Source: a bacterium BMS3Abin06 (GTDB lineage Bacteria; Nitrospirota; Thermodesulfovibrionia; UBA6902). Taken from it: a DNA stretch of 64,000 nucleotides. Within the stretch, counting starts at the first letter, position 1. Each line of letters starts with the position of its first letter. Positions 1 to 64,000 of the stretch are shown in pieces. The notes under the pieces are model-generated. The model was not told the DNA's origin and did not search any database. It saw only the letters and a list, made by a program, of their open reading frames with translations. Location: positions 7,306 through 71,305 of the forward strand of contig BDSY01000037.1 of NCBI GenBank assembly GCA_002897895.1, in the 5' to 3' direction. Position numbers and translations under genes: made by a program.

Positions 1-280
1 CTTCTGCCAACGGCTCAGGCACAGAATTCTTTAGCAGTGCACCTGTGCCGGTATATATCTTCAAAAGAAAATCATATTCATTCCTCAACTGTTGCTTTAA
101 ACCATCGTTACGCGAACTCTTTATCACATAATGCGGGAATGTTGATCCGTTTATAAATATAAAATTAATATCAGCATTCCTGCTTGCATACATCAATAAA
201 GAAATTTCTTCCGGCTCCGGTTTCCTGCCCGTTTTGGTTTGATGGATATTTTGTATAATACCGGTAATTTCTTTTTTCAT
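1..280 (-). CDS. hypothetical protein, 5' part only; the gene runs off the window start
   Basis: Minus-strand ATG at 280 opens a frame (MKKEITGIIQNIHQTKTGRKPEPEE...) that stays open to position 1. It overlaps the stop of the upstream methyltransferase by 4 bp (ATGA). Confidence 0.3.
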   Translation of the reverse strand, partial: MKKEITGIIQNIHQTKTGRKPEPEEISLLMYASRNADINFIFINGSTFPHYVIKSSRNDGLKQQLRNEYDFLLKIYTGTGALLKNSVPEPLAE

Positions 281-1344
281 GAGTTCTCTTTTTTTACCGC
301 AATAATGGAAAAATCCGGGACAAAATATTTGGCGATTCCGGCTAAAGGAGTTTTAAACAACAGACGCACCAGAGAAAAAAACAGACGAAATATAGACGGA
401 GCAAAAAGCAGACGTTCCGAAATCAGGTTATTTAACCAGTACACCATTGCCCGCTTCCTGTCCAATGGTATCAAATATTTAAAATTCAAATATCCCGGCA
501 GAGGAGTATAGAAATCGATTTTTGTGAATCCTGCCTTGTCCAATAGATCACGGTATCCGTTTAAAGAATAAATGTACGTTCTGTATTTCTGCTTCTTAAC
601 CAGGCAGGAATAAATATCAGCAGCCCGGCGGGGCATAAGATTTACAAACCGCAATCCGCTGTGAGGATCTTTTTTGCCAAGAAAGTAAAAATATGCAAAA
701 CGATTTTCAATGCCGATATATACAGAACCACCCGGTTTTAAAATTCTCAGAATATCCTTTAATACCCTCTTCTGTACTTCACCTGCCCGGACGCTCATAT
801 CGGATAACCCCAGCCATTCGACTACACCGTTAAGGATGACCAGATCAAACATGTTATCCGGAAACGGCAGATGAAGCAGATCACCGCATACAGGTATAAA
901 ATTTCCGACATCATCCTGCCGGCGGCGAATATCAATAAAACGGATCCGTTCCCATATCGGCTCAAACGCATAGACCTCGGCGCCATCACGCGCTAACGCA
1001 AACGCCAGTGTCCCCCACCCGCTTCCAGCATCAAGAACACGCCCGGCTGTATTTGATTCTACAGTATACTTCCAGTTAATACGTGAATCATCAAGCACAA
1101 AATGCTGCAGCTCTTCAGAGAAAAACTTCTGCATCGCCGCGCGCCAGCCGGTCCTCTCAGCCATCTCATCCAATTGAACCGCCTTTTCACGCGGCAACTC
1201 AGACCAGTACGGCGGAGCCTGTCTTAAAAAAACCGGTATGCCGTCCCTCACATCCCATGCGTGTGAACACTTCGTACAATAATACCGGCTATCTTTCTCC
1301 TCTAAATCATTTTTACATTCCGGACAAACAAAAACACTACTCAC
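277..1344 (-). CDS. class I SAM-dependent methyltransferase with an N-terminal Trm112-like zinc ribbon
   Basis: CPECKN...CTKCSH zinc ribbon. SAM-binding motif I VLDAGSGWGTLAFALARDG. Confidence 0.7.
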   Translation of the reverse strand: MSSVFVCPECKNDLEEKDSRYYCTKCSHAWDVRDGIPVFLRQAPPYWSELPREKAVQLDEMAERTGWRAAMQKFFSEELQHFVLDDSRINWKYTVESNTAGRVLDAGSGWGTLAFALARDGAEVYAFEPIWERIRFIDIRRRQDDVGNFIPVCGDLLHLPFPDNMFDLVILNGVVEWLGLSDMSVRAGEVQKRVLKDILRILKPGGSVYIGIENRFAYFYFLGKKDPHSGLRFVNLMPRRAADIYSCLVKKQKYRTYIYSLNGYRDLLDKAGFTKIDFYTPLPGYLNFKYLIPLDRKRAMVYWLNNLISERLLFAPSIFRLFFSLVRLLFKTPLAGIAKYFVPDFSIIAVKKENS

Positions 1345-2902
1345 TTCCGCGCCCTTCTTTCTTCAGGTCAAATTCTATTGCATGTTGAAAAAATAAAACC
1401 CTGTTATATATAGAAGACAACCGGCGTCTATCCGGCACAAGCATATTCTTTAGAACATGCCATATCAGCCATGGATGCCGGAGCAGTTTGCGGAGAAAGA
1501 GCATAAATAATAATAAAGGCTGTTTCCGCGTCACATATTTTTTCACATCATCCAAAAGATCGGGATCGAATTCCGGGGTTTTTATTATGCCCTTATTCAA
1601 AAAAGCTGCTGAAAGATTATCTATTGCCGGTTCACGGACAAAATAATCATTCTCCTCGCATATATCGTATAGTTGTGTACCATACAACGGCACAGCCATT
1701 CCCAAGCCTCCAAAACATTCATATTTCCACATCGCTTCGAGAATATAATCGGCTGTAGCCTTAATCTCCTCTTTTGTCTCGCCGGGCAGACCAACCATAA
1801 AAAACGCACGGGTATCCACACCCACTTTGCGCGCAAGTTTCATTGTCTCCTCAATTCCGGACAGGGTAATGCCTTTCCGGACAACGTTATTCAGCACACG
1901 CTGAACACCCGACTCTACCCCAAAAATAAGATGCGTGCACCCGGATGCTTTACATTTCTTTAAAAGTTCCTCATTAAACGTATCGGCACGTACACCATTC
2001 GGCGTATCCCAGCGTATATCCCAACCATTCTCAATAATACCGTCCAGTATCCTTGCAAAACGTTTTGAATCAAATGAAATATTATCGTCCTCAAAATGCA
2101 AATATTTTATGCCATACTCTTCCATAAGTAGTTGTATGTGTTTTAATACATACTCCGGAGAATGTGCCCGCCATCTCTTTCCCATATGAATATGGATAGA
2201 ACAAAAAACACAATTAAAAGGGCACCCTCTGCTCGTTATTAAACTCACGCCCCTTTCCCACCCGTCAAAACTATATGCAGTGCGTGAAGAATATTCTTTA
2301 ATCAGCGAGAAATATTTTTTCATATCTATTAAATGATAGGCCGGGAAAGGCAGTGAATCTAAATCATCAATATAAATATTATCCGATACAAATACCTTAT
2401 CCCCTGTTTTATAGGCTATGCCGGGTATCCCCTCAAAAGATGAATTATTATATATCCTCTCAACTAATTGAGGCATAACATATTCCCCTTCAGCCCTCAC
2501 AGCCACGTCCACAGAATCACAACTTCTGATAATATCTTCATACCTTACACTTACATGAGCCCCCCCTATGACTACTTTGCAGTCCGGATTAATTTCCTTG
2601 CATAATTCAGCCATCTTAAGAGCATTCGGCCATTGAAAAGTAAACTGGGCAGAGATACCGACTATATCAAAATCTTTATTCAGGAGACGGTGCTTCATAT
2701 CCTCAAATGTGATGCCGAAGAAATTTTCTCCTCCCTCTTTTACCTCTCTCTCCGGCATTATCCCATCGATAACCTCCACTTGGTATCCCTTTTCAATAAG
2801 GACAGAAGCGATCTGAAGCAAACCCAGAGGCAAATATGTCATCGGTCTGGTTCTATGAGGCAAATATCTTTCAGGTGGTCTTAAAAGAAGTATGCTTTTC
2901 AT
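1337..2902 (-). CDS. B12-binding radical SAM protein
   Basis: N-terminal B12-binding-like domain (EVIDGIMP..., VVIGGAHVS). Radical SAM cysteine motif CPFNCVFCS. Confidence 0.75.
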   Translation of the reverse strand: MKSILLLRPPERYLPHRTRPMTYLPLGLLQIASVLIEKGYQVEVIDGIMPEREVKEGGENFFGITFEDMKHRLLNKDFDIVGISAQFTFQWPNALKMAELCKEINPDCKVVIGGAHVSVRYEDIIRSCDSVDVAVRAEGEYVMPQLVERIYNNSSFEGIPGIAYKTGDKVFVSDNIYIDDLDSLPFPAYHLIDMKKYFSLIKEYSSRTAYSFDGWERGVSLITSRGCPFNCVFCSIHIHMGKRWRAHSPEYVLKHIQLLMEEYGIKYLHFEDDNISFDSKRFARILDGIIENGWDIRWDTPNGVRADTFNEELLKKCKASGCTHLIFGVESGVQRVLNNVVRKGITLSGIEETMKLARKVGVDTRAFFMVGLPGETKEEIKATADYILEAMWKYECFGGLGMAVPLYGTQLYDICEENDYFVREPAIDNLSAAFLNKGIIKTPEFDPDLLDDVKKYVTRKQPLLLFMLFLRKLLRHPWLIWHVLKNMLVPDRRRLSSIYNRVLFFQHAIEFDLKKEGRGSE

Positions 2903-3981
2903 TGAGAAACTGCCATTAGCGAATTATAAAGCTTCTCTATTTCTTTTGTATTCTTTTTTATATCAAAAAAGTGCTCTGCCCGACTTCTCACTTTTTCCCT
3001 CATATCACGAAGAATCTGTCTGTTTTTTATTATCTTTTCTATTATAGATGCCAATTCCAGATCATCGCCTGCAGGAAAAAGAAATTCCTTTAAATCCTCT
3101 CCCAGAGCTTCTTTATTGGCTGATAGATCAGAAGCAATAACAGTTTTACCCATAGCCATGGATTCAATTATTATTCTCGACAATCCTTCCCCTTTAAACG
3201 ATGGCAACACAACAACATCAACAGCAGCAATATCATCCAGAATATCTCTTTTATAATCCTTGAATACCACATTGGTATTAACGGACAGACTCTTAAGCTC
3301 TTCTAAATACTGCCGGTCTCCATCTCCCATGATTATTAATTCCACTTTTTCACTAAGTCTACTGACTGCCCTGACAAGAACCTCTATGCCTTTTCTTTTT
3401 TCTACCCTTCCAAAATAACCAATTCGTAAAAATTCGTTATCTTCGTATTTAGTTAAAGGTCTAAACATATCCAGTTCCACCCCATTATAAACAACACGGA
3501 TTTTATCCTTCTTATCTATCAATTTGAACCTGTTCGCTGCGGATTGAGAAACTGCTATCATAGAATCAGCGATGTTAAATAGAATCCTGTCCAACCACAA
3601 AAATGAATCCGATACCCTTAGATGAAGGATAACAGGCAGACGGCAGAGTTTTCCGGCTAAGGCAGCATAAAAAGTTTCCCTGGGCGATTCTGTATGAATT
3701 AAATCGATTCTTTCTTTTTTTATTATTCTCCATAAATTAATTAGCCTGCTTACTGTAAGAAACAAGTTAAAAGACCTTATTCTGGGAAAGGGAAGAACAA
3801 ATATCTTTACTCCTGATTTTGTGATCTCTTCAGACAATTCATCTCTCCCTGGAACTATCAAAAATGGCGTAAATCTCTCTTTATCAAGATGTTTTATCAG
3901 TAAATACAGACTCCTCTGTCCACCGCCGCGAAGAGAACTAAAACAGCTTGTAAACAGAATATTATATTTTGCTTTCTTCAA
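2899..3981 (-). CDS. glycosyltransferase family 1 (GT4-like)
   Basis: C-terminal GT1 motif EGLSRIIIESMAMGKTVIASD. Overlaps neighbours by 4 bp, operon-style. Confidence 0.75.
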   Translation of the reverse strand: MKKAKYNILFTSCFSSLRGGGQRSLYLLIKHLDKERFTPFLIVPGRDELSEEITKSGVKIFVLPFPRIRSFNLFLTVSRLINLWRIIKKERIDLIHTESPRETFYAALAGKLCRLPVILHLRVSDSFLWLDRILFNIADSMIAVSQSAANRFKLIDKKDKIRVVYNGVELDMFRPLTKYEDNEFLRIGYFGRVEKRKGIEVLVRAVSRLSEKVELIIMGDGDRQYLEELKSLSVNTNVVFKDYKRDILDDIAAVDVVVLPSFKGEGLSRIIIESMAMGKTVIASDLSANKEALGEDLKEFLFPAGDDLELASIIEKIIKNRQILRDMREKVRSRAEHFFDIKKNTKEIEKLYNSLMAVSQ

Positions 3982-5086
3982 ATTTAGCTCTTATCAAGCT
4001 TTGATATAAATTCGCTATTTTCTTTAACATTACCCTGGCAGAAAACTTTTCTTTGACAACCTCTCTGCCTTTCCTGCCCATTTCTTTCGCTTTCTCTCTA
4101 TTTTCTAAAACAGACAACATTGCTTCTGCTAAAGATGAAGAATCCCCTGGCGGTACCAGCAATCCATTTTTTCCATCTTCAATTACCTCCGGGACACCTC
4201 CAATAGAGGTAGCAACCACAGGCTTCCCTGCAGCCATTGCTTCAATTATTGCTAATCCTAACCCTTCTCTTTCCGAGGAAGGCAGCACCATCAGATCAAA
4301 TGAGGATAGCAAATTGGAAATATCCAGAACCGGCTCTTTGAATACAACATATGAGCTAATACCAAGTGTTTCTGCGTATTTCTTCAATTCTTCTTTTAAA
4401 ATGCCTCTTCCTACAAGAATGAATTTTACTCCATTCGGAAAATTATCTATAATGTATCTCGCGGCTTCCAAAAGATACCTGTGTCCTTTATGAGGAAAAA
4501 AAGAAGCTACGCAGCCAATTAAAAACTCCTTCTTATCGGATATTTTATCCGGGTCATTACCCTCAAACTTTTCTACATCTGTCCCATTAAAAATAACGGT
4601 TAGTCTGTCCGGGCTAATTTTTTCCCGGTCAACTGCAAAATCAGCCACTGCCTGAGAACAGCATATTATTTTATCAGTAAAAAAACTTAAAGATTTTTCT
4701 ATAAGGAGTTGTTTGCGTGTATATGTCCAGTATGTACTATGCATATGAGAAAGAATAACCGGGGTTCTTGCAAATATCCCTGCCAATCTCCCCAGTGTGG
4801 TAGCAGTACATCCATGGGTATGAAGGATATGGATTTTATCTTTTCTTAATTTCTTGCATAATCTCAAAAAAAATAATACATCCCTGTGGGAATCCATCCC
4901 TAATATCTCAACATCTACTCCCTTATCTTTTAATTCCTCAAAAATCTCCCCCCCTTTTACCAGACACCAGACTTTTACACTAAATTTATTCTTGTCCAAT
5001 CCTGTGGCAATGGTGGCAATTGCCCTTTCCAATCCTCCAATCTTGAGATTCTCTACAATGTGTAAAACATATATTTTATCTTTCAT
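3962..5086 (-). CDS. glycosyltransferase family 1
   Basis: EREGLGLAIIEAMAAGKPVVATSIGGVPEVIEDGKNGLLV, a canonical GT1 C-terminal motif. Confidence 0.8.
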   Translation of the reverse strand: MKDKIYVLHIVENLKIGGLERAIATIATGLDKNKFSVKVWCLVKGGEIFEELKDKGVDVEILGMDSHRDVLFFLRLCKKLRKDKIHILHTHGCTATTLGRLAGIFARTPVILSHMHSTYWTYTRKQLLIEKSLSFFTDKIICCSQAVADFAVDREKISPDRLTVIFNGTDVEKFEGNDPDKISDKKEFLIGCVASFFPHKGHRYLLEAARYIIDNFPNGVKFILVGRGILKEELKKYAETLGISSYVVFKEPVLDISNLLSSFDLMVLPSSEREGLGLAIIEAMAAGKPVVATSIGGVPEVIEDGKNGLLVPPGDSSSLAEAMLSVLENREKAKEMGRKGREVVKEKFSARVMLKKIANLYQSLIRAKFEESKI

Positions 5087-5095
5087 CTCTTTAGA

Positions 5096-5968
5096 TTACA
5101 AAGGTTTTCGTAGCTTAAATGTGTGCGCCTCAGAGAATTTTTTCATTAAGGAACAGTAATCAGAAATCCTATCTGCGATAAGAGTGAGCGCAAATAAAAT
5201 TGGGTGAATATTACAACGATATCCTCCAAACAACATACTTCCTCGTTTAATATCCTCAATGATAAATCCTTTATCTCGAAAAATGTCTATCCACTCATCC
5301 ATGCTTTTCACAGAAATATGCCCATGCCCAATGTCGAAAAACCGATCTTTTTGCCCACTGCTATAATAGTCAACTTGTTTATTCTCACTATAACTTCGGA
5401 TGGGAATAAGTCTCTTTAGAATTTTCGCAAACTTATTATCTCTATTAGTAGTTGTAACTATCGCTAAACCGCCGGGGTTAAGTAGTCTTATCATCTCGGT
5501 TAAACATTTCTCAGGGTTAACAAGGTGTTCAATAACATCAGTACAGAGAACAATATCAAAGCAACTGTCAGACAAAGCGAGGTTCTCAACATTACCAACT
5601 TCAAAATTTACGTTGCAGGCTTCTATACTTTTTGCAATCTCTGTGGCAGAATAGACATTTAATGAAGAGATATCGATACCTCGAAAATAGATTTTTTCCT
5701 TTGCCTCCTCTTTAAGGGAATTCAGTAAAAATATGTGATATCCATCACCACAACCAAGGTCAAGCACCTCGATTGTTCTATCTCTTTTTCTTTTTAGTTC
5801 ATCTTGAAAGCAGCTTAAAATATTCTCTATCATTTTCCATGTCTCGTAACTTTTTGTATAATTTCCTGCATGCCGACCATAAATAGCATTTTTGGCATTT
5901 ATAATATTTCTTTCAAATATCTTTTTATAAAAAGATATTTCAGACATATCACTATTCATCTTTCTCAT
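5096..5968 (-). CDS. class I SAM-dependent methyltransferase
   Basis: VLDLGCGDGYHIF motif I, plus downstream acidic and hydrophobic motifs. Confidence 0.7.
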   Translation of the reverse strand: MRKMNSDMSEISFYKKIFERNIINAKNAIYGRHAGNYTKSYETWKMIENILSCFQDELKRKRDRTIEVLDLGCGDGYHIFLLNSLKEEAKEKIYFRGIDISSLNVYSATEIAKSIEACNVNFEVGNVENLALSDSCFDIVLCTDVIEHLVNPEKCLTEMIRLLNPGGLAIVTTTNRDNKFAKILKRLIPIRSYSENKQVDYYSSGQKDRFFDIGHGHISVKSMDEWIDIFRDKGFIIEDIKRGSMLFGGYRCNIHPILFALTLIADRISDYCSLMKKFSEAHTFKLRKPL

Positions 5969-6666
5969 TTTTTGGTAACCCCAAGAAGGAGAGATGTTAA
6001 AATTCCGGGAGCGACAAACCCCTGATACCAGAATAACTTACGCAGGAAAAAATGTATTAAACCGACCAATGCCTTTCTTGTAAAACCCATTTTTTGAAAA
6101 GGAAGTATCTGAATATTGCGAAAACCTGCAATCCATAATACCTGGTATAAGCTCTTATCGGTAAATCCTATTGTATGGGTAAAATCCTTATACCTGGAAA
6201 AAATAGCAAATGGATTTCCTAAATTAGGGGTTTTCACGAGAAACACACCGCCATGCTTAGATGCCTTGTTTACTAAGGTTAAAAATTTAACTATCTTATT
6301 CTTAGGTATATGCTCCAATAAATCATTTGCCACAATTACATCATAATAATTATCTTTTCCTTTTAAAAACTCAAAAGCATCCGCAACTTCTACCTGCTGT
6401 GAGATATTTTTTTTACAAAAATCTACCTGTTGAGGTGAAATATCTATTCCTAAGAAATTTTTATACCTCTTCTTTTTTAAAAAATTAAGGAAGTGGCCGG
6501 TTCCACAGCCAATATCCAAAATTCTCACATCCCTATTTGACGGCAAATGCTTACTACAATTTAATTCATACTTCATAAAATCTTGTTTGTATTCTTTCGC
6601 TGTGAAGGTGTTGGAATTTTCAAAAATAGCGTTAAAATATTCTCCAAAGAGTTTTTCTTGTCCCAT
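5965..6666 (-). CDS. class I SAM-dependent methyltransferase
   Basis: ILDIGCGTGHFLNFL motif I and DVIVANDLLEHI motif. Overlaps the previous gene by 4 bp. Confidence 0.7.
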   Translation of the reverse strand: MGQEKLFGEYFNAIFENSNTFTAKEYKQDFMKYELNCSKHLPSNRDVRILDIGCGTGHFLNFLKKKRYKNFLGIDISPQQVDFCKKNISQQVEVADAFEFLKGKDNYYDVIVANDLLEHIPKNKIVKFLTLVNKASKHGGVFLVKTPNLGNPFAIFSRYKDFTHTIGFTDKSLYQVLWIAGFRNIQILPFQKMGFTRKALVGLIHFFLRKLFWYQGFVAPGILTSLLLGVTKK

Positions 6667-6667
6667 A

Positions 6668-7675
6668 TTATCCTCTGTTTTTAATAATCTGTATCATTTT
6701 ATTTATGCGGTGTGAGTAGGTATGTTGTTGGATAACTTCCTTATATCCTTCTTCGGCAATGCTTACTCTTTCCTCAGACCTCTCCAAATAATATTTGATT
6801 TTTTCCCTCAAATCAACAATACTCTCAAAAATTAACAGGTGTTTTCCATCATCAAATAAAGAAATAACGTCTCTTTGATTATCTACTAACAGAAAACATT
6901 TACAGGCCAATACTTCATAAATTTTTGGGCTTGCTTGATAGCACGGCGTATCCTCATCTCTATAGTGAATCGCAATCGCAATTTTACAGCTTGTATATAT
7001 CTTTATCCATTCATCAGATTTAACCCCGCCTGCTCTTCTTATACGTCTTTTTAAAGATGATACGGGAGGAACTTTCTCCCATCCCGGACCCCAAACACCC
7101 AGATCAAAATCACTAATTTCTTCTAAAACCCTCATCCTATTCGGATAATAGGAACCTACAAAAACTATATCGTTTTCATATAAAGCTTTTTCTCCCCCGG
7201 TTATCTTTACCGGCTTATGAAACTCAGGATCACAAGCAAAAGGCAACCAGTAAAGGTTTTTCAGGTTATAATTTTTCAATATCTCAATGGCCTCTGAGCC
7301 TCCTGTGAATACAAAATCATAATAATGGCTGGCCTCAATTATAGACTCAAAGTATTTAGGTACATCAATCGTCCAGAGAACGGTTTTTATCCCCATCTCT
7401 TTTATCTTTTCAATTGTCTGAGGTAAAATCCTGTACCCCCCAGCTTCAAAAAAAATATCTGGTTTAAACTTTTCAGTTAATGAAAGAAGGTTTTTATTTA
7501 TCCTTAATAAATCTAATTTATTTAAAATAGGGAAGTTATCTCTTATCCTTCCCGGTACAATAAAATCTCTATCGTTAAAAAAAGCATACTTGCTTTTTTT
7601 ACTAAGAGCATTTTCAATATATTCCGTGATGGTTATAAAATCAGGATTTTTGTTTGAGGAAAATAAAACTTTCAT
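6668..7675 (-). CDS. putative CgeB-like glycosyltransferase
   Basis: Size, position in the polysaccharide operon, and a loose resemblance to the CgeB/DUF3880 family. Weak call. Confidence 0.45.
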   Translation of the reverse strand: MKVLFSSNKNPDFITITEYIENALSKKSKYAFFNDRDFIVPGRIRDNFPILNKLDLLRINKNLLSLTEKFKPDIFFEAGGYRILPQTIEKIKEMGIKTVLWTIDVPKYFESIIEASHYYDFVFTGGSEAIEILKNYNLKNLYWLPFACDPEFHKPVKITGGEKALYENDIVFVGSYYPNRMRVLEEISDFDLGVWGPGWEKVPPVSSLKRRIRRAGGVKSDEWIKIYTSCKIAIAIHYRDEDTPCYQASPKIYEVLACKCFLLVDNQRDVISLFDDGKHLLIFESIVDLREKIKYYLERSEERVSIAEEGYKEVIQQHTYSHRINKMIQIIKNRG

Positions 7676-7867
7676 ATTAAGATTTTTATCGTGTACTGCC
7701 GCGTTTTAAATTTTCCATATTCCCAGGCAATTATGCATTAACAGTTCTTACTTCTTCATCTCATAAAATATACCAATTCGACTGATTATGTTAACTTTGC
7801 GGCACATCTCTATGGCTTTTATATTTTGTTCCACAGTTATCTTTTCTGCATCAAGTCCAATAGTTTC

Positions 7868-9295
7868 TTAAGTTCGAAACACTATTTTCCTGAAATATTC
7901 CTGATCCTGTCTATCCACGCCCCCAATCAGCACGATGACTGCAAAATATCCTATTGCACTGAAAAAAATAATTGCGGCTAACGGAAGATGGAGAAAAAAA
8001 GCAAAATAGGTAAAGCATCCCATAATACCCGCTGCAATTAGCGGCTTTAATGTTGAGTATGCCAGGGCCTTGCCATAGCTGCGCGTCTTTTTCAGAATGC
8101 AGGACATAGGAACACCTAAACCATAAGAAACAAAAGTAGCAATTGCCGCTCCTACAATGCCATATGGTGGAATTAATAAAAGGTTAAGTATTATGTTAAC
8201 TACCGCACCGGAAGATGTAAAAATAAAATCCAGTTTCTGTAACCCCGTAGAGATTAAAATATTAATATGAACAGCCCCCAAAAAAACAAAAACCTCAGAC
8301 CAGATCAGTATTCTGAGTGCCTGGACAGACCAAATGAATTGTTCACCAAAGAGAATCCTTATAGCAGGTTCAGATAAAATAGAAATTCCAACTGCAATTG
8401 GCATTATCAGTATAGACATATATTTAAAACTGAGAGCATACGCCTTTTCCAATTTTTCCCCTGAGGCTAAAAAATATTCGGAGAAAAGAGGGAAGACAGA
8501 AGTCATAAACGCTGCCGGAATAATGTTAAATGCCTCTGTTAATCTTACTGCAACCGCATAATTGCCAACCGCTTGAGCCCCCTTCATCTGGAAAAGCATT
8601 ATTTGATCGATTCTATTATAAATCATAATAAAAGTTGCTGTCAGGGCTATAGGCCAGGATTCCTTGAAAAGATTCTTCCATATTTTAAAATCAATCTCAA
8701 ACTTTGGCCTGACATATCTCCTCGATAAACGCAGGATAATCAAGAATTCTGAAAAAGCAGCAATAATGCCAGCAATTATGAACCAGAGAAGCGGAGCCTT
8801 CATGAATATAAGATAAAGGAATATGGTCAATTTCAGAACACTGCTAAAGATATTGGCCAGGGTGGGGTATTTCATCTCCAGATCAACCTGGAACATCAAC
8901 CCGTATAAGGAGCCAAAGGATAAAAGAAAGCTTAAAGAGGCGACATAAACCAATAGTTTCGTATCAAAAGGGTATTTCAAAAATGTAATGATGAGACAGG
9001 CCAATAACAGAGCAAATACCGAAAGGACAACCTTCATAATAATGGCATTGCCAAGGAGTTTATCTGCTTTTGATCTATCGCGGGATAGATCTCTCACTAA
9101 GATAGCTCTTATCCCCAAGTCCATTAAAATACCAAAAAACTCTAAGTAGGCAAAGACAAATGAGTAAATCCCGAAGTTGCTCGTCCCCAGATAGCGGGTA
9201 AGGAAAATCAGCATCACCAGACCTATCAACCTACTGACGATTCGGCCGGCAATAATTACTCCGGTGTTCCTTGCTATCCTGCGCACGGTCTCCAT
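7868..9295 (-). CDS. wzx: polysaccharide flippase, Wzx-like (MOP superfamily)
   Basis: 475 aa, about 12 predicted membrane helices, typical oligosaccharide flippase N-terminus. Confidence 0.65.
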   Translation of the reverse strand: METVRRIARNTGVIIAGRIVSRLIGLVMLIFLTRYLGTSNFGIYSFVFAYLEFFGILMDLGIRAILVRDLSRDRSKADKLLGNAIIMKVVLSVFALLLACLIITFLKYPFDTKLLVYVASLSFLLSFGSLYGLMFQVDLEMKYPTLANIFSSVLKLTIFLYLIFMKAPLLWFIIAGIIAAFSEFLIILRLSRRYVRPKFEIDFKIWKNLFKESWPIALTATFIMIYNRIDQIMLFQMKGAQAVGNYAVAVRLTEAFNIIPAAFMTSVFPLFSEYFLASGEKLEKAYALSFKYMSILIMPIAVGISILSEPAIRILFGEQFIWSVQALRILIWSEVFVFLGAVHINILISTGLQKLDFIFTSSGAVVNIILNLLLIPPYGIVGAAIATFVSYGLGVPMSCILKKTRSYGKALAYSTLKPLIAAGIMGCFTYFAFFLHLPLAAIIFFSAIGYFAVIVLIGGVDRQDQEYFRKIVFRT

Positions 9296-9337
9296 AAGAA
9301 TTTCTTTAAAATAAATTACTACTGTTTACCTGTAGAG

Positions 9338-10711
9338 TTACATATCTTTCTGGGAAAACATAGCAATTTTCGGCAGCATTACTACTATTGCCGTCAAAAA
9401 CCAGAATGGCTCCATAATACGGATAATAATAAATGTACTGGCAGAAAAAGCCTGAAATAACAGCCCGATAAAACCGGCCAAAAATCCCAGGGTTAACCCC
9501 CGGGCCCAATCGTCTTTCATAAGGTTGAGAGTCCGTGTCCCCTCCCAGAAAATACTTGCCATCAACCAGACAAATACCAAAAAACCGATCAGACCTGTCT
9601 CTCCCAGGACACGGGCATATTGTGAATCAACAAAACCGACACCTGTAACCCCATATCCTAAAATGGGGCGTTTGTACCATTTCTCTATTACATATTTCCA
9701 TATCTCTATACGCGCTGCGCCGGATTCTGCAAATGTGATCTGTCTGCCGAACACAGTATAGACTTCTCCTCCTTGAGCAAAGGTAGAGGATATCCGGTCA
9801 TAAACTGATTCAGGGAATAAAATTGGCGACAAAACAATAATAATTAACAGACATATCAATAAAATATGCCGTGCCTTTTTTTTAGTTAATATTATCATGG
9901 AAATATACATCGGGATAAAACCCAGCCATGCGCCCCGGGACAGTGTAAATATAAATGGCGGCACCATAAAACAAAGAAGCCCCAAGAGTGCAATTCGCTG
10001 TCTTACCGAGTTAGAATATAAAATAAGCCCCATAACTATCGCTATCATTAAAAGTAAATAACCCGCCAGGGTATTCGCCTCTCCGCTCTCTATCCCGTCA
10101 AAAGGGGCGGCAACCCGTGTAACTCCTGTAAGATGCAGTTGCCACGCATAAGCACTGACTAAAAAACAGGTCAGCAATATAAAAAATGTAAACATCCTCA
10201 CCTGTCTTATATTTTTTATATTGTTGCTTACCATAAAAAAAAGCAGGAAATATTCAAAATATTTCAAGAGGTAAAAAAAACTTTCTTTATAACCGGTGTA
10301 TCCTTGCAATATACCCAGGCCTGTGGCTAACAGACATATTAATATATAGAAGAGGATAGGTCTGTTAAGAGAAGTAACCCTTGACAGGGCAAGCTCTTTG
10401 TTTACAGCCATCTTGGCCAGCCAGCCCAAAAAGACCACGAACAAAAATATATCATCCATCCGCAAAACAACGGCCCTGCCTCTAATCCCTCCCACCGGCA
10501 ACTCGGGCGACAGCAGCATTGAAAAGATCAGGATAACCAGCGCTGCATCGGTATTTGTAAAGGCGATTATAAATATAGTTACTGCAAGGAGAAAAATAAC
10601 GGGAAATTGAGGGGGTATTTTAAAAATGTTCAAGAGTGCTACAGCAACAAGAAAGAGTAAGGCAATTACAATAACAAGGCTTGTCTGTCCATTTTTATTC
10701 ATTTTTATCAC
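9338..10711 (-). CDS. O-antigen ligase / Wzy-like polymerase
   Basis: 457 aa polytopic membrane protein with a large periplasmic loop, as in the O-antigen ligase family. Confidence 0.55.
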   Translation of the reverse strand: MIKMNKNGQTSLVIVIALLFLVAVALLNIFKIPPQFPVIFLLAVTIFIIAFTNTDAALVILIFSMLLSPELPVGGIRGRAVVLRMDDIFLFVVFLGWLAKMAVNKELALSRVTSLNRPILFYILICLLATGLGILQGYTGYKESFFYLLKYFEYFLLFFMVSNNIKNIRQVRMFTFFILLTCFLVSAYAWQLHLTGVTRVAAPFDGIESGEANTLAGYLLLMIAIVMGLILYSNSVRQRIALLGLLCFMVPPFIFTLSRGAWLGFIPMYISMIILTKKKARHILLICLLIIIVLSPILFPESVYDRISSTFAQGGEVYTVFGRQITFAESGAARIEIWKYVIEKWYKRPILGYGVTGVGFVDSQYARVLGETGLIGFLVFVWLMASIFWEGTRTLNLMKDDWARGLTLGFLAGFIGLLFQAFSASTFIIIRIMEPFWFLTAIVVMLPKIAMFSQKDM

Positions 10712-11013
10712 TTCAGCCTGCGTATACTGAAAAATACAGCCAGGGCAGAGGTAGCAATTAACAATATTATTACCACCTGTGCATCGAATCTTTTGTAACT
10801 ATAGGAAAACAGGATTAAGGTGCTGACAACTACTGCAGCAATTGCTGCTATGATAAAAAAGATATTAATATTTTTTGTGAGAGATATTAAGAGATAACTT
10901 CCTGCACAGATAAATAAACAGAGCAAAATTAAAAAAAGTAAGAAGTCCAGGCTAAACCTCCTCCGGCTCCGTCCCTGCTTCCTGTTTCTTGCCCGGCTTA
11001 TCCTCATATCCAT
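10708..11013 (-). CDS. small membrane protein
   Basis: Two hydrophobic helices and an Arg-rich N-terminus. It overlaps the wzc 3' end, so it may be spurious. Confidence 0.25.
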   Translation of the reverse strand: MDMRISRARNRKQGRSRRRFSLDFLLFLILLCLFICAGSYLLISLTKNINIFFIIAAIAAVVVSTLILFSYSYKRFDAQVVIILLIATSALAVFFSIRRLK

Positions 11014-13015
11014 ATTTATAAGTCTGGTAATAAGCGTAAGGCGCTACTGCCCTGGTTTTAAGGTTGATCTGATTCAGAACCACTCCCGAGATATCGGCGC
11101 CCACTGATTCTAACTGGATTTTAGCCCGCAAAAGGGCATTCCTGGAGATCCTGCCAATCTCATAACATAGAACAACACTATCTACCCTGGAAGCTAAAAG
11201 GCTGGCATCAGTTACCGGGAGCACAGGGGGCGAATCAAAGAAAATAATATCAAATCTTTCCTTCAGCTCTTCCATCAAGTCTGTCCACATTTTGGATTCC
11301 AGAATTTCCGCAGGATTAACAGGCAAATCTCCGCTGGGAAGAATCCATATATTTTCAATTCCGGGAGGCTTTTTTGTTATTTCGTCGAGTCCCATATCTC
11401 CCAATATAAAATCCGATATATTCCTGAGGGCATCTTCCAGGCTTACAGATCCTGATATAAGTTCAGTCAGTCCCGGCTTTTTCTTTGTGCCGAATGTCCT
11501 GGCAATTACCGGTCGTCTTAAGTCAGAAGAAACCAGAAGTGTTTTTGCGCCTGTCTGAGCCACAGCTAAACCCAGATTTGTCATAAGTGTGGTCTTGCCC
11601 TCCTCTGGCCCTGCGCTGGTCAGGAGAATTGTCTTTTTAGACGGGCCAAGTTTAAGATTGGTCCGAATATTACGACAGGCTTCAGCTACAGAAGATTTGG
11701 GCTGATGATGGACAATCAATCGCATATATGCCTCCTCAGCCTTTTTCCTGCTGATGTGTGAAATTTTCTCCCTGTATTTAACTTCTTTTTTATTAAGTTC
11801 GCTCCGTGCAGAAGGAACCACTCCCAAAACCGGCAATTTGACTACATTTTCTATATCTTCAATAGTCCCGAGAGAGGTATCCAGTGCTTCAAATACAAAA
11901 GCAAGGGCAATACCCAGCAACAATCCCATTATCCCCCCTATAAACACATTCATTTTCCCCTGTGTATCTATAGGTGAGGCGGGCATAACTGCAGGGTCAA
12001 CTATGGAAATATCTCCAACTTTCTGCGCCTCTGTAATACGCGCCTCCTCAAGTTTTTCCTTAAACATCATGAAGAGTTTTTTGTTGACTTCAACCTCACG
12101 AGCTAATCTGCCATATTCCAGCTTTTGTTCGGAAAGACTTTTCCTTCGCGCCTCTAAATCTTTGCTTTGTTTCTCCTGCTGCGCCTTTAAATCTTTGATC
12201 TGTTTTTCCTGTTTTGCCTCTAAATCCTTAACCTGCTTTTCATGCTTCGTTTCCAGATTTTTTATCTCTTTCTTAAGCCGCACTATCCGGGGATGTTTAT
12301 CAGTATATCTCTGAAGGAGGGCAACTAATTCAAATTTTAAATCTACTAATTTTTTCTGAATCGGTTCGAGCAACCTCATATTCATTACTTCATCTGTTTC
12401 ATTAACTTTTTTAATTTCATCCGCTTTGTCCATTTTTTCTTCAAATTTGCTCAGACGATCTTCTGCCTTTTCCAGCCTGCTTCCTAATATTGATAATTGC
12501 TCTTCAATAAACCGGCGGGCGCTGCGGGCCTGCCTGGTCTTTTCCAATAAGTTTTCTTCCACATAAACAGAAGCTGCAGCCTCGGCTAAATCCCTTGCCT
12601 CTTTGGCGCTGCTTGCAGAGGCAGTGATTCTGATAATATTAGTTCGTTCGATTCTCTCGGTTTCTATGCTGTTCTGTAAGTTATTTACTACTTTGTGAAT
12701 CTCCGGGGTGGGAGTCTTATCATTTATTATTCTCAGACGCAAGGCCACCTTTTTCATAATTGGAAATCCCCTGATTATCCTGGTCTGCGATTCCATTACA
12801 TTGCCGGGACTACTTATAATCCACTCTGTAAGCAATCCGGCTATGGTCTTGCGCTCTTCTATTTTGACTGTAGTGGAAGCTTTGTATATCAGGGGAGGCT
12901 GGGTAGAAAGGAATGCACTGCCAATAGTTACAAGAAGAAAGGTTATAATTATGGTAAATTTCCTCTTGTGAAAAATCCTTAAATAATCCCTTAAATTTAA
13001 TTCATATTGCGGCAA
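10952..13015 (-). CDS. wzc: polysaccharide co-polymerase fused to a BY-kinase (Wzc / GumC-like tyrosine autokinase)
   Basis: N-terminal Wzz domain with a transmembrane segment, then a long coiled coil (repeated KDLEAKQEKQIKDLKAQQEKQSKDLE). Walker A LTSAGPEEGKTT. Tyr-rich C-terminal tail YAYYQTYKYGYEDK. Confidence 0.75.
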   Translation of the reverse strand: MPQYELNLRDYLRIFHKRKFTIIITFLLVTIGSAFLSTQPPLIYKASTTVKIEERKTIAGLLTEWIISSPGNVMESQTRIIRGFPIMKKVALRLRIINDKTPTPEIHKVVNNLQNSIETERIERTNIIRITASASSAKEARDLAEAAASVYVEENLLEKTRQARSARRFIEEQLSILGSRLEKAEDRLSKFEEKMDKADEIKKVNETDEVMNMRLLEPIQKKLVDLKFELVALLQRYTDKHPRIVRLKKEIKNLETKHEKQVKDLEAKQEKQIKDLKAQQEKQSKDLEARRKSLSEQKLEYGRLAREVEVNKKLFMMFKEKLEEARITEAQKVGDISIVDPAVMPASPIDTQGKMNVFIGGIMGLLLGIALAFVFEALDTSLGTIEDIENVVKLPVLGVVPSARSELNKKEVKYREKISHISRKKAEEAYMRLIVHHQPKSSVAEACRNIRTNLKLGPSKKTILLTSAGPEEGKTTLMTNLGLAVAQTGAKTLLVSSDLRRPVIARTFGTKKKPGLTELISGSVSLEDALRNISDFILGDMGLDEITKKPPGIENIWILPSGDLPVNPAEILESKMWTDLMEELKERFDIIFFDSPPVLPVTDASLLASRVDSVVLCYEIGRISRNALLRAKIQLESVGADISGVVLNQINLKTRAVAPYAYYQTYKYGYEDKPGKKQEAGTEPEEV

Positions 13016-13027
13016 TAAGCTCCTCCC

Positions 13028-13861
13028 TTAATCCAGGGTCTCCAACCCATGCAATGTCCAAACCCCCTTGGCTATAGGAGAAAGTATCTGGTCAACATAA
13101 TAATTCACATCTGCAATGAATTTCTTGGGAACGTAAACCATATCCTCTGATTGCAGGGTAATATTTTGACTCATGTCGGTTTTATTTATGGCGCGGCTTA
13201 AGTCAAGCCTCATACCTTCAGGGGTCTGAAGTCCACCCCTGACAAGTATAACGCTGGAGGGAACGGCATGCGGCGTAAAGCCATTTGCCAGGGCAATAGA
13301 CTCTAATACGGTTCTTTTTCCACTAACAGAGTAAACCCCCGGCTCATTTACTTCCCCTAAAACAATGACCTTTTTACCTCCCATCTTTCTAAGTGAGATG
13401 GAAACTATAGGGTACCTGATATATTCGCTGAGTCTCTTGCTGAGTTCCTCCCTCAATTGATCAAAGGTCAAACAGAAAGCAGGCACTTCTCCGGCTAAAG
13501 GAAAAGATATTTTTCCATCAGGACGAACAATTACCTCCTGTCTGAGATCGGCTTCTTCCCACACAGATATATACAGCACATCTCCCATATCAATGGTATA
13601 GTCCGGAAACCCGGATTCCCCCTTGACGATAGTGGCTGTTTTCGCTTTTGCTTCCTCTGCATCACCGGCAAGTGTTTGAGTTACAAATAATGTTGTTATT
13701 AACAAAAAAACGGGAAGGACAATCATTGCCCAATTGGAAGGGAGTCTACATCCAAATCCAATTAGAGATTTATCTCTGAACGGGGCGAACTTCTTAACGG
13801 GGTTTGTAATATTTTCTTTGAAATTTTCCACTTCTCCCCCTACAATTTTGAAGTGATTCAT
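13028..13861 (-). CDS. wza: polysaccharide export protein Wza (Poly_export + SLBB)
   Basis: N-terminal transmembrane/signal segment. DVLYISVWEEADL and GEVNEPGVY motifs typical of Wza/KpsD periplasmic exporters. Confidence 0.7.
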   Translation of the reverse strand: MNHFKIVGGEVENFKENITNPVKKFAPFRDKSLIGFGCRLPSNWAMIVLPVFLLITTLFVTQTLAGDAEEAKAKTATIVKGESGFPDYTIDMGDVLYISVWEEADLRQEVIVRPDGKISFPLAGEVPAFCLTFDQLREELSKRLSEYIRYPIVSISLRKMGGKKVIVLGEVNEPGVYSVSGKRTVLESIALANGFTPHAVPSSVILVRGGLQTPEGMRLDLSRAINKTDMSQNITLQSEDMVYVPKKFIADVNYYVDQILSPIAKGVWTLHGLETLD

Positions 13862-13887
13862 TCTAACCTAAAATTGAGCGATTATTA

Positions 13888-14796
13888 TTGTATAATAGCT
13901 ACTTAAGCTTTTATTTCATGGTATATTATCAAGAAACGGAACAAATTAATCAAGTGAAATATATATTAGAAGTAGATGGACTGAGCAAGGATTTTATCCC
14001 TCCTCTCTCTTTCAGAAAATTGATCGGGCTTGATTTCAGGCACAGAAGGCAGACCAGGGCGCTTGAGGATGTTTCATTTTCCCTTAAGAAGGGAAAGATA
14101 CTTGGTGTTCTCGGGCCTAACGGAGCGGGAAAGACCACCCTTTTAAAGATATTAGCTACCCTCATACTCCCGGATAAAGGCAGCGTGCTTATAAACGGCT
14201 GGAGCGTCGGCATTGATGACAACAAAATCAAATCCCTTATCGGGTTGGTCTCCTCACAGGAGAGGAGCTTTTACTGGCGGCTTACCGGGAGGCAGAATCT
14301 TGAATTTTTCGCGCTTATGTATGATCTGGAAAATCCGGGAAACAAAATTGAAGAATTGTTTGACCTCTTTGAGATAGATTACCAGGACAACCGCTTTGAT
14401 TCTTACTCCACTGGAATGAAACAGAAATTCGCCTTAATGAGAGGGCTGCTCAATGATCCGGGGCTTCTGCTTTTAGATGAACCGACCAGAAGTCTGGATT
14501 ACACAACATCCCTGAATTTCAGGAATTTCATAAAAGAGAACCTGGTCCTGGAAAAAGGAAAGACGGTTGTCTTCACCTCCCACAACATGGATGAGGCCAT
14601 GCATTTTTGTGACATATTTATGATACTGCATAAAGGGAGGCTTTATGCCATGGGGACACTGGATGAACTGCGAAAAAAGATAAATAATCAAACTGCGTCA
14701 CTGGGTGAGATATTTGTAAAATTGACTGAAGGGGAAAGCTTGACAAGAAGTCAGAAGTCAGAAGTCAGGAGTCAGAAGAAAAAGAGAAAAAACTAA
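13888..14796 (+). CDS. ABC transporter ATP-binding protein
   Basis: Walker A GPNGAGKTT, signature YSTGMKQK, Walker B LLLLDEPT. The C-terminal tail is encoded by tandem AGTCAGA heptamers. Confidence 0.8.
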   Translation: MYNSYLSFYFMVYYQETEQINQVKYILEVDGLSKDFIPPLSFRKLIGLDFRHRRQTRALEDVSFSLKKGKILGVLGPNGAGKTTLLKILATLILPDKGSVLINGWSVGIDDNKIKSLIGLVSSQERSFYWRLTGRQNLEFFALMYDLENPGNKIEELFDLFEIDYQDNRFDSYSTGMKQKFALMRGLLNDPGLLLLDEPTRSLDYTTSLNFRNFIKENLVLEKGKTVVFTSHNMDEAMHFCDIFMILHKGRLYAMGTLDELRKKINNQTASLGEIFVKLTEGESLTRSQKSEVRSQKKKRKN

Positions 14797-14930
14797 ACAG
14801 TTTCAAGTTCCAAAGCAATTCTGGATTCTGGATTCTGACTCCTGGCTTCTTTATCGGATATCTTAATAATACCCTGTGAACTATTACAAAATAATTTGGC
14901 CCTTAGTGACTTTATGGCGGAGCAGTTTTT

Positions 14931-15737
14931 ATGTTGAAAAAACCATTGGCTTTTGTAAAAAAAGATTTTCTGGCCGAATCCAGCTATAAGCTCTCTTTTA
15001 TATTCAGGATTTTTTCTGTTCTGACAAGTATCCTGAGTTATTATTTCATTGATAAGCTCTTCGGCAGCAGAATGGTCGGATATCTGGAAGAATTCGGAGT
15101 AAATTACTTCTCATATGTGCTTCTGAGCACGGCCTTTTTCAGTTATGTAGGGGTGGGGTTAGGATCTTTCTCCGGCAGGATCCGCTCTGAACAAGTACAG
15201 GGAACACTCGAAGCCCTGCTCATGACTCCCACAAAGATTTCGACTATTTTATTCTCCATGTCCCTCTGGAATCTGCTCTTTGCAACCCTGAATATGGTCA
15301 TCTATCTTATGGCGGGTAAATATTTATTCAAGATCAGCTTTGACAATATAAATATATTATCCACCTTTGTGATATTGATTCTGACTATTCTCTCTTTCAG
15401 CAGCCTGGGGATACTTTCGGCAAGTTTCATTATAGTATTTAAACGCGGGAATCCTGTGGGCTGGGTAATAAGCAGTCTTGAGGGGCTAATCGGAGGAGTT
15501 TATTTCCCCATTACCGTCCTGCCGGTATGGCTGCAATTTCTGGCGAAATTTTTCCCTATCACTTATGCTATCAGGGCCATTCAGCTGGCGGTTTATAAGA
15601 ATTACTCCCTCACACAACTCACAAAGGAGACAGGATTTCTGCTGCTATTTTCTATCTTACTCCTTCCTTTAAGCCTTTTCTCATTTAAATATGCCCTCAA
15701 AAAAGCCCGCCGGCATGGAAGTCTTGTTCAGTATTAA
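14931..15737 (+). CDS. ABC-2 type transporter permease
   Basis: 268 aa, about 6 membrane helices, immediately after the ATPase. Confidence 0.7.
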   Translation: MLKKPLAFVKKDFLAESSYKLSFIFRIFSVLTSILSYYFIDKLFGSRMVGYLEEFGVNYFSYVLLSTAFFSYVGVGLGSFSGRIRSEQVQGTLEALLMTPTKISTILFSMSLWNLLFATLNMVIYLMAGKYLFKISFDNINILSTFVILILTILSFSSLGILSASFIIVFKRGNPVGWVISSLEGLIGGVYFPITVLPVWLQFLAKFFPITYAIRAIQLAVYKNYSLTQLTKETGFLLLFSILLLPLSLFSFKYALKKARRHGSLVQY

Positions 15738-16873
15738 AAAAAATTTCTGACTATTCTCCGGTAATAATGAAAAGCATTTATGTTAGACAAAGGAAGAGCA
15801 AAATTATGCCCCATTACATAAGGCGAGGGGAAAAGTGTCCTGCCCATAAAACTTAATTTACTGAAGAAACCTTTCTCCATGGAAAGATAAATAAGATAAG
15901 ACAGCCAATAATGTCTTACACCTTTACGCATAAAGAGGGAAAATATCCTGTCTGAAAGGCTGAACCCGGCGGGTTTTAATCTTTCCAGTTCGGGGATTTC
16001 AAAATTCAACAAGTTAGAGGCAAAAGAGAGGGAATAAAACAAGACCGGGGATAAATTAAATCTTTCTGCCTCCCCGACAACTAACTCATAGTCAAGCCTC
16101 TCTTTATAGTGTCTTAAGGTTTCTAAAATGTCGGCAAGTAAAATCAGCCTGTCAAAGGAGTGAGTAAGGCTGTGCTGGGATAAATAAATCAAAAGATGCT
16201 CCGGAGCTAAAGTCAATGCCTCAATTCCACCTATCCTCGTTGCCCGGGCACATGACCAGATTCTTTCCATATCAATTTTATTTACAAGAGAATCCAATGG
16301 CCAGGTGGTATTAATAAGATGCCAGTGAAGATGGACCACAGCGCCGGGGGTTTTTTTTAGATAAACAAGTGAATTTACAGGGGAAGGCGGAGCAATACTC
16401 AGAGCATCCCGGTGGTTTGTGGTTGCAAGAAATCCTGAGCTCTTCAGGATTTTATCGACTTCAGAAAGATCATCTTTCCTTACAAGAATATCAATATCTC
16501 CTATCGGCCTAAAGGCGATATTTTTATAAATATTTTCAGCCAGAAAAATTCCTTTAAGGACAATCGCCTTTATATTTTCTTCATTAAAGATTTTAAGTAT
16601 CTTTTTTGTCTCCCCGCTGATTATCATATTTCTGGCAGAGTTTCTGTGATAGTAATTTCTTAATTGCTCTAAATATTGGGAGGGGACATAGGCCTTGAAT
16701 TCAGAGTTGTTTAAATGATAATAGACCAGACAGGAAACCCCTTCATTCCAGGACTTTTCAAGAATATAATCCCAGTCCGGACGGGTTTTTAATAATTCCT
16801 CTATCCGGCTTATCTCATACTTATCCGGATTAAGCCGGGAAAAAAGAAAAATCAGCCTGTCTTCCTTTCGCAT
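15734..16873 (-). CDS. nucleotidyltransferase-family protein (NTP_transf_5-like), accessory gene of the RiPP cluster
   Basis: Probable start is the internal Met MRKEDRLIFLF, which abuts the upstream stop. DIDILV and HLHWHL motifs fit the uncharacterised nucleotidyltransferases common in RiPP loci. Confidence 0.5.
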   Translation of the reverse strand: MRKEDRLIFLFSRLNPDKYEISRIEELLKTRPDWDYILEKSWNEGVSCLVYYHLNNSEFKAYVPSQYLEQLRNYYHRNSARNMIISGETKKILKIFNEENIKAIVLKGIFLAENIYKNIAFRPIGDIDILVRKDDLSEVDKILKSSGFLATTNHRDALSIAPPSPVNSLVYLKKTPGAVVHLHWHLINTTWPLDSLVNKIDMERIWSCARATRIGGIEALTLAPEHLLIYLSQHSLTHSFDRLILLADILETLRHYKERLDYELVVGEAERFNLSPVLFYSLSFASNLLNFEIPELERLKPAGFSLSDRIFSLFMRKGVRHYWLSYLIYLSMEKGFFSKLSFMGRTLFPSPYVMGHNFALPLSNINAFHYYRRIVRNFF

Positions 16874-16875
16874 AT

Positions 16876-17502
16876 TCACCTGTGGCCTGGTGTCCTGGAG
16901 GCTGAAGGGAGGGATGCCTCGTTTACAAACAACCGGAAAGGCCGTTGGATTGCCCATTGGCTCCTGCCGGGCATCAGCCTGCCGATTACACGCCGTCCCA
17001 TAATCAAATGAAATTCCGTTCCGGCAGGCCGGTCAAAACAAAGAACGCGGGTTTGCATCCATGCGGGAAGCCATCGTCTGAGGACGTGTGTTTGAGCCAG
17101 CCTGTGATAGAGGGGGTGGAGCAAAGAGGATATTTTTAAATCTATCATACGGATGGCCCTGATTCCCGATGAGTATAACCGGCCCCTCACCCCCCCGTAA
17201 ATCAACCGCTGCCTGTTTCCCCGCTGCGCCCGGATAACACGCCCGACAATGCTCTCAGGTCTGAGAATCCACGGGTCAATATATCTACTTCTGTCCCCCT
17301 GGGTTCTGATCCCTGTAGCATCAACAGAGATAACCCGGTGGACAACCATTCGGTTGCTCTCAGGAGAGGGGAAAACAATCACATCTCCACATTGAATTTT
17401 TTTTCCATTGCAAGGTAATACATGGAGTATATCAGAAGCCTTCAGAGCAGGGTTCATGCTTGACCCTACGCAGACTATGGTTTTACAGGTATCACCGCTC
17501 AT
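16876..17502 (-). CDS. S24/S26-family (signal-peptidase-like) serine peptidase, candidate leader peptidase
   Basis: VCVGSSMNPAL matches the GDSMxP catalytic-Ser motif. A beta-rich core is followed by a basic C-terminal extension. Confidence 0.5.
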   Translation of the reverse strand: MSGDTCKTIVCVGSSMNPALKASDILHVLPCNGKKIQCGDVIVFPSPESNRMVVHRVISVDATGIRTQGDRSRYIDPWILRPESIVGRVIRAQRGNRQRLIYGGVRGRLYSSGIRAIRMIDLKISSLLHPLYHRLAQTHVLRRWLPAWMQTRVLCFDRPAGTEFHLIMGRRVIGRLMPGRSQWAIQRPFRLFVNEASLPSASRTPGHR

Positions 17503-17503
17503 A

Positions 17504-18391
17504 CTAAAGAACCTTCTCAATCTCATCCCTGAACCGTCCGTCACGACTTAAGCGAAGGATATATGCAGGAACAGCTCTTGCCAATTTGCAGGCATTGTCA
17601 AAAATTTTCTTCTTAATCTCGCCCTCTTCCTCAGCGTTCAGATTCCTCCAGATAGGACGACACACTTCTGTAGATGAACGATTGATAAATACCGCAGCCT
17701 GTCCCTGACCTATGGGAACTGCTTCCTCGGATTCTGCCTGTTCTATAAAAAATATTGCAGTGAGAGGAGCGCATCGCTCAACATTCCATCTCCGCTCCGA
17801 CTGCTGCCAGAGATAATCACTCCATGTGGGAATGGGATGGGCCAGATAGCCTTTGCGATCATCTCGGACAATGAGGCTCTGATCATCGCTCAGGGCATGC
17901 CACGAACGGGGAAGTCGCCGGCATAAGGTAGATTTCCCGGAACCTCCCGGACCGGCTATTAAAATACCCTTCCCGTCTATCTCAATAAGCGCTGCATGAA
18001 CCGGAAGCCCTCCTGAGTCCATCATTTGTAAATAGATGATATACAGTGATGTCCACATCCTTACGATATCTAATTCGTGACTGCACTCATCCCCGATTTC
18101 ACAGATGATGTCGGACACTGTCCGGTGGGACCAGAACCGGAGTGCCCGGAAATCATGAGACTTCCACCCGCTTTCCGGAAAGTTCTCATCTATCTCCGGA
18201 AACCCGTCTTTTCCCGCCCCCCTCCGGACGAAAAAAATCCCCGGACAATTGCTGCGCCTGTCCCGTCCATTAGCCTTCAGTTCCATAATCGCGGCAAACT
18301 TCTCCACCCACGATATAGTATCAAGGGTGGACTTGATGAGCCGGCCACTGCCGTTGCCCAGTTTTAACATGTAGGCGGGTTTGGTCATCAT
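17504..18391 (-). CDS. HPr-kinase C-terminal-domain-related protein (ScmC-like)
   Basis: P-loop GILIAGPGGSGKST in an HprK-like context. It sits next to two radical SAM/SPASM genes and a PqqD gene, as the SynChlorMet cassette protein ScmC does. Confidence 0.6.
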   Translation of the reverse strand: MMTKPAYMLKLGNGSGRLIKSTLDTISWVEKFAAIMELKANGRDRRSNCPGIFFVRRGAGKDGFPEIDENFPESGWKSHDFRALRFWSHRTVSDIICEIGDECSHELDIVRMWTSLYIIYLQMMDSGGLPVHAALIEIDGKGILIAGPGGSGKSTLCRRLPRSWHALSDDQSLIVRDDRKGYLAHPIPTWSDYLWQQSERRWNVERCAPLTAIFFIEQAESEEAVPIGQGQAAVFINRSSTEVCRPIWRNLNAEEEGEIKKKIFDNACKLARAVPAYILRLSRDGRFRDEIEKVL

Positions 18392-18404
18392 TTATATCTT
18401 AACC

Positions 18405-18794
18405 CTATTTCAATGGAAGCCCGAGGATTTGGCATTCTGCTTCTTTTAGCACCTCTGTCAGAGAGGGCGCTATTGAGTCGTATACTTTGTTTTCTATGTG
18501 TTTATGGTGAGGAAAAGAAGAAACAGATTTGTGATGGGGGGCATTATCGTATCGAAATATCTCCTGATCTTTGGAGTTCATAAATTGATACCTGTACTTT
18601 TCTCTGCTGACTGCCGTATTACTATATCTTAGAAACTCAAAAACAGAAAGTTTAGAGCCGTTTTGAAATAACACGAGAACCTCAATGTAACCTGTTGTTG
18701 AACTGGTCAGGGTTAATTGGAATTGATGGCTGATTACTACAGGGGATTTTGTCAGTGCAAGTTCAATATCCGCGGCGTATCGGCTAACCAACAA
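18405..18794 (-). CDS. hypothetical His-motif protein (HHK...HHKH), possible toxin-like partner of the upstream small gene
   Basis: 129 aa. Overlaps the upstream 83-aa ORF by 11 bp. Flanked by the direct repeat described in the findings. Confidence 0.4.
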   Translation of the reverse strand: MLVSRYAADIELALTKSPVVISHQFQLTLTSSTTGYIEVLVLFQNGSKLSVFEFLRYSNTAVSREKYRYQFMNSKDQEIFRYDNAPHHKSVSSFPHHKHIENKVYDSIAPSLTEVLKEAECQILGLPLK

Positions 18795-19035
18795 GAACCT
18801 CTTCTAATGCCCTTTTTGTGGATTTCCAGTCGGCTAATCCCTGAGCCACGGCATACCATTTAAAAAAAACCTCATCATCCCCTGCCAAACCATTGTCAAA
18901 TCTTTGAAGAAACTCATCAGTTGTCCAGTGATACTGTTCCTCAAACTCTTTACATAAGCTTTCCAGGTGGTCTATGGCAAAGATGCACGTTTCCTTTTCC
19001 CTCTCAAGAGAGCGTATTACCTCTGCTTTTATCAT
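18784..19035 (-). CDS. hypothetical small protein, possible antitoxin-like
   Basis: 83 aa, acidic and helical, translationally coupled to the 129-aa ORF. Confidence 0.35.
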   Translation of the reverse strand: MIKAEVIRSLEREKETCIFAIDHLESLCKEFEEQYHWTTDEFLQRFDNGLAGDDEVFFKWYAVAQGLADWKSTKRALEEVLVG

Positions 19036-19076
19036 CCTTCACCCCCTGTCTGTGATTATCTGATGTACAAAGTATA

Positions 19077-19379
19077 TCATCTGTGATATTTAAAAATAAA
19101 GGAAAAATCTTCTATCTCTTTGCCGGTTAAAAAGGGCGGTTTGCTCAGGAAACTGCGACTTTCTGCACGCCAATAATATCTGTTTTGGAAGATTCTTCGC
19201 CATATATTTTCAGGCAAAGTAGCAGCAAACTTCTCCACCCACGATATAGTATCAGGGGTGGATTTGATAAGCCGGCCACTGCCGTTGCCCAGTTTTAACA
19301 TGTATGCAGTTTTGGTCATTTTGTCTGCTATCCCCGGTTTTTGAGCGCGCCGATCATGTTCAATCATCAAGCAACCCAA
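19077..19379 (-). pseudogene. duplicated 5' fragment of the ScmC-like gene
   Basis: MTKTAYMLKLGNGSGRLIKSTPDTISWVEKFAA is nearly identical to the N-terminus of the 17504..18391 product. The DNA repeat is about 19219..19320 versus 18283..18388, roughly 92% identical. Sequence diverges after the repeat. Confidence 0.55.
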
Positions 19380-19423
19380 GATTTCCCATTACTTGCCACA
19401 GTAACTTGGCTTCCAACGCCTCA

Positions 19424-19627
19424 TTATTCATAACTTGCAGCAGTAATTCCAACAGACTCACACACACCTGCAGTGGCACTCGTGCCGTTTGTTATACAGT
19501 CAGCGCTGGCAGTACCCCCTGCCTGACAGTTATTACTGGCAGCGCTACCGCTCAGACAGTCCGCCCCCTCAGCCGACCATTCCTCTTTGCCTGATAATAC
19601 TACCAAGCAAGGCTTTTCATATTTCAT
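19424..19627 (-). CDS. candidate RiPP precursor peptide
   Basis: 67 aa with a charged leader MKYEKPCLVVLSGKEEW. The core is rich in Cys, Ser, Ala, Gly and Thr, with repeated A-D-C motifs (GADCLSG, SADCITNG, AGVCESVG). Same strand, immediately downstream of the two SPASM maturases. Confidence 0.55.
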   Translation of the reverse strand: MKYEKPCLVVLSGKEEWSAEGADCLSGSAASNNCQAGGTASADCITNGTSATAGVCESVGITAASYE

Positions 19628-19658
19628 ATTATCTCCTCCATATAAGCAAAATCATCCC

Positions 19659-20747
19659 TCAACTTTTCCTTGTCAAACGAGTCTCGGGAAAGAGACCCTT
19701 GCGGTTTATCTCCTCGCAGAACCAGAATGGCGCCCAGAGAGACTTGCTCAGGTAATAATTCTGGGCAACACAACTTCCGAGACAGCGGCTCTTCATAAGA
19801 CATTCCCCGCAAATACCCTCAAGTCGGCCGGGAAGTCCCTCCCGGAGTTCCTTAAGAACAGGGCTGTCGTCCCAGATATCCTTTAGGCGATCTGCTGCCG
19901 CATGACCAAAGACAAGCTCGGGCACTGTCTCTCCAATGCCACACATGGCATAAGAGCCGTCAGCCAGAACCCCGAGAATGCCGCGGATCCCGCAGATACC
20001 ACACCCACCTCCATTATTGCCGAACATCCTGGAAAGGGGGCGGAAGGCGAGCGGATGGGAGTAGTGAAGACGCAGTTTTGTCAAAGGAGAAAGAACCTTT
20101 TCCACCCATTCTCCTAATTCCACAAGCTCTTCAATATCGAGGGTCTGCCCTGCATCATGCATCTTTTCGCCTCGCGCAGTGGGCTGAAGGATATTGAATT
20201 TGACAGAACCGCAGCCAAGCGATTCAGCAAGGTGTACCACTGACTTCATCTGATCTTTATTACGCGACATGATAGTCATAATGACCTGAGGTCTGAAGCC
20301 GGCATTTACCAGATTTCGAATGCCCTCCCCGGCTGCCTCAAAACAACCCGAAACCCCGCGCATCCACTCATGGGTTTCAGCATCCGCTGCATCCAGACTC
20401 ACCGATACAAAGGGATTCTTACACGCAGCCATCTTGAGCGCCAGACCTTCCGTGCAAAGAAGACCATTGGTCTCTACGATGAGCCGGAGGTCATTGGCCC
20501 GAATCTCATCAAGGATTTCATGAATCTGAGGATGCAGAAGCGGTTCACCTCCGGTTAACTTGACCCCGGAAAGCCCCAGGGGCTTTGCCTGCCTGATTAT
20601 GGAGCGGAAAAGCTCCGGAGAAAGAGAAGGGTAAGAACTGCTCCCGCCCTGGTATCCCGGGTCAATCCAGCAATGACGGCAGCGAAGGTTACACCCCTCA
20701 GTCAGATAAAAGTAAATCTGATTCAGAGAAAATTTACGGTCATTCAT
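19659..20747 (-). CDS. radical SAM/SPASM domain peptide maturase (ScmF-like)
   Basis: CNLRCRHC (CxxxCxxC) radical SAM cluster. C-terminal SPASM cysteines (CGICGI..., CGECLMKSRCLGSC). Confidence 0.8.
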   Translation of the reverse strand: MNDRKFSLNQIYFYLTEGCNLRCRHCWIDPGYQGGSSSYPSLSPELFRSIIRQAKPLGLSGVKLTGGEPLLHPQIHEILDEIRANDLRLIVETNGLLCTEGLALKMAACKNPFVSVSLDAADAETHEWMRGVSGCFEAAGEGIRNLVNAGFRPQVIMTIMSRNKDQMKSVVHLAESLGCGSVKFNILQPTARGEKMHDAGQTLDIEELVELGEWVEKVLSPLTKLRLHYSHPLAFRPLSRMFGNNGGGCGICGIRGILGVLADGSYAMCGIGETVPELVFGHAAADRLKDIWDDSPVLKELREGLPGRLEGICGECLMKSRCLGSCVAQNYYLSKSLWAPFWFCEEINRKGLFPETRLTRKS

Positions 20748-20810
20748 TTTTTATTCTTTTATACATGACGACTTATAAAATTTCGCATAATATGAAATTC
20801 TCCCAAAGTC

Positions 20811-20872
20811 TGTCATGCCGGCTTGTCCGGCATCCTTCCTGGAAGAAAGATTCCCGACAAGCGGGAATGACA
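20811..20872. repeat. hairpin MITE (family A), solo copy
   Basis: tgtcatgccggcttgtccggcatc...gattcccgacaagcgggaatgaca, the same inverted-repeat arms as the GIY-YIG element at 41774..42180. Confidence 0.7.
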
Positions 20873-20934
20873 CAACATGCGCAATAATTTATGACGCTCT
20901 GTATAGTTATCCTGATTTATCCTGTTAATCCCGT

Positions 20935-22038
20935 CTAAAAACTCTCCTCAGGAAGCCTCCCGCCATCTTCAAGAAACCTTCTCAGACAGGCATCCGGACT
21001 GGGATGATTCTCCTTGCCCAAAGTCGTGTAAGCCAATGCAGGACAATTGCCCGCACAATAAGGGATGTAATCACACCCCCTGCAAAACTCAAAATCACTC
21101 AGGGGAATACTGCGCCGCTCCCTCAGCCGCTCCAGCTCCGGATGATCCTGCCAGACCTCTCTGAGATTATCATTCCTGATACAACCCAGTTCCATATGGC
21201 CCAACTGAATGCATGGGACCATGGCACCGTCAGCGCGCACCGCCATCTTATTCCCCGGTCCGCCGCAACCGGTGAGATAACCCCTCCCGGGAATGCCTTT
21301 CTTCCCTTCACGACGGGCTTGTTCCATTATCAACCAGTTTTTCGCCTCAGCCAAAGGACCTGCGTTAGCGCTGATGCGTCCCTTGTATTTTTTGTTAAGC
21401 TTCAAAAGGGTCTTCATGGCAAGGGTACGCTCTGAAACAGTAAGCTGGACCTCTTCGGCATTTCTCCGGCAAAGTCCCATAAAAGAGGCAGCGTTGGTCG
21501 AAAAAGACGGGAGGCCGAGAGACTCCAGTAACAACCTTGCTACACCCTCAAGATCATTTACATTCTGTCTATGAATGGTAACACGCACAGACACAGAAAC
21601 ACCGTGCTTTCTCAGATGCTCAATCCCCTCCATGGCCCTGGAGAAATTACCTTTACCCCTGAAGGCATCGTGCGCCATTGGAATTGAGCTGTCGATTGAT
21701 ACCTGCACTGTGTTACATCGTCCGGTGGAAGCCAGAAATGCCGCCATCTCATCAGTAATCAATGTCCCATTGCTCAGGATACTGAATCGCATCCGGTTGT
21801 GAACTATCCCTTTGATGAGCTCACGCAAATCCTTCCGGTAAAAAGGCTCGCCTCCCTGAATACAGACATTCATCACCCCGCAGCGATTTAATTCCTCAAA
21901 GAATTTAAGCCATTCTTCCATAGGAAGATCATGGCCTGTATCCCCGGCGCTTGTAAAATGGCTGCAGTATTTGCAGCGCAGATTACAGCGGTTTGTAATG
22001 TCCAGATCAAGAGACCTCGGGGTACTCATTACCCTCAT
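20935..22038 (-). CDS. radical SAM/SPASM domain peptide maturase (ScmE-like)
   Basis: CNLRCKYC radical SAM motif. SPASM cysteines CRGCDYIPYCAGNCP. Confidence 0.8.
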   Translation of the reverse strand: MRVMSTPRSLDLDITNRCNLRCKYCSHFTSAGDTGHDLPMEEWLKFFEELNRCGVMNVCIQGGEPFYRKDLRELIKGIVHNRMRFSILSNGTLITDEMAAFLASTGRCNTVQVSIDSSIPMAHDAFRGKGNFSRAMEGIEHLRKHGVSVSVRVTIHRQNVNDLEGVARLLLESLGLPSFSTNAASFMGLCRRNAEEVQLTVSERTLAMKTLLKLNKKYKGRISANAGPLAEAKNWLIMEQARREGKKGIPGRGYLTGCGGPGNKMAVRADGAMVPCIQLGHMELGCIRNDNLREVWQDHPELERLRERRSIPLSDFEFCRGCDYIPYCAGNCPALAYTTLGKENHPSPDACLRRFLEDGGRLPEESF

Positions 22039-22044
22039 AAAATG

Positions 22045-22350
22045 TTACCCCTTTTTAACCTCGTAACCGGCCAACCCCCGTTCGGTTAAACTCCGGATAA
22101 AATCCTTAAGATCATCCTCAGCCTCATCGGGTATGTTCTCACAGCTCTCCCGCAGCTTTTCAAAAATGTCTTCCATCGTATGTGATCCGTCAAGCAGCTT
22201 CCAAATGAGTACACCTACAGGATTAAGACCGAAAGCATCCCCGGCATCAGGGTCAAAAAGGATTGCCCAGTCATCAAATTCCTCCCGAAGTACTATTAAC
22301 GGATTGGCTACAGGCATCTCTTTTTCTCCTGTTCCCATCTCTTCCCTCAT
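22045..22350 (-). CDS. PqqD-family RiPP recognition element protein
   Basis: AILFDPDAGDAFGLNPVGVLIWKLLDGSHTMEDIFEKL is a classic PqqD/RRE profile. Confidence 0.75.
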   Translation of the reverse strand: MREEMGTGEKEMPVANPLIVLREEFDDWAILFDPDAGDAFGLNPVGVLIWKLLDGSHTMEDIFEKLRESCENIPDEAEDDLKDFIRSLTERGLAGYEVKKG

Positions 22351-23372
22351 TCCTGTAAAACCTTTTCAATATAAACAGCCTGCTGTTTCCTTAAATCTAC
22401 AACCCTCTTATCTTTCAATTTCCGGTTATCACGGTCATACATTATATTAATTACAGGACGCGTAGGAAACCCCCGGTTAATTTTGGCAACCCTGCCTCTC
22501 TCTTTAGTGTTTAACCTGACAAGGCTTCCCATAGGGTAAGCGCCTATTACTTCCAGCAAAATCTTTATCAATTTATATTCAAAAGCCTTCTTTGCCTTTG
22601 ATAATTCCCGTATCGCGTCCATGGACATATACTTGTCACGATACGGCCGTGAATGGGTCATGGCTTCATAGCTGTCTGCCAGGCCCACTATTGCGGCATA
22701 TTTATGAACGGCTTCTCCCTTTAGCCCGTGAGGATAACCTGAACCATCCATGCGTTCATGTTCCTGAAGCGCAACCCGGACAGCTATTTCAGGCAGTTCC
22801 CTTGCTCTTTCCAGAATATCCGAACCGGTTTCCGGATGATTTTTGATTTCATTAAATTCTTCGGCGGTTAATTTCCCCGGCCGGTTGGCTAAATCCATAT
22901 ATTTTATCATTCCCATATCATGCAAAATAGCCGAGCTCCCTAACTCCATTAATTCAGCTTTATCATACCCAAGCCCTATACCTGTTTTTATAGATAAGAT
23001 ACAGACATTTACTTCATGGCTGTAGAAATCATGCTGTATTGAGCCTGTAGTTAATTCCAGCAAAGACTCATTATCCATGATCAATTGTTCAACTAACCTG
23101 TCTACACAGGATATGATCGACTTACATTCAAGTACATCATTATTTAATGCCTTTTCTTTTATCTCTTTCAGCAGAGATATTGCCTCTCTGTAAATTTCTG
23201 CGCATTCTTCCTTATTTAATACCCTGCCTCTCTCCATTACTACCGGAGCAATCCTGACTCCGGATCTGCCCGGTTCCCCGGGGACTTCCTGTTTTTTAAC
23301 TTTCGCCGGCCGGCGCTGTTGGAGGGACTCCTCTTTCTTAACTCCTTTTAAGATATCTGATATATTGACCAC
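22347..23372 (-). CDS. HD-GYP domain phosphodiesterase (c-di-GMP)
   Basis: HDMGMIKY and HHERMDGSGYP motifs. Confidence 0.75.
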   Translation of the reverse strand: MVNISDILKGVKKEESLQQRRPAKVKKQEVPGEPGRSGVRIAPVVMERGRVLNKEECAEIYREAISLLKEIKEKALNNDVLECKSIISCVDRLVEQLIMDNESLLELTTGSIQHDFYSHEVNVCILSIKTGIGLGYDKAELMELGSSAILHDMGMIKYMDLANRPGKLTAEEFNEIKNHPETGSDILERARELPEIAVRVALQEHERMDGSGYPHGLKGEAVHKYAAIVGLADSYEAMTHSRPYRDKYMSMDAIRELSKAKKAFEYKLIKILLEVIGAYPMGSLVRLNTKERGRVAKINRGFPTRPVINIMYDRDNRKLKDKRVVDLRKQQAVYIEKVLQE

Positions 23373-23385
23373 TCGCTATCTTCCC

Positions 23386-24216
23386 CTATCCTCTTATTTG
23401 GGCAGACCCAACAGGGATCTCTTCGAGGTCTTCAGCAACTTCCCTTATTACACCCCTGTTAACTTTATCCAGGCCTTCTGCAGAACCTACCAGCAGGGCC
23501 ATATCACATATATTGTTTATCCTTCGCGGTGTGCCTGCGGAATAACGGTAAATCTCCATATGTACATCTTCTGAAAATATCTCCTGCTGCGAGCCTGCCA
23601 TCTTTAAACGGTGCCGGATATAGCGCCCTGTCTCATCCTCCGTAAGAGCGCCGAGATGATACCTTACGGCAAACCTCTGTTTAAACTGAGGCAAATTATC
23701 TATTTTCTCTTTCAGCTCGGGTTGGCCCAGCAGTATAAGGGTAAGGAGGAAATCATCATTTAACTGAAAATTCAAAAGGAGCCTCAGTTCTTCAAAACTG
23801 TTTTTATGGCCTATGGTCTGGGCTTCATCTATAACTATAACCGTACCTTTATTATTATTTCTGTTTGCGTATAGAATCTCATTGAAATAATGCAGGAGAT
23901 TGATTTTGGATGAAGATGATATCCTGCTGTCCAATTGATAGACAATCTCTTTCATAAGGTTCAGAGGCGACAGCCTGGGATTAAAAATAAAGGCCAGTTG
24001 GTATTGTTCAGTGTTGAGCTCTTTCAGAAGAACCCTGCTTAAAAGGGTTTTTCCACAACCGGGTTCACCGGTTAAGATTGCCGCCCCTTTTCTTTCCCTG
24101 ATAGCATAAAGCATTCTTGAGAGCGCTTCTTCGTGTTTCCGTGAGTAGTAGAAAAAATGCGGGTCCGGTGTATTCTCAAATGGCTTCTGCTGTAATCTCC
24201 AGTATTCTTCATACAT
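23386..24216 (-). CDS. ExeA/GspA-like AAA+ ATPase
   Basis: Walker A GEPGCGKT, Walker B VIVIDEAQ, and the ExeA-type overall layout. Confidence 0.6.
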   Translation of the reverse strand: MYEEYWRLQQKPFENTPDPHFFYYSRKHEEALSRMLYAIRERKGAAILTGEPGCGKTLLSRVLLKELNTEQYQLAFIFNPRLSPLNLMKEIVYQLDSRISSSSKINLLHYFNEILYANRNNNKGTVIVIDEAQTIGHKNSFEELRLLLNFQLNDDFLLTLILLGQPELKEKIDNLPQFKQRFAVRYHLGALTEDETGRYIRHRLKMAGSQQEIFSEDVHMEIYRYSAGTPRRINNICDMALLVGSAEGLDKVNRGVIREVAEDLEEIPVGSAQIRG

Positions 24217-24406
24217 ATTATTATTGCCCGTTAATTATTCATAATAATATGCGCTATAAAACAAGATTGTCAAATTTTCGGGTCACTACTCAGGTCTATA
24301 ATTCCCCCCTTGATCGCCCTTTTCCAAAGGAGAGTCCTGAGCAGTTAGATTTTTGCAATTGATTTGATACAAAAGAGGGATAAAAAGTTTGTGCAATAAG
24401 GGGGGG

Positions 24407-25237
24407 CTAAAACGCATATGTCAGATTAACGACCCCAACCATAACCAGGGTCTTGCTCCAGGGGAAAACAGTATCTATTATTTTGCCGCTTTGTGTCATA
24501 TCCGGCTTTATTTCACTCTCATCAAGCTTAACAAGTTTATAACTGCCGCCTAAAGAAAGATTGATATTTCTTGTAATTTCACGCGCTACGCCGACACCTA
24601 TATCCAGACAGGTGCCGTTAGTGTCAAACCACATTCCTTCGTTATTGCTGTTTCTCACATCACCGTCAAAATAATAAGCAAAAGCAGCCCTTCCATCAAT
24701 GGCCCATTTGCCGGGCTTATACCCGAGACCAAGACCTCCGGCGGTTTTCCACAAACTGAAATCCTCGGTAATTGTAGCAGTAGACAGAGCAACGCCGTTT
24801 ACGACAAAATTTTTTCTCCTGAAATGCAGACCGTCCCATCCTCCTGATACATAAAGCCTGTAGTAAAAATTATTAAGACTGTTTCTGTAACCCAGACTGA
24901 TGTCGTAGAATTGACCAAAAATACTTATATCATTTGTTTGCTTCTCTATGTTATCTTCTCTCCATTTCTCTACATCCTTTAATCCAAGCGCCCAGTCGGT
25001 CGTGAATGCGGCAAAAAAGTTTTTCAGCCCGGCAAAAGAATACTCCCCCGAGACACCTAAGAGAATTGTGTCAAGAGATGTTTCCGACTCAATTTCGGTT
25101 CCAAAGGCATCGGTATCCTCCTCATATTTGATAACGCCGTAACCGCTGTGCACCCCAACTTCAAAACTGTCTGCATCAACATCACCTCCGATAAGAAAAA
25201 CAATTAAGGCAACAATCAGAAGAGCGATTTTTTTCAA
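24407..25237 (-). CDS. outer-membrane beta-barrel protein
   Basis: Signal peptide MKKIALLIVALIVFLIGGDVDA. Alternating beta-strand pattern and a C-terminal aromatic residue (LTYAF). Confidence 0.5.
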   Translation of the reverse strand: MKKIALLIVALIVFLIGGDVDADSFEVGVHSGYGVIKYEEDTDAFGTEIESETSLDTILLGVSGEYSFAGLKNFFAAFTTDWALGLKDVEKWREDNIEKQTNDISIFGQFYDISLGYRNSLNNFYYRLYVSGGWDGLHFRRKNFVVNGVALSTATITEDFSLWKTAGGLGLGYKPGKWAIDGRAAFAYYFDGDVRNSNNEGMWFDTNGTCLDIGVGVAREITRNINLSLGGSYKLVKLDESEIKPDMTQSGKIIDTVFPWSKTLVMVGVVNLTYAF

Positions 25238-25380
25238 ATGTTTATTCCTCCATTATTTATTTTTGTCATGCCCGAAGTCTTTAATCGGGTATCCAGAACT
25301 CATTGAAAAAACTGGATTCCCGCCCAACAGATCGCGGGAATGACGGCTCTATTGTTGAGTTTATACACAGACTCCAATTA

Positions 25381-26463
25381 TCAACGATTTTCCTGAAACG
25401 AATCAGCAACTGCACTATGCATTATTTTACCTTTATACGTATTCAGTGCAGTTTTTAAAGGAGTGTTCTCTGCAACATTCTTTATGCCGATTTTTGCGAG
25501 CATCTTAATATATTCAATCGTCCTGTTTGTAAGCGCCAATGTGGAAGTTCTCGGATATGCACCCGGCATGTTAGCAACAGTATAATGTATAACACCGTCA
25601 ACTGAATATACAGGATTAGTGTGAGTAGTCGGCTTTGTAGTCTCTACACATCCTCCCTGGTCAACAGAAACATCAACAATTACAGAGCCTTTTTTCATTC
25701 CTGATACGAGCTCTCTCGAGACCAGTTTCGGCGCCCTGGCTCCGGTTATTAAGACAGCGCCTATCAGCACATCTGCGTTCACTGCCTCTGCCTCTATATT
25801 TTCCGGAGTTGAGATTACGGTTTTTACCTTCCCCTCATATATTTTGTCTATTTGGCGGAGTTTCTCTTCTCCCCTGTTTATGACAGTAACGTCTGCACCC
25901 ATGCCGCAGGCAACCTGTAAAGCGCTCATACCTACAGTGCCTGCCCCTAAAATAAGTACCCGTGCAGGAGAAACACCGCCTGCGCCGGTTACAAGTATCC
26001 CCTCTCCCCCATGTATTTTCTGCAAATAATATGCAGCCATAACAGGCGCCATTTTACCTGCAATCTCGCTCATAGGTCTGAGGAGCGGGAGAGCTCCGTT
26101 TAATTCAAGAGTCTCATAAGCAAGGCCTGTGATATTTCTTTTCAATAACATTTTTACAAGTTCAGGGGCGGAAGCAAGGTGAAGAAAAGTAAATACTGCC
26201 TGTCCTTCCTGAAACAGGCCGTATTCCGGGGGAAGGGGCTCTTTTACTTTTACAATCAATTCAGAGTCCCTGAATAACCGGACTTTATCCGCTATCCCTG
26301 CCCCGGCCTGTTGATAATCCTCATCAGAAAAACCGCTTCCGCTGCCGGCTGATCTCTCAACTATTATCCGGTGCCCCTCTTTAACAAGTTCTCTTACACC
26401 GGCCGGCGCCATCCCGACCCTGTATTCATGTTCTTTTATCTCTTTTGGTATGCCGATTATCAT
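25381..26463 (-). CDS. ald: alanine dehydrogenase
   Basis: MIIGIPKEIKEHEYRVGMAPAGVRELVKEGH N-terminus. Rossmann motif LILGAGTVGM. Start is taken at the internal Met. Confidence 0.8.
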   Translation of the reverse strand: MIIGIPKEIKEHEYRVGMAPAGVRELVKEGHRIIVERSAGSGSGFSDEDYQQAGAGIADKVRLFRDSELIVKVKEPLPPEYGLFQEGQAVFTFLHLASAPELVKMLLKRNITGLAYETLELNGALPLLRPMSEIAGKMAPVMAAYYLQKIHGGEGILVTGAGGVSPARVLILGAGTVGMSALQVACGMGADVTVINRGEEKLRQIDKIYEGKVKTVISTPENIEAEAVNADVLIGAVLITGARAPKLVSRELVSGMKKGSVIVDVSVDQGGCVETTKPTTHTNPVYSVDGVIHYTVANMPGAYPRTSTLALTNRTIEYIKMLAKIGIKNVAENTPLKTALNTYKGKIMHSAVADSFQENR

Positions 26464-26479
26464 CAGGAATTTATTATGC

Positions 26480-26815
26480 TCAATCAAAATCCGGGAATAC
26501 TTTAACTTCAACAGGATTGCCGTTTTGAAGGGTATGGACCGCTGTTAATATCCCTCCCTCTACATATGAAAGACTGAAACTGCCGAATCCTTCTCTTACA
26601 AGGCGCTGGGCATCAGCAGGACATCCGCCTTCACAGCCTGCAACTCCCCTGATCATTCTTGGAATAAGTTTTTCCATATCGAGCGGGGCAAGATCAACGC
26701 CAAACTTTTTACCGAAGCCGATAATATCTTCTGTTACCCGGGCCACATCAAACCTGTGCGGATTTTCAATATTCAGAGATAAAGATTCTCCATTGATGCT
26801 GATATCAATATCCAT
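26480..26815 (-). CDS. hypothetical protein
   Basis: 111 aa, Cys pair GCEGGC, no confident family assignment. Confidence 0.3.
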   Translation of the reverse strand: MDIDISINGESLSLNIENPHRFDVARVTEDIIGFGKKFGVDLAPLDMEKLIPRMIRGVAGCEGGCPADAQRLVREGFGSFSLSYVEGGILTAVHTLQNGNPVEVKVFPDFD

Positions 26816-27439
26816 TCATTGACCTCCCTTATTCAATTTCTCCGATAGATATTCCTGCAGTTTTCTTAATGCCTTGCCTCTATGGCTTAAGGCATTCTTT
26901 TCGTCATCACTCATCTCTGCAAATGTTCTGTCATAACCCTCTGGATAAAAAACAGGATCATATCCAAAGCCTTTTTTACCTTTGGGGGCCATGCCGATGC
27001 TGCCCTCTACGGATCCGAAAAAAGTCTTAACATCATCGCCGGACGCCAGGGCTATACAGCAGACAAACCTTGCGCTCCTTTTTTCAGGCGGAACACCTTT
27101 CATTTCATTTAAGAGTTTTTCAAGATTGGCGATGTCATCCGCGGATTCTCCTGCATACCTCGCAGACAAAACTCCGGGAGCTCCATTCAGCGCATCTACC
27201 TCAAGCCCTGAATCATCGGCAATAGCTGTCATACCGGTACACTTTGATGTATATACTGCTTTTTTCAGGGCATTTGCCTCAAATGTGTCGCCATCCTCTT
27301 CCACCTCCTCACATTCCGGAAAATTATCAGGCGTAAGGATATTAACAGAGAGCCCTGTTCCCGGGAGTACATCCGTCTCCATTATCTTCCTCAACTCCTC
27401 AACCTTCTTTTTATTTCTTGACGCCAGAACTATATTCAT
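26816..27439 (-). CDS. rdgB: non-canonical purine NTP pyrophosphatase (RdgB/HAM1)
   Basis: MNIVLASRNKKKVEEL, FGYDPVF and SHRGKAL motifs. Confidence 0.8.
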   Translation of the reverse strand: MNIVLASRNKKKVEELRKIMETDVLPGTGLSVNILTPDNFPECEEVEEDGDTFEANALKKAVYTSKCTGMTAIADDSGLEVDALNGAPGVLSARYAGESADDIANLEKLLNEMKGVPPEKRSARFVCCIALASGDDVKTFFGSVEGSIGMAPKGKKGFGYDPVFYPEGYDRTFAEMSDDEKNALSHRGKALRKLQEYLSEKLNKGGQ

Positions 27440-28449
27440 AACTCATAACTCTTAACTCTTAACTCTAATTGTGATGCAAGTTTTATTGCTTCAAGCATGC
27501 TTGAGGGATTTGCCATATTTTTCCATGCAATGTCAAACGCCGTACCGTGGTCCGGCGAAGTTCTGATTACCGGCAGTCCGACTGTAACATTTACCCCTGT
27601 ATCAAACGCAAGCATTTTAAAGGGGATCAAACCCTGGTCGTGATACATGCAGACAATTATATCAAATTCACCGTTATACGCCTTATGAAAAACAACATCC
27701 GGCGGAAACGGTCCCGAAACATTAATACCTTCTTTTTTAGCCTTTTCAACCGCAGGCGCTATGGCGCTGAGTTCCTCTTTACCCATAATCCCTGATTCTC
27801 CGGCATGGGGATTCAGTCCTGCTGCAGCAATTCGCGGATTTTCGATTCCGAGCATATCAGTTCCCATTCTTGCAAGCCTGATTGTTTCTAAGACAAGTTT
27901 CTCGTTAATTTTTCCCGGAACATCTTTTAATGCCATATGAATCGTACAAAGAATTATCTTCAGCCTCTCACTGGTAAACATCATTGCAAAGTCTTTTGTA
28001 TTTGTCAGCTCTGCCAATAACTCGGTATGCCCCGGCCAGGAATAACCCGCCAGCTTAAGCGACTCCTTTGATATTGGAGCAGTAACAATTGCATCTATCT
28101 CATTTCTTTTGGCCAGCTCCACTGCTTTTTTAATATAATCAACCAATGCCTTGCCCGCTTTTCCGGAAGGGATACCTCTTTTAAAAGGCGGGCTGGATTT
28201 AATATTAAATACTTCAATAATTCCAGGTGCCGGCTTTGAATTGGATATGCTGGAAATTGATCTGATTTCAAGTGGAAGACCTGAAAGCTTGACAGCCTGA
28301 TTCAAAACCCCGGCATCACCTATAACAACGGGTCTGCAATAGTCCCGTACTTCAGCGTAAGACAGCGCCTTAACAATTACCTCAGGCCCGATCCCGCCGG
28401 GCTCTCCCATTGTTACTGCCACTCTTTTAACGCTGCCCGATGATATCAT
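27436..28449 (-). CDS. pdxA: 4-hydroxythreonine-4-phosphate dehydrogenase
   Basis: MGEPGGIGPEV and HGTAFDIA motifs. The C-terminal residues are encoded by a TAACTCT heptamer repeat at 27440..27470. Confidence 0.85.
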   Translation of the reverse strand: MISSGSVKRVAVTMGEPGGIGPEVIVKALSYAEVRDYCRPVVIGDAGVLNQAVKLSGLPLEIRSISSISNSKPAPGIIEVFNIKSSPPFKRGIPSGKAGKALVDYIKKAVELAKRNEIDAIVTAPISKESLKLAGYSWPGHTELLAELTNTKDFAMMFTSERLKIILCTIHMALKDVPGKINEKLVLETIRLARMGTDMLGIENPRIAAAGLNPHAGESGIMGKEELSAIAPAVEKAKKEGINVSGPFPPDVVFHKAYNGEFDIIVCMYHDQGLIPFKMLAFDTGVNVTVGLPVIRTSPDHGTAFDIAWKNMANPSSMLEAIKLASQLELRVKSYEL

Positions 28450-28469
28450 TATTTAAATACAACGCAATA

Positions 28470-28916
28470 TTACCTGTTTTTGCCCTGCGGCCGCCGGTTT
28501 TCCTGATTCCGCGAATATTTTTGTCTTTTTACCGGAAGGGCAACTATTGCATCCATTTCAATCTGAACATCCAGGGGGAGTTTTCCTGCCTGAATTGTGC
28601 TTCTTGCCGGCGGAAAATACTGGAAAAATTTTTCATATACGCTATTAACTCTCGGAAAATCATCAATATCAGCGAGATAACAGGTGACCTTTAACACACG
28701 ATCCATATTTGCGCCCGCTTCTTCTACAATGATTTTTATATTGTTAAGAACCGTCTCGGTTTCCTCTTCAATAGTCGCCCTGAGGAGTTCCCCTGATTCA
28801 GGATCTACCGGTATCTGTCCTGATATATACAGCAATCCGCTATGAATTACAGCCTGGGAGTACGGGCCTTTGGGTTCCGGAGCCTTTTTTGTGTAGAAGA
28901 CTTTTTTACGGGCCAT
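28470..28916 (-). CDS. ridA: RidA family reactive enamine/imine deaminase
   Basis: APEPKGPYSQAVIHSGLLYISGQIP, a YjgF/RidA signature. Carries a basic C-terminal extension. Confidence 0.8.
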   Translation of the reverse strand: MARKKVFYTKKAPEPKGPYSQAVIHSGLLYISGQIPVDPESGELLRATIEEETETVLNNIKIIVEEAGANMDRVLKVTCYLADIDDFPRVNSVYEKFFQYFPPARSTIQAGKLPLDVQIEMDAIVALPVKRQKYSRNQENRRPQGKNR

Positions 28917-29571
28917 AACTTGAACTCCTTCTGATTTTTACGTAGTTATTTAGAGTACTACATCGGGAAAAACTTGACAACATGTACATAAAAACATGCA
29001 CATGAAAAAGCTGAATCAAAACACCTTGACAGTCCTGTCTCTGATAAAACCGGAGGGCATATGCTTCAGGCCGGAAAACAAGGGCCGGCCTTTTAAGCCG
29101 GCCCTTCTCAGCACTAATTACTTCTTTGACTTGGCAGGCTTTTTTGTTTTCTTGGGAGCACATTTAGAAGGCTTTTTAGTTTTTTTAGGAGCGCATGTTC
29201 CACAACCCATAGTCCATCCTCCTTTCATAAATAAGGGGAACCATTCACTGTTGCCGGTTCTCGGTTAACGGTTGAAGGAAATATATAAAAATATGGCTAT
29301 CCGTTTTACTAAAACAATTTGGTAATTACGTTAATTTCTATAATTCGTTAAGAAACTGTGAACCGTGAACTGATAACTGTGCACCCGATCAGCTTCTTTT
29401 TTTAAAACTTTGTGCCTATGTGCCTTTGCCACTCTGCACCTGAACAGTTATTATTGATTTAAATTAATTTTAACATTTGATAGAATAATGTCAACTTAAA
29501 AACACGACTATGCCAACAGGCATTAAACAACAGTTAAGAACGCAGGATAAATATTCGGACAGGAGGTTAAA

Positions 29572-30150
29572 ATGACAAAATCCATCAGGGGAACAAAAAC
29601 CGAACAAAACCTTTTAAAGGCATTTGCCGGCGAGTCACAGGCGCGAAACAGGTATACCTATTCTGCGAGTGCTGCAAAAAAGGAAGGATATGAACAGATT
29701 GCAGCCTTTTTTCTTGAGACAGCGGAAAACGAAAAAGAACATGCAAAGGTTTTCTTTAAATATCTTGAAGGCGGGGATCTGGAAATCACAGCAGCTTATC
29801 CGGCCGGCATAACCGGAAGCACAAAGGAAAATCTGGACCACGCTGCTGCCGGTGAAAACCTTGAATGGACAACCCTCTATGCTGATTTTGAAAAAACCGC
29901 AAGGGATGAAGGTTTTCCGGAAATCGCAGAATCCTTCAAACAAATCGCCAGGGTTGAAAAATTTCACGAGTCAAGATACAGAAAACTGTCATCTAATATT
30001 CAGGACGGAACAGTTTTCAAAAAAGAGGCAGGCACAAAGTGGCACTGCAGAAACTGCGGTTATGTCCATGAAGGCATCAAGGCTCCGGACATGTGCCCTG
30101 CATGCAAACACCCTCAGGCTTATTACGAGGTGTTGGCAGATAATTATTAA
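29572..30150 (+). CDS. rbr: rubrerythrin
   Basis: N-terminal ferritin-like diiron domain with repeated E..EH pairs. C-terminal rubredoxin domain CRNCGY...CPACKHP. Confidence 0.9.
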
Positions 30151-30157
30151 AAGCGTT

Positions 30158-30264
30158 CACAGGGTGCAGGGAGCAGTTGTCAGGGGGCAGAATGAAATTT
30201 AAAAGATTTAGATGTGTGGAAAAGCCATGCTGGTTGGTTTTTGCTGCACCCTGCACCCTGACAA
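30158..30264. repeat. dispersed repeat family B (CAGGGTG core), copy 1
   Basis: cagggtgcagggagcagttgtcagggggcagaatgaaa...ctgcaccctgcaccctgaca. Its reverse complement recurs at 48662..48792. Confidence 0.75.
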
Positions 30265-30275
30265 AGGAGAGTTAT

Positions 30276-30533
30276 TTATGAAATTTCCTCACCGGGTCTC
30301 TCCTGCTTGAAGAGTTCATTCAGGACTGTTTCTATTTGTTTGGGAGTCATCCACCCTTTTTCTAAAAAAATTCTTCCTATGAGTCTGTGGGGTTTGTTGG
30401 CAAGGTTATCATCCAACTGTTCAGCTAATGCCTCTTTTGCCTGTTCAACCGTTATAAATCCCTTTTCAACCGAGATCATGCCGAAACGGGGGCAGTACTT
30501 CTTTGATAGTTCTTTGTCAATATCATTTACCAT
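30276..30533 (-). CDS. hypothetical small protein
   Basis: 85 aa ORF with a plausible compositional profile. No family assigned. Confidence 0.3.
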   Translation of the reverse strand: MVNDIDKELSKKYCPRFGMISVEKGFITVEQAKEALAEQLDDNLANKPHRLIGRIFLEKGWMTPKQIETVLNELFKQERPGEEIS

Positions 30534-30585
30534 TTTACTTTCCTCCCAGGCAGTATAGAATCATTATGGAAAAATATACCATAAA

Positions 30586-31650
30586 TTACCCTGCCGGTAA
30601 AGCTCCGACCAATTCATAATCCAGGCTTCCCAACCCTATTTCCCAGGCATATTTAAACTGATGCAGATGGGTAGTGATTTTACCTCCCCTTGCAAATTTA
30701 TCTTTTGTCTCCGACAAGAGATCATAGCAGGCCTTATCTACAGCCAGGATATCTCCGGAAGCAAAAATCCCTTTGTCCCCGATTATCACGGGATCATCCC
30801 CTGAGATACAGTCACATTCTTCAGTAATATCAAATGCCACATTGATAAAAACCTTTCTCTTTATTTGCGAAAGAATGCCGCAGGCATACTCAGCCATTCG
30901 CTCGGCAAAAATATTTGTATCTTCCTGCCAGTTAATCTTGACGGCATTAAACTTGCAACATGCAATACACTCGCCGCATCCGATGCAGATTCCTGAATTA
31001 ATGAATGCCTTCCGGCCGTGTTCCGATATTGCAGAGACAGGACATGTTTCAATACAGCATCCGCAGAGAGTACAGTTTGCAGCATTGATAGCCGGCTTAA
31101 GCGAGGAATGCTGAACCTGCTTCCCTGCGCGGGAAGCCATACCCATAGCCACATTCTTGATAGATCCCGCATAGCCTGACATGATATGCCCTGTAATATG
31201 GGATAAGACTATTAAATCATCCAGAACTTTTACAAGAGAGGGCACCCTGATCTCCCTGATATTTTTAAAATCCACTTTTATCGTCCGGGAGTCGGTTCCA
31301 AATACGCTGTCGGCAATAATATAAGGACACCCGATATTGCCCGGCGTAAAGCCCTTGCGGTATGCAAGATTTAAATGATCTACCGCATTTTGCCTCCGGC
31401 CTTTGTAAATCACGTTTGTATCAAAAACAAAGGGCTTGACACCGCGCCTTTTGAGATTATTCACTAAAATCTTCACTAATTCGGGCTTAATATAACCCGT
31501 GCTTTTTTCGTCTCCCACAGTCATCTTGATACCCACAAAAGCGCCTTTGCGAAATTGGGAGAGTAAGGGGTCGATTTCCCTTAAAGACTTCTTCAAACAT
31601 TCAGTCTGTCTTCCTTCATTTATACTTCTGAAAAAAACCTCTGATTTCAT
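30586..31650 (-). CDS. DUF362 domain Fe-S protein with 2x[4Fe-4S] ferredoxin insert
   Basis: CTLCGCCIETCP and CIGCGECIACC motifs within the DUF362 architecture. Confidence 0.7.
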   Translation of the reverse strand: MKSEVFFRSINEGRQTECLKKSLREIDPLLSQFRKGAFVGIKMTVGDEKSTGYIKPELVKILVNNLKRRGVKPFVFDTNVIYKGRRQNAVDHLNLAYRKGFTPGNIGCPYIIADSVFGTDSRTIKVDFKNIREIRVPSLVKVLDDLIVLSHITGHIMSGYAGSIKNVAMGMASRAGKQVQHSSLKPAINAANCTLCGCCIETCPVSAISEHGRKAFINSGICIGCGECIACCKFNAVKINWQEDTNIFAERMAEYACGILSQIKRKVFINVAFDITEECDCISGDDPVIIGDKGIFASGDILAVDKACYDLLSETKDKFARGGKITTHLHQFKYAWEIGLGSLDYELVGALPAG

Positions 31651-31677
31651 TCAGACACCTCTTTATTTAACTGCTCA

Positions 31678-31786
31678 GGCGCAAAGTGGCAAAGGCACAC
31701 AGGCACAAAGTTTAAAAGAAACATAAGAAAAGTCCCTGTCCTTTTCTTTCACTTTGTGCCTTTGCCACTTTGCGCCTTTGTGCCTG
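31678..31786. repeat. long palindrome (family C, GGCACAA/AAGGCAC heptamers) in a divergent promoter region
   Basis: Arm ggcgcaaagtggcaaaggcacacaggcacaaagt and its reverse complement flank a roughly 40 nt loop. A related single arm lies at 29407..29435, upstream of rbr. Confidence 0.7.
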
Positions 31787-31877
31787 CCTCATACTATACA
31801 ATTATATATGAAATAAGATTAAAGTGTGCCGTATTCCTTACCCATTGCCTTAACCTCTTATTTCTGATACGATACCT

Positions 31878-32663
31878 TTGTTCCTGAAAGAAACTTTTTA
31901 TCCGGAGGATTTAAAAATGCCTGATCTTACCCTCGAAAAACTTAAGCCTGTTGCAGCAAAAAAGATAAAACCCTTCCTGGAAGAGATACTTGTCAAATAT
32001 CAGGAGAAAATACATTCTATCCATGTTACCGGCACTGCTGTCACGGATGATTTTAACGAAAAGATATCCGATGTAAATTCCATCTTCGTATTGAAAAAAA
32101 TGGATCTAAAGTTTCTTGAATTAATTGCGCCGCTTGGTAAAAAATACGGCAAACATAAGGTGGCCGCGCCGCTGATTATGACGCCTGATTATATAAAAAC
32201 ATCACTTGATGTATTCCCGATCGAATTCCTGAATTTCAGGCTCATCCATTTGACTGTATTCGGGGAGGATATTCTCGAAAACCTGGAGATTAACAGGATG
32301 GACCTGAGACACCAGTGTGAAAGGGAATTAAAGGCTAAACTCATCCAGCTGCGTCAGGGATACATATCCTCACAGGGCAACAGGAAAATATTGACTGAGG
32401 GATTTGTAAGTTCAATTGCAGGTTATATTCCTCTCTTCCGGGGGATTATTTCCCTGTTCGGCAAAGAACCGCCTGTAAGACAGAGCGAAGTCATAACAGC
32501 ATTATCTGAAGCAGTAAATACAGACACCGGGGTCTTTACGAAAATCCTTAAAGTAAAGCATGGAAAGATCAGTCTCTCGATTGAAGAGCTGAATACAATA
32601 TTTGAAGATTACTATACAGCTACCGAAAAGATAGGAAAGATAATAGATGAGATTAAAGAATAA
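31878..32663 (+). CDS. hypothetical protein
   Basis: 261 aa, no confident family. Confidence 0.35.
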   Translation: MFLKETFYPEDLKMPDLTLEKLKPVAAKKIKPFLEEILVKYQEKIHSIHVTGTAVTDDFNEKISDVNSIFVLKKMDLKFLELIAPLGKKYGKHKVAAPLIMTPDYIKTSLDVFPIEFLNFRLIHLTVFGEDILENLEINRMDLRHQCERELKAKLIQLRQGYISSQGNRKILTEGFVSSIAGYIPLFRGIISLFGKEPPVRQSEVITALSEAVNTDTGVFTKILKVKHGKISLSIEELNTIFEDYYTATEKIGKIIDEIKE

Positions 32664-33444
32664 ATCTTTTGTTTTATTTCTCCTTTTAATTTTCTGCTTT
32701 ATAGCATTCAGCGCTTCCGCTGAAATTGCGATTCCCGATAAACCATACAATCATGTAGTCGACCTTGCCGGGATTATAGACGCTAATGTTGAGGCAGGCC
32801 TCAACAGGTATCTGCTGGAGCTCGAACAAAAAACCACGGCCCAGATGGTCATCCTTACCATCAAAAGCCTGGAGGGCGATTCAATTCAGGACCTGTCAAT
32901 CAGGATAGCTAATGATAAGTGGAAGCTGGGACAAAAAGGCAAAGACAACGGCGTACTGCTGCTTGTCTCAATTCAGGACAGAAAATACAGGTTCGAGATA
33001 GGCTATGGTTTAGAGGGCATTCTCCCTGACAGTCTCGTTGGAAGCATCGGAAGACAATATCTTGTGCCCTATTTCAAAAAAGGCGACTACTCTAAAGGAA
33101 TAACAGCAGCTACATTAGTTGTTATAAACAAAATTGCCGCTGAGTCCGGAGTAGAAATATCCGGGATGCCGAAGTTGGGAACCCGTTCCGCTTATCCTTA
33201 TAATAGAACGAAGCGCAGAAAACCGACCCTGCTCGGCACTGTTTTTACTATACTCTTCTTTGTCGGGCTGATTTACCTGTTTATTAAGCATCCCCGCCTC
33301 TTATTGTTTTTATTGATGATGAACATGCTGGGCGGCGGCAGAAGAAGCGGCTGGGGCAGTGGCGGAGGCTTCGGCGGGGGCGGCAGTTTCGGGGGCGGTG
33401 GCGGAGGAGGCTTCGGCGGGGGCGGCGCTGGTGGAGGATGGTGA
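32647..33444 (+). CDS. TPM-domain (YgcG-like) protein with Gly-rich C-terminus
   Basis: Signal peptide, LTIKSLEGDSIQDLSIRIANDKWKLGQKGKDNGVLLLVS TPM signature, a transmembrane segment, and a (GGGF)n tail. Confidence 0.7.
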   Translation: MRLKNKSFVLFLLLIFCFIAFSASAEIAIPDKPYNHVVDLAGIIDANVEAGLNRYLLELEQKTTAQMVILTIKSLEGDSIQDLSIRIANDKWKLGQKGKDNGVLLLVSIQDRKYRFEIGYGLEGILPDSLVGSIGRQYLVPYFKKGDYSKGITAATLVVINKIAAESGVEISGMPKLGTRSAYPYNRTKRRKPTLLGTVFTILFFVGLIYLFIKHPRLLLFLLMMNMLGGGRRSGWGSGGGFGGGGSFGGGGGGGFGGGGAGGGW

Positions 33445-33537
33445 AAAAGCAGCAATCAGCCGTCAGCTTTCAGCGATCAGCATTAATTTAATTGTTTTAC
33501 GATTAACTTATAACGATCTTTAAGAGGAGGAAATTTC

Positions 33538-34113
33538 ATGTCAAAAGGTTTAAAAATCGCTCTGATAGTCGTTGGAATTATTCTGCTGATCGGCTTTATG
33601 ACTTTCAGCTGGTTTCGCAGCGGATATGACAGGGTTATTGCAATGGACGAGAATGTTAAGGCCAGTTGGGCGCAGGTGGAAAACCAGTTAAAGAGAAGGT
33701 ACGATCTGATACCGAATCTCGTTGAAACCGTTAAAGGATATGCCGGACACGAAAAAGAACTTTTTGAAAACATAGCTAATGCAAGAACACAATATTTCCA
33801 GGCAAAATCACCGAAAGATAAAATACAGGCATCCAACCGGCTTGAAGGGTTCCTGTCGAGACTGCTTGTGTTACGGGAGGCATATCCCCAGCTTAAGGCA
33901 AATGAATCATTCCTGAAACTCCAGGACAGTCTTGAGGGAACGGAGAACAGGATTGCAGTGGAAAGAAAGAGATACAATGAAGCCGTCCAGTTATTGAATA
34001 CATACATAAGAACCTTCTTCGGCAGATTCTTTGCCACACTTGCAGGTGTATCAAGCGCTGAATACTATGAAATCCCGGAGGCTGAAAAAGAAGCTCCGAA
34101 GGTGAAGTTTTAG
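33538..34113 (+). CDS. lemA: LemA family protein
   Basis: N-terminal transmembrane segment. WAQVENQLKRRYDLIPNLVETVKGYAGHEKELFE is a LemA signature. Paired with the TPM gene, as is common. Confidence 0.8.
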   Translation: MSKGLKIALIVVGIILLIGFMTFSWFRSGYDRVIAMDENVKASWAQVENQLKRRYDLIPNLVETVKGYAGHEKELFENIANARTQYFQAKSPKDKIQASNRLEGFLSRLLVLREAYPQLKANESFLKLQDSLEGTENRIAVERKRYNEAVQLLNTYIRTFFGRFFATLAGVSSAEYYEIPEAEKEAPKVKF

Positions 34114-34589
34114 GTTGAATCAAGGATTGCATGGAATGGCCACATTGAGCCTGACCGGCTGCTTATTTACCGCATAGAAGGAAGCGGGCTTTGTCTTGTA
34201 AGAACAGGGACTCATTCCGACCTGTATTGATTAGCCGGCAGGTGGCGGATCTATCTACTAAAGTGGAATAATTGATTGAATAACTCCCCCTACCCCTCTT
34301 ATCCTGAGAGGTGAGGTATGGTTTCCCCATTGGGTTAAGGGGGATTAAGGGGGGTTACTTCAATAACCCTAAACCACTGAACCCTGAACCCTCTTTTCCC
34401 CAGCTATTGTCAAATCGGACTTTTAGTAGTAGAATAACGGACATACATGGTTGGGCAGCAGGAATTTGTTTCAGGGAAAGACAGGGCCGGGCTTCAGCCC
34501 TGTGCATCATGATCAATTCCCTGAAGGGCTTTTCCAGCCAGCACTAAATCATAGCCTCAACCTCAAAGATTGAAAAAAATTAAAAGAAG

Positions 34590-35249
34590 ATGATTAAAGA
34601 AATGGAAAAAAAGATAATATCCCGGCATATATTTATGTTTCCTTTCAGGATTAGACTTAAAAATGGAAATAAAGATCGGTCCCCTGATATTAGAGATGTG
34701 CACAGGGCGTTTTCCAAGGCTGGATGGCGTTGTAAAACCTTTGAAGATGAATTTAATCCGGCGAAGTATAGCGAATATTTTTATTTTCATCAATATGTCC
34801 GTGATGCAATATTCGGACAGAACTGTGCCGAAGATTCAGATGATGTCGTCTCTTATTATTTAGATCGGGATGTTACGCGGGACGCATCAATGACAATTCA
34901 TGTCAGAAGCAAAGATGAGCCTCAAAAATTCATGATGAATATAGCACATCTGTCCATCAGACTTTTTGAGACGGGGATCGGTATTTCTACAATAGAATTA
35001 ATGAATTACCATTATCCTGAAATGCATGACATCCACTTGATAAACGACTTTGGCAGAAGGATATATCCGCAGTTTTTGCCTGATGATGAAAAAATTGATG
35101 TGGTAAAGGACAAATTTCTTGCTGACAGGATAGAGTTCAAGTGTGGAGATATTGATTCTATAGAAAATTTTGAATATAAAGATTTCTTTAAAAAACTTAA
35201 GAGCACCGAGTTCTCTTTTAACAGGTTGATTCTAAAGAAAACGTCATGA
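34590..35249 (+). CDS. hypothetical protein; possibly the 5' half of a gene split by a MITE insertion
   Basis: 219 aa ORF that ends 9 bp before MITE copy 35259..35327. Confidence 0.35.
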   Translation: MIKEMEKKIISRHIFMFPFRIRLKNGNKDRSPDIRDVHRAFSKAGWRCKTFEDEFNPAKYSEYFYFHQYVRDAIFGQNCAEDSDDVVSYYLDRDVTRDASMTIHVRSKDEPQKFMMNIAHLSIRLFETGIGISTIELMNYHYPEMHDIHLINDFGRRIYPQFLPDDEKIDVVKDKFLADRIEFKCGDIDSIENFEYKDFFKKLKSTEFSFNRLILKKTS

Positions 35250-35258
35250 CCACGCAGT

Positions 35259-35327
35259 TGTCATTCCCGCTTGTCGGGAATCCGGGAAAATCAAAGGGTT
35301 ATAGATTCCGGGCAAGCCGGAATGACA
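35259..35327. repeat. hairpin MITE (family A)
   Basis: tgtcattcccgcttgtcgggaatc...gattccgggcaagccggaatgaca. Confidence 0.7.
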
Positions 35328-35355
35328 GAACTCGCTACTGTCGAGTAAAAAAGAT

Positions 35356-35973
35356 ATGATAGTTGCAGACTACATTAATAAATTACTTGGAAAAGAGTTC
35401 ACAAAAAGATTTAGCCCAATCCCGGTTATAGATGACAGGATGTTTGTTGTCTGCTGGTTTGGCAGTGATTCCAGTAGCAACAGGCTGAAAGAAAAGAAGA
35501 AAACAGATGGCGCCGAAGAGATGGCATATAACTCTTCTAATGAATGGTATAAATTTATATTTGTTGATGGAAAAGACATTGGCTGTGCAAGTGAGCGGAT
35601 GAAGAGAGAGTTGATAAAAAGCCATACATATGACAGATGGGTTGAATCCGGGACATTCTTCGGGATCACAAGATACAGCCTGATGTGCATAACCAACGCA
35701 ATAAACCCTGAAAACTCCTTTCCTGAAATCCTTAGAAGACATATGGAGAGGATGTACTACCAGATAGCAATTATACTGTTTGCACAAAGGGCGTCAATAT
35801 TAAAGTTTTCGGATGATGTGGCATCCTTAAGCAGCAGGATAAGGGCGTTTATTCAGAAAAATGAAAGTGGCAAAAATAAAAAAACAGAAGATTTTGAGAA
35901 CATCGCACAAGATGTAAAAGAACTGCATGCCTCCTATATTCGTTTTGTCAACAGGTATGGTTTACTGAGGTAA
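35356..35973 (+). CDS. hypothetical protein; possibly the 3' half of the MITE-split gene
   Basis: 205 aa ORF that starts 29 bp after the MITE. Confidence 0.35.
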   Translation: MIVADYINKLLGKEFTKRFSPIPVIDDRMFVVCWFGSDSSSNRLKEKKKTDGAEEMAYNSSNEWYKFIFVDGKDIGCASERMKRELIKSHTYDRWVESGTFFGITRYSLMCITNAINPENSFPEILRRHMERMYYQIAIILFAQRASILKFSDDVASLSSRIRAFIQKNESGKNKKTEDFENIAQDVKELHASYIRFVNRYGLLR

Positions 35974-35992
35974 CACCCCAGGAGCAGGGCAA

Positions 35993-36618
35993 TTGAAATG
36001 TATGACATGGCTCTGGAGAGCCATACCCGGTACAGAGTCTTTTTCTCTCACAACAATCTATCCCGGCCTGATTACAGGCTCCGGTTACAATCATCCTGCA
36101 GGTGAAAGAGAGTCGGACAGTTCATCTGACTTTCAGATGGGATTCTACTTTGACCATACCACCGGTATGCCTGTTATCCCCGGTTCAACAGTAAAAGGTA
36201 TTTTAAAGAGCGTATTTCCTAAAAATGAAGACAAGGAGATAATTCAGGAAAAGATAAAATATATAAACGGCTTACTTGACAATAAGTTTGAAATTACAAT
36301 TGACAATTGGCAGAACCTCTTTGAAAAAGGCAACATCTTCTACGATGCATTTATATCTTCCGTGCCACAGGACGGCAGGATTTTCGCCGAGGACTATATA
36401 ACACCCCACAAAAATATATTAAAAATCCCATACCTATCCGTTTTCTGAAGATTGCCCCCGGCGTTGCCTTTACATTCCAGTTCAGACTGAAAGATTCCGT
36501 GCTCTATAACGAGCTGAAAATATCGGTCAGTGAGAAAAAAGAGCTTTTCAAACGGATATTGCTTGATTTCGGTATCGGAGCAAAAAGGAATGTGGGGTAT
36601 GGTAATTTTATAGAGTGA
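35993..36618 (+). pseudogene. type III CRISPR RAMP protein (Cmr6/Cas7-like), frameshifted
   Basis: N-terminus has FSLTTIYPGLITGSGY and IPGSTVKGILKS, the RAMP G-loop that matches the IPGSS(L/I)KG hallmark. After a -1 shift in the A5 run at 36421..36425 the frame continues as NPIPIRFLKIAPGVAFTFQFRL...DFGIGAKRNVGYGNFIE, a C-terminal Gly-rich loop. Confidence 0.6.
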
Positions 36619-36828
36619 AAGGCACGGAAATTAATATACCGCAGTCCTGTTGCCGGGGATGTGGTGATTTTTGATCACAGTCCCTATTGAATATCCGGGA
36701 GGTTGTTATAAATCATACATTATCGGTTAATCATATTAAAATCCGCCTGACAAGTGAGAGGTGGGGTCATATTGTGGAAAACCATAATGAAATGGCAGGA
36801 TATTACTATTGTCATGTCAAGTATAAGA

Positions 36829-36897
36829 TGTCATTCCGGCTTGTCCGGAATCTTTCTTCATAAAGGATTCCCGACGCGCTTCGCTTGCGGGAATGAC
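36829..36897. repeat. hairpin MITE (family A)
   Basis: tgtcattccggcttgtccggaatc...gattcccgacgcgcttcgcttgcgggaatgac. Confidence 0.7.
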
Positions 36898-36971
36898 TAT
36901 TTAAACAACCCGTCAATTTACGGTTGACGTGACACTATGATGTTTTAGAAACTGTTGCTGATCCTGCATGA

Positions 36972-37135
36972 GTATTTGAAGGCGATGAAGATGAACTCTG
37001 GGCCGTGAAACTTATAACAAAAAGAAAAGCCTTGCTCGTAATTTACAAAGAATCAAAAAAACATAATGATGGCTTTATCATAACGGCATTTTTTACTGCG
37101 AAGATCAGGAAACTTTTAAAAAGGAGAATCATATG
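36972..37135 (+). pseudogene. 3' remnant of a DUF4258/BrnT-like toxin gene
   Basis: No start codon; the frame opens after a stop. It encodes ...EDELWAVKLITKRKALLVIYKESKKHNDGFIITAFFTAKIRKLL, resembling the C-terminal half of small RNase toxins. It sits directly upstream of the DUF2283 gene. Confidence 0.3.
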
Positions 37136-37375
37136 GCAACAGCCGCAACAACAATAAAGGAAATTTTTAAAGCGTTGCCTCATATCAGAAAAACAGGAGC
37201 GAAACACCTGTGGTTTGATTTTGACAAAGAAGCGGATGTTCTTTATGTAAGCCTGGAGAGACCCCAGAATGCAACTGATACGGATATCCTGGAAAAGGGT
37301 GTGTTCCTCAGATTACGGAACAGGAAAATAGTCGGAATAACAATAACTAATGTAAGCAAAAGATTCAAAGAATAA
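37133..37375 (+). CDS. DUF2283 family small protein, antitoxin-like partner of DUF4258 toxins
   Basis: 80 aa. LWFDFDKEADVLYVSL and the general DUF2283 pattern. Confidence 0.5.
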   Translation: MATAATTIKEIFKALPHIRKTGAKHLWFDFDKEADVLYVSLERPQNATDTDILEKGVFLRLRNRKIVGITITNVSKRFKE

Positions 37376-37744
37376 ATTCCCGGTTTACATGCCGGCATTT
37401 TCGGAATAATCGACCCAAAAGTCCTGCTGGTTTTCTTTCCCCTTGCGCTTCTTATCGGGATATTCGTTCAGATAATCCGGGAAGACAAGCCGATTACGGA
37501 GTCTTTTATGGAGGTAGCCTATGAAGACAGTAGCAGTAGCTAAATCCCTGGAAGAAGTCTGGATTTGGAAGGAGAGATGTTATGAGGAGTCAAAGGGACT
37601 GAGCGTTAAAGACTATTTGGGCAAAGTTCATAAAAATGCCGAACAGGCCTTAAAGGAGACCGGATTTATAGAGAAGGATGGCAAGCTGAAAAAAATAGAA
37701 TGACATATTTCAAAGACCACTTATCAGAACCTGTCATTCTGTCA

Positions 37745-38165
37745 AATATCCTTTCCCGGTGAGCTATCACGATTTGCGTACTTTTTGAAAAAACAGACAA
37801 ATCGCATAACCCATTGATAAATAAGCAAAACAGTGGACTTGAGGGGATTTGGAGGGAAAAACAGGTGTCAAAAAAAGTACGCAAATGCCGGATTGCAGGG
37901 GTTGCAAAAAGAGGTTTGCGTACTTTTCGTGATATGCACAGTTTTTGGGCAAAAAATATTGTTTAAAAACAGGGGGGTAGAGAGGCGGTTTTTGGACAAG
38001 TACGCAAATCCCCGGAAGTGAAGGGATGAGGAAAACGTTTGCGTACTTTTTGAAAGAAGGAAATGTAATATTTTCAGGGAGTTAGAGAAGATGAGAGTCC
38101 GGGAATGCAGTTTTTCAGGTATTCAGAAAGGGGGATTTGCGTACTTTTTGATGCAATCCGGGGAA
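37745..38165. repeat. array of six copies of a 16 bp motif (CAAAAAGTACGCAAAT) in alternating orientation
   Basis: Copies lie near 37753 (reverse), 37869 (forward), 37913 (reverse), 37995 (forward), 38037 (reverse) and 38143 (reverse). Spacings are irregular, 44 to 125 bp. Confidence 0.7.
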
Positions 38166-38403
38166 ATGTTGAAAATCAGGGGGTTGTCTGCGATAGTGAA
38201 ATTTTGCTTGACTAAGTCAGGGAAGAAAATGTATAAATATTACAGTGTTCTATGACCCGAACAGTTTGAAGGGGATTGAGACTTGTTAAAAAAAGGTTCC
38301 GGGTTTTGAACTGAAGGGTGAACAGATCAGATTTCAACTCCCAAACTCCCAAACTCTCCAACTCTGAACCCCGAACCCATTAACCTCACAACCTGAATCG
38401 TTT

Positions 38404-38458
38404 GAACCTTGAACCCTGAACCCTGAACCCTGAACCCTGAACCCTGAACCTTGAACCT
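38404..38458. repeat. tandem heptamer microsatellite (GAACCCT)x5 perfect, with degenerate flanking units
   Basis: gaaccttgaaccctgaaccctgaaccctgaaccctgaaccctgaaccttgaacc, about 60 bp upstream of the cas6 start. Confidence 0.85.
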
Positions 38459-38515
38459 GTCTTTTCACCCCCCTTGTCTTTTTAATCCCCTGCTGCTATT
38501 CTGTCATTTAAAACA

Positions 38516-39493
38516 ATGCACACTCAATCAAACGAGCTCAGATACCTGACATTCGCCAGATTCATATTCAGGGCAAGGGCGGAAACCGTACTCAGACTGC
38601 CTCCCTACAAGGGCTCCACATTCAGGGGCGGTTTCGGCTTCAACCTCAGGAAGACCATCTGCATTAACAGGGCGGATGACTGCAACAGGTGTGTTCTGGC
38701 ATCAAGATGCATTTACACCTATATTTTTGAGACAAAGCCCCCGGAGGACCCGGGGATTAAACACAGTTTCTCGGAAGTGCCCCACCCCTATGTGCTGAAT
38801 CCCCCGCATACAACAAAAGAGACCTTTGAGCCCGGTGAGACTTTTACATTCGAGCTGGTCCTTTTCGGAAAGGCCATTGATTACTTTCCCTACTTCCTGT
38901 TTGTATTTCAGCAAATGGGTGAGAACGGGATAGGCAGGGAAAAAGGCAGGTTTGAGATTGAGACGGTAATGAACGAAAGATTTGACGGTGAAGCCGGGAT
39001 ATACAGCTCCGCGGATAAATGTTTAAAAGGCAATATCCAGGTATACTCCTCCGAGAACTTTTTCCGGGTTTATACGGATATTATAAAGATGAATCCCGGG
39101 CAGATAACAGTGCGCCTGCTTACACCGTTCAGGTTCAAAAAAGACGGGCATTTCAGGGATGACTTTGACTTTTTCGACCTGTTCAGGAACCTGCTGAACA
39201 GGCTGTACCTGCTGACATACTTTCACTGCGGCAACAGGTTCGACCGCGACCACAGGGACCTGCTTGAAAAGAGCAAGGCTGTTGAGATAAAGGACAAGGA
39301 TATCAGGTGGCATGACTGGACCAGGTACAGCAACCGGCAAAAAGCGAAGATGAAAATAGGCGGAGTGAGCGGGGAGTTCCGTATACAGGGTGATCTTGCG
39401 CCGTTCCTCCCGTTTCTGAAGATCGGGGAATACACCAACATAGGCAAGGCAACAAGCATGGGACTGGGAAAATACGAGATTGTGTGCCTGTAA
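38516..39493 (+). CDS. cas6: CRISPR-associated endoribonuclease Cas6 (orphan)
   Basis: N-terminus RLPPYKGSTFRGGFGFNL. C-terminal Gly-rich loop GKATSMGLGKYEI. About 325 aa. No adjacent CRISPR array. Confidence 0.65.
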   Translation: MHTQSNELRYLTFARFIFRARAETVLRLPPYKGSTFRGGFGFNLRKTICINRADDCNRCVLASRCIYTYIFETKPPEDPGIKHSFSEVPHPYVLNPPHTTKETFEPGETFTFELVLFGKAIDYFPYFLFVFQQMGENGIGREKGRFEIETVMNERFDGEAGIYSSADKCLKGNIQVYSSENFFRVYTDIIKMNPGQITVRLLTPFRFKKDGHFRDDFDFFDLFRNLLNRLYLLTYFHCGNRFDRDHRDLLEKSKAVEIKDKDIRWHDWTRYSNRQKAKMKIGGVSGEFRIQGDLAPFLPFLKIGEYTNIGKATSMGLGKYEIVCL

Positions 39494-39572
39494 TATGCTG
39501 CTGCCCGTTGAATAATTGCTCGTTTTTTTAAGGCTTACTGATATTCCGTGATTATACGGTCCAGGAGGAGCG

Positions 39573-41678
39573 ATGAAAAAAATTCTCTCAATAACTGCAA
39601 TTGTAATAACAATAATCGTCATTGCCCTTATAGCATTAATAAAAATATACATTACCCCTGAAAGAGTCAAGGCATTTCTTGTTCCCGAAGTTGAAAAGGC
39701 TTTAAATAGAAAAGTAGAGATCGGAGAAATAAATATAAGCCTGTTAAAAGGCATAGGACTGAAAGACTTTGCAATCAAGGAGGCTGACCAGGAAAACGAT
39801 TTTGTCAGATGCAAGGATTTTGTGCTCAAATTCAAACTGCTTCCACTTCTTTCCAGAAAAGTGATTATCGACGAACTGAAATTAGTGTCTCCCGAGATAA
39901 GGATTAAACGGAGCAAAGACGGTAAATTTAACTTTGAAGACATTGGGAAAAAGAAAGAAACAGGAGAAGTAAAAGAGAAAAAATCCGCTGATGAACCTGC
40001 GGGCCTTCCTGTTTCATTACTGGTAAACAAAATATCAATCCAGGATGCAAAGTTCTCATTTATTGACATGATGAATGACCTGCCTGATATAAAGAGTTCT
40101 GCTGATATCGATATCAGCATTGAAAGTGTTGACGGTTCGGAAGTGGTCAGTAAGGGGAGCGTAGACCTCAAACTTGACGAAGTTGTGATAAAAAAACCTG
40201 CTGAAAAAAAGATTAAAAATATATTTGCCGGGCTCATATATGCAGTCCGGATAAACCTTGAGTCAATGGATGTTCGCATAGACAGGGCGGATCTGGAAAT
40301 TCAAAAAATCCCGGTTTCAATAACAGGTAAGATCAAGGGCATTAAAACCAGGCCTGAAATAAATATCGCACTCTCTTTGCCGAAAACAAAAACTGCGGAC
40401 ATACAAAAAATGATTGCCCCTTTTATGGATTTAAAAGTTCCCGGCCTTTCCGGCAGTGTTGCAGCAGATGTGAAGCTTAAAGGCAGGCTTCAAAAGCCTG
40501 AATCAATGAAGGCAAACGGAGATATCACGCTCGAAAAAGTCGGCATAAAATATCAGGACATGGACGCCTTACTTGACGGCAACATAAAATTTAATGAAAA
40601 ATTAATGGATTTTAAACTTAAAAGCACTGTCAATAAAAACTCAGCAGAATTAAAAGGCTCAGTCAGTAATTACTTTGAAAACCCGGAAATCAAGCTCGAT
40701 ATATATTCCAGAAAACTCTTTTTAGACGAGCTTATACCGGTTGGCAAGGCTGGGGATAAGCCTCCTGCCGGGAGTGCCGGACCTGTTGTTCCCCAAAAAG
40801 CCTCCAAAGAGGCTGAACCACTTGATCTCAAACTTACTGCAACCGGCAAGATCAGGGTGGACTCGGCAGTATACAAAAACCTGACTATGAATGATTTTTA
40901 TATGCAATATAAGTTTAAAGATAACAAACTGCAAATTTCAAAGTTATCTGCCAGGGCCGGAAAAGGCAGATTAAATTTAAGCAGCTTTATTGATCTTTCA
41001 AAACCGGGGTATACCTACAGGCTTTCAGCCAATATCGATTCCCTTCATGCAGATGCGATTGTTAATTCTTTCTTCCCAAAGGCAAAAGATACGGTTTTCG
41101 GTATTGTCTCCCTTAACCTTAAAATGAAAGGGGCAGGCACATTGCCTGAGAGCATAAAGAAGAATCTTGCAGCTGATGGAGATTTCAATATTAAGGATGG
41201 AAGGATAACCGGCGCACAAATCACAAGGAATCTTTCGCTGTTTCTTGATGTCGATGAGCTAAAGACAATTAAATTGAAACAGGCAAGCGGAAGAGTAAAA
41301 ATAAGAAACAGCAATGCAAGACTTGACAGCGTCTTTTCCTCTGATGATATTTCAATGAATCCCTCCGGTAACATAGGCCTTGACGAAACACTTGATCTTG
41401 CCTTTGATCTGAAGCTCTCCCCCCGTCTTGCGGATAAGGCAATGAGTTCAGAGATTTCAAAATATATAAAGAACGAAGAAGGCTGGGGCACAATCCCCCT
41501 GATGGTTTCAGGAACATTCTCAAACCCCGTGTATACTGTTGATATTCAAAAGGCCGGCAAGCAGGCCGTCAAAAAAGAGGCGGACAAATTTATAGACAAA
41601 TTATTTGATAAGCAGGACGACAAAATAAAGAAACAGCTGGAACCTGTCAGGGAACTGTTAAAAGGGATATTCAGGTAG
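39573..41678 (+). CDS. AsmA-family outer-membrane assembly protein
   Basis: N-terminal transmembrane anchor and about 700 aa of repetitive beta-rich AsmA-like sequence (DGRITGAQITRNLS...). Confidence 0.65.
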   Translation: MKKILSITAIVITIIVIALIALIKIYITPERVKAFLVPEVEKALNRKVEIGEINISLLKGIGLKDFAIKEADQENDFVRCKDFVLKFKLLPLLSRKVIIDELKLVSPEIRIKRSKDGKFNFEDIGKKKETGEVKEKKSADEPAGLPVSLLVNKISIQDAKFSFIDMMNDLPDIKSSADIDISIESVDGSEVVSKGSVDLKLDEVVIKKPAEKKIKNIFAGLIYAVRINLESMDVRIDRADLEIQKIPVSITGKIKGIKTRPEINIALSLPKTKTADIQKMIAPFMDLKVPGLSGSVAADVKLKGRLQKPESMKANGDITLEKVGIKYQDMDALLDGNIKFNEKLMDFKLKSTVNKNSAELKGSVSNYFENPEIKLDIYSRKLFLDELIPVGKAGDKPPAGSAGPVVPQKASKEAEPLDLKLTATGKIRVDSAVYKNLTMNDFYMQYKFKDNKLQISKLSARAGKGRLNLSSFIDLSKPGYTYRLSANIDSLHADAIVNSFFPKAKDTVFGIVSLNLKMKGAGTLPESIKKNLAADGDFNIKDGRITGAQITRNLSLFLDVDELKTIKLKQASGRVKIRNSNARLDSVFSSDDISMNPSGNIGLDETLDLAFDLKLSPRLADKAMSSEISKYIKNEEGWGTIPLMVSGTFSNPVYTVDIQKAGKQAVKKEADKFIDKLFDKQDDKIKKQLEPVRELLKGIFR

Positions 41679-41773
41679 AAAAAAATATTTTCTTAACCCG
41701 TCCCCTTCAAACTTTGGTTCTTTCGTGTTTTAGTTGAAGATAGGCTTAAAATTCAACTTAACACAACGCACAA

Positions 41774-42180
41774 TGTCATTGTGGCTTGTCCGGCTTGTCA
41801 TTCCGGCTTGTCCGGCTTGTCATTCCGGCTTGTCCGGAATCTTTCTTACAAGGTGCTTCCATGCAGAATAAACGCTTTGCAGTGTATATTATGGCTAATG
41901 CCAGGCCAACTCTTTATGTAGGGATAACAAACAACCTCATAAGAAGAGTCTATGAACATAAAAACAATCTTAACCCACGCAGTTTTACAGCAAAATATTA
42001 TCTTCACAGACTTGTATATTACGAGTTGTGTGAGAATAGCTTCAGTGCTATCATCAGGGAAAAACAGATAAAAAATATGAGTAGACAGGGGAAGATAGAA
42101 CTTATTAGACAAAGCAACCCGACATTTAGGGATTTATACGAAGATATTGTAGAAAAGATTCCGGACAAGCCGGAATGACA
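41774..42180 (+). mobile_element. small GIY-YIG nuclease element bounded by perfect inverted repeats; source of MITE family A
   Basis: Left end tgtcattgtggcttgtccggc(ttgtcattccggcttgtccggc)x2..aatc. Right end gattccggacaagccggaatgaca. The right repeat supplies the stop codon of the internal gene. Confidence 0.7.
41861..42178 (+). CDS. GIY-YIG domain nuclease (UPF0213-like)
   Basis: [29 protein letters not shown] contains the GIY...YIG motifs. 105 aa. Confidence 0.7.
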
Positions 42181-42240
42181 GAAATATGGAACTGCGGCAG
42201 AGATTGCGGTGCGTTTGAAAATTGTATGTTTATTCTTGGT

Positions 42241-42315
42241 TGTCATTCCCGCTTGTCGGGAATCCCTCGACTTGTCTGGATCACAAGAAAAGATTCCGGA
42301 CAAGCCGGAATGACA
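42241..42315. repeat. hairpin MITE (family A), tandem to the GIY-YIG element
   Basis: tgtcattcccgcttgtcgggaatc...gattccggacaagccggaatgaca. Confidence 0.7.
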
Positions 42316-42376
42316 GACTGATCATGTGTTTTCAACTTTTTTACGAATGAACCCAAACTTTTAACAAACATATTTT

Positions 42377-42407
42377 AAAAAAAAAGGGTGGGGTTTTCAC
42401 CCCACCC
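42377..42407 (-). terminator. rho-independent terminator for the large surface-protein gene
   Basis: On the minus strand: GGGTGGGGTGAAAACCCCACCC hairpin followed by T9. Confidence 0.65.
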
Positions 42408-42580
42408 TCGTAACTCATCCTCTTAAAGACAACTACTTACGTCTTCTTTGTCTTCTAATCACAACCACTCCGCCGATCACTATCATACCCACTAATACAA
42501 AAGGATATTTAACGGAATAGACAATTGGTGTAAGGGCTATTCTCGTAATTGTCCTTTTATGTGCTTTTATTACAAAAATA

Positions 42581-45269
42581 CTATTGCAAATTAAAGTCCA
42601 TTATTGTTACTGTGCCGTCGTTAATTGTCATATTACCGTTAATTGTTGTCTCTCCTGTAATAGTTGTATAATCGCAATTATAACCGCCTTCCAGGGTCAC
42701 TGATATGTTGCTATTAATATTCAAGTCTTCGGTAAATACTACAGCCTGGCTCTGAATGGTATCCCCCTCCACTGCTGCATCATAGGCTGCCTGAAGCGTG
42801 TCGTAATAGACAGGGGAAATCCTTACAGGAGATAAGCATGCATCTACTGTTATGTAATCTGTCCTTGTTAATGAGTCAGTGCTTCCATCGGAATCTGTGA
42901 CTTTTAGTTTCACTGTGTATGTGCCTGCTGTAGTGTATATATATGATGGATTCTGGCCGGTTGAATCTATAACTCCGTCATTGTCAAAGTCCCATTCATG
43001 GCTTAATGGCTGGTCATAGCCTGTTGAGCTGTCAGTGAAGTTCACTGTAAGCGGCGCTAATCCGCTTGCCGGTAAGCCAGTGAAGTTTGCTGTCGGCGAT
43101 GTGTCTGAGATAGTGGCTGTTGTCGTTGCCTCACCCGTTGCTCCAAGGTCGTCTGTAACTCTCAATCTTATGGTGTACGTGCCCTGCTGGGCATAGATGT
43201 GACACACGGTTGGTGATGAGGAGCTGTAGTCAAATACTCCGTCATTGTCTATATCCCATTCATAAAGTACAATAATTCCATCTGGATCGTATGAGGCTGA
43301 ACCATCGAAGCATTTTGCCTGCCCTTCAGTGCCCGGATATGGACCATTAGGATCAGAAATAGGTAGATAGTTGGGATTGCAAGTGCCAGAGAGGCACTCT
43401 ACATAAAGGTCATAACTTCCGCCTATCTCGTCCCCATTATTCTCAGACGCAATAATGGTGTACACTCCGCTGCCGCCGGTAAGGATACAACTCAGAATCT
43501 CCGCAGGGTCATTGGAACTGCTGTTAGTACGACTGTCATCACATCCGGCCAATGCAGTACCATCCGGGGCATATGTCCTTATCTGAGGGTCAGGCCCGCT
43601 GGCAACAAACTGCATTCTCACCAGTACAGTGTCATCAGCACTTGCGTAAAAAGCATGCACATTACTGTCTGATGTTACTGTCAGTACACCGGGCTCAGTA
43701 TCTCCATAAACCATGGTCGCTGATGTATTGTTTAACCTCTCAAGTGTAAGGCTGTAATCACCGCCTATTTCATCGCCATTACGTTCAGATGCGATAATGG
43801 TATAGGTTCCGTCATCCGGAAGTTGACAATCGCTAATATCTGCGGAGTCTCCGCTTGCTGTTTCACTGCCTGCACACCCTGTCAGTTCAGTACCGTCCGG
43901 ACCGTATAACCTGATTTCAGGGTCAGCATTACCCGTAGCAAATCCCATCCTCACCATGACCCTGTCATTGGCAACAGCATTAAATGTATGGGCATTGAGG
44001 TCTGCAGTAACCGTCAGCGTGTCTGCGACAGTATCGCCATAAGACATCGTGGCAGCCGTATTATTTAATCTCTCAAGTGTCAGATTATAATCCCCTCCTA
44101 TTTCATCACCCCCATACTCTGATGCGATAATGGTATAGGTTCCGTCATCCGGAAGTTGACAATCGCTAATATCTGCGGAGTCTCCGCTTGCTGTTTCACT
44201 GCCTGCACACTCTGCCAGTTCGCTCCCGTCGGGCCTGAATATCCTGAATTCAGGGTCTGCACTGCCTGTGACAAAGCCCATACGCACCCTTACTACATCA
44301 TTCGCTGTTGCAGTAAATGTACATGAGTTTGAATCATCAGGAGCCGACAAATACCCGGTTTTTGTTTCTCCGAATTGTATGCACTCGTCTGAATCAAGCC
44401 ATGGTTCATAATCCACATAGTCAGTGACCTTGTCACCAGTTCCATCCGGGTTATACCAGCCTCCCGAGTCCCTGTCATCAGATGGGTCATAAGGGCCGCT
44501 CGGGTCGCCCCAGTAGTTATTTTCTGCTACGACAATTACTGAACTGGTAGCATTATATATTCCGTATTCCACATTGCCGCTTATAGTGTTTCCTGTAATC
44601 GTTGTGCCGGATGAATCACGAAGGTAAATTCCCCGTCTGTTATTGTTCTTGATTATACTTTCTGTTATGGAAGGCGAGGCGCCATTTATATAAATACCTG
44701 TTTTCAACAGTGCTCTTGCTGATAGTTAAAGACGATGTCCTTATATAGATATTTCTATAGGTTGAAGTAGGCCCGCCTCCGAACCTCACTATCACATTAT
44801 CTAAAAGGCTATTAATACCGGTGGATGTAAAGTCGAGATAGTCCCAGTCACCGCGTAAAGGACTGCTGCTATTGCCGTCCCCGTTCGTATCCCCTCCATA
44901 TTCATCATCTTTGATCGAGGTGAATATTATCTGCTGCGCTGGAGTCCCATCGGCAGTAAGCGTCCCATCGATGTTCAGCCTGTCACCTGCTTCAAACTTC
45001 ACTACTACTCCGGGCTGTATGGTTAACGCAACTCCTACATCTACCGTTAAACTGCAACTGATCACATATGGGCTATCAGCAGTTGTCCATGTAGTATCTA
45101 CAACTATCGGACTTCCTGCAATGCAGGGATAAGTAGCAGCATGAGCCTGCCCCGCTATTGCTAAAACAATTAAAAAGATCGGCAATACAGCTATGGTCTT
45201 CAAAAACTTCATAATAATTCCCCCCCTACTATTTTTAATACTGCTTTTCCTATTTTTCATCAGAGGCAT
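42581..45269 (-). pseudogene. large secreted beta-helix / PPC x3 / PKD x2 surface protein, in two frames
   Basis: Signal peptide MKFLKTIAVLPIFLIVLAIAGQAHA. Beta-helix repeats continue across the junction of ORFs 44640..45269 and 42581..44707. A frameshift lies near 44700, next to a T4/A4 run. Three PPC domain repeats (GDSADISDCQLPDDGTYTIIASE) and two PKD domains. Confidence 0.55.
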
Positions 45270-45531
45270 AATTGACTTCTTTGTTCAGTCATTTTTAAAA
45301 TAAAACAAGCCACTTAAAGTAATGGATTGGCGTCTGTCACTTTTTCCGGGCTGCCCCTCCCCTGCACGGGAGAGGTTTTTTTTCTGTTACAATTTTTCAC
45401 GATCTATCAGCTTTTTTAGAAAAAAATAAAAATTGGAGTGTAATACATACTAAGTCAGTAAATTCATAAACATCAAGGAAATTGTGATTAACGGTTGATT
45501 ATCTGCCATAAACGGCCTAAAAATCGCAAAT

Positions 45532-46257
45532 TTACTGTACATGACCTTTAATTACTTTTAGGGTTTTATTGAGATCGTTTGACCTTCGTCTTGCGACCGG
45601 CACTAAAGGAATATCTTTTTTATTAAAGTCAATAATATTTTGGCCTTTTACATTTTGTATTATTCTATGAACATTATCCAGGTTGACTAAAAAACTCCTG
45701 TGAACCTTAAAAAGTTTTTCACCGGTATATTTTTTCTCTATCTCACTTAATGTCACTCGCAGATAGTACTGCTCACTCTCCGTAAATACCCTGCAATAAT
45801 TTCCTTCGCTTTTTATCAGGTAGATAGAGGGAATATTGAGAAACAGATATGAACTGCCGTTATAGACAGGAATCTTCCTTATTTCGGCAGTTTCGATTTT
45901 TTTATTAATCTCAGCGTCCTTTTGCCCGGTAACGTCAATAAAGGTCATGATTAAAAAATGCCTTAAGGAAGCATCTCCTGACTCTATCCGGCATATATTA
46001 ACTGCTAAAACCCTGTTCAATACATTCATTATAATAGGAGAAGAAAAATCGTCCGCTGGTCTGCACGCCTTTTTCAGGAGACCCTTTAGCCTGGAATGGA
46101 CTTTGGGAGGATGATATTCATAAACGCTTTTTCCGATTTGAGAAGGATTGATCTGTAATACCCGGGAAGCGTATTCATTAATGCCGATTACCCGGTGCCC
46201 AAGTGACAAAATCACCACACCGATACTAAGATGACCGTTTAAACCATCATTTTTCAT
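45532..46257 (-). CDS. PAS-domain / LytTR DNA-binding regulator
   Basis: C-terminal LytTR signature YYLRVTLSEIEKKYTGEKLFKVHRSFLVNLDNVHRI. PAS-like N-terminus. Confidence 0.6.
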   Translation of the reverse strand: MKNDGLNGHLSIGVVILSLGHRVIGINEYASRVLQINPSQIGKSVYEYHPPKVHSRLKGLLKKACRPADDFSSPIIMNVLNRVLAVNICRIESGDASLRHFLIMTFIDVTGQKDAEINKKIETAEIRKIPVYNGSSYLFLNIPSIYLIKSEGNYCRVFTESEQYYLRVTLSEIEKKYTGEKLFKVHRSFLVNLDNVHRIIQNVKGQNIIDFNKKDIPLVPVARRRSNDLNKTLKVIKGHVQ

Positions 46258-46309
46258 CTTGTAATCCCGCTCCTGCCCGGACTTTACCCCAGCCTGTCCC
46301 CTGAATCAT

Positions 46310-46994
46310 TTATCCCCTGAACAGGGTTACTGCCTCTAAGAGGGAGTTTACCTGGAGCTTTCTGTATATGTTCTTCTGGTGACTGCGAACTGTTTCGTAA
46401 CTTATGTGAAGGGCATCCGCCGTTTTCCTTGTGTTATAACCTTTTGAGAGATATTCGAGCACCTCTGTCTCTCTCTGTAAGCGCTTTAATCTCCGGCTTC
46501 TTCAATTTTTTTGGGATCTCCCTGAACTCATTGAGTACCCGCCGGGCCATGTCCATGGACATGGGGGCGCCGCCTTTGACTGCTTCATCTATTGCGCTAA
46601 CAATCTCTGAAAGGGATGCCTCGTTTTTTACTATGTAGCCTATTGCCCCTGCTTTAAGGGCTGAGAACAGATGTTCGTCATCGTTATAGACTGTAAGGAC
46701 GAGCAATTCCGTATTGCAGCCCTTTTCTGAAATTTCCTTTATAATTTCTACACCTGAGATGTCGGGCAGCCCAAGGTCTATGAGGGCTACATCAGGACGT
46801 TTTTCGATTATCCCTTTAATTGCATCCTTACCTGTGGTATATGAGCCCGCTACTTCGATTGAAGGTGTGTCCACAAAGAGAAGCCTTACACTTTCAAGAA
46901 ATCTGGGATCATCCTCAACTATTACTATCCGTACCGGCTTCTTTGCATCCATGCAAGATTTTAAACTTATATTGCCCCTTTGTAAATCCCTCAA
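46310..46994 (-). pseudogene. NarL/FixJ-family response regulator (REC + LuxR HTH) with a frameshift in a (TC)4 tract
   Basis: REC domain VRIVIVEDDP...ALIDLGLPDISG. The LuxR HTH (RETEVLEYLSKGYNTRKTADALHISYETVRSHQKNIYRKL) lies in the +1 frame beyond 46468..46476. One extra GA unit would restore LTERETEVLEYL. Confidence 0.6.
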
Positions 46995-47086
46995 TTGCGG
47001 TATTTTTTATAATTATTCAGCCGCAGATATAAACAGACTATAAAATTTGACTGGTCATTCTTAATGGTCAATGTTATAATATTTAT

Positions 47087-47305
47087 ATGAAAACGATTGG
47101 AGCTGCAAAATTTAAAGAACAATGTCTGTCAATTCTTGAAAAGGTTGATAAGGAGGGTATTATTATAACCAAGCACGGCAAACCCATGGCAAAGCTCATT
47201 CCGGTTGAAATCCGGTCCTCGGACCTCATAGGGAAGATGAAGGGAAAGATTAAAATCAAAGGGGATATTATGTCAACAGGATTAAAATGGAATGCTCAAT
47301 CTTGA
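47087..47305 (+). CDS. Phd/YefM-family type II antitoxin
   Basis: MKTIGAAKFKEQCLSILEKVDKEGIIITKHGKPMAKLIP. Confidence 0.65.
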   Translation: MKTIGAAKFKEQCLSILEKVDKEGIIITKHGKPMAKLIPVEIRSSDLIGKMKGKIKIKGDIMSTGLKWNAQS

Positions 47306-47651
47306 TACTCATATCCTCATATTTGCCTTGTGTGATAACCTGACCAAAAAAGAAAAGACCATTCTTGCAAAAGAACCGTGGAGTATATCATCGATTGTAA
47401 TCTGGGAGATAACCAAGCTATCACAGCTTAACAGGATTGAATTAGACATAGATGCTCCGGAGCTCTCACTGATACTGTCTAATATTCATATCTGGCCATT
47501 GAGCCTGGATATTTGCCGGGTTATTAAAAGACTTGATTTTACCGGTGATCCTGCGGATGAAATAATTGCAGCTACAAGCCTTGTTCATAATGTCCCCCTG
47601 GTCACAAGAGACCGTCAAATACTAAAGTCAAAGATAGTTCCCCTTATTTGA
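47292..47651 (+). CDS. vapC: PIN-domain toxin (VapC-like)
   Basis: MLNLDTHILIF..., about 119 aa with PIN acidic residues. Overlaps the antitoxin by 14 bp. Confidence 0.65.
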   Translation: MLNLDTHILIFALCDNLTKKEKTILAKEPWSISSIVIWEITKLSQLNRIELDIDAPELSLILSNIHIWPLSLDICRVIKRLDFTGDPADEIIAATSLVHNVPLVTRDRQILKSKIVPLI

Positions 47652-47780
47652 GATATTTTCTTTGTTTGCCAGTTTTTTTATCTCAAAGGAAGATGAATTT
47701 TTATATGTGTGGCGTAAACAGGGCTGGTTTTGATGGATTGTATCATTACCCGATGACAGATAGAAAGGGCAGTGCAGTTT

Positions 47781-48590
47781 TCAGAGGTTGTGTAAAAACA
47801 AGTCTATTCCTGTAATAAACACGTCCTGCGAAATGATAAATGCGTCATTGTGCCCGCCTTGTAGCTCGACAAACTCTTTCGGCTCCAGGGCATTATCAAA
47901 GAGTTTTTTGCCAAGCTCAAAAGGCACAATCTCATCACTGATACTATGGAAATGCAGTTTTGGAGATTTGATATTTTTTATCTTTTCAAACGAATCAAAT
48001 GAGGTTCTGTAAACAAATGCAGGGATAAACGGGAAATACTTTTTTGCCATATCTCTTATAGAAGTAAAACTGCCTTCTATAATTATTCCGCCTAATTCAC
48101 GTTTACTTGCCAGGTCAATGATAACAGCGCCGCCCAGAGATTCCCCGTAACCAACGATTTTTCGGGCAGGTATTTTTTTCTCGTTAACTAAGTAATCATA
48201 AACAGCTTCTGCATCAAGATACAGACCTTCCTCCGAGGGATTGCCTTTGCTCATGCCATAGCCCCGGTAATCGAAGATAAATATATCCAGATCAAGATCA
48301 TTTAATATTTTCATCTTCTCCAGGCGATGGCTGATGTTCCCCCCGTTTCCGTGACTGAATAATATCGTTGCCCGCGAAGATTCAGATGGAATAAACCAGG
48401 CCGATATTTCAATCCCGTCTTTTGTTGTTACAAATACCTCCTCATAATCCAGACCTGTATCCCGAGGGACAGATTCAATCTTTCGCACAGGGAAATAGAG
48501 GCTTTTCTTTTCAAGAAACCTGATGGAAAAAAACAACAGAAAAATTGCAACAGCAACAAAAAGAACGATCTTCATAAGATAATTTCCCAT
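47781..48590 (-). CDS. alpha/beta hydrolase
   Basis: N-terminal transmembrane segment. Nucleophile elbow GYGESLGG, HGNGGN oxyanion region, and C-terminal His. Confidence 0.7.
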   Translation of the reverse strand: MGNYLMKIVLFVAVAIFLLFFSIRFLEKKSLYFPVRKIESVPRDTGLDYEEVFVTTKDGIEISAWFIPSESSRATILFSHGNGGNISHRLEKMKILNDLDLDIFIFDYRGYGMSKGNPSEEGLYLDAEAVYDYLVNEKKIPARKIVGYGESLGGAVIIDLASKRELGGIIIEGSFTSIRDMAKKYFPFIPAFVYRTSFDSFEKIKNIKSPKLHFHSISDEIVPFELGKKLFDNALEPKEFVELQGGHNDAFIISQDVFITGIDLFLHNL

Positions 48591-48661
48591 TCTTATCCGG
48601 TATAATTTACTATTGTCTCAGTATATCATTCAATAAACCTTAATGTAACTGTGCAAAGGGA

Positions 48662-48792
48662 ACAGTTGTCAGGGTGCAGGGTGCAGAAAAAACAGATTAA
48701 ACCAACCAGCATGGCTGACAGCTCTCTGGTTTCTCTAATCCACTGCTTTCATTCTGCCCCCCCCTGACAACTGCTCCCTGCATCTTGCCGCA
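48662..48792. repeat. dispersed repeat family B, copy 2 (inverted relative to 30158..30264)
   Basis: ttgtcagggtgcagggtgcag...ccagcatggctgacagc...tttcattctgccccccctgacaactgctccctgcat. Confidence 0.75.
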
Positions 48793-48857
48793 AAACCTTT
48801 ACAATACGATAAGATATTGTTAACATTATTCTATAAGGAATTACGAATTTCGTTAAT

Positions 48858-49148
48858 TTGGAGGTTAAAATGTCTACGGCAACCAAAATTCAAAGGAATT
48901 ACCAAATAACTATTCCTGCCAGGATACGAAAAAAAGCTCATCTCCGAGTTGGTGATCTGGTAGATTTTGAAGTCACAGAAGAAGGAATACTTATAAAACC
49001 GCAGGAAACAATTGATCGCACTCAGGCATGGTTCTGGTCGAAAGAGTGGCAGGAAGAAGAAAAAAAAGTTCAAGAAGATTTTCGCAAGGGGAAAATCAAG
49101 ACAAACAGGAATATTGATGAATTCATAAAGGAACTTGATAAGAAGTGA
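48858..49148 (+). CDS. AbrB/MazE/SpoVT-family antitoxin
   Basis: ITIPARIRKKAHLRVGDLVDFEVTEEGILIKPQ swapped-hairpin motif. Confidence 0.6.
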   Translation: MEVKMSTATKIQRNYQITIPARIRKKAHLRVGDLVDFEVTEEGILIKPQETIDRTQAWFWSKEWQEEEKKVQEDFRKGKIKTNRNIDEFIKELDKK

Positions 49149-49405
49149 GGGTTGAACGATCTCCGAGGTTCGATAGAGCGTATAAAAAACTGCCCTTAGA
49201 AGTAAGGGAGCGTTTCAAGGAAAAACTCAGGCTTCTTGCAGAGTCGAAATTTACTCATCCATCTCTAAGAGTCAAAAGGATAAAAGGCACAACTGCTATA
49301 TGGGAAGCAAGTATTGATATGAACCACAGGTTTACATTTGAGAAGATTACCGGTGGTATCCGGTTACGCGTAATCGGCCCGCATAAGGTAATTAATACGC
49401 CTTAA
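49145..49405 (+). CDS. RelE/ParE-family toxin-like protein
   Basis: 86 aa, with a pattern resembling RelE/ParE proteins. 4 bp overlap with the antitoxin. Confidence 0.45.
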   Translation: MRVERSPRFDRAYKKLPLEVRERFKEKLRLLAESKFTHPSLRVKRIKGTTAIWEASIDMNHRFTFEKITGGIRLRVIGPHKVINTP

Positions 49406-49435
49406 GTATTTAGCCATTGATCTGCTGTTAATGTA

Positions 49436-50311
49436 TCACGGAATTACTTTATTCAGCTGATATTCGATAATCCCTTCTGCGCCGACAGATTTAAGCCTGG
49501 GGATAATGTCCCGGACAGTCCTCTCATCAATTACAACCTCAAGTGCAAACCATCCCGTGTCTGAAAGCTGTGAGATAGTGGGCGAGTGCAGGGAAGAAAG
49601 CAGTGTCATTACCCTCTTGAGCGATTTTTCGGGAACGTTCATTTTCAGGCCGACTTTTTCTTCTGCTGCAAGCGCTCCCCGCAGAAGGAGCACTATATTT
49701 TCCATCTTCTGTCTTTTCCATTTATCCTTCCATGATTTTTTATTTGCAATAAATCTCGTGCTTGATTCAAGTATGGTTTCAATTATTCTCAGATTATTCG
49801 CCTTTAAAGACGACCCTGTTTCCGTCAACTCAACAATTGCATCGGCAAGATAAGGGGGCTTTACCTCTGTTGCTCCCCAGGAAAAATCGACCTCAGACTT
49901 AATGCCTTTTGATTTGAGATATTTCTTTGTAAATCCGACAAGCTCTGTGGCTATACGCTTCCCCTGTAAATCCTTTACGTGTTTTATCTTTGAATCATTT
50001 GGAACAGCGATCACCCATTTTACCGGCCTCAGCCCGCCCTTTGCATAATTAAGCTCAGCAACTTCACGCACATCCGCTCCCTGTTCAAGTATCCAGTCTT
50101 TACCCGTCAATCCGGCATCAAGCACTCCGTCATCAACATATTTCGCCATCTCCTGGGCCCTGATTAACATGGCCTGTATTTCAACATCATCAAAGTCAGG
50201 ATAGTACGACCGGGATCCGACAGTGACATTGTATCCGGCTTTTTTAAATAACTTCAGCGTTGACTCCTGCAGGCTCCCTTTGGGAAGCCCGAGCCTTAAA
50301 ACTTTCTTCAT
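49436..50311 (-). CDS. hisG: ATP phosphoribosyltransferase (long form)
   Basis: [28 protein letters not shown]-terminus. 291 aa with a C-terminal regulatory domain. Confidence 0.8.
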
Positions 50312-50459
50312 TCCTTAACTTTTTCTCCTTTTATATTTAGCTCGATTTGAGTCATTATAATACAAACAGGCCGGTAATTATTCAAATATCGTAACTAGCA
50401 GAAAGTTTCAGCAAAACCTTTACAATAAGCATATAAAGTGTTAAAGTCACCTAAAACAT

Positions 50460-51611
50460 ATGGAGGTGGCGATGGCAAGAAAAACAAAACGCGCAAAATT
50501 GAATTTAACCGAAAACGAACACAACAAACTTGAACTATTAAGCAACTCACGTACAGCCCCATTAAGGGAAATACAAAGAGCTCGGATATTGCTGCACTAT
50601 GCCGATGAGTTGCCGATCATCGAAATACAGAAAATGGTTAATATAAGCCGGCCAAGCATCTACAAATGCATTGATAAGGCATTGGCTGCCGGTACTGAAG
50701 CTGGTTTGAAAGATTATTATCACAGACCATTTGATCCAGTCATTACAGATGAAGCAAGAGCTTGGGTTATCAACCTTGCATGTACGAAGCCAAAAGATCA
50801 TGGAATGGCTGCCGAGCTTTGGACCCACAATGAACTTGCCAAATATACACGTAAACATGCCCCGGAGCAAGGGCATGAATGCTTGTCCAGAGCAGCGAAA
50901 GCAACTATCTGGAGAATATTATCTGCTAACGCCGTGCGACCTCACAAGATTAAATATTATCTTGAGAGAAGAGATCCTGATTTTAAACAAAAGATGCAGG
51001 AAGTCCTCATGGTCTACCAGGAAGTCAACATTCAAAACGAACAAAATATAGCTAACGGTGAGCATCCAATGTTTATCACCGTTTCAGTCGATGAAAAACC
51101 TGGCGTACAGGCCATTAAAAATATTGCTCCCGACTTACCACCCAAGCCAGGGGTACACAAAACAGTGAGCAGGGACTATGAATACAAGCGACTTGGCACT
51201 GTTTCGATACTTGCCGCCCTGGACTTGCACAATGGTAATATCTTAGCACAGGTACACGACCGGCACCGCAGCAGAGAATTTATTTCGCTACTGAAAGAAC
51301 TTGATGAATATTATCCACCTGAGAGCACAATTCGCATTGTGCTTGACAATCATTCGTCTCATATTTCAAAAGAAACAATGAAGTATCTTGAGTCGCGACC
51401 AAGTAGATTTATCTATGTGCATACGCCTAAACATGGGTCATGGTTGAATTTGGTTGAATCTGTATTTTCTAAGATGGCTCGAACATTTTTAAGGCATATA
51501 AGAGTCAACTCAAAAGACGAACTTAAAGATCGTATTCTTCAGGGCATCAATGAAATCAACTCTTCCCCTGTAGTTCATAGGTGGGAAAAGTTCGATCTTG
51601 CTGTTGTTTAA
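50460..51611 (+). mobile_element. IS630-family transposase (DDE_3)
   Basis: N-terminal HTH, and a DDE_3 core (VSVDEKPGVQA...IVLDNHSSH...LNLVESVFSKM). Confidence 0.8.
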
Positions 51612-51622
51612 ATGTAAGCATT

Positions 51623-52087
51623 TTAATGAATCGAAATAGTAGATTTAAAATGCGATTCATAATGATCTAACCCTTGCCATTCGTCAATGCTACTAATACC
51701 ACCGTGTACCAGTTCTGATCTTAAATCGAATAATTTACCTATCTTCCTTCTTATCTCTATATCCTCCAAACGCATTCCCCCTGCCAGTATGTTATAGGCT
51801 ATATTCAATACATGATCCGATTCATGATACGGTATATGTACTTTTAATAACTTCAGATTTGCATCAATCTCTTTTATCAATCCTGTCTTTTTTGCCATCT
51901 GGTGAAACACTCCTATTCCCCCGCAATTAATTGCCTTATTCTTCTCGCTCATCTCGTAATGTATGTTGCTCCCCTTCATTATCGGCTCCGATTGATTCTC
52001 CCATTGCTTCCTTCTCAATCGACGCTCTATTCTCTGTTTACGATTCCTGATTATTTTGCTATACTTACGTTTAATTATTCGGCTCAC
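51623..52087 (-). pseudogene. 5' fragment of an IS1380-family transposase, truncated by the IS630 insertion
   Basis: N-terminal 154 aa with the IS1380-type layout (NCGGIGVFHQMAKKTGLIKEIDANL...), cf. ISEcp1 NAGLFLLLENAKSNGIFDFIEN. It ends 12 bp from the IS630 ORF. Confidence 0.45.
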
Positions 52088-52255
52088 TTGAAATGCCCCT
52101 TTCTTTGGTTAGTCTGTTTTTTCGTGCTTCTATTTTAACCGATAGATTCGGGCATTTCTACTCTTTTCTGTTATTTTACTTAGTAAATCACGCTTGCTTA
52201 AGGACTAAAAGTAGCTGCCTCGACTCAAAATCAGGCTTTTAGCTGCGGACTCCGG

Positions 52256-52615
52256 TTGTTTGAATGCATGAATCTACGTATACATAATTTTAATTTTGAT
52301 AATTCTGTTTTAACTGTACATGACGGCAAAGGGAAAAAAGACAGGACAGTTCCTCTGCCGGAAAAGATAATCCCGGAATTAAAAGCCCATCTTGAACGTG
52401 TTATAAATTTACATCAGAAAGACCTGGACGCGGGTTATACCGGAGCTTTTATGTTTGGTTTATTGGAGAAGAAATATAAAAATTGCGCAAAAGAGTTAAT
52501 CTGGCAGTGGTATTTTCCGGCAAAACAATTAACTTTAGTTCCTGGAACAAAGGAAATCAGAAGATACCATTTTCACGAAGCTCAGGTGCAAAGGGCGATT
52601 AAAATTGCGGAATGA
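52256..52615 (+). pseudogene. intI: internal fragment of an integron integrase (IntI)
   Basis: LTVHDGKGKKDRTVPLPEKI matches IntI1 IVREGKGSKDRALMLPESL. FMFGLLEKKYKNCAKELIWQWYFPAK...RRYHFHEAQVQRAIKIA matches the IntI-specific insertion ([24 protein letters not shown]...RRHHMYDQTFQRAFKRA). It lacks the N-terminal domain and the C-terminal RHY catalytic region. Confidence 0.6.
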
Positions 52616-52624
52616 CGGAAAGAT

Positions 52625-53104
52625 TTAACTTGCAAAAGCAGTGTTGCCCTCTGAAACAACGACTAACGGACACTTCAGGTTTTTCCATGCATTTGCTATG
52701 ATTTTATCCGCCTTCTTATTATGAATATCAACGCCTTCTGAAACCTCTGCAACAACAAAAAGTATATCACCTTTTGCGTCGGTATAATTACGTATCTCTT
52801 GTTCCAGAGAGCCGCTTTTTTGAATAATTCCGTAATCTATCCCTTCCTTTCTGAGTTGTGATCTGAATTCCTTAAGCAGCCCTGCTGCAATTTCAGAGAC
52901 ATAAAGGATCTCCATGCCTGCGCCTATGCGTTTACATGTATTCAGCGCATACCTGAAGGCATTCCTGTCTCCTTCCCCGCCTCTCAGGGCAAGTAGTATA
53001 GTACGCTCTTCCTTTAAGCTTTCTTTTGCTGTTTCAAACTCTCCTGCCTCTGCAAATGCAACGGCAGCCATTGCGTTTTCAAATTTCCTGAGCCATCTTT
53101 TCAT
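52625..53104 (-). CDS. USP-like domain protein with N-terminal AFAEAGEFETA motif
   Basis: C-terminal DILFVVAEV...CPLVVV resembles universal stress proteins. The N-terminal motif is shared with the next gene. Confidence 0.4.
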   Translation of the reverse strand: MKRWLRKFENAMAAVAFAEAGEFETAKESLKEERTILLALRGGEGDRNAFRYALNTCKRIGAGMEILYVSEIAAGLLKEFRSQLRKEGIDYGIIQKSGSLEQEIRNYTDAKGDILFVVAEVSEGVDIHNKKADKIIANAWKNLKCPLVVVSEGNTAFAS

Positions 53105-53242
53105 TATTTGTCACCTCTCTCATTTCTCATCAGTTGCATAAAATCAAACACTACCTGCAGCTTATGCAACATTCAAATTTTTGCAGCGGCAGGGTCTGTT
53201 CCAATTCGCCCCGCCTGCAAAAATTTATTGCCGCCTGAGGTT

Positions 53243-53524
53243 TTACCTCTTAATGCCCGGAGCCCGTAACTGCTTCCTGGTTCCCGGTGTAGTACGGTCC
53301 CTCTTTTGAGGCCTTTTTTCCTGCCTCATGATATCCCTTGCGGTCTCATGTTCACCGGCTTCCGCAAATGTAACAGCCGTCATTACTCTTTCGAACCAGT
53401 TGAGGCGCTCTCTCCTTTCAGGCCTGATTTCTCCTGCAATCTGTCTTGCAGTCTCAAACTCTCCTGCCTCTGCAAATGCTGCGGCAGCATAAACATCTTC
53501 CAGTTTTTTCATTCCCTTTTTCAT
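53243..53524 (-). CDS. small protein with 2x AFAEAGE(F/H)ETA repeat
   Basis: YAAAAFAEAGEFETARQIAGE and MTAVTFAEAGEHETARDIMRQ. The DNA repeat ctcctgcctctgcaaatgc is shared with 52625..53104. Confidence 0.3.
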   Translation of the reverse strand: MKKGMKKLEDVYAAAAFAEAGEFETARQIAGEIRPERRERLNWFERVMTAVTFAEAGEHETARDIMRQEKRPQKRDRTTPGTRKQLRAPGIKR

Positions 53525-54011
53525 GATTCTTTCCTCCTTTATTATTATTGATTTATTCTCTCTTTATACTCTTTTACTATCAATTTCCATGCCAGCTCAT
53601 CTAAAGTAAGATAACTTGCTGTATTTACAATAAAAAAATGATTTATATTGCGCCAGCCTATTTTTTGCAATATGTTGCTATTCGCAACGGCATATATGCC
53701 GGGAGGGAAAAAATCAAATCAGATGAAGGGTTCCGGCGATGTAACATTAATAAATGCAATTGATTCAATATGCAACAGGCATACTGAAAAAGGTAAAATA
53801 AAATGGTACGGCTAAACTCTTACAAAAAAAAATCAGTCCTTTGTGTAAAATAAGTTTACCGGGGAAATTCAGTTAACCGTAAGAGTCTTCCTGTTATCAA
53901 CCCGAACGAAGAGGGATGCTATAAGTCAAAAGATTTCTCACTTCACTCGAAATAACAGAATCTCAGGGTGTTTGCGAATTCGTCAATATTAAAAAAAGCG
54001 GGATATAAGGT

Positions 54012-56015
54012 TTGGGCATATTCAGAAAATCAGAAGAAGACATTCAAGCCGCCACAGTAGAAGAGTTGCAGGAGATGATTGACTCGGCCAACCTGCCCTC
54101 CCGTGCCCGTCAAGTCGCAGATAAAGAACTCGCTATGTTATCGAAGATAAGTCCAAGTACTGCCGAATATACAATAGGACTTACCTATATTGATTATCTT
54201 CTCGGACTGCCGTGGAATAAAAAAACAAAAGACAACCTCGATCTTCAGATGGCCGGGAAAATACTTGACGAGAGACACTATGGCCTGCAGCAGATCAAGG
54301 AGAGAATACTGGAACACCTGGCTGTAAAGATACTGGTGAATCACAAAAAGCCGCGCATACTGGTGGTAGATGATGAAAAGATTGCCCTCGAAAACCTGGA
54401 GCCTGTCCTGAAAAAAGAAGGATATGCGGTCTCTACTGCAGACAGCGGCGCAGGGGCTTTAAGAAAAATAGATACAAATGATTTCGATGTGGTTATAACA
54501 GACCTTAAGATGAAAGGGATTAACGGGATTGATGTGCTCGAAAAGGCCAGGAGCAAATGCCCTGATACACAGGTGATTATGTTTACGGGTTATGCCACGA
54601 TAGACTCTGCTGTAGAGGCGATAAAAAAAGGGGCATTCAATTATATTACAAAGCCCCTTAAACTTGACAATGTGCGGGCCGTGGTCAAAGAAGCCCTTGA
54701 GAAAAAATATTACAGGAGGGCATCAGGGGGGTCTCTCCTCTGCTTTGCAGGGCCTCCCGGAACGGGCAAGACTTCTCTGGGCAGGGCGGTTGCAGATGCG
54801 CTTGGAAGAAAATTTGCGAGGATATCACTCGGCGGCATAAAGGATGAGGCGGAAATTATGGGGCACAGGAGGACATATGCCGGGGCAATGCCGGGGCGGA
54901 TCATAGATGAAATCTATCGCAGCGGAGTTTCAAATCCCCTTCTTATGCTGGATGAGCTGGATAAGATACCCCAGGATTTTAAAGGCGATCCTTCATCGGC
55001 TTTGCTGGAAGCGCTTGATCCTGAGCAGAATCATGAATTCATCGACCATTACATAGATATGCCTTTTGATCTCTCCGGTGTGATGTTTATAGCAACCGCA
55101 AATATTGCCGACAATATCCAGGATGCCCTCAGAGACAGGCTGGAGGTCATTGAGTTTTCAGGATATACGGAGGATGAAAAAAAAGAGATTGCATTGCGCT
55201 ATCTTGTGCCAAAGCAAATTAATGAAAAGGGCTTATCGGACAGTCCCCCTGAATTCAGTGCTAAGGCTGTAACTAAAATTATCCAGGAACATACACGGGA
55301 GGCCGGTATAAGGAATCTTGAAAGGCAGATCGCCGCTGTCTGCCGGAAGATAGCCAGCGGTTACGTACACAATGAAGAAACAGATAAGACTATCAGGGTG
55401 ACACCGGAGCTGATTGAAAGGTATCTCGGTCCGAGAAAGTATTATTTTGAAGTTGCTGATGAAAAAAACCGCATCGGGGTTACAACGGGACTTGTATGGA
55501 CAGAGACGGGAGGCGCTATTATTTTTGTAGAGGCAGCGAAAATGAAAGGAAGCGGGGAACTCATTCTGACCGGGTCACTCGGTGATGTAATGCGCGAATC
55601 CGCACAGGCGGCCCTGAGCTATATAAGGAGCAATGCGGCATCCCTGAATATAGCCGAAGATTTCTTTGAAACACAGGATATTCATGTCCATGTTCCTGCA
55701 GGAGCCATACCAAAAGACGGCCCCTCTGCAGGGACGACAATCGCCATAGCGCTTATTTCACTCCTGACCGGCAGGCCTGCAAAAAGAGAAGTGGCAATAT
55801 CAGGTGAAATGACCTTGAGTGGAAGAATTCTTCCTGTCGGGGGGATTAAAGAAAAATTACTTGCTGCGCGTCAGGCCGGCGTAAAAGTAATAGTTATGCC
55901 GATTAAAAATAAGGTCGACCTAGAGAGCCTTCCCCGGGATGTCAAAACAGGACTGGAAGTTATTCATGTGGATAATGTAGATGAAATTATTGACCTGGTA
56001 TTAATGAAACAATAG
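54012..56015 (+). CDS. lon: Lon-family ATP-dependent protease with embedded response-regulator receiver (REC) domain
   Basis: A short Lon N-terminal fragment ending HYGLQQIKERILEHLAV is followed by a REC domain of about 125 aa (ILVVDDE...VITDLKMKG...MFTGYA...ITKPLK). Then a Lon AAA+ module (GPPGTGKTSLG) and a protease domain (PKDGPSAGTT, Ser-Lys dyad). Confidence 0.8.
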   Translation: MGIFRKSEEDIQAATVEELQEMIDSANLPSRARQVADKELAMLSKISPSTAEYTIGLTYIDYLLGLPWNKKTKDNLDLQMAGKILDERHYGLQQIKERILEHLAVKILVNHKKPRILVVDDEKIALENLEPVLKKEGYAVSTADSGAGALRKIDTNDFDVVITDLKMKGINGIDVLEKARSKCPDTQVIMFTGYATIDSAVEAIKKGAFNYITKPLKLDNVRAVVKEALEKKYYRRASGGSLLCFAGPPGTGKTSLGRAVADALGRKFARISLGGIKDEAEIMGHRRTYAGAMPGRIIDEIYRSGVSNPLLMLDELDKIPQDFKGDPSSALLEALDPEQNHEFIDHYIDMPFDLSGVMFIATANIADNIQDALRDRLEVIEFSGYTEDEKKEIALRYLVPKQINEKGLSDSPPEFSAKAVTKIIQEHTREAGIRNLERQIAAVCRKIASGYVHNEETDKTIRVTPELIERYLGPRKYYFEVADEKNRIGVTTGLVWTETGGAIIFVEAAKMKGSGELILTGSLGDVMRESAQAALSYIRSNAASLNIAEDFFETQDIHVHVPAGAIPKDGPSAGTTIAIALISLLTGRPAKREVAISGEMTLSGRILPVGGIKEKLLAARQAGVKVIVMPIKNKVDLESLPRDVKTGLEVIHVDNVDEIIDLVLMKQ

Positions 56016-56060
56016 GCCGCAATATTGCATACATAGTGCAACTGCAATATATTGTTCAAA

Positions 56061-56090
56061 AAAAACCCTTTGATATCAAAGGGTTTTTTT
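56061..56090 (+). terminator. rho-independent terminator after lon
   Basis: AACCCTTTGATATCAAAGGGTT hairpin followed by T7. Confidence 0.7.
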
Positions 56091-56211
56091 AATGATTGTT
56101 GCATATTAATCGTTGAAAGTTGCATTTTGCAATGATTATTGGTAAACTTTAATATATCAACCCGCCGGGATGGCAAAATTGTTTACAAAAACAAATTAAA
56201 GGATAAATGCA

Positions 56212-57564
56212 ATGGGGAGATTACTGATTGTAGACGACGAAGAACTTACCCTGGAAAACCTGGAATATGCGATGAAAAAAGAGGGGTATGAAGTTGTCTG
56301 CGCAAACAACGGCTCAATAGCCCTCAAAAAATTAGAAAAACAGGAATTTGATGTTGTAATGACGGATTTGCGCATGGACAAGGTAGACGGCATACAGGTG
56401 CTTACAAGATGCCGCTCACTCTATCCTGACTCAGAGGTAATCATGATTACGGCCTATGCCTCGCTGCCCTCAGCTATTGAGACAATGAAAAAAGGCGCCT
56501 ATTACTATATAGCAAAACCCTTCAAGCTCGATGAAGTAAGAAAGGTCGTGAAGGAGGCATTTGAGAAGGTAAAGCTGAAAAGAGAAAATGCACAGTTGAG
56601 GGAGCAGTTGGAAAGCTTTAAAGGAAAAGTGAAAATCATAAGCCAGGATCCGAAAATGGAGAGTCTGCTCAGCACTGCCCGGCAAATAGGACCAACTGAC
56701 TGTAATGTCATTCTCAGCGGAGAAAGCGGAACCGGCAAGGAGTTGTTTGCCCGGTATATCCACGCATACAGTAAAAGGGCTGATAAACCTTTCTTTGCAA
56801 TTAACTGCGGCGCCTTTGCGGAGAGTATTCTGACAAGCGAGCTTTTCGGACATGAAAAGGGGGCCTTTACCGGGGCATCGGGAATGAAGCAGGGCTTGAT
56901 TGAAATGGCTTCAGGGGGAACCCTTTTTTTAGATGAAATAACTGAAATGGAGCCGTCAATGCAGGTAAAGCTCCTGAGAGTTATCCAGGAAAAAGAGGTG
57001 TTAAGGCTGGGCGCCACAAAGCCGGTGAAAATTGATGTCAGATTTATTGCAGCAACAAACCGTGACATTAAAGAGTCAATCAAGACCGGCCGGTTCAGGG
57101 AGGATCTCTTTTTCAGATTAAACGTTGTCGCCTTTTATATCCCCCCCCTTGCTGAACGCAGGGATGATATACCGCTGCTGAGCTATTACTTCCTGAAAAA
57201 ATTTTCAACCCTCATGGGCAAGGATGTCACAGAGATTAAAGAGGATGTTATGCCGATCCTTATGAGCTATGATTTCCCCGGCAATGTACGGGAGCTGGAA
57301 AATGTGATTGAAAGAGGTGTTGCGCTTGCCAATGGAAATGCAATTGAAATTTTTCACCTCCCTGAAGACCTTAGAGACCTGAGCATTAAAACCTTCAGAA
57401 AAAAGGGGGGCAGAATCCCGTCTCTTGAAGATCAGGAGCTGGCTTATATTCAATGGGTGCTGGAGCAAGTCGGCGGCAACAAGACACTGGCTGCCGAAAC
57501 TCTCGGAATAGACAGGGTATCACTCTGGAGAAAACTGAAAAAATACGAACTGGAAAAAACGTAA
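56212..57564 (+). CDS. sigma-54-dependent response regulator (NtrC family: REC + AAA + Fis-HTH)
   Basis: REC LLIVDDE...VMTDLRM. Sigma-54 activator motifs GESGTGKE and GAFTGA. C-terminal HTH. Confidence 0.85.
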   Translation: MGRLLIVDDEELTLENLEYAMKKEGYEVVCANNGSIALKKLEKQEFDVVMTDLRMDKVDGIQVLTRCRSLYPDSEVIMITAYASLPSAIETMKKGAYYYIAKPFKLDEVRKVVKEAFEKVKLKRENAQLREQLESFKGKVKIISQDPKMESLLSTARQIGPTDCNVILSGESGTGKELFARYIHAYSKRADKPFFAINCGAFAESILTSELFGHEKGAFTGASGMKQGLIEMASGGTLFLDEITEMEPSMQVKLLRVIQEKEVLRLGATKPVKIDVRFIAATNRDIKESIKTGRFREDLFFRLNVVAFYIPPLAERRDDIPLLSYYFLKKFSTLMGKDVTEIKEDVMPILMSYDFPGNVRELENVIERGVALANGNAIEIFHLPEDLRDLSIKTFRKKGGRIPSLEDQELAYIQWVLEQVGGNKTLAAETLGIDRVSLWRKLKKYELEKT

Positions 57565-57721
57565 ATATTTTGTAATAGTTCAGCCATCAGCTATCGCTAA
57601 AATAATATTATCGGGGAAAAAACAGTAAGGTTTCAGAATCATCTATGCTTATAGCCACTTTGGGGCGCTGATTATTTATTTTAAAGCTGAGAGCTGACCG
57701 CTGATGGCTGATAGCTAACTA

Positions 57722-58057
57722 TTAACATACCGGAACCTTTTGAATGTCCATATAGTTGAGTATCCCTTCAGGATCGCATTTTATACACATATCAATTCCC
57801 TGAATTATTTGCTTGTCCTGACAAAGCAGATAGGCTCTCTTGAGTTCATTATCAGTAATTCTTTCTATTACTAATTTTTTGTTTCTGATATAAACTGTTC
57901 CACAGCCCATGCAAATCCATATAAAATTATGTTTTGCAGCTTCCAGGCAATTATCACAAACATAAACTTTGACGCCGGGTATGACCTCGGTATGAATAGA
58001 TGTATATTCATGCTTGCATACATTGCATTTCTGAAGTTTGTTATCAAAATCCAACAA
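57722..58057 (-). CDS. Cys-rich zinc-ribbon protein, hypothetical
   Basis: CNVCKH...CDNC...CMGCG...CIKC pairs. Confidence 0.35.
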   Translation of the reverse strand: MLDFDNKLQKCNVCKHEYTSIHTEVIPGVKVYVCDNCLEAAKHNFIWICMGCGTVYIRNKKLVIERITDNELKRAYLLCQDKQIIQGIDMCIKCDPEGILNYMDIQKVPVC

Positions 58058-58290
58058 TCTTTATACCTCTCTTTACTAATGGTTTAAAGGAATTTATTCC
58101 TTGTTTTTATTTTACTATAAAAAAGCTTTATAGCGCAATATATTGTATTTAAATTAATTGGAAGCGCTATATGAAGTATGCTGATGATAGGCCGTGGATC
58201 TGAAATAAAGAATTATATCCCCCTGATAAAAGGCCTGAAGAACCGGATTTATCCGACTGTTCCGGGGGCTTTTGTTAGCAAAAAGCGACA

Positions 58291-58377
58291 GGGAATGATA
58301 AAGGGAATGATAAAGGGAATGATAAAGGGAATGATAAAGGGAATGATAAAGGGAATGATAAAGGGAATGATAAAAGG
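58291..58377. repeat. perfect 12-mer tandem repeat (GGGAATGATAAA)x7
   Basis: Read directly from the sequence. It lies between convergent or unrelated ORFs. The overlapping ORFs (MIKG)n and (YHSL)n are translation artefacts. Confidence 0.9.
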
Positions 58378-58734
58378 AAGTTTGCAGTATTAAAACGAAA
58401 GAATGGATGCTGACCGGTTTAGGGGACATGGCTGAAGTTAAAGGTTGGGCTCTTAGCGTAGGCAGGGAAATAACCTTTTACTCAGTGGTCAGCATCCATT
58501 TTTTCGCATTATCTGGATAATGCGGTTTATGTCTGATGTTTAATTCTTCCTGATATTCTCCTTCGTCATAATGTGTATACTCTACATTGTACAAAAACTA
58601 TATTTATTTGTCAAAGTCCGTCTCGACTCACATAAGATTTATCCCGGGCTGAATCGCTGCCTCATTCAAAATCCATTTTTAGAATAGCAAATTTGCCTCT
58701 CAAAGTTCAAGCAAAGAAAGACAGATTGTAATGA

Positions 58735-59277
58735 CTATTTCAAATAAACCCAGCCTCCATACTGCCACTTGTAAAATTCATTGCGATTGAAGTAGGCAAA
58801 GTTCTCTGCTTTCCAGAAGCGCCTGTCATCCCCAATCCACTCAACCGGTGTCATTACTTCGTTCCCCGGCTTGCCTGTTCCGAACCCGGTAACCTTGACC
58901 ATTAACCCTACTCCACCCGAGTCACCTCTAAACAGCACGGGCTTGCTCACAACTACTGCTTTAACACCCGGCAGAATGGTTTGCACGCTTTCTTTCTGAA
59001 AGTATCCCTTAATGAATATTATTCCCTCTTCAATAAATTCCCGGGCCCCGGGCGCTAAAAGTTCATCTCTTTCAATTCCTACATAATCAATACTCAATAA
59101 TGCCACGCCGGAAACGTCTGCCGGGTAATCCATCCCGTGAAATTGAAAATATTCTTTTACAACATTCCCCTGCGTGCACGAGATAATTAATGTAAGCGCG
59201 CATAAGATAAAAAAACGGATTAAAGTTGCGCTGGATATGAAACAAGCCGGAATTGAAAACCAGTATTTAAAATTCAT
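58735..59277 (-). CDS. hypothetical lipoprotein/secreted protein
   Basis: N-terminal hydrophobic segment ending LIISCTQG, a lipobox-like site. Confidence 0.35.
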   Translation of the reverse strand: MNFKYWFSIPACFISSATLIRFFILCALTLIISCTQGNVVKEYFQFHGMDYPADVSGVALLSIDYVGIERDELLAPGAREFIEEGIIFIKGYFQKESVQTILPGVKAVVVSKPVLFRGDSGGVGLMVKVTGFGTGKPGNEVMTPVEWIGDDRRFWKAENFAYFNRNEFYKWQYGGWVYLK

Positions 59278-59488
59278 TTAATCTCCCAAATCCTTCCTTT
59301 GCCGGTTTGAAATACCGTGTGGTCGGTTATTAATCTTCTTTATTTTACCCTGTTATAATTTTTTTTCAAGTATCCGGCTGCAGGCTTATAAAGGATTAAT
59401 GTGTCAGTGTAAGCAATTCAGTCTCAGCCCGGAAATTCCTGCTGAGAGAGACCAATAACCGACATTGGTTTTTTGTTATAATTTTCAT

Positions 59489-60691
59489 ATGAAAATAAAT
59501 CCGTTCTTTGAATGCCTTGTAAAATGCCTCGTATCTCTCTGTCTGTTCTTTGTTTTGGCTACCTGTACTTTATTTGTAAAACCTCCTGCTGAACCGGGCC
59601 TTGAACAAATGTCCATCAAAAAAGTGAAACACCACGACTGGGAAGATGACCTGAGCTTTAAAGGGCTTGAAGCGGCTGTAGAGCAATCAATCCGCTACTA
59701 TGAAAAGCTTCCCCCCGGCAAAACTTTTCAGTACAACGGTTTGAACTATTCGCCGGAAGAAATGCTGGCATCCCTGAAGCTCTTCACGAAGATTATTAAG
59801 AACTCCGGCAGCAAGGAACCGATACAGCAATTGAGGGAAAAATTTCTCTTCTTTGAAAGCAGGAACAGAGAAGGGGAAGCCTTTTTTACGGGTTACTATG
59901 AGCCCCTCGTGGAAGGCAGTCTGTCTCCCACGGAAAAATTTACCGTACCTGTTTACAGGACGCCGGGTGATCTGATTGAAGTTGATCTGGGGCAGTTTGC
60001 CGGAAAGTGGAAAAATGAAAAAATTGTCGGACGTCTCAAAGGAGGGCAATTAGTCCCTTACGATTCCAGGGAAGAAATTGTATATGAACAATCTCTGGAA
60101 GGACGTGCCGAAGCAATCGCATATGTTAATGAGATTGAATTATTCTTCCTCCAGATTCAGGGATCGGGATTAGTCAGACTCCCTGATGGAAAGGTAAAGC
60201 GAATCAACTATGACGAAAAGAACGGACACCCTTACAGGTCCATAGGGAAAATATTAAAAGAGAGGATAGCGCCTGATGAAGTATCTCTCCAGTCAATCAA
60301 GGCGTACTTATATGAGAACCCTGATGAAGTACGTGAAATCCTGACTCATAATCAAAGCTATGTTTTTTTCCGTGAAGTGGAAGAAGGCCCTCTTGGTTAT
60401 ATCGAAGTCCCCCTTACCCCGAACCGTTCGATTGCAATGGACAGGAAAGTCATTCCACGGGGCGGACTGGCATTTATTGAAACAGATATCCCGGTATTTA
60501 AAAACAGGAAGGTCACGGGATGGAAACCTCTTAAACGGTTTGTTTTAGTGCAGGATACAGGCGGGGCAATCCGCGGCCATGGACGGGTTGACATATTTTT
60601 TGGACACGAAGAAAATGCCGAACTGCTTGCAGGACACTTAAAACAGAGAGGTCGTGTATTTCTTATCGTGGCGCGCAAAGAATTTTTATAA
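59489..60691 (+). CDS. mltA: membrane-bound lytic murein transglycosylase A
   Basis: MltA-specific domain (FFTGYYEP...) and C-terminal 3D domain (VQDTGGAIRGHGRVDIFFG). Start is taken at the internal Met, before the signal peptide. Confidence 0.75.
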   Translation: MKINPFFECLVKCLVSLCLFFVLATCTLFVKPPAEPGLEQMSIKKVKHHDWEDDLSFKGLEAAVEQSIRYYEKLPPGKTFQYNGLNYSPEEMLASLKLFTKIIKNSGSKEPIQQLREKFLFFESRNREGEAFFTGYYEPLVEGSLSPTEKFTVPVYRTPGDLIEVDLGQFAGKWKNEKIVGRLKGGQLVPYDSREEIVYEQSLEGRAEAIAYVNEIELFFLQIQGSGLVRLPDGKVKRINYDEKNGHPYRSIGKILKERIAPDEVSLQSIKAYLYENPDEVREILTHNQSYVFFREVEEGPLGYIEVPLTPNRSIAMDRKVIPRGGLAFIETDIPVFKNRKVTGWKPLKRFVLVQDTGGAIRGHGRVDIFFGHEENAELLAGHLKQRGRVFLIVARKEFL

Positions 60692-60953
60692 AAGCACCGC
60701 AGCGCCACTGTTTAACAGTTGAAGTCCTGGATATCCTTTTTGATTTCCGATCCCTTAAACCCTCTCGCCACCATAGCAAAATTTACATTTCCTTTACAAA
60801 CATTAACATCACATTTACAAACCGGTCTGCTATTCTTTAATCAGAACATGCTGAATGCTACCGGATACAGGGGAGCATCCCCTCTGAAATCTTAACAGGG
60901 TAAGGGATTGACTCTGAATAAATAATCTGGTATTGGAAAGAGAGGGCTATTAA

Positions 60954-61199
60954 ATGGTTGTTTCAGGGCTACTGGTAAATACACTTCCGGAAAAATTGGA
61001 GCAGGTAAAAAAAGAGCTCGGCACGATAAAGGGTGTGGAGATCAACAGTGTTGTTGATGATTACAAGATTATTGTGATTATTGAGTCAAAAACTGTTGAA
61101 GAAGAGGTTGCTGTTTCAAAGGAGATAGCTGCGATGGACGGTGTTCTGGGCATTAACCTGGCATACCACCATTTTGAAGAGAATGAGGCGGATGATTAG
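60954..61199 (+). CDS. napD: NapD-like chaperone
   Basis: 81 aa immediately upstream of napA. VVSGLLVNTLPEKLEQVKKEL...GVEI fits the NapD pattern. Confidence 0.55.
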   Translation: MVVSGLLVNTLPEKLEQVKKELGTIKGVEINSVVDDYKIIVIIESKTVEEEVAVSKEIAAMDGVLGINLAYHHFEENEADD

Positions 61200-61254
61200 C
61201 CTGTTGATTATAAATGAGATACTTAATTTAACCTTTTACTAAAAGGAGGGAAAA

Positions 61255-63609
61255 ATGAAACTAAGCAGGAGAAAATTTTTAAAGGCATCAGCGGCTGCTG
61301 CTGCTATGACGGCTGCCGGGGTTTCAGTGATTGACCCATTAGGTCTTTCAGAGGCATCAGCCGCCGGCGGTATTAAATGGACCAAAGCGCCGTGCCGGTT
61401 TTGCGGTACCGGCTGCGGAATCATGGTGGGAGTCAAAAACGGTAAGATCATTGCCACCAAAGGCGACCCTCATGCACCTGTAAACAGGGGACTGAATTGT
61501 ATAAAGGGTTATTTCCTGGCAAAGATTCTTTACGGTAAAGACAGGCTTACAAAACCCCTGATCAGGAATAACGGGAGGATGCTGGAGGCTTCCTGGGATG
61601 AGGCATTAGACCTCATTGCCTCAAAATATAAAACGACCCTTGATAAGTATGGCCCCACTTCAATCGGGATGTTCGGTTCAGGACAGTGGACAATATGGGA
61701 AGGTTATGCAGCCTCAAAATTCGTCAAGGCCGGTATGCGCAGCAACAATCTTGATCCTAATGCAAGATTCTGCATGGCAAGCGCTGTCGGGGCATTTATG
61801 AGAACATTCGGCAAGGATGAGCCCATGGGGTGCTATGACGATCTGGAATATGCGGATACGTTTTTCACATGGGGCGCAAATATGGCGGAGATGCATCCGA
61901 TACTCTATTCGAGACTGACCGACCGCAAGCTCAAATTCACTCATGTCAAGCATGTGGACATGGGGACCCAGATCACAAGGACATCTTCAACTGCTGATAT
62001 TATGATTTTATTCAAACCACAGACTGACCTTGCTATTGCCAATGCAATGGCGAATATTCTCATTAAAGAAGGTTATGTAAATGAGGATTTTGTCTCAAAA
62101 CACGTAACGTTCAAGAGGGGCCTGCATAACCTGCCTTACGGACGCGAGATAAACGGCAGGAATGACGGAGGCGCAACCTTTAAGGATAAAGCAAAAGGCG
62201 TCTCTTATGAAGAATACAAAAAATTCGTCTCAATCTATACACCTGCATATGCCTCAAAGCTGAGCAATGTGCCGGCTGACAAGATTGTAGAGATCGCAAG
62301 GCTTTTCGGCGACCCGAAGAGAAAGACGGTATCATACTGGACCATGGGGATGAACCAGCATACAAGAGGTGTCTGGATAAACCACCTGGTTTATAATCTG
62401 CATCTCCTGACCGGAAAGATAAGCGAACCCGGCAACGGTCCGTTTTCACTGACCGGCCAGCCGAGCGCCTGCGGAACGGCAAGAGAGGTCGGCACATTTG
62501 CACACAAGCTTCCAAGGGGAGTTGTTATGAACCCCAAACACCGTGCGTTTGCCGAAAAGATATGGAAGCTTCCACCCGGAACAATCAACCCGAAACCCGG
62601 TTATCATTCCGTTGAAATGGCAAGGGCCTTTGACAGGGGCGACCTGAAATGCCTCTGGGTAATGTGCAACAACTATTTCCAGGCCCTGCCCAATGTAACG
62701 CGTTACAGAAAGGGCGCTCAGAAAGAAGGCCGCTTTCTGGTTGTCTCGGATCCGTATCCCACAAGATCAACAGAGCTTGCGGATGTAGTGCTTCCGACAG
62801 CCATGTGGGTTGAGAAGGAGGGGGCGTACGGCAATGCCGAGAGGAGGACTCAGTTCTGGGAGCAGGCGGTTGAGCCGCCCGGAGAGTCGAAATCCGATCT
62901 GTGGCAGATAGTTGAAGTTGCAAGAAGAATGGGTTATGGCCATTTGTTCGACTATGACCTGTCCAGATATGACGGAAAGATTGAAAAGGCGCTCTTTGAA
63001 GAGTACAGGAATTTCGGCAGGGGGTTTGGCAAAGACCTGGCTCCTTTTGATGTCTATCACAAGGTGAGGGGATTGAGATGGCCTGTTATAGACGGCAAGG
63101 AGACACTCTGGCGGTACAAAGAGGGTTATGACCCTTACGTGAAGGCTGGTGAGGAATACAATTTTTACGGCAATAAAAAGAAGACCGGCGGCAGGGCGAA
63201 TATCTGGCTCTGTCCATATGAACCCGCACCTGAAGAGCCCGACAGCCAATATCCTTTATGGCTCTGCACAGGCAGGGTCCTGGAGCACTGGCACTCAGGC
63301 ACAATGACCCAGAGAGTGCCTGAGCTGCACAGGGCCGTGCCTGAGGCATTTGTCTCAATACACCCCGAAGATGCAAGCAGCCTGGGCATTAAAAACGGCA
63401 GCAGGGTACGGGTAAGTACCAGAAGGGGCGAGATAATTGTGAGAGCTGAAATCGAGGGCAGGAATAAGCCGCAAAAAGGTCTTGTTTTTGTGCCGTGGTT
63501 TGATGAAGACCTGACGAGAATGGTCAATAACCTCACACTGGATGTTTATGATCCGATATCGAAACAGGCGGACTTTAAAAAATGTGCATGCAAGGTTGAG
63601 AAGGTTTAA
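61255..63609 (+). CDS. napA: periplasmic nitrate reductase catalytic subunit
   Basis: Tat signal [19 protein letters not shown]. [4Fe-4S] motif CRFCGTGCG. Molybdopterin oxidoreductase domains. 784 aa. Confidence 0.9.
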
Positions 63610-63615
63610 GAATCA

Positions 63616-64000
63616 ATGAGTGACGCAGAAAAGATCGATTCCGAAGAAAGAGTTTCAAGGAGAAGCATTTTACGGTCGGCAACAGGGACTGTCTCCGGCG
63701 GCCTCCTGATGTACATACTGTTCGGGATGCTGGGCAGAGGGAAGAATTTTCTCAAGCCGCCCGGAGCCGCAGAAGATGAGGTTTTCAACAGTCTCTGTAT
63801 CAGGTGCGGCAAGTGCGCAAAGAGTTGTCCGTATGACGCTGTTAAAATAGCGGACATTGATGAGGGCACGGCAATTGGAACTCCGTATATAATTGCACGG
63901 GAAATACCCTGCTACCTCTGCGAGGATTTCCCGTGCATTTCCTCATGCCCGACAAATGCATTGGACCATACGGTTATTCTGAGAGAACAGGTAAAGATGG
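63616..64000 (+). CDS. napG: NapG-like ferredoxin (partial, runs off window)
   Basis: Tat-like SRRSILRS. CIRCGKCAKSCP and CYLCEDFPCISSCP 4Fe-4S motifs. Confidence 0.6.
   Translation, partial: MSDAEKIDSEERVSRRSILRSATGTVSGGLLMYILFGMLGRGKNFLKPPGAAEDEVFNSLCIRCGKCAKSCPYDAVKIADIDEGTAIGTPYIIAREIPCYLCEDFPCISSCPTNALDHTVILREQVKM

Follow-up and report, generated by a model that had tools for sequence, protein, structure and literature searches.

An intact SynChlorMet cassette with a cysteine-rich precursor peptide in a bacterium BMS3Abin06 of the Nitrospirota

The window, a stretch of 64,000 nucleotides from contig BDSY01000037.1, carries on its minus strand, from 22350 to 15734, an intact copy of the SynChlorMet gene cassette, in which every core protein scores above the curated NCBIfam cut-off. 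The order of genes is scmD, scmE, scmF, the precursor gene and scmC, followed by genes for a peptidase of the S26 type and a nucleotidyltransferase (NTP_transf_5) (Table 1). We read the locus as a RiPP maturation cassette, and assign to the proposed pathway as a whole a probability of about 0.6.

The cassette and its enzymes

The first-pass annotation, made without database searches, had listed in this strand a PqqD protein, two radical SAM/SPASM enzymes separated by a repeat, a 67-aa ORF, a toxin-antitoxin-like insert, an HprK-related protein, a peptidase and a nucleotidyltransferase, and all these ORFs are present in that order and at those coordinates. Its match of the core set to the Scm cassette was borne out by the HMM searches, as ScmC, ScmD, ScmE and ScmF are equivalog-level matches. 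The genes are adjacent and co-oriented, in the usual D-E-F-A-C order of the SynChlorMet families (TIGR04248 to TIGR04252 for ScmD, ScmC, ScmE, ScmF and ScmA, respectively; Pfam PF27840 for ScmC). The locus differs from these models in the precursor, which falls below the ScmA cut-off, and in the addition of the S26 peptidase, the nucleotidyltransferase, a toxin-antitoxin insertion and a repeat element.

Table 1. Features of the cassette and its surroundings (window positions)
Feature	Position	Strand	Evidence
HD-GYP-type (HD_5) protein	22347..23372	-	PF13487, 82.9 bits
scmD, stand-alone PqqD-type peptide chaperone (RRE)	22045..22350	-	TIGR04248, 135.1 bits (cut-off 100); PF05402, 58.9 bits
scmE, radical SAM/SPASM enzyme without N-terminal RRE	20935..22038	-	TIGR04250, 644.8 bits (cut-off 400)
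REP/BIME-like palindromic repeat pair between scmE and scmF	20811..20873 (about)	.	23-nt unit
scmF, second radical SAM/SPASM enzyme	19659..20747	-	TIGR04251, 615.4 bits (cut-off 400)
scmA-like precursor, 67 aa	19424..19627	-	leave-one-out profile, E 1.4e-10
Remnant ORF with duplicated scmC 5' end (19231-19319)	19077..19379	-	89-nt repeat
Inserted toxin-antitoxin pair	18405..19035	-	TumE toxin 18405-18794; TumA-like antitoxin 18784-19035
scmC, P-loop phosphotransferase, HprK/PEPCK fold	17504..18391	-	TIGR04249, 293 bits (cut-off 125)
Soluble S26-type (Ser/His) peptidase	16876..17544	-	sigpep_I_arch, 54.7 bits (cut-off 51.85)
NTP_transf_5 nucleotidyltransferase, putative accessory tailoring enzyme	15734..16957	-	PF14907, 170.3 bits (cut-off 31)
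ABC ATPase (13888-14796) and ABC-2 permease (14931-15737)	13888..15737	+	ABC_tran, ABC2_membrane match

The SynChlorMet gene set is widespread and is known from database models alone. The statement that it is defined only by HMM families holds, with the addition that a curated precursor model, TIGR04252 (ScmA), also exists. Our literature searches for "SynChlorMet" and the TIGR accessions found no paper mentioning them, in line with the earlier remark that the product has never been characterised. The cassette considered here is located within an exopolysaccharide locus, and among the related loci, too, it is found repeatedly inside such loci.

ScmE and ScmF both have the CxxxCxxC motif at residues ~17-24 (CNLRCKYC, residues 17-24, in ScmE) and a complete SPASM motif, and neither has an N-terminal RRE. 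Their nearest solved relatives are the peptide-modifying enzymes SkfB, PqqE and CteB (SkfB and PqqE in the case of ScmE), the thioether-forming SkfB being the closest to both. ScmF is 70-82% identical to homologues from other phyla. In ScmC, the conserved residues are H132, GK[ST] and D169-D170, with both the Walker A motif and the Asp-Asp pair intact, while the HprK, HprK_rel_A and HprK_rel_B models give this protein just 22-34 bits.

The peptidase and the nucleotidyltransferase had also been assigned to the cassette at first pass, and both have family-level matches, but no Scm-specific model matched either of them. The peptidase barely attains the sigpep_I_arch cut-off and remains under that of Pfam S26 (21.2 bits, cut-off 22.9). 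It shares the boxes of Ser/His type I signal peptidases (archaeal/ER type, SipW), that is, G-x-S-M-x-P, H-R and G-D..D, conserved here as G27-x-S29-M-x-P, H69-R70, G83-D84 and D90. Unlike these enzymes, it has no membrane anchor, no transmembrane segment being predicted, and it has an extra conserved C-terminal domain of ~110 residues. Judging by its genomic setting, it is likely a cytoplasmic RiPP leader peptidase. The nucleotidyltransferase has conserved D154 and D156, and its true start may be Met29 at 16873.

In 28 non-redundant related loci, ScmDEF are accompanied by the precursor (23/28), the S26 peptidase (23/28) and ScmC (21/28). Each extra precursor comes with its own ScmC, the ScmCs of one locus being 38-52% identical. 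The nucleotidyltransferase is present in only seven of the 28, with the same gene order in L022/L023 and L026.

The precursor peptide family

The Cys-rich 67-aa ORF, proposed earlier as the precursor, is a real precursor and not a chance ORF. A leave-one-out profile, built from 45 cassette-adjacent peptides with the window peptide excluded, was run against the 1407 stop-to-stop ORFs in the window and matched it alone (the next best E-value was 1.5). The ORF has a GGAGG ribosome-binding site 8 nt upstream, and its position is the same as in the 23 related loci with a precursor; a small cysteine peptide with a conserved leader, whose lack in related genomes had been named at first pass as a ground for refutation, is found there beside the cassette. 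Its exact sequence was not found in the protein collection, hence the ORF was never called as a gene. The match to TIGR04252 is weak (15 bits, E 0.022, cut-off 35 bits), and all 45 other cassette-adjacent precursors tested likewise fall under the cut-off, so the ScmA model is too narrow, missing both the window peptide and all these relatives.

The peptide consists of a leader, MKYEKPCLVVL..AEG, containing the family element K-Y-E-K-P-x-L-x-x-L, and a core of four C-x-x-G-x-x-A-x3 units, with four of its five cysteines in the core. Unique relatives adjoining cassettes number 51. In the leader of the family, Pro is conserved in 100%, Tyr in 90% and Leu(+8) in 82%. The cores vary widely in length and sequence, and the only near-invariant positions are Cys and Gly(+3): Gly at C+3 is seen in 70% (background 21%), Ala at C+6 in 38% (background 10.5%), and the Cys-Cys spacing is 9-11 in 172/292 intervals. 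The number of cysteines per core ranges from 1 to 17 without an even-number bias, and single-Cys cores occur; hence each Cys unit appears to be modified singly and not paired with another Cys. Most precursors have a small-x-Gly motif 1-5 residues ahead of the first core Cys.

Inserted elements and flanking genes

The scmE-scmF gap of 187 nt contains an element described previously as a MITE. The element is indeed there, but it comprises two 23-nt hairpin units in inverted orientation, closer in appearance to a REP/BIME element than to a classic MITE. The unit, GTCATTCCCGCTTGTCGGGAATC, has eight matches in the window, against zero expected. A promoter-like site is located at the repeat, and so is a hairpin resembling a terminator.

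The toxin-antitoxin-like insert noted at first pass is a TumE/TumA-like pair. TumE scores 78.6 bits with Pfam (cut-off 23.4) and 79.2 bits with NCBIfam (cut-off 90), and the TumA match is weak, 23.3 bits (cut-off 100). By tblastn, neither had a match in any of 62 related loci. The insertion stands between the precursor and scmC. The remnant ORF beside it contains a direct repeat of 89 nt that shares 93% identity with the scmC 5' end at 18300-18388, and its translation (MTKTAYMLKLGNGSGRLIKST..) matches the ScmC N-terminus.

The ABC genes, reported earlier as divergent, are in fact convergent with the cassette, with stop codons overlapping at 15734-15737. The ATPase resembles DrrA-like ATPases, with a score of 197.6 bits that is under the cut-off. 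The pair is a possible exporter of the cassette product; an ABC ATPase is found near the cassette in 12 of the 28 loci, which is only modestly above possible chance proximity. At the other end, the HD-GYP gene upstream is translationally coupled to scmD, its stop codon and the scmD start sharing 4 nt (ATGA), and the two are possibly co-transcribed; HD-GYP homologues adjoin the cassette in L018 and L056.

The proposed pathway and its alternatives

In the pathway we propose, the 67-aa ScmA-like precursor would be bound at its N-terminal leader K-Y-E-K-P-x-L-x-x-L by the chaperone ScmD and handed to ScmE and ScmF, which have no recognition domain of their own. Each repeat unit (C-x-x-G-[S/T/N]-x-A-x3) would be modified by them once, most likely through a bond from the sulfur of its Cys to a carbon of another residue close by in that unit, to yield a row of small thioether rings, four in the window peptide. 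ScmC would then phosphorylate Ser/Thr of its own cognate precursor, and the nucleotidyltransferase may decorate the phosphate. Leader removal would fall to the S26 peptidase, which would cut at the conserved small-x-Gly motif shortly ahead of the core's first Cys (..S-A-E-G / A-D-C.. in the window peptide, the slash marking the putative cut), and export may be through the ABC transporter encoded next to the cassette. A possible precedent for the ScmC and nucleotidyltransferase steps is provided by PsmK, an HprK-family kinase that phosphorylates a lasso peptide precursor and requires an Asp-Asp pair, and PsmN, an uncharacterised nucleotidyltransferase that adds hexose to the PsmK-made phosphate (PMC6993621).

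The chemistry of the two radical SAM enzymes is a point of doubt. Radical SAM/SPASM enzymes have other outcomes as well, among them epimers and cross-links of the C-C or C-O kind, and which reaction takes place cannot be predicted from similarity over the full length (PMC10288494). Neighbours in NCBIfam at similar scores are of very diverse chemistry (WgkB, AhbD, NirJ, PqqE, MftC, StsB). Besides, thioether formation leaves the need for two enzymes unexplained, while two different enzymes suggest two different reactions. Epimerisation, C-C or C-O cross-links or Cys oxidation in place of thioether formation, or else cysteines that serve as metal ligands or are modified later, is nevertheless an unlikely description of the cassette, given that near-invariance of only Cys and Gly(+3) is the pattern where Cys is the donor, and that SkfB is a thioether enzyme. 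Lanthionine-like rings, made by ScmC phosphorylating Ser/Thr in each unit, elimination of the phosphate and addition of Cys to the dehydro residue, with a separate role for the radical SAM enzymes, would fit the intact kinase site, the one-to-one pairing of ScmC with precursors and the frequent Ser, Thr or Asn at C+4 and C+5. However, HMM searches found no lyase or cyclase homologue in the cassette, Ser/Thr occupies C+4 in just about 39% of units, and the best-conserved enzymes would be left roleless, which makes this route very improbable.

Two further readings concern the locus itself. The terminator-like repeat splits scmE from scmF and the toxin-antitoxin insertion with the scmC remnant splits the precursor from scmC, hence expression of the cassette may be disturbed here. 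That these insertions broke the operon and left a decaying or silenced copy is, however, improbable: all cassette ORFs are full length with intact catalytic residues, ScmF is 100% identical on six contigs, and the repeat holds the promoter-like site as well. As for housekeeping radical SAM enzymes beside a spurious ORF, weak similarity to AhbD, NirJ, PqqE and MoaA is the only hint. Those models give 60-135 bits (cut-offs 265-650), against 615-645 for the Scm models (cut-off 400). All four core proteins are far under the cut-offs of models for sulfatase maturases and for PQQ, heme and Moco enzymes; sulfatase maturases and PQQ/Mo-cofactor enzymes had been raised at first pass. Given these scores, the conserved precursor family and its unique match in the window, we rejected this reading.

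Returning to the RiPP cassette with thioether formation, several known systems are partly similar. Sactipeptide and ranthipeptide systems (SkfB, AlbA, CteB, PapB, StsB) also apply SPASM enzymes to leader-bearing Cys precursors, and the repeated short Cys units resemble freyrasin-type precursors. However, in the Scm cassette the RRE is encoded apart from the radical SAM enzymes, of which there are two, the C-x-x-G-x-x-A motif differs, the cross-link here is a predicted one, and the PapB, StsB, SkfB and AlbA models give only 64-100 bits (cut-offs 300-850). The PQQ system likewise combines a SPASM enzyme without RRE, a PqqD chaperone that stands alone and a small peptide whose leader has a K-P-x-[hydrophobic] element, but the PqqE and PqqD models score 111.7 (cut-off 381) and 26.9 (cut-off 46), and the Scm core is variable, unlike a cofactor precursor. 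Lasso clusters with PadeK/PsmK and PsmN have an HprK-like P-loop enzyme with the essential Asp-Asp pair and an uncharacterised nucleotidyltransferase, and in these RiPP clusters, too, an ABC exporter and a protein of the PqqD type are encoded alongside (PMC6993621). On the other hand, the Scm locus has no lasso cyclase or B2 peptidase, and the Scm precursors lack the conserved C-terminal Ser used by lasso kinases.

The locus is a further member of the known, uncharacterised SynChlorMet kind, and its product, as far as the sequences suggest, is most likely a small cysteine-cross-linked peptide.

Family assignment of the cassette genes

All open reading frames of the first-pass annotation were found at their coordinates on the minus strand (see the table). 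The proposed SynChlorMet (Scm) identity of the core set was checked with curated NCBIfam HMMs, and four proteins score above the cut-offs: the radical SAM/SPASM enzymes ScmE (TIGR04250, 644.8 bits, cut-off 400, full-length match at residues 6–363) and ScmF (TIGR04251, 615.4 bits, cut-off 400, residues 7–358), the HprK/PEPCK-fold enzyme ScmC (TIGR04249, 293.5 bits, cut-off 125) and the stand-alone PqqD-type chaperone ScmD (TIGR04248, 135.1 bits, cut-off 100). The window ScmF and ScmC have 100% identical database entries, named as Nitrospirae/Nitrospirota, and the database copy of ScmC is annotated with PF27840 (ScmC). Four out of five model tests and the gene order place the window locus in the Scm cassette family. 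The family itself is already known and experimentally untouched, and the window copy is a further member. Literature searches for "SynChlorMet", for TIGR04248–TIGR04251 and for ScmA, ScmC or ScmD together with radical SAM gave nothing relevant, and two surveys of radical SAM RiPPs do not mention the Scm system (PMC10288494, PMC10114670), in agreement with the earlier statement that its product is uncharacterised.

Both radical SAM proteins match PF04055 and PF13186 and contain CxxxCxxC at residues ∼17–24 and the complete SPASM cysteine pattern; neither leaves space at its N-terminus for a recognition domain. Among solved proteins, their nearest relatives are SkfB, PqqE, BlsE and CteB. A housekeeping identity of these enzymes is rejected, since the scores of the respective NCBIfam families, 60–135 bits, are far below the cut-offs of 265–650: PqqE 111.7 vs. 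381, AhbD 135.5 vs. 500, NirJ 114.9 vs. 515, MoaA 85 vs. 325 and MftC 103 vs. 265.

Positions of features in the window, followed by two regions from related loci
Feature	Position	Strand	Remarks
EPS locus	277–13861		GT4 glycosyltransferases, methyltransferases, B12-binding radical SAM protein, flippase; further genes: O-antigen-ligase-like, Wzc-like kinase, Wza-like exporter
B12-binding radical SAM protein	1337–2902		in the EPS locus
Scm cassette	22350–15734	−	scmD, scmE, scmF, precursor, scmC, S26, NTP_transf_5
NTP_transf_5 ORF	15734–16957	−	from the first ATG; alternative start Met29 at 16873
89-nt direct repeat of the scmC 5′ end	18300–18388, 19231–19319		93% identical copies
TumE toxin	18405–18794	−	TA module 18405–19035
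TumA-like antitoxin	18784–19035	−	TA module 18405–19035
scmC remnant	19077–19379		ORF
Precursor	19424–19627	−	67 aa
scmF–precursor gap		−	31 nt; GGAGG 8 nt before ATG
23-nt repeat unit	20849–20871, 35260–35326, 36830–36852, 41819–41841, 42157–42314
scmD–scmE gap		−	6 nt
HD-GYP-type (HD_5) gene	22347–23372	−	ATGA overlap at the junction with scmD
XrtA-type ATPase-like gene	23386–24216
Promoter-like match	24273–24244		11/12
276-aa ORF	24407–25237
Housekeeping genes	from 25381
Locus L020, double module	16847–21101		coordinates of L020
Loci L009/L042, region with poly-Gly precursor	5732–6451		coordinates of L009/L042

The nucleotidyltransferase was identified as PF14907 NTP_transf_5 (170 bits), with D154 and D156 retained. 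If the first ATG is used, its ORF and the S26 gene have 82 nt in common; the alternative start is situated just past the S26 stop and fits the database relatives of 379–381 aa. The S26 peptidase just reaches the cut-off of the archaeal-type signal peptidase I model sigpep_I_arch (54.7 bits, cut-off 51.85) and keeps the catalytic boxes, but falls short with Pfam S26 (21.2, cut-off 22.9). The conserved boxes, G-x-S29-M-x-P, H69-R70, G83-D84 and D90, are those of the Ser/His type, and there is a conserved C-terminal domain as well. The catalytic Ser is among the first ∼30 residues, and no membrane segment is predicted in 22 homologues (maximum Kyte–Doolittle 19-residue mean 0.68–1.54). We read this protein as a putative cytoplasmic leader peptidase.

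The precursor peptide and its family

The cassette genes were mapped on 62 related loci. In almost every locus reaching far enough, a small ORF is situated directly after scmF and directly before scmC, and 51 unique cassette-adjacent peptides were gathered from these loci. They share the leader [K/R]-x-x-Y-E-K-P-x-L-[I/V]-[D/N]-L, with a conservation of 100% for Pro, 90% for Tyr and 82% for the final Leu, followed by a spacer of 8–12 residues and a Gly-, Ser-, Thr-, Ala- and Asn-rich core with 1–17 Cys and many N-x-S/T triplets. The position C+3 is occupied by Gly in 70% of the Cys units (background 21%) and C+6 by Ala in 38% (background 10.5%), and the Cys–Cys spacing is 9–11 in 172 out of 292 intervals. 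The window peptide follows the same pattern: the leader MKYEKPCLVVL and the spacer precede CLSGSAASNN, CQAGGTASAD, CITNGTSATAGV and CESVGITAASYE, with four core Cys.

As including the window peptide would make the search circular, it was excluded from the profile. This leave-one-out profile matches exactly the 67-aa ORF suggested initially as the precursor and no other of the 1407 stop-to-stop ORFs in the window (E = 1.4e-10, the next best 1.5), thus confirming it as the true precursor; with a profile of the leader only it again ranks first (E = 0.0024). Direct tblastn of the peptide against the related loci gave no match at E 1e-3, hence a profile HMM is required for detection of the precursor.

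A curated precursor model, TIGR04252 (ScmA, 49 positions), is already present in NCBIfam. The window peptide scores 15 bits (E = 0.022), below the cut-off of 35. Out of 46 cassette-adjacent precursors, 13 are found at E ≤ 0.05 (best E 8.6e-07) and none at the cut-off, therefore the ScmA model is narrower than the family. A collection of ∼15 billion predicted proteins has no exact copy of the 67-aa sequence. A profile search retrieved only 14 relatives, all unnamed or "hypothetical". Thus the precursor family is known in principle but unannotated in practice.

Some precursors are atypical. In the Verrucomicrobiota cassette of L009/L042 the precursor is upstream of scmD, and long poly-Gly runs (∼65 residues) separate its first Cys unit from the remaining ones. 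Loci L049, L051 and L060 contain a subclass of long precursors (117–131 aa, 12–17 Cys, with CC and C-x-C pairs), arranged in arrays of up to four precursor–scmC pairs, with two scmF copies per locus; scmD was not seen in the fetched stretches of these three loci. The closest relatives of the window ScmF (∼80% identity), from L001, L024 and L025, are accompanied by short precursors, often as tandem copies, whose core has just one Cys (C-x-N-G-S-L-P). These short precursors suggest that a substrate needs no more than a single C-x-x-G-S unit.

In most precursors a small-x-Gly motif is situated 1–5 residues ahead of the first core Cys. Ser/His peptidases of the S26 class follow the −3/−1 rule, and the motif fits this rule. 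The predicted cut in the window peptide would be after S-A-E-G.

Cassette composition, insertions and the proposed chemistry

Co-occurrence was counted in 28 non-redundant loci, each 6 kb or longer. ScmE is present in 25 loci, and ScmC and ScmD in 21 each. The precursor occupies the same position in 23 of the 28, so that a small Cys-containing peptide is indeed conserved beside the cassette. The S26 peptidase is also found in 23, which makes it effectively a core member. The ABC ATPase is present in 12 loci, and NTP_transf_5, a common accessory, in seven; the order scmC–S26–NTP_transf_5 of the window recurs in L022/L023 and L026. Among anaerobic bacteria the Scm cassette is widespread, with ∼940 ScmC clusters at 50% identity; culturable carriers include Syntrophobacter fumaroxidans, Chlorobium limicola and Desulfomonile tiedjei.

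In loci with several precursors every precursor is followed by its own scmC; L051 has four such pairs, and further ones occur in L049 and L020. The ScmC paralogues of these loci are only 38–52% identical, whereas ScmF is 53–82% identical across phyla, and the cassette radical SAM enzymes are unusually well conserved (70–80% identity across phyla). The pairing of divergent ScmC proteins with a conserved ScmF suggests that ScmD, ScmE and ScmF would recognise the conserved leader and a simple Cys unit, and ScmC the variable core. In L020, NTP_transf_5, another two PqqD genes and a sulfotransferase come after two precursor–scmC–S26 modules, which hints at additional kinds of tailoring.

The window cassette has been subject to insertions, in spite of which all its genes are intact. 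The element between scmE and scmF, initially called a MITE, is indeed a repeat element, although it resembles REP/BIME sequences rather than a clear MITE: the gap contains two inverted copies of a 23-nt palindromic hairpin unit, GTCATTCC[C/G]GCTTGTC[C/G]GGAATC, which occurs eight times in the window (0 expected), singly or as inverted pairs 15–35 nt apart. The copy in the scmE–scmF gap has terminator-like and promoter-like matches, which carry little weight, as the counts in such scans are near those in shuffled sequence. The presumed TA insert between the precursor and scmC consists of TumE (78.6 bits with the Pfam model) and a weakly matching TumA-like partner, neither of which has a tblastn match in any of the 62 related loci. 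It is flanked by a direct repeat of the scmC 5′ end, hence the additional ORF there is a remnant of scmC. A target duplication made by a transposase would be far shorter than this repeat. An attenuator downstream of the precursor was considered and rejected, as RNA folding yields no stable hairpin (z = −0.08).

In sactipeptides the Cys sulfur is linked to the alpha carbon of the acceptor residue, and in ranthipeptides to the beta or gamma carbon. The Scm system resembles both in having radical SAM enzymes with SPASM domains and a Cys-containing core peptide, but its maturases score below the cut-offs of PapB (88 vs. 340), StsB (100 vs. 625), SkfB (80 vs. 300) and AlbA (64 vs. 850). With the kinase–nucleotidyltransferase module of lasso clusters it shares an HprK-family kinase, ScmC, having Walker A and the catalytic Asp-Asp pair. 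However, an HMM search found neither an Asn-synthetase-like lasso cyclase nor a B2 peptidase among the ten window cassette proteins, and the Scm precursor C-termini are not conserved, the window peptide ending in S-Y-E instead of the C-terminal Ser of the lasso type. Similarly, the S26 protein keeps S29, H69 and D84/D90 of type I signal peptidases but, by hydropathy, lacks their N-terminal membrane anchor. In its predicted chemistry, Scm would function as sactipeptide or ranthipeptide systems do, with tailoring of the lasso kind, but it belongs to no characterised maturase family.

From the observed parts list, motifs and co-occurrence we infer the chemistry, targets and order of steps. ScmD would bind the precursor leader, after which ScmE and ScmF would modify every Cys unit separately, an intra-unit thioether being the most likely product; independent modification is proposed because the number of Cys per core is not preferentially even and some cores have only one. 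In the lasso cluster with PsmK and PsmN, the Asp-Asp pair is essential in the kinase PsmK, and the nucleotidyltransferase PsmN is needed for hexose addition to the phosphate (PMC6993621); by this precedent, ScmC would phosphorylate its cognate precursor. S26 would then cut off the leader, and a transporter would export the product.

Association with exopolysaccharide loci

In the window, the Scm cassette is nested in an exopolysaccharide (EPS) locus. In L056 the same neighbours (Wzc-like, Wza-like, XrtA-type ATPase-like and HD-GYP) surround a cassette with a 53% identical ScmF and another gene order. L005, L006, L011, L032 and L055 likewise have Wzc-like or Wza-like genes at their flanks. Overall, EPS genes are found near six of the 28 loci and an HD-GYP homologue in two. 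All PEP-CTERM/XrtA models are below their cut-offs, so we call the locus EPS-type and withhold the PEP-CTERM label. The ABC ATPase and permease genes, described initially as divergent, are in fact convergent with the cassette; ABC linkage was rejected as proof of export, since its frequency is not clearly above chance.

The HD-GYP-type gene follows the XrtA-type ATPase-like gene, upstream of which the best promoter-like match of the region is situated. These genes, of regulatory and EPS type, may share a transcript with the cassette. The interval from the XrtA-type ATPase-like gene to alanine dehydrogenase contains an ORF of 276 aa with a hydrophobic stretch at the N-terminus, for which neither Pfam nor NCBIfam gives a match. 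The best matches of the B12-binding radical SAM protein are the P-methyltransferase and RiPP radical SAM (ApyD) families, all below cut-off.

One reading of these surroundings is that the Scm peptides are not antibiotics: cross-linked, phosphorylated and possibly sugar-decorated, they would serve production of EPS or the biofilm matrix. We consider this unlikely, at roughly one chance in eight; it draws on the nesting in the EPS locus, the neighbours in L056, the EPS genes near other cassettes and the Gly/Ser/Thr/Asn-rich cores with their N-x-S/T triplets. The peptide could be a signal feeding c-di-GMP turnover via the translationally coupled HD-GYP protein, or, alternatively, a primer or anchor for polysaccharide build-up.

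An orphan radical SAM RiPP family as such would not surprise a specialist, but the Scm system is large, well defined and ready for tests, and it would define a new RiPP class if its chemistry proves to be new. The present analysis adds a precursor that has no annotation in the searched protein collection, a precursor family defined far more broadly, the inclusion of the S26 peptidase in the core set, one ScmC per precursor and the repeated association with EPS loci. The curated ScmA model needs widening, as it misses every precursor considered here. The precursor gene, the leader and repeat motifs and the predicted cleavage site provide starting points for experiments, and the recurring link to EPS loci hints at a role beyond antibiosis.

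Follow-up and report, generated by a model that had tools for sequence, protein, structure and literature searches.

The locus described here raises the question of how two small overlapping genes came to lie inside a biosynthetic operon, flanked on either side by a copy of the start of the same operon gene. The question touches a long-standing gap in our understanding of how chromosomal toxin-antitoxin (TA) modules spread, as these are mobile yet usually lack a transposase, an integrase or recognisable ends. The window, i.e., the whole stretch of 64,000 nucleotides that was analysed, comes from the Nitrospirota bacterium BMS3Abin06 (contig BDSY01000037.1), and all features given below lie on its minus strand. 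It offers a clean example because it combines a two-gene cargo, a known target in a defined operon, a duplication that would rescue the target gene, and junctions present in separate assemblies.

The host operon and the inserted gene pair

To judge from its gene content, the host cluster is a SynChlorMet (SCM) radical-SAM peptide (RiPP) cassette, because ScmC, ScmD, ScmE and ScmF all gave NCBIfam equivalog matches above the respective cut-offs and are encoded in one operon. The upstream part of the operon (19659..22350) contains scmF and scmE, coding for radical SAM/SPASM maturases, and scmD, coding for a PqqD-like chaperone, with scores of 615 bits for TIGR04251 (cut-off 400), 645 bits for TIGR04250 (cut-off 400) and 135 bits for TIGR04248 (cut-off 100). 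The scmC gene (17504..18391) is intact and codes for an HprK-like P-loop protein of 295 amino acids, which matches TIGR04249 over its full length (E = 1.6e-87, 293.5 bits, cut-off 125). A small ORF for a Cys-rich peptide of 67 amino acids (19424..19627) occupies the position of the SCM precursor. It matched no family in NCBIfam and Pfam profile searches, and its position makes it the putative precursor peptide gene. No second SCM cassette was found in the 64-kb window. The precursor gene of SCM cassettes normally sits immediately 5' of scmC.

The inserted segment, as delimited by the repeats described below, comprises 823 nt (18392..19214) with a GC content of 40.1%, compared to 50–52% in the flanking SCM core genes and a window mean of 42.3%. 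It carries two genes that overlap by 11 nt. The downstream one, tumE (18405..18794), codes for 129 amino acids from a TTG codon (gene callers start it at the next TTG, resulting in 128 amino acids). The protein is a predicted TumE toxin by its match to Pfam family PF20126 (E = 3.6e-22, 78.6 bits), which exceeds the gathering score of 23.4. Because it reached 79.2 bits against the NCBIfam TumE equivalog NF045777, which is below the cut-off of 90 bits, we regard it as a member of the TumE family and not as a certified equivalog. All 12 invariant columns of an alignment of 40 sequences are kept in the window protein, including H87, H97, K98 and H99, and so is the core FRYDNAPHH ... FPHHKH.

The upstream gene (18784..19035) codes for a protein of 83 amino acids, which matched no Pfam family and reached 23.3 bits (E = 5.3e-05) against the NCBIfam TumA model NF045776 over 33 residues only, below the cut-off of 100 bits. 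The closest homologues of the toxin (at loci L005, L008–L011, L091 and L092) are also accompanied by a homologous upstream partner gene coding for 82–84 amino acids. The profile match, the position and the conserved pairing weakly suggest that this gene codes for a TumA-like antitoxin. The remaining part of the insert is a non-coding leader of 179 nt upstream of tumA (19036..19214), containing a GGGGGTGAAGG ribosome-binding site and a 6-bp inverted repeat, ATATCA-N4-TGATAT, at 19074-19089. The leader may serve as a promoter or operator. A consensus scan of the insert called neither a sigma-70 promoter nor a terminator, with a count no better than that of shuffled sequence. The palindrome was spotted by eye and is short enough to occur by chance. 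In a comparison of the insert with 11 related cassettes, homology was limited to the stretch between about 11 nt ahead of tumA and the stop codon of tumE, leaving the leader unmatched. Because homology is confined to the gene pair, the cassettes have no conserved terminal sequences. Within 10 kb of the insert in both directions, no gene was found to encode an integrase or transposase domain.

TumE-TumA (DUF6516) is an experimentally validated family of translation-inhibiting TA systems with a wide and patchy distribution (Durairaj et al. 2023, PMC10584680). The pair in the window shares with it a toxin of about 125 amino acids, the conserved core and PF20126 domain, and a small upstream partner gene overlapping the toxin start. 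However, the tested systems are proteobacterial and belong to one subcluster (PMC10584680), whereas the clade of the window pair is known from sequence in Nitrospirota, Planctomycetota, Chloroflexota and others, falls below the NCBI equivalog cut-off, and has a partner of 83 amino acids that resembles TumA weakly.

The initial annotation of this DNA had already described two small overlapping genes for 83 and 129 amino acids, the latter with an HHK..HHKH motif, and had read them as a TA-like module or, alternatively, as an immunity pair. The overlap and the motif (PHHK...FPHHKH) are indeed present, and the TA reading is supported by the Pfam match of the toxin together with the weakly TumA-like partner and the recurrence of the pair in unrelated contexts. 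The immunity reading is not supported, since the same gene pair is found in polysaccharide and other unrelated loci.

The duplicated start of scmC

A repeat search returned a two-copy direct repeat of 105 nt at 18284-18388 and 19215-19319, with 90% identity and a spacing of 931 nt; blastn aligned the pair over 98 nt with 92.9% identity (E = 8.6e-38). Read on the minus strand, the similarity starts exactly at the ATG of scmC (18388 and 19319, respectively) and stops at codon 33–34, and the alignment revealed no similarity between the surroundings of the two copies 5' of the ATG or beyond codon 33–34. The downstream copy (18284..18388) forms the 5' end of intact scmC, which starts 13–16 nt behind the tumE stop codon. 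The upstream copy (19215..19319) is a relic of scmC codons 1 to about 33–35, which retains the native upstream region and lies 104 nt past the stop codon of the precursor gene. It opens a fusion ORF for 80 amino acids (19077..19319), whose first 33 residues are those of ScmC with two substitutions, followed by unrelated sequence derived from the insert. This ORF matched no NCBIfam or Pfam family and is already called as a gene in the NCBI record (L002). No other bracketing repeat pairs or insertions of this kind were found elsewhere in the 64-kb window.

A duplication of an scmC-like 5' end had been reported in the initial annotation. Both the repeat search and blastn bear it out, and the duplicated gene start is that of scmC itself; the coordinates given there were off by 1–4 nt, and the quoted identity of 92% varies with trimming. 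The pseudo-ORF of 100 amino acids with an N-terminus copying that of ScmC also exists, at 19077-19379. It represents the frame of the 80-residue ORF, lengthened upstream to a TTG at 19379, and shortens to 80 amino acids when read from its own ATG at 19319.

Because the source is a metagenome-assembled genome and the two copies share identical stretches of about 31–42 nt, the structure might be suspected of being an artefact, in which two strain variants were chimerically joined at shared k-mers. Spanning contigs of 100% identity with both copies present were found in ERZ1742237 (SPAdes-style), ERZ909563 (a k127 contig) and GCA_011040195.1, and a 1.2-kb contig of ERZ1742236 covers the tumE-scmC side only (99.9% identity). 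In the short-k Logan assembly of run SRR7787742, one contig ends within the shared repeat stretch, and another of 956 nt begins inside the upstream copy, crosses the insert and reaches into the downstream one, with 100% identity. These several assemblies, including the contig from another run that contains both novel junctions, argue against an artefact. Moreover, no identical stretch reaches the final k that the contig names imply for the assemblers, and about 10 differences between the copies make them resolvable. We therefore regard the probability of this explanation as practically negligible.

Evidence for an insertion

Loci L171 and L172 contain a fully syntenic SCM cassette, sharing genes for an AAA ATPase, an HD_5 protein, PqqD, two rSAM proteins, the small ORF, ScmC, a protein of 196 amino acids, NTP_transf_5, ABC2, ABC, Poly_export and Wzz. 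Their scmC has one start and follows directly after the small ORF, at a distance of 74 nt, and the TA pair is absent; locus L173 also contains no TA gene. Because this fully syntenic cassette exists without the pair, we conclude that the gene pair in the window represents an insertion, which agrees with the earlier proposal of a duplication-associated insertion into the RiPP cluster. The ScmC proteins of L171 and L172 are just 59% identical to that of the window. When ScmC, the precursor ORF and TumA were looked up by exact match, all contigs obtained had the same structure, and the nearest other ScmC in the collections searched is 64% identical. The proposed target duplication is inferred from distant synteny, whereas the restriction-modification cases discussed below are defined by a three-way alignment.

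Recurrence at other TumAE loci

Direct repeats bracketing tumA-tumE were found at 42 of 134 loci, compared to none in 397 mismatched pairs. Tight bracketing was observed at 31 of 131 other loci, versus 14 of 288 shifted pseudo-cassettes at the same loci (odds ratio 6.1, p = 5.5e-8). The 19 two-copy brackets show a median repeat length of 78 nt, an identity of 89% and a spacing of 951 nt, which means that the repeats enclose little beyond the gene pair. This suggests that the repeat-bracketed layout recurs, with about a quarter of the TumE loci tightly bracketed by host-derived repeats.

The bracket repeats consist of host sequence specific to each locus, in many cases the end of a gene, and range from 23 to 283 nt in length. 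When the repeat units of 36 loci were compared all against all, similarity was confined to three Methanothrix loci and one replicate-sample pair, and where the repeats are readable, they are host coding fragments of scmC, GT2 or GT1-family genes. The repeat at L005 is a duplicated start of a GT2 gene of about 137 nt, beginning within 1 nt of the start codon, and a duplicated gene start is also present at L167; the repeats at L013 and L138 are 3' ends of genes. At 14 loci, we observed arrays of cassettes of about 1 kb between copies of one host gene end. The array cassettes are of TA types where annotated, different TA families are stacked at a single gene end at L005, L013 and L138, and the copy boundaries differ within arrays. 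The ORFs of at least 180 amino acids in eight array or bracket loci included no recombinase; they consisted of housekeeping and polysaccharide genes and one DDE transposase (L077). Locus L116 fits poorly to one simple insertion event, and several of the multi-copy arrays may stem from a site-specific system that has escaped recognition.

Divergence between the two copies

The differences between the repeat copies are concentrated in third codon positions, with 6 of 8 in the window and 16 of 25 at L005. The combined bias is significant against a uniform spread (p = 9e-5) as well as against our own rough expectation of 44% for in-situ decay (p = 0.007). The upstream fragment retains every family-invariant residue of the ScmC N-terminus, and it keeps the family consensus Pro22 where the working ScmC has a Leu. 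The bias implies that the copies were either non-identical at birth or overwritten later. The upstream copy does not appear decayed, a hint that it may have recombined with a related allele. The alternative of a relic of cassette recombination, as proposed in the initial annotation, partly overlaps with this reading, since the copies look allelic and not like a gene and its decayed duplicate. We did not take the codon-position pattern as decisive between duplication in situ and import of foreign DNA, because later allelic exchange could overwrite either copy.

Comparison with known mobile systems

Insertion with long target duplication has been described for restriction-modification units (Nobusato et al. 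2000, Gene 259:99; Furuta, Abe & Kobayashi 2010, PMC2853133), with a further precedent in Mruk & Kobayashi 2014. The repeats of these cases are longer than 30 bp and variable in length, being of the order of 100 bp and reaching about 400 bp, and often overlap gene ends; a genome-wide context analysis showed that flanking repeats are commoner at restriction-modification units than at average genes (PMC2853133). The locus in the window resembles them in being a small addiction-type unit, free of a transposase or integrase and flanked by long direct repeats of its host target. Furuta et al. (2010) required a complete unit inside the repeats, an insert of less than 20 kb, no linked mobility genes, direct repeats of more than 30 bp, and an empty-site genome with a single copy aligning to both repeats. 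Here, both genes lie between the repeats, the insert of 823 nt contains no mobility genes and the repeats are 105 nt long. However, the cargo is a TA pair instead of a restriction-modification system, and we therefore file the locus as a variant of long target duplication, outside the restriction-modification set. The empty site of the restriction-modification cases was aligned from sister strains, whereas only distant synteny is available here. Their authors proposed double-strand breaks as the driver, which a TA cargo would not provide, since TumE is reported to be a translation inhibitor. To our knowledge, the restriction-modification papers do not describe arrays of different cassettes between copies of one gene end. 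A search of open-access papers returned none that treats SynChlorMet or a long target duplication around TA cassettes, an absence that is weak evidence.

Integron arrays offer another parallel, as they also consist of units of about 1 kb with many TA pairs, separated by similar repeats of 60–250 nt, and their TA pairs are thought to stabilise the array. Unlike in integrons, no paired RYYYAAC / GTTRRRY cores were found when the repeats of 11 loci were inspected for such cores and for hairpins, no integrase was seen near the insert or among the larger ORFs of the eight array or bracket loci, and the repeats, where readable, are host coding fragments with variable boundaries. The window also has a single cassette inside a gene and not at an attI site. 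An assignment as integron cassette with attC was rejected on the gap of only 13 nt between the tumE stop and scmC, the nature of the repeat as scmC coding sequence and the missing integrase.

Proposed origin of the insert

With a probability of roughly 0.7, we propose that a TumAE-type type II TA cassette was inserted into scmC by long target duplication. The cassette would comprise the two genes and the leader and would have entered about 100 nt within scmC, duplicating the target from the start codon to about codon 33. As the start codon lies within the duplicated segment, the downstream copy would restore a complete scmC, and the upstream copy would be left behind as the start of the fusion ORF. 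Because the restored gene lies closely behind tumE in the same orientation, read-through along the operon would still be possible. The persistence of the cassette may result from addiction, since its loss by recombination between the repeats would leave the cell exposed to the stable toxin. A survival filter may also act, in which only those insertions are kept whose duplication leaves the target gene intact, and this would produce the association with gene ends.

The two copies diverge in the manner of coding-constrained alleles. For this reason, the cassette or one of the repeat copies may have arrived via homologous recombination with a related allele, or one copy may later have been overwritten by it. 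Possible routes would be homology-facilitated illegitimate recombination or the transfer of a unit already flanked by repeats. In the former process, one homologous anchor and one illegitimate join suffice to insert foreign DNA beside a homologous gene, as was shown experimentally in Acinetobacter and Streptococcus, which belong to other phyla than the bacteria considered here. An illegitimate join downstream of the anchor start would result in a duplicated, allelically diverged segment, which fits the third-position bias. For this route, however, the cassette must already have abutted the scmC start codon in the donor. The process is reportedly treated by de Vries and Wackernagel (2002) for natural transformation. 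In the window, the repeat sets in precisely at the start codon, and at L005 it does so with an offset of at most 1 nt. Such an onset is not predicted by a model of random staggered breaks; it needs either selection or a donor with the cassette already abutting the gene.

A far wider reading is possible, which we put forward tentatively and consider doubtful at present. TA cassettes of several types (TumAE, HicAB, VapC-type, AbiEii and MNT/HepT) may be recombinase-free mobile units that insert at gene ends with long target duplication. Regeneration of the target would allow arrays to form without an integrase, as a homology-driven analogue of integrons, and the repeats might serve as homology arms for the excision and transfer of circles of about 1 kb, with addiction blocking their loss.

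Alternative explanations

The insert might instead be all that is left of a larger integrative element (a prophage, an island or an integrative mobilisable element), which integrated site-specifically at the scmC 5' end with an attP-borne copy of the gene end and then lost everything except the TA pair, leaving the repeats as attL and attR. Integrases often target gene ends with a replacement copy that restores the gene, and SXT/R391 elements in prfC as well as phages and islands in tRNA genes integrate at gene ends and rebuild them. The window shares with such elements the direct repeats of a gene end and the intact target gene, and their element-side copy may also differ from the original, which would be expected chiefly at synonymous sites, matching our data. 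TA modules would be expected as the last survivors of a decaying element, tandem accretion at a single att site could yield arrays like L013, and insertion of integrative elements is one class among the repeat-flanked restriction-modification units (Furuta et al. 2010, PMC2853133). However, elements of this type need a site-specific recombinase acting on a fixed core, whereas no recombinase domain occurs within 10 kb of the insert or, apart from the DDE transposase of L077, in the larger ORFs of the eight loci, and the repeat boundaries vary even within one array. The repeat units are unrelated from host to host, the repeat lengths span 23–283 nt, and the insert of 823 nt and the median of 951 nt for the 19 brackets represent far tighter sizes than random decay would leave. 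We consider this origin unlikely; an outright classification of the locus as a site-specific attL/attR element was discarded on the missing recombinase, the variable copy boundaries in arrays and the locus-specific units.

A local accident in situ, by template switching or ectopic break repair, might also have carried a resident TA cassette from another site of the same genome into scmC. TA cassettes would then have no mobility mode of their own, and their recurrence between repeats would reflect survivorship, the TA cargo merely stabilising otherwise unstable repeat-flanked insertions. This explanation overlaps with insertion by long target duplication and differs from it mainly in emphasis. 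[quoted passage not shown] But duplication in situ followed by neutral decay predicts that about 44% of the differences (our rough estimate) fall on third positions, compared to the 64–75% observed, as well as some loss of conserved residues in the fragment, whereas none was lost and the consensus Pro is kept. Different TA families stacked at one gene end, as at L005, L013 and L138, are also hard to obtain by independent events, and we rate such an accident as quite unlikely. We regard it as highly improbable that the pair represents native accessory genes of the RiPP operon with immunity or regulatory functions, and that the fragment stayed behind after two SCM cassettes had recombined. The pair indeed lies co-oriented within the operon between the precursor gene and scmC, and several copies of SCM-type cassettes per genome are possible. 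This is contradicted by the cassettes of L171 and L172, which do without the pair, by L173 with no TA gene, by the closest homologues of the pair in polysaccharide and other unrelated loci, by the Pfam TumE match of the toxin, by the single SCM cassette in the window and by a GC content 10 points off the SCM core.

Implications

If insertion by long target duplication is confirmed, this mode of mobility would extend from restriction-modification to toxin-antitoxin systems, and the view that DNA cleavage by the cargo drives long target duplication would be weakened. Recent TA insertions could then be recognised by a fragment of a gene end lying upstream of the TA pair, and the route of array formation would become testable; polysaccharide loci are notable among the gene ends accumulating different TA cassettes. 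For genome annotation, short "hypothetical" ORFs beside TA pairs would be explained as relic gene ends. For the natural product pathway of this organism, it would mean that the SCM operon now relies on read-through across a selfish insert or on transcription from it.

Duplication of the scmC start around a toxin-antitoxin gene pair

The start of scmC, the HprK-like P-loop gene of the local RiPP cassette, is present twice in the window as a direct repeat of 105 nt with 90% identity and a spacing of 931 nt (18284-18388 and 19215-19319), which was trimmed by blastn to 98 nt with 92.9% identity (E = 8.6e-38). It was returned by the repeat search as a single two-copy family, and no second insert-bracketing pair of this kind occurs elsewhere in the 64-kb window. 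All genes of the region are encoded on the minus strand, where the similarity begins exactly at the scmC ATG (ATGACCAAA..., 18388 and 19319) and stops at codon 33-34; comparison of the two scmC copies revealed no resemblance 5' of both ATGs or 3' of codon 34. The upstream copy forms a minus-strand ORF from the ATG at 19319, which comprises 80 aa from this codon or 100 aa counted from an upstream TTG, and residues 1-33 are those of ScmC with two substitutions. Enclosed by the repeats are a tumA-like gene for an 83-aa protein (18784-19035, minus strand) and the tumE gene for a 129-aa protein (18405-18794, minus strand), which overlap by 11 nt; scmC lies 13 nt past tumE and has the same orientation. 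Thus the duplication, the pseudo-ORF with its ScmC-like N-terminus and the overlapping gene pair proposed in the initial annotation were all recovered. This layout shows a two-gene toxin-antitoxin (TA) unit about 100 nt inside a formerly single scmC, the first ~100 nt of which are copied on both sides. As the duplication takes in scmC from its start codon onward, the downstream copy constitutes a complete gene.

Three other repeats were seen in the window. Around ten 12-nt units (AGGGAATGATAA) are arranged in tandem in an intergenic region (58266-58391). A 293-nt near-tandem repeat (43696-43988 and 44029-44321; 81% identical, 333-nt period) is located within a 708-aa ORF on the minus strand (42581-44707) and probably represents an internally repeated protein domain, and three related 83-nt segments at 53026-53528, which share 61-73% identity at spacings of 312 and 108 nt, resemble the beginnings of small paralogous genes on the minus strand.

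The operon around the insert is a SynChlorMet (SCM) radical-SAM peptide cassette, with ScmC, ScmD, ScmE and ScmF scoring far over the NCBIfam equivalog cut-offs. A 67-aa Cys-rich ORF holds the precursor position, and an S26-peptidase-like gene and then an NTP_transf_5 gene come after the SCM genes. By Pfam, the 129-aa protein belongs to the TumE toxins (PF20126; 78.6 bits vs. a gathering score of 23.4) and lies slightly below the NCBI TumE equivalog cut-off (79 vs. 90 bits). All invariant residues of a 40-member alignment are present, including the PHHK...FPHHKH core, which accounts for the histidine-rich motif noticed earlier. The 83-aa protein gave a weak TumA match (23 bits), and the closest TumE homologues, found in unrelated contexts, are preceded by a small gene homologous to that for the 83-aa protein. 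The translation-inhibiting TA superfamily TumE-TumA was established in 2023, and its validation in E. coli used proteobacterial members (PMC10584680); a corresponding function of the pair in the window would be carried over from this superfamily.

Evidence for a genuine insertion

The nearest other ScmC in the collections searched is 64% identical, i.e., there is no close relative. A fully syntenic cassette was found in the loci L171/L172, coding for a ScmC with 59% identity and sharing with the window the genes for an AAA ATPase and HD_5 on one side and an ABC transporter, Poly_export and Wzz on the other. In these loci, scmC starts 74 nt past a small ORF in the precursor position, and the TA pair is absent. 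Locus L173, coding for a ScmC with 64% identity, contains no TA gene either, and no precursor was called in the 490-nt gap 5' of its scmC. [quoted passage not shown] 50-52% for the SCM core genes on both sides, and the genes called up to 10 kb away from the insert in both directions encode no integrase or transposase domain. The region-spanning contigs of three assemblies are 100% identical there and contain both repeat copies, and a short contig of a fourth ENA assembly covers only the tumE-scmC side with 99.9% identity. In a short-k assembly of SRR7787742, one contig ends within the shared repeat stretch, and a 956-nt contig begins within the upstream copy, spans the insert and reaches into the downstream copy with zero mismatches. 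An assembly chimera is therefore very unlikely, and the TA pair is a real insertion. The TumE match and the TA-free syntenic cassette support the earlier proposal that a TA-like module entered the RiPP cluster by duplication-associated insertion.

The SCM cassette (15734-22350) may itself be a horizontally acquired block, given the GC contrast of scmD, scmE, scmF, the precursor ORF, scmC and the S26-like gene (47-52%) to the window mean (42.3%) and the adjoining NTP_transf_5 gene (39.9%).

Recurrence at other TumE loci

The first TumE-homologue context we looked at, a polysaccharide locus on a groundwater contig (L005), already shows the architecture of the window. It contains, in order, a 5' fragment from a GT2 glycosyltransferase gene, tumA-tumE, another GT2 5' fragment that has diverged further, an MNT/HepT pair and the complete GT2 gene, and the outer repeat of ~137 nt (82-88% identity) starts at the GT2 start codon. 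This Hainich contig (L005:1620-4578; the same in L006) represents a nested form, and the second fragment is fused to apparent HepT-like debris. Scanning the flanks of 160 further TumE loci, we found direct repeats bracketing tumA-tumE in 42 of 134 usable loci vs. none of 397 mismatched locus pairs. A stricter test, using 600 nt per side and pseudo-cassettes shifted by 2.5-3.5 kb within the same loci as controls, yielded brackets for 31 of 131 real cassettes vs. 14 of 288 pseudo-cassettes (odds ratio 6.1, Fisher p = 5.5e-8). Exactly two copies were present in 19 of the 33 non-redundant positives and 3-11 copies in the other 14. The two-copy brackets show a median repeat of 78 nt, 89% identity and 951-nt spacing, which leaves room for little beyond the two genes between the repeats. 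Gene-to-repeat distances vary among bracketed loci, and homology between the window insert and related cassettes ends at the gene boundaries.

The readable repeats are host sequence, often gene ends. They correspond to the start of a gene for a 517-aa membrane protein (L167; 71 nt, 94%), the promoter plus ~30 initial codons of an antitoxin-like ORF (L056), and the 3' ends of a glycosyltransferase-1-like gene (L013) and a cytochrome-c-like ORF (L138). Integron attC sites were rejected, with paired RYYYAAC / GTTRRRY cores absent from the repeats inspected in 11 loci, and so were cassette-borne repeats, the units of different hosts being unrelated save for three Methanothrix loci and one replicate-sample pair. 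Those archaeal MAGs (L069, L084 and L142; Methanothrix / Methanotrichaceae) contain 5-11 copies of a common ~150-nt unit without paired canonical attC cores among small cassettes including TumAE, with TumE 84% identical between them.

In an Anaerolineae MAG (JBAQCH010000038.1; L013:1-6029), at least five TA-type cassettes are arrayed in the order HicA-type, AbiEii, TumAE, PIN/VapC pair and TumAE. A single ~230-nt unit recurs after every cassette, in copies that are 79-87% identical and differ in their boundaries, and no integrase is visible over the 6 kb. Among the large ORFs of eight such loci, no integrase and only one DDE transposase (L077) were found, and several are polysaccharide-synthesis genes. 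Bracketed TumAE cassettes and arrays are often located in polysaccharide or cell-envelope loci (L005, L013, L015, L069, L142), with genes for GT2, GT1, Bac_transf, an epimerase and a UDP-glucose dehydrogenase fragment; the SCM cassette of the window adjoins Poly_export, Wzz, Wzy and Polysacc_synt genes (1-14800).

The set of bracketed loci is not uniform, as L116 (3506-3749 and 4561-4804) does not fit one simple event: its left copy is 5'-truncated and its right copy is part of a complete small SRPBCC-like ORF, the opposite of the prediction from a single 3'-end target duplication. In L056, a Pseudanabaena MAG, both edges of a 168-nt duplication (4439-4606 and 5423-5590, 97.6% identical) fall on the cyanobacterial HIP1 palindrome GCGATCGC, which hints at breaks or recombination at HIP1 sites setting the boundaries in this host.

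Origin and retention of the insert

Of the differences between the copies, 6 of 8 (window) and 16 of 25 (L005) affect third codon positions (combined p = 9e-5 vs. a uniform spread, and p = 0.007 vs. 44%, our own rough estimate for the case that one copy is constrained and the other decays freely). The upstream fragment retains all family-invariant ScmC residues and, at position 22, the family-consensus proline, where the working ScmC has a leucine; it is therefore not a decayed duplicate. Judged from their sequences, the two copies differ in the manner of alleles whose gene is under selection. One copy would either have come along with the cassette from a related lineage or have been overwritten later by ordinary allelic exchange. 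The arrival of the cassette could be a homology-facilitated illegitimate recombination anchored in scmC, or the transfer of an already repeat-flanked unit with the repeats serving as arms.

The gene-end association may most simply reflect survivorship, because only duplications including a start or stop codon leave the target gene intact. Such selection only partly explains the precise repeat onset, which coincides with the start codon in the window and lies no more than 1 nt from it in L005. Terminator-like sites were not predicted in the stretch from the precursor gene to scmC; thus, operon read-through, possibly also insert-borne transcription, could still serve scmC and later genes. Addiction would plausibly explain retention of the pair, as recombination between the repeats would remove it and leave the toxin unopposed, and might also explain why insertions flanked by repeats, which are normally unstable, appear preferentially when their cargo is a TA or restriction-modification system.

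A degraded integrative element whose attL and attR consist of a gene end would account for the allelic look of the copies and for the arrays, but we consider it unlikely, since no recombinase was seen within 10 kb of the insert, insert size is uniformly minimal, copy boundaries vary and repeat units are host-specific. Slightly less likely still is a purely accidental local event kept by addiction, which overlaps with the reading preferred here. That the genes are a native immunity or accessory pair of the RiPP cluster is highly improbable in view of the synteny and context evidence, and the three assemblies together with the SRR7787742 contig leave an assembly artefact hardly any credence.

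[quoted passage not shown] (2000) proposed and that Furuta, Abe and Kobayashi surveyed. The survey describes a restriction-modification unit without other mobile element, inserted between target direct repeats of >30 bp, variable and on the order of 100 bp (PMC2853133). A later review from the same school states this mode for restriction-modification systems, with TA systems discussed alongside (PMC3874152). Three of the four operational features are found in the window: the repeats exceed 30 bp, they enclose a complete unit, and the insert is short and free of mobility genes. For the fourth, an aligned empty site in a sister genome, the window offers distant synteny only (L171/L172). Because the defining cases carry restriction-modification cargo and the window a TA pair, we regard it as a variant of long target duplication. 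In the open-access literature, we found no paper on this mode for classical TA cassettes or on arrays of this gene-end type. While the single locus alone is tidy but modest, its value lies in the tie to a named, little-studied mobility mode and in the evidence for recurrence, which suggests that TA cassettes bracketed by repeats, and arrays of such cassettes at gene ends, are common among environmental bacteria and archaea.

Follow-up and report, generated by a model that had tools for sequence, protein, structure and literature searches.

Genomic organization of the locus

The window considered here is the whole 64,000-nt stretch of DNA that was analysed, and the feature under study is a short open reading frame (ORF) on its reverse strand, at 19424..19627 (-), which encodes 67 aa and closes with a double stop (TAA TGA). 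Its ATG occupies 19627-19625 and is preceded, at a distance of 5 nt, by a Shine-Dalgarno sequence, GGAGGAG (19639-19633, reverse strand), read directly from the sequence, which answers the suggestion in a first-pass annotation of this DNA to look for a ribosome-binding site upstream of the ATG at 19627. The ORF is annotated as an scmA-like precursor peptide gene on the basis of its translation (identical to the 67-aa sequence quoted in that annotation), a family alignment (A1), synteny, and a weak match to the model TIGR04252. The stop codon of scmF, the gene of the second maturase, ends at 19659 on the same strand, leaving a spacer of 31 nt, or 32 if the count runs to the A of the ATG, in agreement with the 32 bp originally reported. 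This spacer holds the ribosome-binding site alone, which suggests that the peptide gene is co-transcribed with scmD-scmE-scmF.

Small residues make up 57% of the peptide (A11, S9, G8, C5, and T5), so that its description as rich in Cys, Ser, Ala, Gly, and Thr holds. The cysteines, originally given as six, number five (positions 7, 24, 34, 44, and 56); the four that had been placed in short spaced motifs are the four core cysteines, and Cys7 occupies a variable leader position. Because 117 ORFs of 40 aa or longer fall wholly or partly within 20 kb of the window, ORF length by itself is no evidence. No Sec-type hydrophobic segment was found in the peptide, no promoter-like signal in the region rose above shuffle expectation, and neither an intrinsic terminator nor significant RNA structure was detected 3′ of the peptide gene (z = 0.52).

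Judged by their sequences, the genes surrounding the peptide ORF constitute a complete SynChlorMet cassette, comprising ScmD, ScmE, ScmF, ScmC, an S26-type peptidase, and an NTP_transf_5 protein, of which the four Scm proteins all score far above the curated NCBIfam cutoffs. ScmD (22045..22350, reverse strand; TIGR04248, 7e-40; PF05402) is a stand-alone PqqD-type protein that is predicted to bind the leader as a RiPP recognition element (RRE). Its closest PDB matches are the lasso RREs TbiB1 (5v1u, E = 5.5e-7) and TfuB1 (6jx3), and its second-best NCBIfam family is the lasso PqqD chaperone.

The two maturases, ScmE (20935..22038, reverse strand; TIGR04250, 3e-194, 645 bits against a cutoff of 400) and ScmF (19659..20747, reverse strand; TIGR04251, 3.4e-185, 615 bits against a cutoff of 400), both carry the Radical_SAM and SPASM Pfam domains, with an intact CX3CX2C motif near the N-terminus and a full SPASM Cx2Cx5Cx3C motif at the C-terminus. 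Their Radical_SAM domains begin at residues 14-15, indicating that neither enzyme has a fused RRE, and both would depend on ScmD for leader binding. No close solved structure was found for either; the nearest to both is SkfB, a thioether-forming enzyme, and the next for ScmE is PqqE. Among families other than their own, ScmE matches include WgkB (Lys-Trp crosslink) and PqqE, and the best matches of ScmF are AhbD/NirJ-type enzymes and MftC, to which it is as similar as to thioether synthases.

ScmC (17504..18391, reverse strand; TIGR04249, 1.6e-87) matches its model over the full length (1-292 of 292), contains the P-loop GPGGSGKST, and also matches HprK-related kinase A (1.8e-8). Its AF2 model (pLDDT 90.8, pTM 0.89) finds PEP carboxykinases as best fold matches (E ~7e-8, query TM-score 0.45-0.54), in agreement with both the P-loop and the HprK-related kinase matches, since the PEP carboxykinase fold class includes HPr kinase. 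The S26-type peptidase gene, which adjoins scmC in most loci, lies at 16876..17544 on the reverse strand; its product (TIGR02228, 54.7 bits against a cutoff of 51.85; PF10502) bears the Ser...His-Arg signature of the SipW/archaeal type (GSSMNPAL, VHRV), and no hydrophobic (membrane) segment was found in it, which makes this anchorless protein a candidate leader peptidase. The NTP_transf_5 gene, for a nucleotidyltransferase-like protein (15734..16957, reverse strand; PF14907, 7.5e-50), recurs in L018, L021, L022, L024, L027, and L028. On the forward strand, at 13888..15737, an ABC ATPase (13888-14796) and an ABC-2 permease (14931-15737), identified by Pfam, form a candidate exporter that also accompanies the cassette in L027 and L028.

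Between the peptide gene and scmC lies an insertion that is outside the SynChlorMet pathway (18405..19379, reverse strand), consisting of a TumE toxin gene (PF20126, 3.6e-22), an 83-aa partner gene, and a duplicated 5′ fragment of scmC. The duplication appears as a 105-nt direct repeat (18284-18388 / 19215-19319, 90% identical), and the insertion of 931 bp leaves a truncated ScmC-fragment ORF. The toxin-antitoxin insertion thus parts the peptide gene from scmC and could change expression of the genes downstream. One may ask whether the cassette is decaying here, such that the insertion uncouples the downstream genes and the peptide is made but incompletely matured. The duplication and the ScmC fragment are what such decay might leave, and the nearest relatives (L001, L027, and L028) do not have the insertion. 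Against this, all cassette ORFs are intact and full-length relative to their models, including ScmC, terminator prediction gave no intrinsic terminator here, and because the insert shares the strand of the cassette, transcription could read through it. Decay is accordingly considered improbable, though worth bearing in mind.

Leader and repeat design

The first 19 residues (19571..19627, reverse strand) are predicted to form the leader, with a boundary inferred from the lasso register that could reach residue 22. Within it, Y3-E-K-P6-C-L8 (19604..19621, reverse strand) constitutes a Y-x-x-P-x-L motif, identified from the leader profile and A1, that is the predicted target of ScmD. Family-wide, the leader reads K-Y-E-K-P-x-[ILV], and the profile of 65 peptides gives Tyr in 98% at Pro-3, Pro in 100%, I/L/V in 98% at Pro+2, L/F in 96% at Pro+5, Thr in 36% at Pro+12, and G/A in 86% at Pro+13. 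The distance from this Pro to the first core Cys is 14-20 residues, with a mode of 17.

The core of the window peptide contains four repeats, C24LSGSAA, C34QAGGTA, C44ITNGTSA, and C56ESVGITA (19439..19558, reverse strand), which follow the pattern C-x2-3-G-x2-A at spacings of 10, 10, and 12. Repeats 3 and 4 carry a one-residue insertion (C-x3-G) that is shared with P0007, P0009, and P0044. The family core is built of C-x2-G-x2-A repeats of about 10 residues: over 303 core cysteines in 62 peptides, C+3 is Gly in 86% of units, and C+6 is Ala in 51% and Pro in 10%. Cys-Cys spacing is 10 in 125 of 241 intervals, 11 in 68, and 9 in 29. Four core cysteines are modal (37 of 62 peptides), within a range of 3-10 that falls to 1-2 in L001. 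Positions invariant in A1 are P6, G27, C34, G37, C44, G48, C56, and G60, with Y3 conserved in at least 90%. Outside Cys and Gly the core is hypervariable, and the leader is conserved. The repeated motifs that were originally drawn around the cysteines hold in part: their C-x2-G portion is conserved, but the ADC and GVC frames are not shared across the family, whose members instead keep a C-x2(3)-G-x2-A unit that recurs about every 10 residues.

Conservation and linkage to the cassette

The first-pass annotation had suggested that conservation next to ScmE/F homologues would support a precursor role, and such conservation was found from three starting points. A scan that began from ScmF, with one genome per species, recovered 15 true ScmF loci, and 12 of the 13 that could be assessed contain, within the cassette, a small ORF with the leader and Cys-repeat design. 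In ten of these (L002-L008 and L010-L012), the ORF is directly 3′ of scmF and encodes a peptide that opens with (K)Y-E-K-P-x-[ILV] and continues with evenly spaced cysteines; in L009, the peptide ORF is upstream of scmD, and in L001, the closest relative (ScmF 81% identical), two shorter peptide ORFs stand in tandem. The other three ScmF loci are uninformative or degraded: L013 contains an N-run, L014 reaches a contig end, and the genes of L015 are frameshifted.

Searches with the peptide itself gave no match when a word index was used, whereas an exhaustive phmmer search over 1.84 billion representatives returned 9 relatives (E 1e-5 to 8e-4), and a profile built from the 17 sequences of A1 retrieved 43 clusters, all of them unnamed or "hypothetical" and without a Pfam domain. 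The homologues from both searches are all 53-198 aa long and of the same design. When their genomic surroundings were looked up, 7 of the 8 assessable homologues proved to lie in Scm cassettes, six of them in the ScmF-ScmC position. These six (P0029, P0042, P0017, P0024, P0032, and P0012) are directly 3′ of the second radical SAM gene, and ScmC (PF27840) comes next after five of them; it was not seen for P0042, whose contig ends about 450 bp past the peptide, within a gene fragment. The seventh, P0002 (L026), sits between ScmC and the S26 peptidase. The sole homologue with no radical SAM gene within 8 kb is the orphan P0044 (L019/L020), and P0006, on a 915-bp contig, falls outside the assessable set. 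The usual order is PqqD, rSAM, rSAM, peptide, ScmC, S26 peptidase, NTP_transf_5, and ABC, and the scmF-peptide-scmC order of the window is that of L018 and L022-L025. With ScmC as the starting point, the two closest relatives whose contigs could be used (L027 and L028, ScmC 64-65% identical to that of the window) both carry such an ORF in the ScmF-ScmC gap, and gene callers had skipped these peptide ORFs.

A codon-level comparison of seven locus pairs gave pN/pS values of 0.27-0.62 for the peptide gene. A core-only pattern has one match in the 64-kb window, at this ORF, and in six frames of 364 kb of related loci only two off-target matches (L012 13118-13441; L017); the remaining matches are ScmA-type ORFs, in or beside the cassette in 14 loci, along with P0044 (L019/L020). 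No other ORF in the window fits the leader or the core pattern. A 40-aa ORF in the ScmE-ScmF spacer (20751-20873), the sole other frame lying between genes of the cassette, was also considered as the substrate and was rejected: it does not have the motifs, is not conserved, and the spacer itself is absent in L001. That the peptide follows the cassette despite changes in gene order (L009, L026), together with the pN/pS values and the pattern controls, indicates a real gene under selection.

These observations bear on two readings in which the ORF would not be the substrate. In the first, it is a frame left open by chance in the DNA between two genes, and the true substrate is elsewhere; short ORFs are abundant in the window, no curated family was matched above its cutoff, and the exact sequence is missing from the protein collection searched. 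It is scarcely credible, being contradicted by synteny, by the strong ribosome-binding site, by a leader and repeat design kept in dozens of cassettes under purifying selection, and by the failure of every other window ORF, the motif-free 40-aa frame between scmE and scmF included, to fit either pattern. The second makes the product a small Cys-rich metal-binding or redox protein, co-located with the cassette and unmodified by it. Evenly spaced cysteines in a Gly/Ser/Ala matrix could chelate metals, and P0044 shows that one homologue exists without radical SAM neighbours. We regard this as very improbable, given that the pairing of an invariant Y-x-x-P leader with a free-standing PqqD-type binder is characteristic of precursors that undergo modification, that the core varies freely save for Cys and Gly beside a conserved leader, that the repeat number ranges from 1 to 10, and that linkage to ScmD/E/F/C is strict.

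Relation to the ScmA model and to public records

At E ≤0.01, no NCBIfam or Pfam model matches the window peptide. At a relaxed threshold it matches TIGR04252 ScmA (SCM_precur_ScmA) with E = 0.022 and 15.0 bits, below the curated cutoff of 35, and the alignment places window residues 3-42 on model positions 1-40 of 49. Of the 17 aligned family members, 10 match the model (best E = 4.3e-9), yet none of ten relatives scanned singly reaches the cutoff (11-28.1 bits), peptides from proven cassettes included, so that TIGR04252 covers only a narrow part of the family. The match also means that a precursor family for the SynChlorMet cassette is already catalogued. The window peptide shares with TIGR04252 ScmA the same ScmC/D/E/F cassette, the Y-E-K-P leader start, and the first Cys/Gly repeats, and differs in the C-x3-G of repeats 3/4 and in its leader Cys. 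Since the window holds a cassette with ScmC, ScmD, ScmE, and ScmF, and its leader and Cys/Gly repeat core are homologous across cassettes, the peptide belongs, by position and homology, to the ScmA family, as a divergent member that scores below threshold.

A collection of 15 billion proteins contains neither the exact 67-aa sequence nor the 60-aa product of an alternative start, and eight of the tested neighbouring ORFs and start variants are likewise absent. The 83-aa partner gene of the insertion is present in it, as is the ScmC fragment in two start variants. Exact-sequence matches assign the DNA to bacterium BMS3Abin06, a Nitrospirae MAG, and identify ScmF as GBD96016.1 / HDH13540.1 and ScmC as GBD96011.1 / HDH13545.1; the accession numbering leaves one CDS (GBD96015 / HDH13541), which may be the peptide ORF, between the ScmC fragment and ScmF. 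Literature searches found no published account of SynChlorMet, of TIGR04248-51, or of ScmA with radical SAM, and the searched literature does not give a product or function for the SynChlorMet cassette.

Proposed function and mechanism

We conclude, with a probability of roughly 85%, that the ORF encodes the ribosomal precursor (ScmA-type) of the SynChlorMet RiPP cassette. The earlier proposal that it is the precursor of the two SPASM maturases is thus upheld, with support from synteny, the ribosome-binding site, and the weak TIGR04252 match.

In the scheme that we propose, ScmD would bind the Y-x-x-P-x-L leader through Y3, P6, and L8 in the manner of a lasso B1 protein and present the core to ScmE and ScmF. 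This expectation follows from the lasso-register leader, from TbiB1 and TfuB1 being nearest to ScmD, and from a weak lasso leader match in the family. ScmE and ScmF would then act on the core repeats, with the second enzyme possibly adding a second kind of link or modification. By analogy with characterised enzymes, one small Cys-derived thioether ring per repeat, of the sactionine or ranthionine type, is the most likely outcome, at slightly under even odds; it is favoured because no reactive residue other than Cys is invariant and because the solved enzyme closest to ScmE and ScmF forms thioethers.

The likeness of ScmF to AhbD/NirJ- and MftC-type enzymes and the Gly content at C+3 leave room for other chemistries, and a substantial minority possibility is that the peptide is the substrate but undergoes non-thioether chemistry: C-C or C-O crosslinking, epimerisation, conversion of Cys to formylglycine, or decarboxylation, with the Gly at C+3 as a conceivable site of H-abstraction. 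This would accord with AhbD/NirJ-type decarboxylases and MftC as the best non-self matches of ScmF, with WgkB and PqqE among those of ScmE, with two different radical SAM enzymes, which imply at least two reactions, and with a Gly that, at 86% of units, is more frequent than any candidate acceptor residue. It is countered by the restriction of invariant reactivity to Cys in each repeat, by SkfB, a thioether synthase, as the nearest solved structure to both enzymes, and by the tandem arrangement of short Cys-containing repeats, which is also found in freyrasin and other known ranthipeptides.

Alongside the thioether rings favoured here, ScmC and the NTP_transf_5 protein would decorate Ser or Thr, by phosphorylation and then addition of a further group. 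The pair may act like PsmK and PsmN of lasso clusters, in which PsmK, a kinase, phosphorylates a Ser that then receives a hexose from the nucleotidyltransferase-like PsmN (PMC9266682). Leader removal would fall to the S26-type peptidase, whose lack of a membrane segment would suit a cytoplasmic leader peptidase, and the conserved small residue at Pro+13 suggests cleavage near it, at about Ala19 to Ala22. The product would be exported by the adjacent ABC system.

A bolder proposal, which we consider speculative and on balance unlikely, is that Scm peptides represent a chemically new RiPP class, in which a lasso-type set of leader, RRE, kinase, and nucleotidyltransferase has been joined to two SPASM enzymes that install an undescribed modification repeat by repeat. 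If so, each C-x2-G-x2-A decapeptide unit might, for example, receive a Cys-to-Gly or Cys-to-Ala link and a second radical modification, repeated on every unit, with the copy number free to vary from 1 to 10.

Distribution and significance

The cassette was found in Desulfobacterota-type and Nitrospirota MAGs, Aerophobetes, and Verrucomicrobiota, which are anaerobe-rich lineages, and ScmC forms 143 clusters at 90% identity. The novelty of the window peptide is modest, as it is a divergent member of a catalogued family, and its annotation is correct but fairly routine. The added value lies in precursors that are systematically overlooked, since most of them, including those of the window, L027, and L028, escape both the curated ScmA model and standard gene callers, and in a leader, RRE, and accessory toolkit that mirrors lasso systems. 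A family signature is now defined, consisting of K-Y-E-K-P-x-[ILV], 14-20 residues from Pro to the first core Cys, and C-x2-G-x2-A repeats of about 10 residues, and the lasso-like leader and binder offer a direct handle for binding and co-expression work.

Comparison with known RiPP systems

The Scm system resembles the PqqA/PqqD/PqqE and MftA/MftB/MftC cofactor pathways in combining a small precursor with a PqqD-type chaperone that stands alone and a SPASM radical SAM enzyme to which no RRE is fused. PqqA and MftA, however, have a single modification site and yield cofactors, whereas the Scm system has a repeat core of variable copy number and two maturases, together with peptidase and exporter genes. 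ACGX and GeoRSP were considered and rejected, as their maturase models score far below cutoff and neither family appears among the peptide matches.

Ranthipeptides and sactipeptides (freyrasin PapA/PapB, SCIFF, subtilosin, and SkfA/SkfB) resemble the Scm system in their Cys core, SPASM maturase, and PqqD-type recognition. They differ from it in that Scm has two separate maturases and a stand-alone RRE, and in that its C-x2-G-x2-A repeat is without a conserved Asp/Asn/Thr acceptor. The window peptide matches no curated ranthipeptide or sactipeptide precursor model (SCIFF and others), and ScmE and ScmF score far below the cutoffs of the maturase models for PapB (88/340 bits, score/cutoff), AlbA (64/850), SkfB (80/300), and StsB (~100/625). 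Membership of either class would depend on the chemistry of the modified peptide.

The resemblance to lasso peptide systems lies in the recognition and accessory functions. YxxP is the characterised recognition sequence of lasso RREs (PMC12710340). The Scm leader, counted back from the core, has the same register, Y(-17)-x-x-P(-14)-x-L(-12), with a small residue at -1 in 86% and Thr at -2 in 36% of the family. Y3, P6, and L8 occupy these positions in the window, ScmD is most similar to TbiB1 and TfuB1, one Scm family member weakly matches lasso_leader_L3, and the cluster includes HPr-kinase-like and nucleotidyltransferase-like accessory genes, as lasso clusters do with the PsmK/PadeK kinase and the PsmN nucleotidyltransferase. 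Unlike lasso precursors, the window peptide has Ser18 in place of the penultimate-leader Thr (-2) and a Gly one residue off -8, and the Scm core is without the macrolactam acceptor design. Neither a lasso cyclase (Asn-synthetase-like C) nor a B2 transglutaminase-like protease was found in the scanned ORFs at 10952-26511 or in related loci, and the lasso peptide reading was rejected on these grounds; radical SAM enzymes and an S26-type peptidase stand in for the cyclase and the B2 protease. The leader and its binder look as if they were either taken over from lasso peptide systems or common to both.

Insertion and spacer within the Scm cassette

In the window, a toxin gene and its partner gene are inserted at 18284-19379, with the ScmA-like peptide gene on one side and scmC on the other. 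The toxin gene (18405-18794) belongs to the TumE family (PF20126, 3.6e-22), its 83-aa partner is encoded at 18784-19035, and on either side of the pair lies one copy of a 105-nt direct repeat (18284-18388 and 19215-19319, 90% identical), which represents a duplication of the scmC 5′ end. As a consequence of this duplication, an ORF of 80-100 aa (19077-19379), encoding an N-terminal fragment of ScmC and listed in public records as a hypothetical protein, has been left behind. The insertion is absent in the nearest relatives, L001, L027, and L028. Additionally, scmE and scmF are separated in the window by a 187-nt spacer (20748-20934), compared to approximately 37 nt in L001, the closest relative. 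This spacer contains short hairpin-like inverted repeats, including TGCCGG-ACAAG-CCGGCA and CATTCCCGC...CGGGAATC, and may be a small repeat element.

ScmA-like genes and Scm cassettes in related loci

L001, an Aerophobetes MAG locus with the closest ScmF (81% identical), carries a tandem pair of far shorter ScmA-like genes (9297-9449 and 9587-9712), each preceded by a repeated upstream sequence, whose products have only 1-2 Cys and share the C-terminal end C-x-N-G-S-L-P. In L009, from a Verrucomicrobiota MAG, the ScmA-like gene upstream of scmD (5732-6454) encodes a peptide with a poly-Gly spacer of approximately 70 residues, the first C-x2-G unit lying before it and five units after it. ScmA-like ORFs in L027 (2921-3103) and L028 (4135-4329) were missed by gene callers, which in L028 chose a 42-aa ORF instead, and the 67-aa peptide sequence of the window was not found in a collection of 15 billion proteins.

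The gene for a further ScmA-like peptide, P0044 (L019 8001-8186; L020 1616-1801), is preceded by three small unannotated ORFs, and within 8 kb of it no gene for a radical SAM, PqqD, or ScmC protein is present. L019 and L020 are overlapping stretches, in opposite orientation, of a single 36.5-kb contig, on which the P0044 gene is present twice, possibly an assembly artefact.

One Deltaproteobacteria genome (L013, 3981-11558) contains two convergent ScmD-ScmE-ScmF sets, approximately 2.9 kb apart and separated by a masked N-run. P0165 (494 aa) is a fusion of a ScmC homologue with a SAM-dependent methyltransferase domain (PF13847, PF13649, PF08241), which hints at further tailoring in some Scm cassettes.

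Genes flanking the cassette

Polysaccharide export genes (window 10952-13861), encoding a Wzz/GNVR chain-length/tyrosine-kinase-like protein (10952-13015) and a Wza-like Poly_export/SLBB protein (13028-13861), lie right past the ABC genes, placing the Scm cassette at the border of an exopolysaccharide locus. Two genes that flank the cassette in the window (22347-24216) encode an HD_5 protein of the HD-GYP type and an AAA_22 ATPase. Homologues of both lie beside the Scm cassette in L018 (14173-15992), and of the ATPase only in L022 (8388-8912), suggesting a recurrent association of these genes with Scm cassettes. The window ATPase is similar to TIGR03015, the XrtA/PEP-CTERM-associated ATPase, with a match (3.5e-71) that falls below the cutoff.

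Follow-up and report, generated by a model that had tools for sequence, protein, structure and literature searches.

corA and cmr6 pseudogenes beside an intact cas6: probable relics of a recently decayed CorA-associated type III-B CRISPR-Cas locus in a Nitrospirae genome

A RAMP gene with a broken reading frame lies near an intact cas6 gene on the forward strand of the window (the whole 64-kb stretch of DNA analysed here) from the Nitrospirae MAG BMS3Abin06, and the question raised by this arrangement is whether it is the remnant of a type III CRISPR-Cas effector locus or a minimal RAMP-based system, both of which were put forward in a first-pass annotation of the sequence. The open reading frame of the RAMP gene begins with a TTG codon at 35993 and runs for 151 codons to a TGA at 36446-48, and the RAMP sense resumes in the next frame up to the TGA at 36616-18. 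The GSG, IPGSTVKGILKS and DFGIGAKRNVGYGNF motifs, which had all been pointed out before, are present, and in an alignment with 14 database relatives they occupy columns that are invariant or nearly so. Repair of the frame by one base gives a product of 208 aa that scores 104.3 bits against the NCBIfam Cmr6 model TIGR01898 (model positions 1-194 of 195; curated cutoff 51.1 bits), 104.6 bits against the Cmr6 profile of PADLOC (profile positions 32-212 of 213) and 54.5 bits against the Pfam RAMPs family, with far lower scores against the Csm3, Cmr4 and Csx7 models than against the Cmr6 models; compared with TIGR01898, the product keeps the glycine-rich loops and the IPGS-VKG motif. The frame reading, the motifs and the profile scores, including the comparison with Cas7-group profiles that the first-pass annotation had proposed, therefore establish that the Cmr6/Cas7-like RAMP gene and its frame break are real.

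The exact place of the lost base can be approached by comparing codons with intact relatives (contigs L001, L002, L005 and L007), which encode I-F-K-N as ATA TT[T/C] AAA AA[C/T] at this point. The codons are CAC AAA AAC ATA TTC AAA AAT CCT in L001, ...ATA TTT AAA AAC CCT in L005 and CAC AAA AAT ATA TT- AAA AAT CCC in the window. The A5 run, to which the break had been attributed, is equally long in the window and in the intact relatives; therefore the break itself stands but its assignment to an A5 run shortened by one base is disfavoured, and the most parsimonious event would be loss of the final base of the Phe codon, 36419-36421 (TTT or TTC reduced to TT). Repair of the Phe codon gives ...HKNIFKNPIPIRF... 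/ HKNIFKNPIPIRFLKIAP, the same as in the relative P0008, and repair to A6 gives Leu where nearly all relatives carry Phe; the two repairs are indistinguishable from the window alone and the difference between them is minor. Repair to A6 does yield a continuous protein of about 208 aa, as had been predicted, but not a full-length one, as the intact Cmr6 relatives are 250-260 aa long and have in common approximately 50 N-terminal residues (M..NASF.YYR...) that are missing in the window. The first ~49 codons of cmr6 (148 nt by comparison with L005) are absent together with the native start, and the TTG at 35993, formerly taken as the start of the gene, sits in sequence derived from corA. Contrary to the earlier expectation, the gene would thus remain incomplete even with a clean A6, because the first 148 nt and the start codon would still be gone. 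No complete, uninterrupted cmr6 of the size usual in the clade (250-260 aa) is present, the frame being broken at ~36420 and the 5' end missing; unlike Cmr6 of its clade, the gene of the window has no N-terminal extension of ~49 residues, no native start and no open frame. It is best described as a cmr6 pseudogene corresponding to codons 50-254 (36021..36618, forward strand), with 86% nucleotide identity to L005, a 1-nt deletion at 36419-36421 and a stop at 36446-48 in the original frame.

Two open reading frames upstream of cmr6 (34590..35249, 219 aa; 35356..35973, 205 aa) have no match in Pfam or NCBIfam, and are 40-55% identical to consecutive portions of a 768-aa CorA-like protein encoded in locus L001 and, by tblastn, 85-94% identical in amino acid sequence to the 592-aa CorA of contig L012. 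Joined, they score 346.5 bits against the CorA-like profile of PADLOC (profile positions 1-355 of 446), a similarity to the soluble domain of the CRISPR-associated CorA-like proteins. That the two might encode a novel partner of Cmr6 was considered and rejected, as both are fragments of corA. The homologs are proteins of 500-600 aa, many of them with a C-terminal Pfam CorA domain, and they run approximately 165 residues further, through ...GMNLYF..., than the remnant, in which homology stops at codon ~422 of 592 and the C-terminal CorA transmembrane domain (GMN segment) is absent. Truncation at the N-terminus, considered in view of the 768-aa length of the CorA in L001, was rejected because most homologs are 500-600 aa long and begin at the start of the open reading frame in the window. 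The 5' part of the corA pseudogene (34590..35195, forward strand; codons 1-202 of ~592) has 92% nucleotide and 94% amino acid identity to L012, and its N-terminus aligns with full-length homologs; the middle part (35346..36021, forward strand; codons ~201-422) has 92% nucleotide identity to L012 1381..2047. Alignment of the middle part with L012 places a missing nucleotide after 35955 and an extra A at 35991/92, with a TAA in the corA frame at 35971-73 between these two 1-nt indels, and tblastn shows the frame switches.

Upstream of corA there is a putative sigma-70-like promoter, TTGTCA-17-TAGAAT (34407..34435, forward strand), found by a promoter scan with 10 of 12 matches; the region is conserved in L012 (92%), and a block that resembles it by eye precedes the CARF-cas10 operon of the type III-D locus L011, which is described below. 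Heptamer tandem repeats, (TGAACCC)n, are found only just upstream of this promoter (34378-34391) and of cas6 (38365-38457), and GAACTTT/GAACC repeats precede the CARF-cas10 operon (L011 ~11790-11815); these may be a common upstream element or a variable simple-sequence tract.

The two parts of corA are separated by an insertion of 150 bp (35196..35345, forward strand) that is absent from L012. It is bounded by a duplication of 7 nt, TAAAAAA (35189-95 and 35346-52), which is single in L012 (1381-1387), and at its core two copies of a 23-nt palindromic repeat, TGTCATTCC[C/G]GCTTGTC[G/C]GGAAT, are arranged as an inverted pair; this repeat has ten copies in the window compared to zero expected; only the central ~73 nt of the insertion match other copies of the palindromic repeat. 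Copies (TGTCATTCCGGCTTGTCCGGAAT) are located at 20811-20872, 35259-35327, 36829-36897, 41774-41840, 42158-42180 and 42241-42315, mostly as inverted pairs 60-75 bp long. Some of them flank a small gene for a GIY-YIG nuclease (41861..42178; Pfam 47 bits), and others lie inside corA and inside a small open reading frame of no assigned family; the palindromic repeat may be a mobile, MITE-like element tied to the GIY-YIG gene. Other repetitive sequences of the window are a 12-nt tandem repeat, AGGGAATGATAA, in 7.5 copies with 98% matches (58290-58379) and a 333-bp tandem duplication of 1.9 copies with 80% matches (43696-44321) inside a long open reading frame on the minus strand (42581..44707). An Rfam scan of the window found nothing.

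What happened between corA and cmr6 can be read from three collinear blastn blocks, in which 34386..35195 of the window corresponds to L012 569..1387 (92%), 35346..36021 to L012 1381..2047 (92%) and 36021..36688 to L005 1446..2132 (86%), where cmr6 starts at 1298. The homologies to corA of L012 and to cmr6 of L005 meet at one common base, 36021 (forward strand), a deletion junction with 1-nt microhomology (C) that joins corA codon ~422 to nucleotide 149 (codon 50) of cmr6; mapping at this resolution of one base is possible because a relative with 86-92% identity exists. Gone are the 3' end of corA (~510 nt, encoding the membrane domain), cmr1, cas10, cmr3, cmr4, cmr5 and 148 nt of cmr6. The size of the deletion, ~5.9-6 kb from L012 plus L005 and from the contiguous locus L008, is an estimate because L012 (array-corA-cmr1-cas10-cmr3) and L005 (cmr4-cmr5-cmr6), which come from the same metagenome sample (ERZ23498652), do not overlap and may be from different strains. 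That they form one contiguous relative was rejected for want of overlap, and they differ in dS (0.10-0.19 versus 0.37). The 3' end of L012 and the 5' end of L005, where the break falls between cmr3 and cmr4, carry the inverted sequences CTCACTTTCCGCACA and TGTGCGGAAAATGAG, which hint that an insertion element may also lie between cmr3 and cmr4 in the operon of the closest relative.

The missing genes are not elsewhere in the window. Cas10 queries from L001, L008, L011 and L012 gave no tblastn match in the 64 kb, nor did Cmr1, Cas10, Cmr3, Cmr4, Cmr5, RT-Cas1, Cas2, HEPN and NTase proteins from five loci; with all Cas proteins of the five reference loci as queries, tblastn of the 64 kb returned only corA (codons 1-422), cmr6 (codons 50-254), cas6 and the stump of a yafQ gene. 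The earlier statement that cas10, cas1 and cas2 are absent is thus correct for the 64-kb window, in which a type III-B effector module, with its cas10/cmr2 signature and cmr1, cmr3, cmr4 and cmr5, is not found. Neither the window nor the closest relative contig yielded an NrN, DEDD or SAM-lyase partner.

In relatives, the gene order is corA - cmr1 - cas10/cmr2 - cmr3 - cmr4 - cmr5 - cmr6, and beyond cmr6 there are often small toxin-antitoxin genes, cas6, RT-cas1, cas2 and an array. The full order from corA to cmr6, in one orientation, occurs in 14 of the 15 genome loci that have at least 7 kb upstream of cmr6, these 15 being the informative ones among 26 loci of species-representative genomes. 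The operon from corA to cmr6 is found, whole or partial, on contigs L001, L002, L003, L008 and L010, in several cases with cas6 downstream, and cas10 is present in all relatives with enough flanking sequence. Contig L020 (Thermodesulfobacteriota MAG063, JAYENE010000293.1) has a full-length cmr6 at 8887-9687, and the 8.8 kb upstream of it contain neither corA nor any cmr gene; the gene upstream of cmr6 encodes a fusion of ParB_N and a DNA methylase, and the genes 3' of cmr6 match those that follow cmr6 in L008. L020 may be a further locus that has been rearranged or has decayed.

The window contains a single perfect 36-nt CRISPR repeat that had been overlooked in the first-pass annotation, GTTCTATGACCCGAACAGTTTGAAGGGGATTGAGAC (38247..38282, forward strand), an exact match to the repeat of the seven-repeat array with which L012 starts, directly upstream of corA; a solo copy of the same repeat adjoins the second cas6 gene of the organism in L011. 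There is no array of two or more repeats in the window by TRF or by a search for spaced direct repeats, collapse during assembly being possible, and no second copy of GTTCTATGACCCGAACAGTTTGAAGGGGATTGAGAC in the window at up to three mismatches; an exact scan of genome and metagenome contig collections gave no match. A second, degenerate repeat after the solo repeat was considered and set aside as not significant on inspection. The end of the repeat, ATTGAGAC, is presumably the kind of 8-nt sequence that forms the 5' handle of crRNA. Upstream of corA, 34340..34369 (forward strand) matches L012 488..517 at 26 of 30 positions, with a score of 40 compared to a mean of 15.4 and a maximum of 26 for shuffled sequences, and represents a trace of a lost array end (the tail of the degenerate terminal repeat plus its right flank). 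The 18 nt before the solo repeat (38229..38246) are identical to L012 positions 2-19, which flank its array. A putative CRISPR leader, so named for its position, occupies 37772..38246 (forward strand) and contains six copies of ATTTGCGTACTTTTT (four forward, two reverse; 0.33 expected), all within 37772..38149, which could be regulator-binding sites; nothing comparable to this cluster was retrieved from the relatives. The putative leader and the solo repeat lie between cmr6 and cas6, whereas the array of the relative is upstream of corA, and to account for their position one has to assume a second array or one or more additional rearrangements. The solo repeat is present in MEGAHIT k127 and SPAdes contigs alike, and may be either a real solo repeat or a collapsed array.

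The cas6 gene of the window (38516..39493, forward strand) is intact and encodes a protein of 325 aa in an open frame, with a full-length match to the Cas6 profile of PADLOC (358.9 bits, profile positions 3-295 of 296) and 65 bits against Pfam PF10040. Assemblies of the same genome contain a paralog (P0242) that is 88% identical without gaps. Comparison of the two gives dS of 0.49, dN of 0.062 and dN/dS of 0.13; therefore purifying selection has acted on both copies during most of the time since they diverged. The second cas6 is on DRFC01000080.1 (GCA_011050745.1; L011 10001-20978) and is followed by the solo copy of the repeat, relB/yafQ, CARF (Card1-like), cas10, csx10, csx7-like RAMPs, csx19 and a TIGR03986 RAMP fused to an AAA/SMC-like region, which is a complete type III-D locus with fused RAMPs in the same genome (Nitrospirae MAG BMS3Abin06). 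Therefore the organism has cas10, only not in the window: extending the search to the rest of the genome, as had been advised, does find the gene, on another contig and in a type III-D locus. The type III-B/CorA locus could plausibly have been lost because this second type III system made it redundant, and cas6 would have been kept because the complete type III-D system uses an identical repeat.

Small genes at either side of the remnant are also broken. Directly after lemA lies what is left of a yafQ-type toxin gene, its ~29 codons at the 3' end (34141..34227, forward strand; tblastn with YafQ residues 60-88 of L011, 93%), which scores 36 bits against the Pfam family YafQ_toxin (profile positions 59-86 of 88) and has 92% nucleotide identity to L011 11590..11705, the yafQ of the type III-D locus; this similarity suggests that recombination may have occurred between the two CRISPR loci or that they have modules in common. 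Between cmr6 and cas6, a pair of small genes is discernible by reading of the sequence (36687..37375, forward strand). The first (36687..37157) has no family match and is disrupted twice, by a palindromic element at 36829-36897 and by a TGA in frame at 36969, and the second (37133..37375) is an intact DUF2283 gene (Pfam 35 bits). Relatives carry other toxin-antitoxin genes (PIN-type pairs) at this position; the broken gene is possibly a toxin gene, judging solely from its position before DUF2283, and the pair may be a decayed toxin-antitoxin module.

All of these features are accommodated by a recently decayed CorA-associated type III-B locus of which corA and cmr6 are pseudogene relics, a reading to which a probability of roughly 0.93 is assigned. 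The first of the two earlier proposals, a remnant of a type III effector locus, is thereby upheld, and the homologies of corA and cmr6 and the operons of the relatives make it type III-B. The ancestral locus would have been organized as CRISPR array - corA - cmr1 - cas10/cmr2 - cmr3 - cmr4 - cmr5 - cmr6 - small toxin-antitoxin genes - cas6, and by homology its Cmr complex is predicted to have sensed foreign RNA, upon which Cas10 would have made SAM-AMP that activated CorA. A single deletion of ~6 kb would have fused corA codon ~422 to cmr6 codon 50, and the further lesions are the 150-bp insertion, the two indels of corA, the 1-nt deletion in cmr6, loss of the upstream array and truncation of yafQ, with cas6, the leader-like region and one repeat remaining, presumably for use by the type III-D system. 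No working protein is possible from 34590..36618, so this stretch is a pseudogene relic, and the occurrence of independent lesions side by side fits true pseudogenisation. The dN/dS of the remnants compared to the relative is 0.16-0.27, a figure that is based on few substitutions; purifying selection would thus have acted while most of the divergence from that relative built up, and the decay would be recent relative to the split from it.

A variant of this history is that the decay was not neutral, in that cas6, the leader-like region and the repeat were kept by selection as a module that processes crRNA for the type III-D system on the other contig and the CorA arm was actively selected against. 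Selection of the latter kind could be due, for example, to toxicity of CorA or to cross-talk with SAM-AMP from an effector of the III-D type. This is considered unlikely; if true, it would make the locus a case from nature in which type III systems of one genome have swapped effectors.

The lesions of 1 nt, the junction and the single-repeat state are read from consensus assemblies that may share raw data. A MEGAHIT contig from DRR093005 reproduces the sequence of the window, including the frameshift, over 8660 bp without gaps and with a single mismatch, and SPAdes contigs from ERZ1742237 (326x) and ERZ1742238 (11x) are 100% identical to the window sequence, which makes a random consensus error unlikely even though raw data may be common to the assemblies. 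Contig L039 (ERZ1742236), considered as an independent strain for comparison, was uninformative, as it ends in adapter sequence before the lesions; an Illumina adapter (AGATCGGAAGAGCGTCGTGTAGGGAAAGAGTGT...) at L039 9740-9835 has given rise to an artefactual 197-aa corA product in a protein database. The most durable of the artefact explanations is that the corA/cmr6 junction, and possibly the single repeat, are assembly chimeras and that the organism in reality carries the operon intact and an array of the normal kind. The sequence does derive from metagenome bins, CRISPR arrays with variable spacers tend to collapse in short-read assemblies, and exactly one repeat is found at both cas6 loci of this genome. 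Against this, microhomology of 1 nt is far below what a de Bruijn mis-join needs, the junction recurs in k=127 MEGAHIT and SPAdes assemblies of different accessions, the neighbouring independent lesions fit real decay, and no contig with an intact copy at greater than 92% identity was found for the organism. A chimeric junction is thus very improbable, and the part of the explanation that survives better is collapse of an array at the solo repeat.

Still less probable is an error in sequencing or assembly of the homopolymer, by which the true gene would be intact (A6) and a stand-alone Cmr6 would form a minimal RAMP-based system with cas6. A one-base repair does give an open reading frame that covers the whole TIGR01898 model, cas6 is intact nearby, and L020 offers a full-length cmr6 without cmr genes in the 8.8 kb upstream. 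However, the same sequence was obtained in MEGAHIT and SPAdes assemblies, one of them at 326x; the A5 run is as long in intact relatives; the repaired gene would still be without 148 nt of 5' coding sequence and a start, its TTG being derived from corA; its neighbour is a multiply broken corA; and there is no cas10 and no cmr1-5 in the window. To our knowledge, Cmr6 occurs only as a subunit of a Cas10-containing complex. The second of the earlier proposals, a minimal RAMP-based system, is accordingly abandoned, as cmr6 was truncated at its 5' end by a deletion of ~6 kb, is frameshifted and is flanked by broken genes. Weakest of all, and close to negligible, is the idea that Cmr6 production is regulated through the break, by programmed -1 ribosomal frameshifting or by phase variation: on inspection, TTA AAA A holds a lysine codon, and slippage there in the A site could bring back the downstream frame at a low level, but A-TTA-AAA is not a canonical X XXY YYZ heptamer, all 14 aligned relatives are in one frame here except P0002, which is the window's own frameshifted open reading frame, a run of five A is too short to cause efficient slippage in transcription, and cmr6 is truncated and its partners deleted, so nothing is left to regulate.

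The preferred reading, a decayed CorA-associated type III-B locus, can be set beside a characterized system of this kind. In Bacteroides fragilis, the Cmr complex senses foreign RNA and Cas10 makes SAM-AMP, which binds and activates the CorA membrane effector, and a CorA cut at residue 428, without the membrane domain, confers no immunity (PMC10600005, 2023). As in that CorA-type III-B system, relatives of both remnants are found in corA-cmr1-cas10-cmr3-cmr4-cmr5-cmr6 operons, often with cas6 and RT-cas1/cas2, but the window keeps only codons 1-422 of corA, broken, and codons 50-254 of cmr6, frameshifted, and is without cas10, cmr1, cmr3-5, the membrane domain of CorA, adaptation genes and an array. 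Compared to other degraded or orphan CRISPR-Cas loci, there is no difference in kind: here too the pseudogenised effector genes have an intact cas6 and one repeat as neighbours, and here too there is a second, complete system (type III-D, with an 88% identical cas6 and an identical repeat).

The locus is therefore to be classed with the ordinary relics of known systems; it does not represent a new minimal system and raises no new biological question. For annotation, the RAMP open reading frame of 148-151 aa and the hypothetical proteins of 219 and 205 aa are fragments of cmr6 and corA pseudogenes and should be labelled accordingly; to count them as an orphan Cmr6 or as a new minimal system of RAMP type would be a mistake. 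For the biology of these systems, the locus is a base-resolved example of a CorA-type III-B system that was lost and a cas6 that was retained beside a second type III system.
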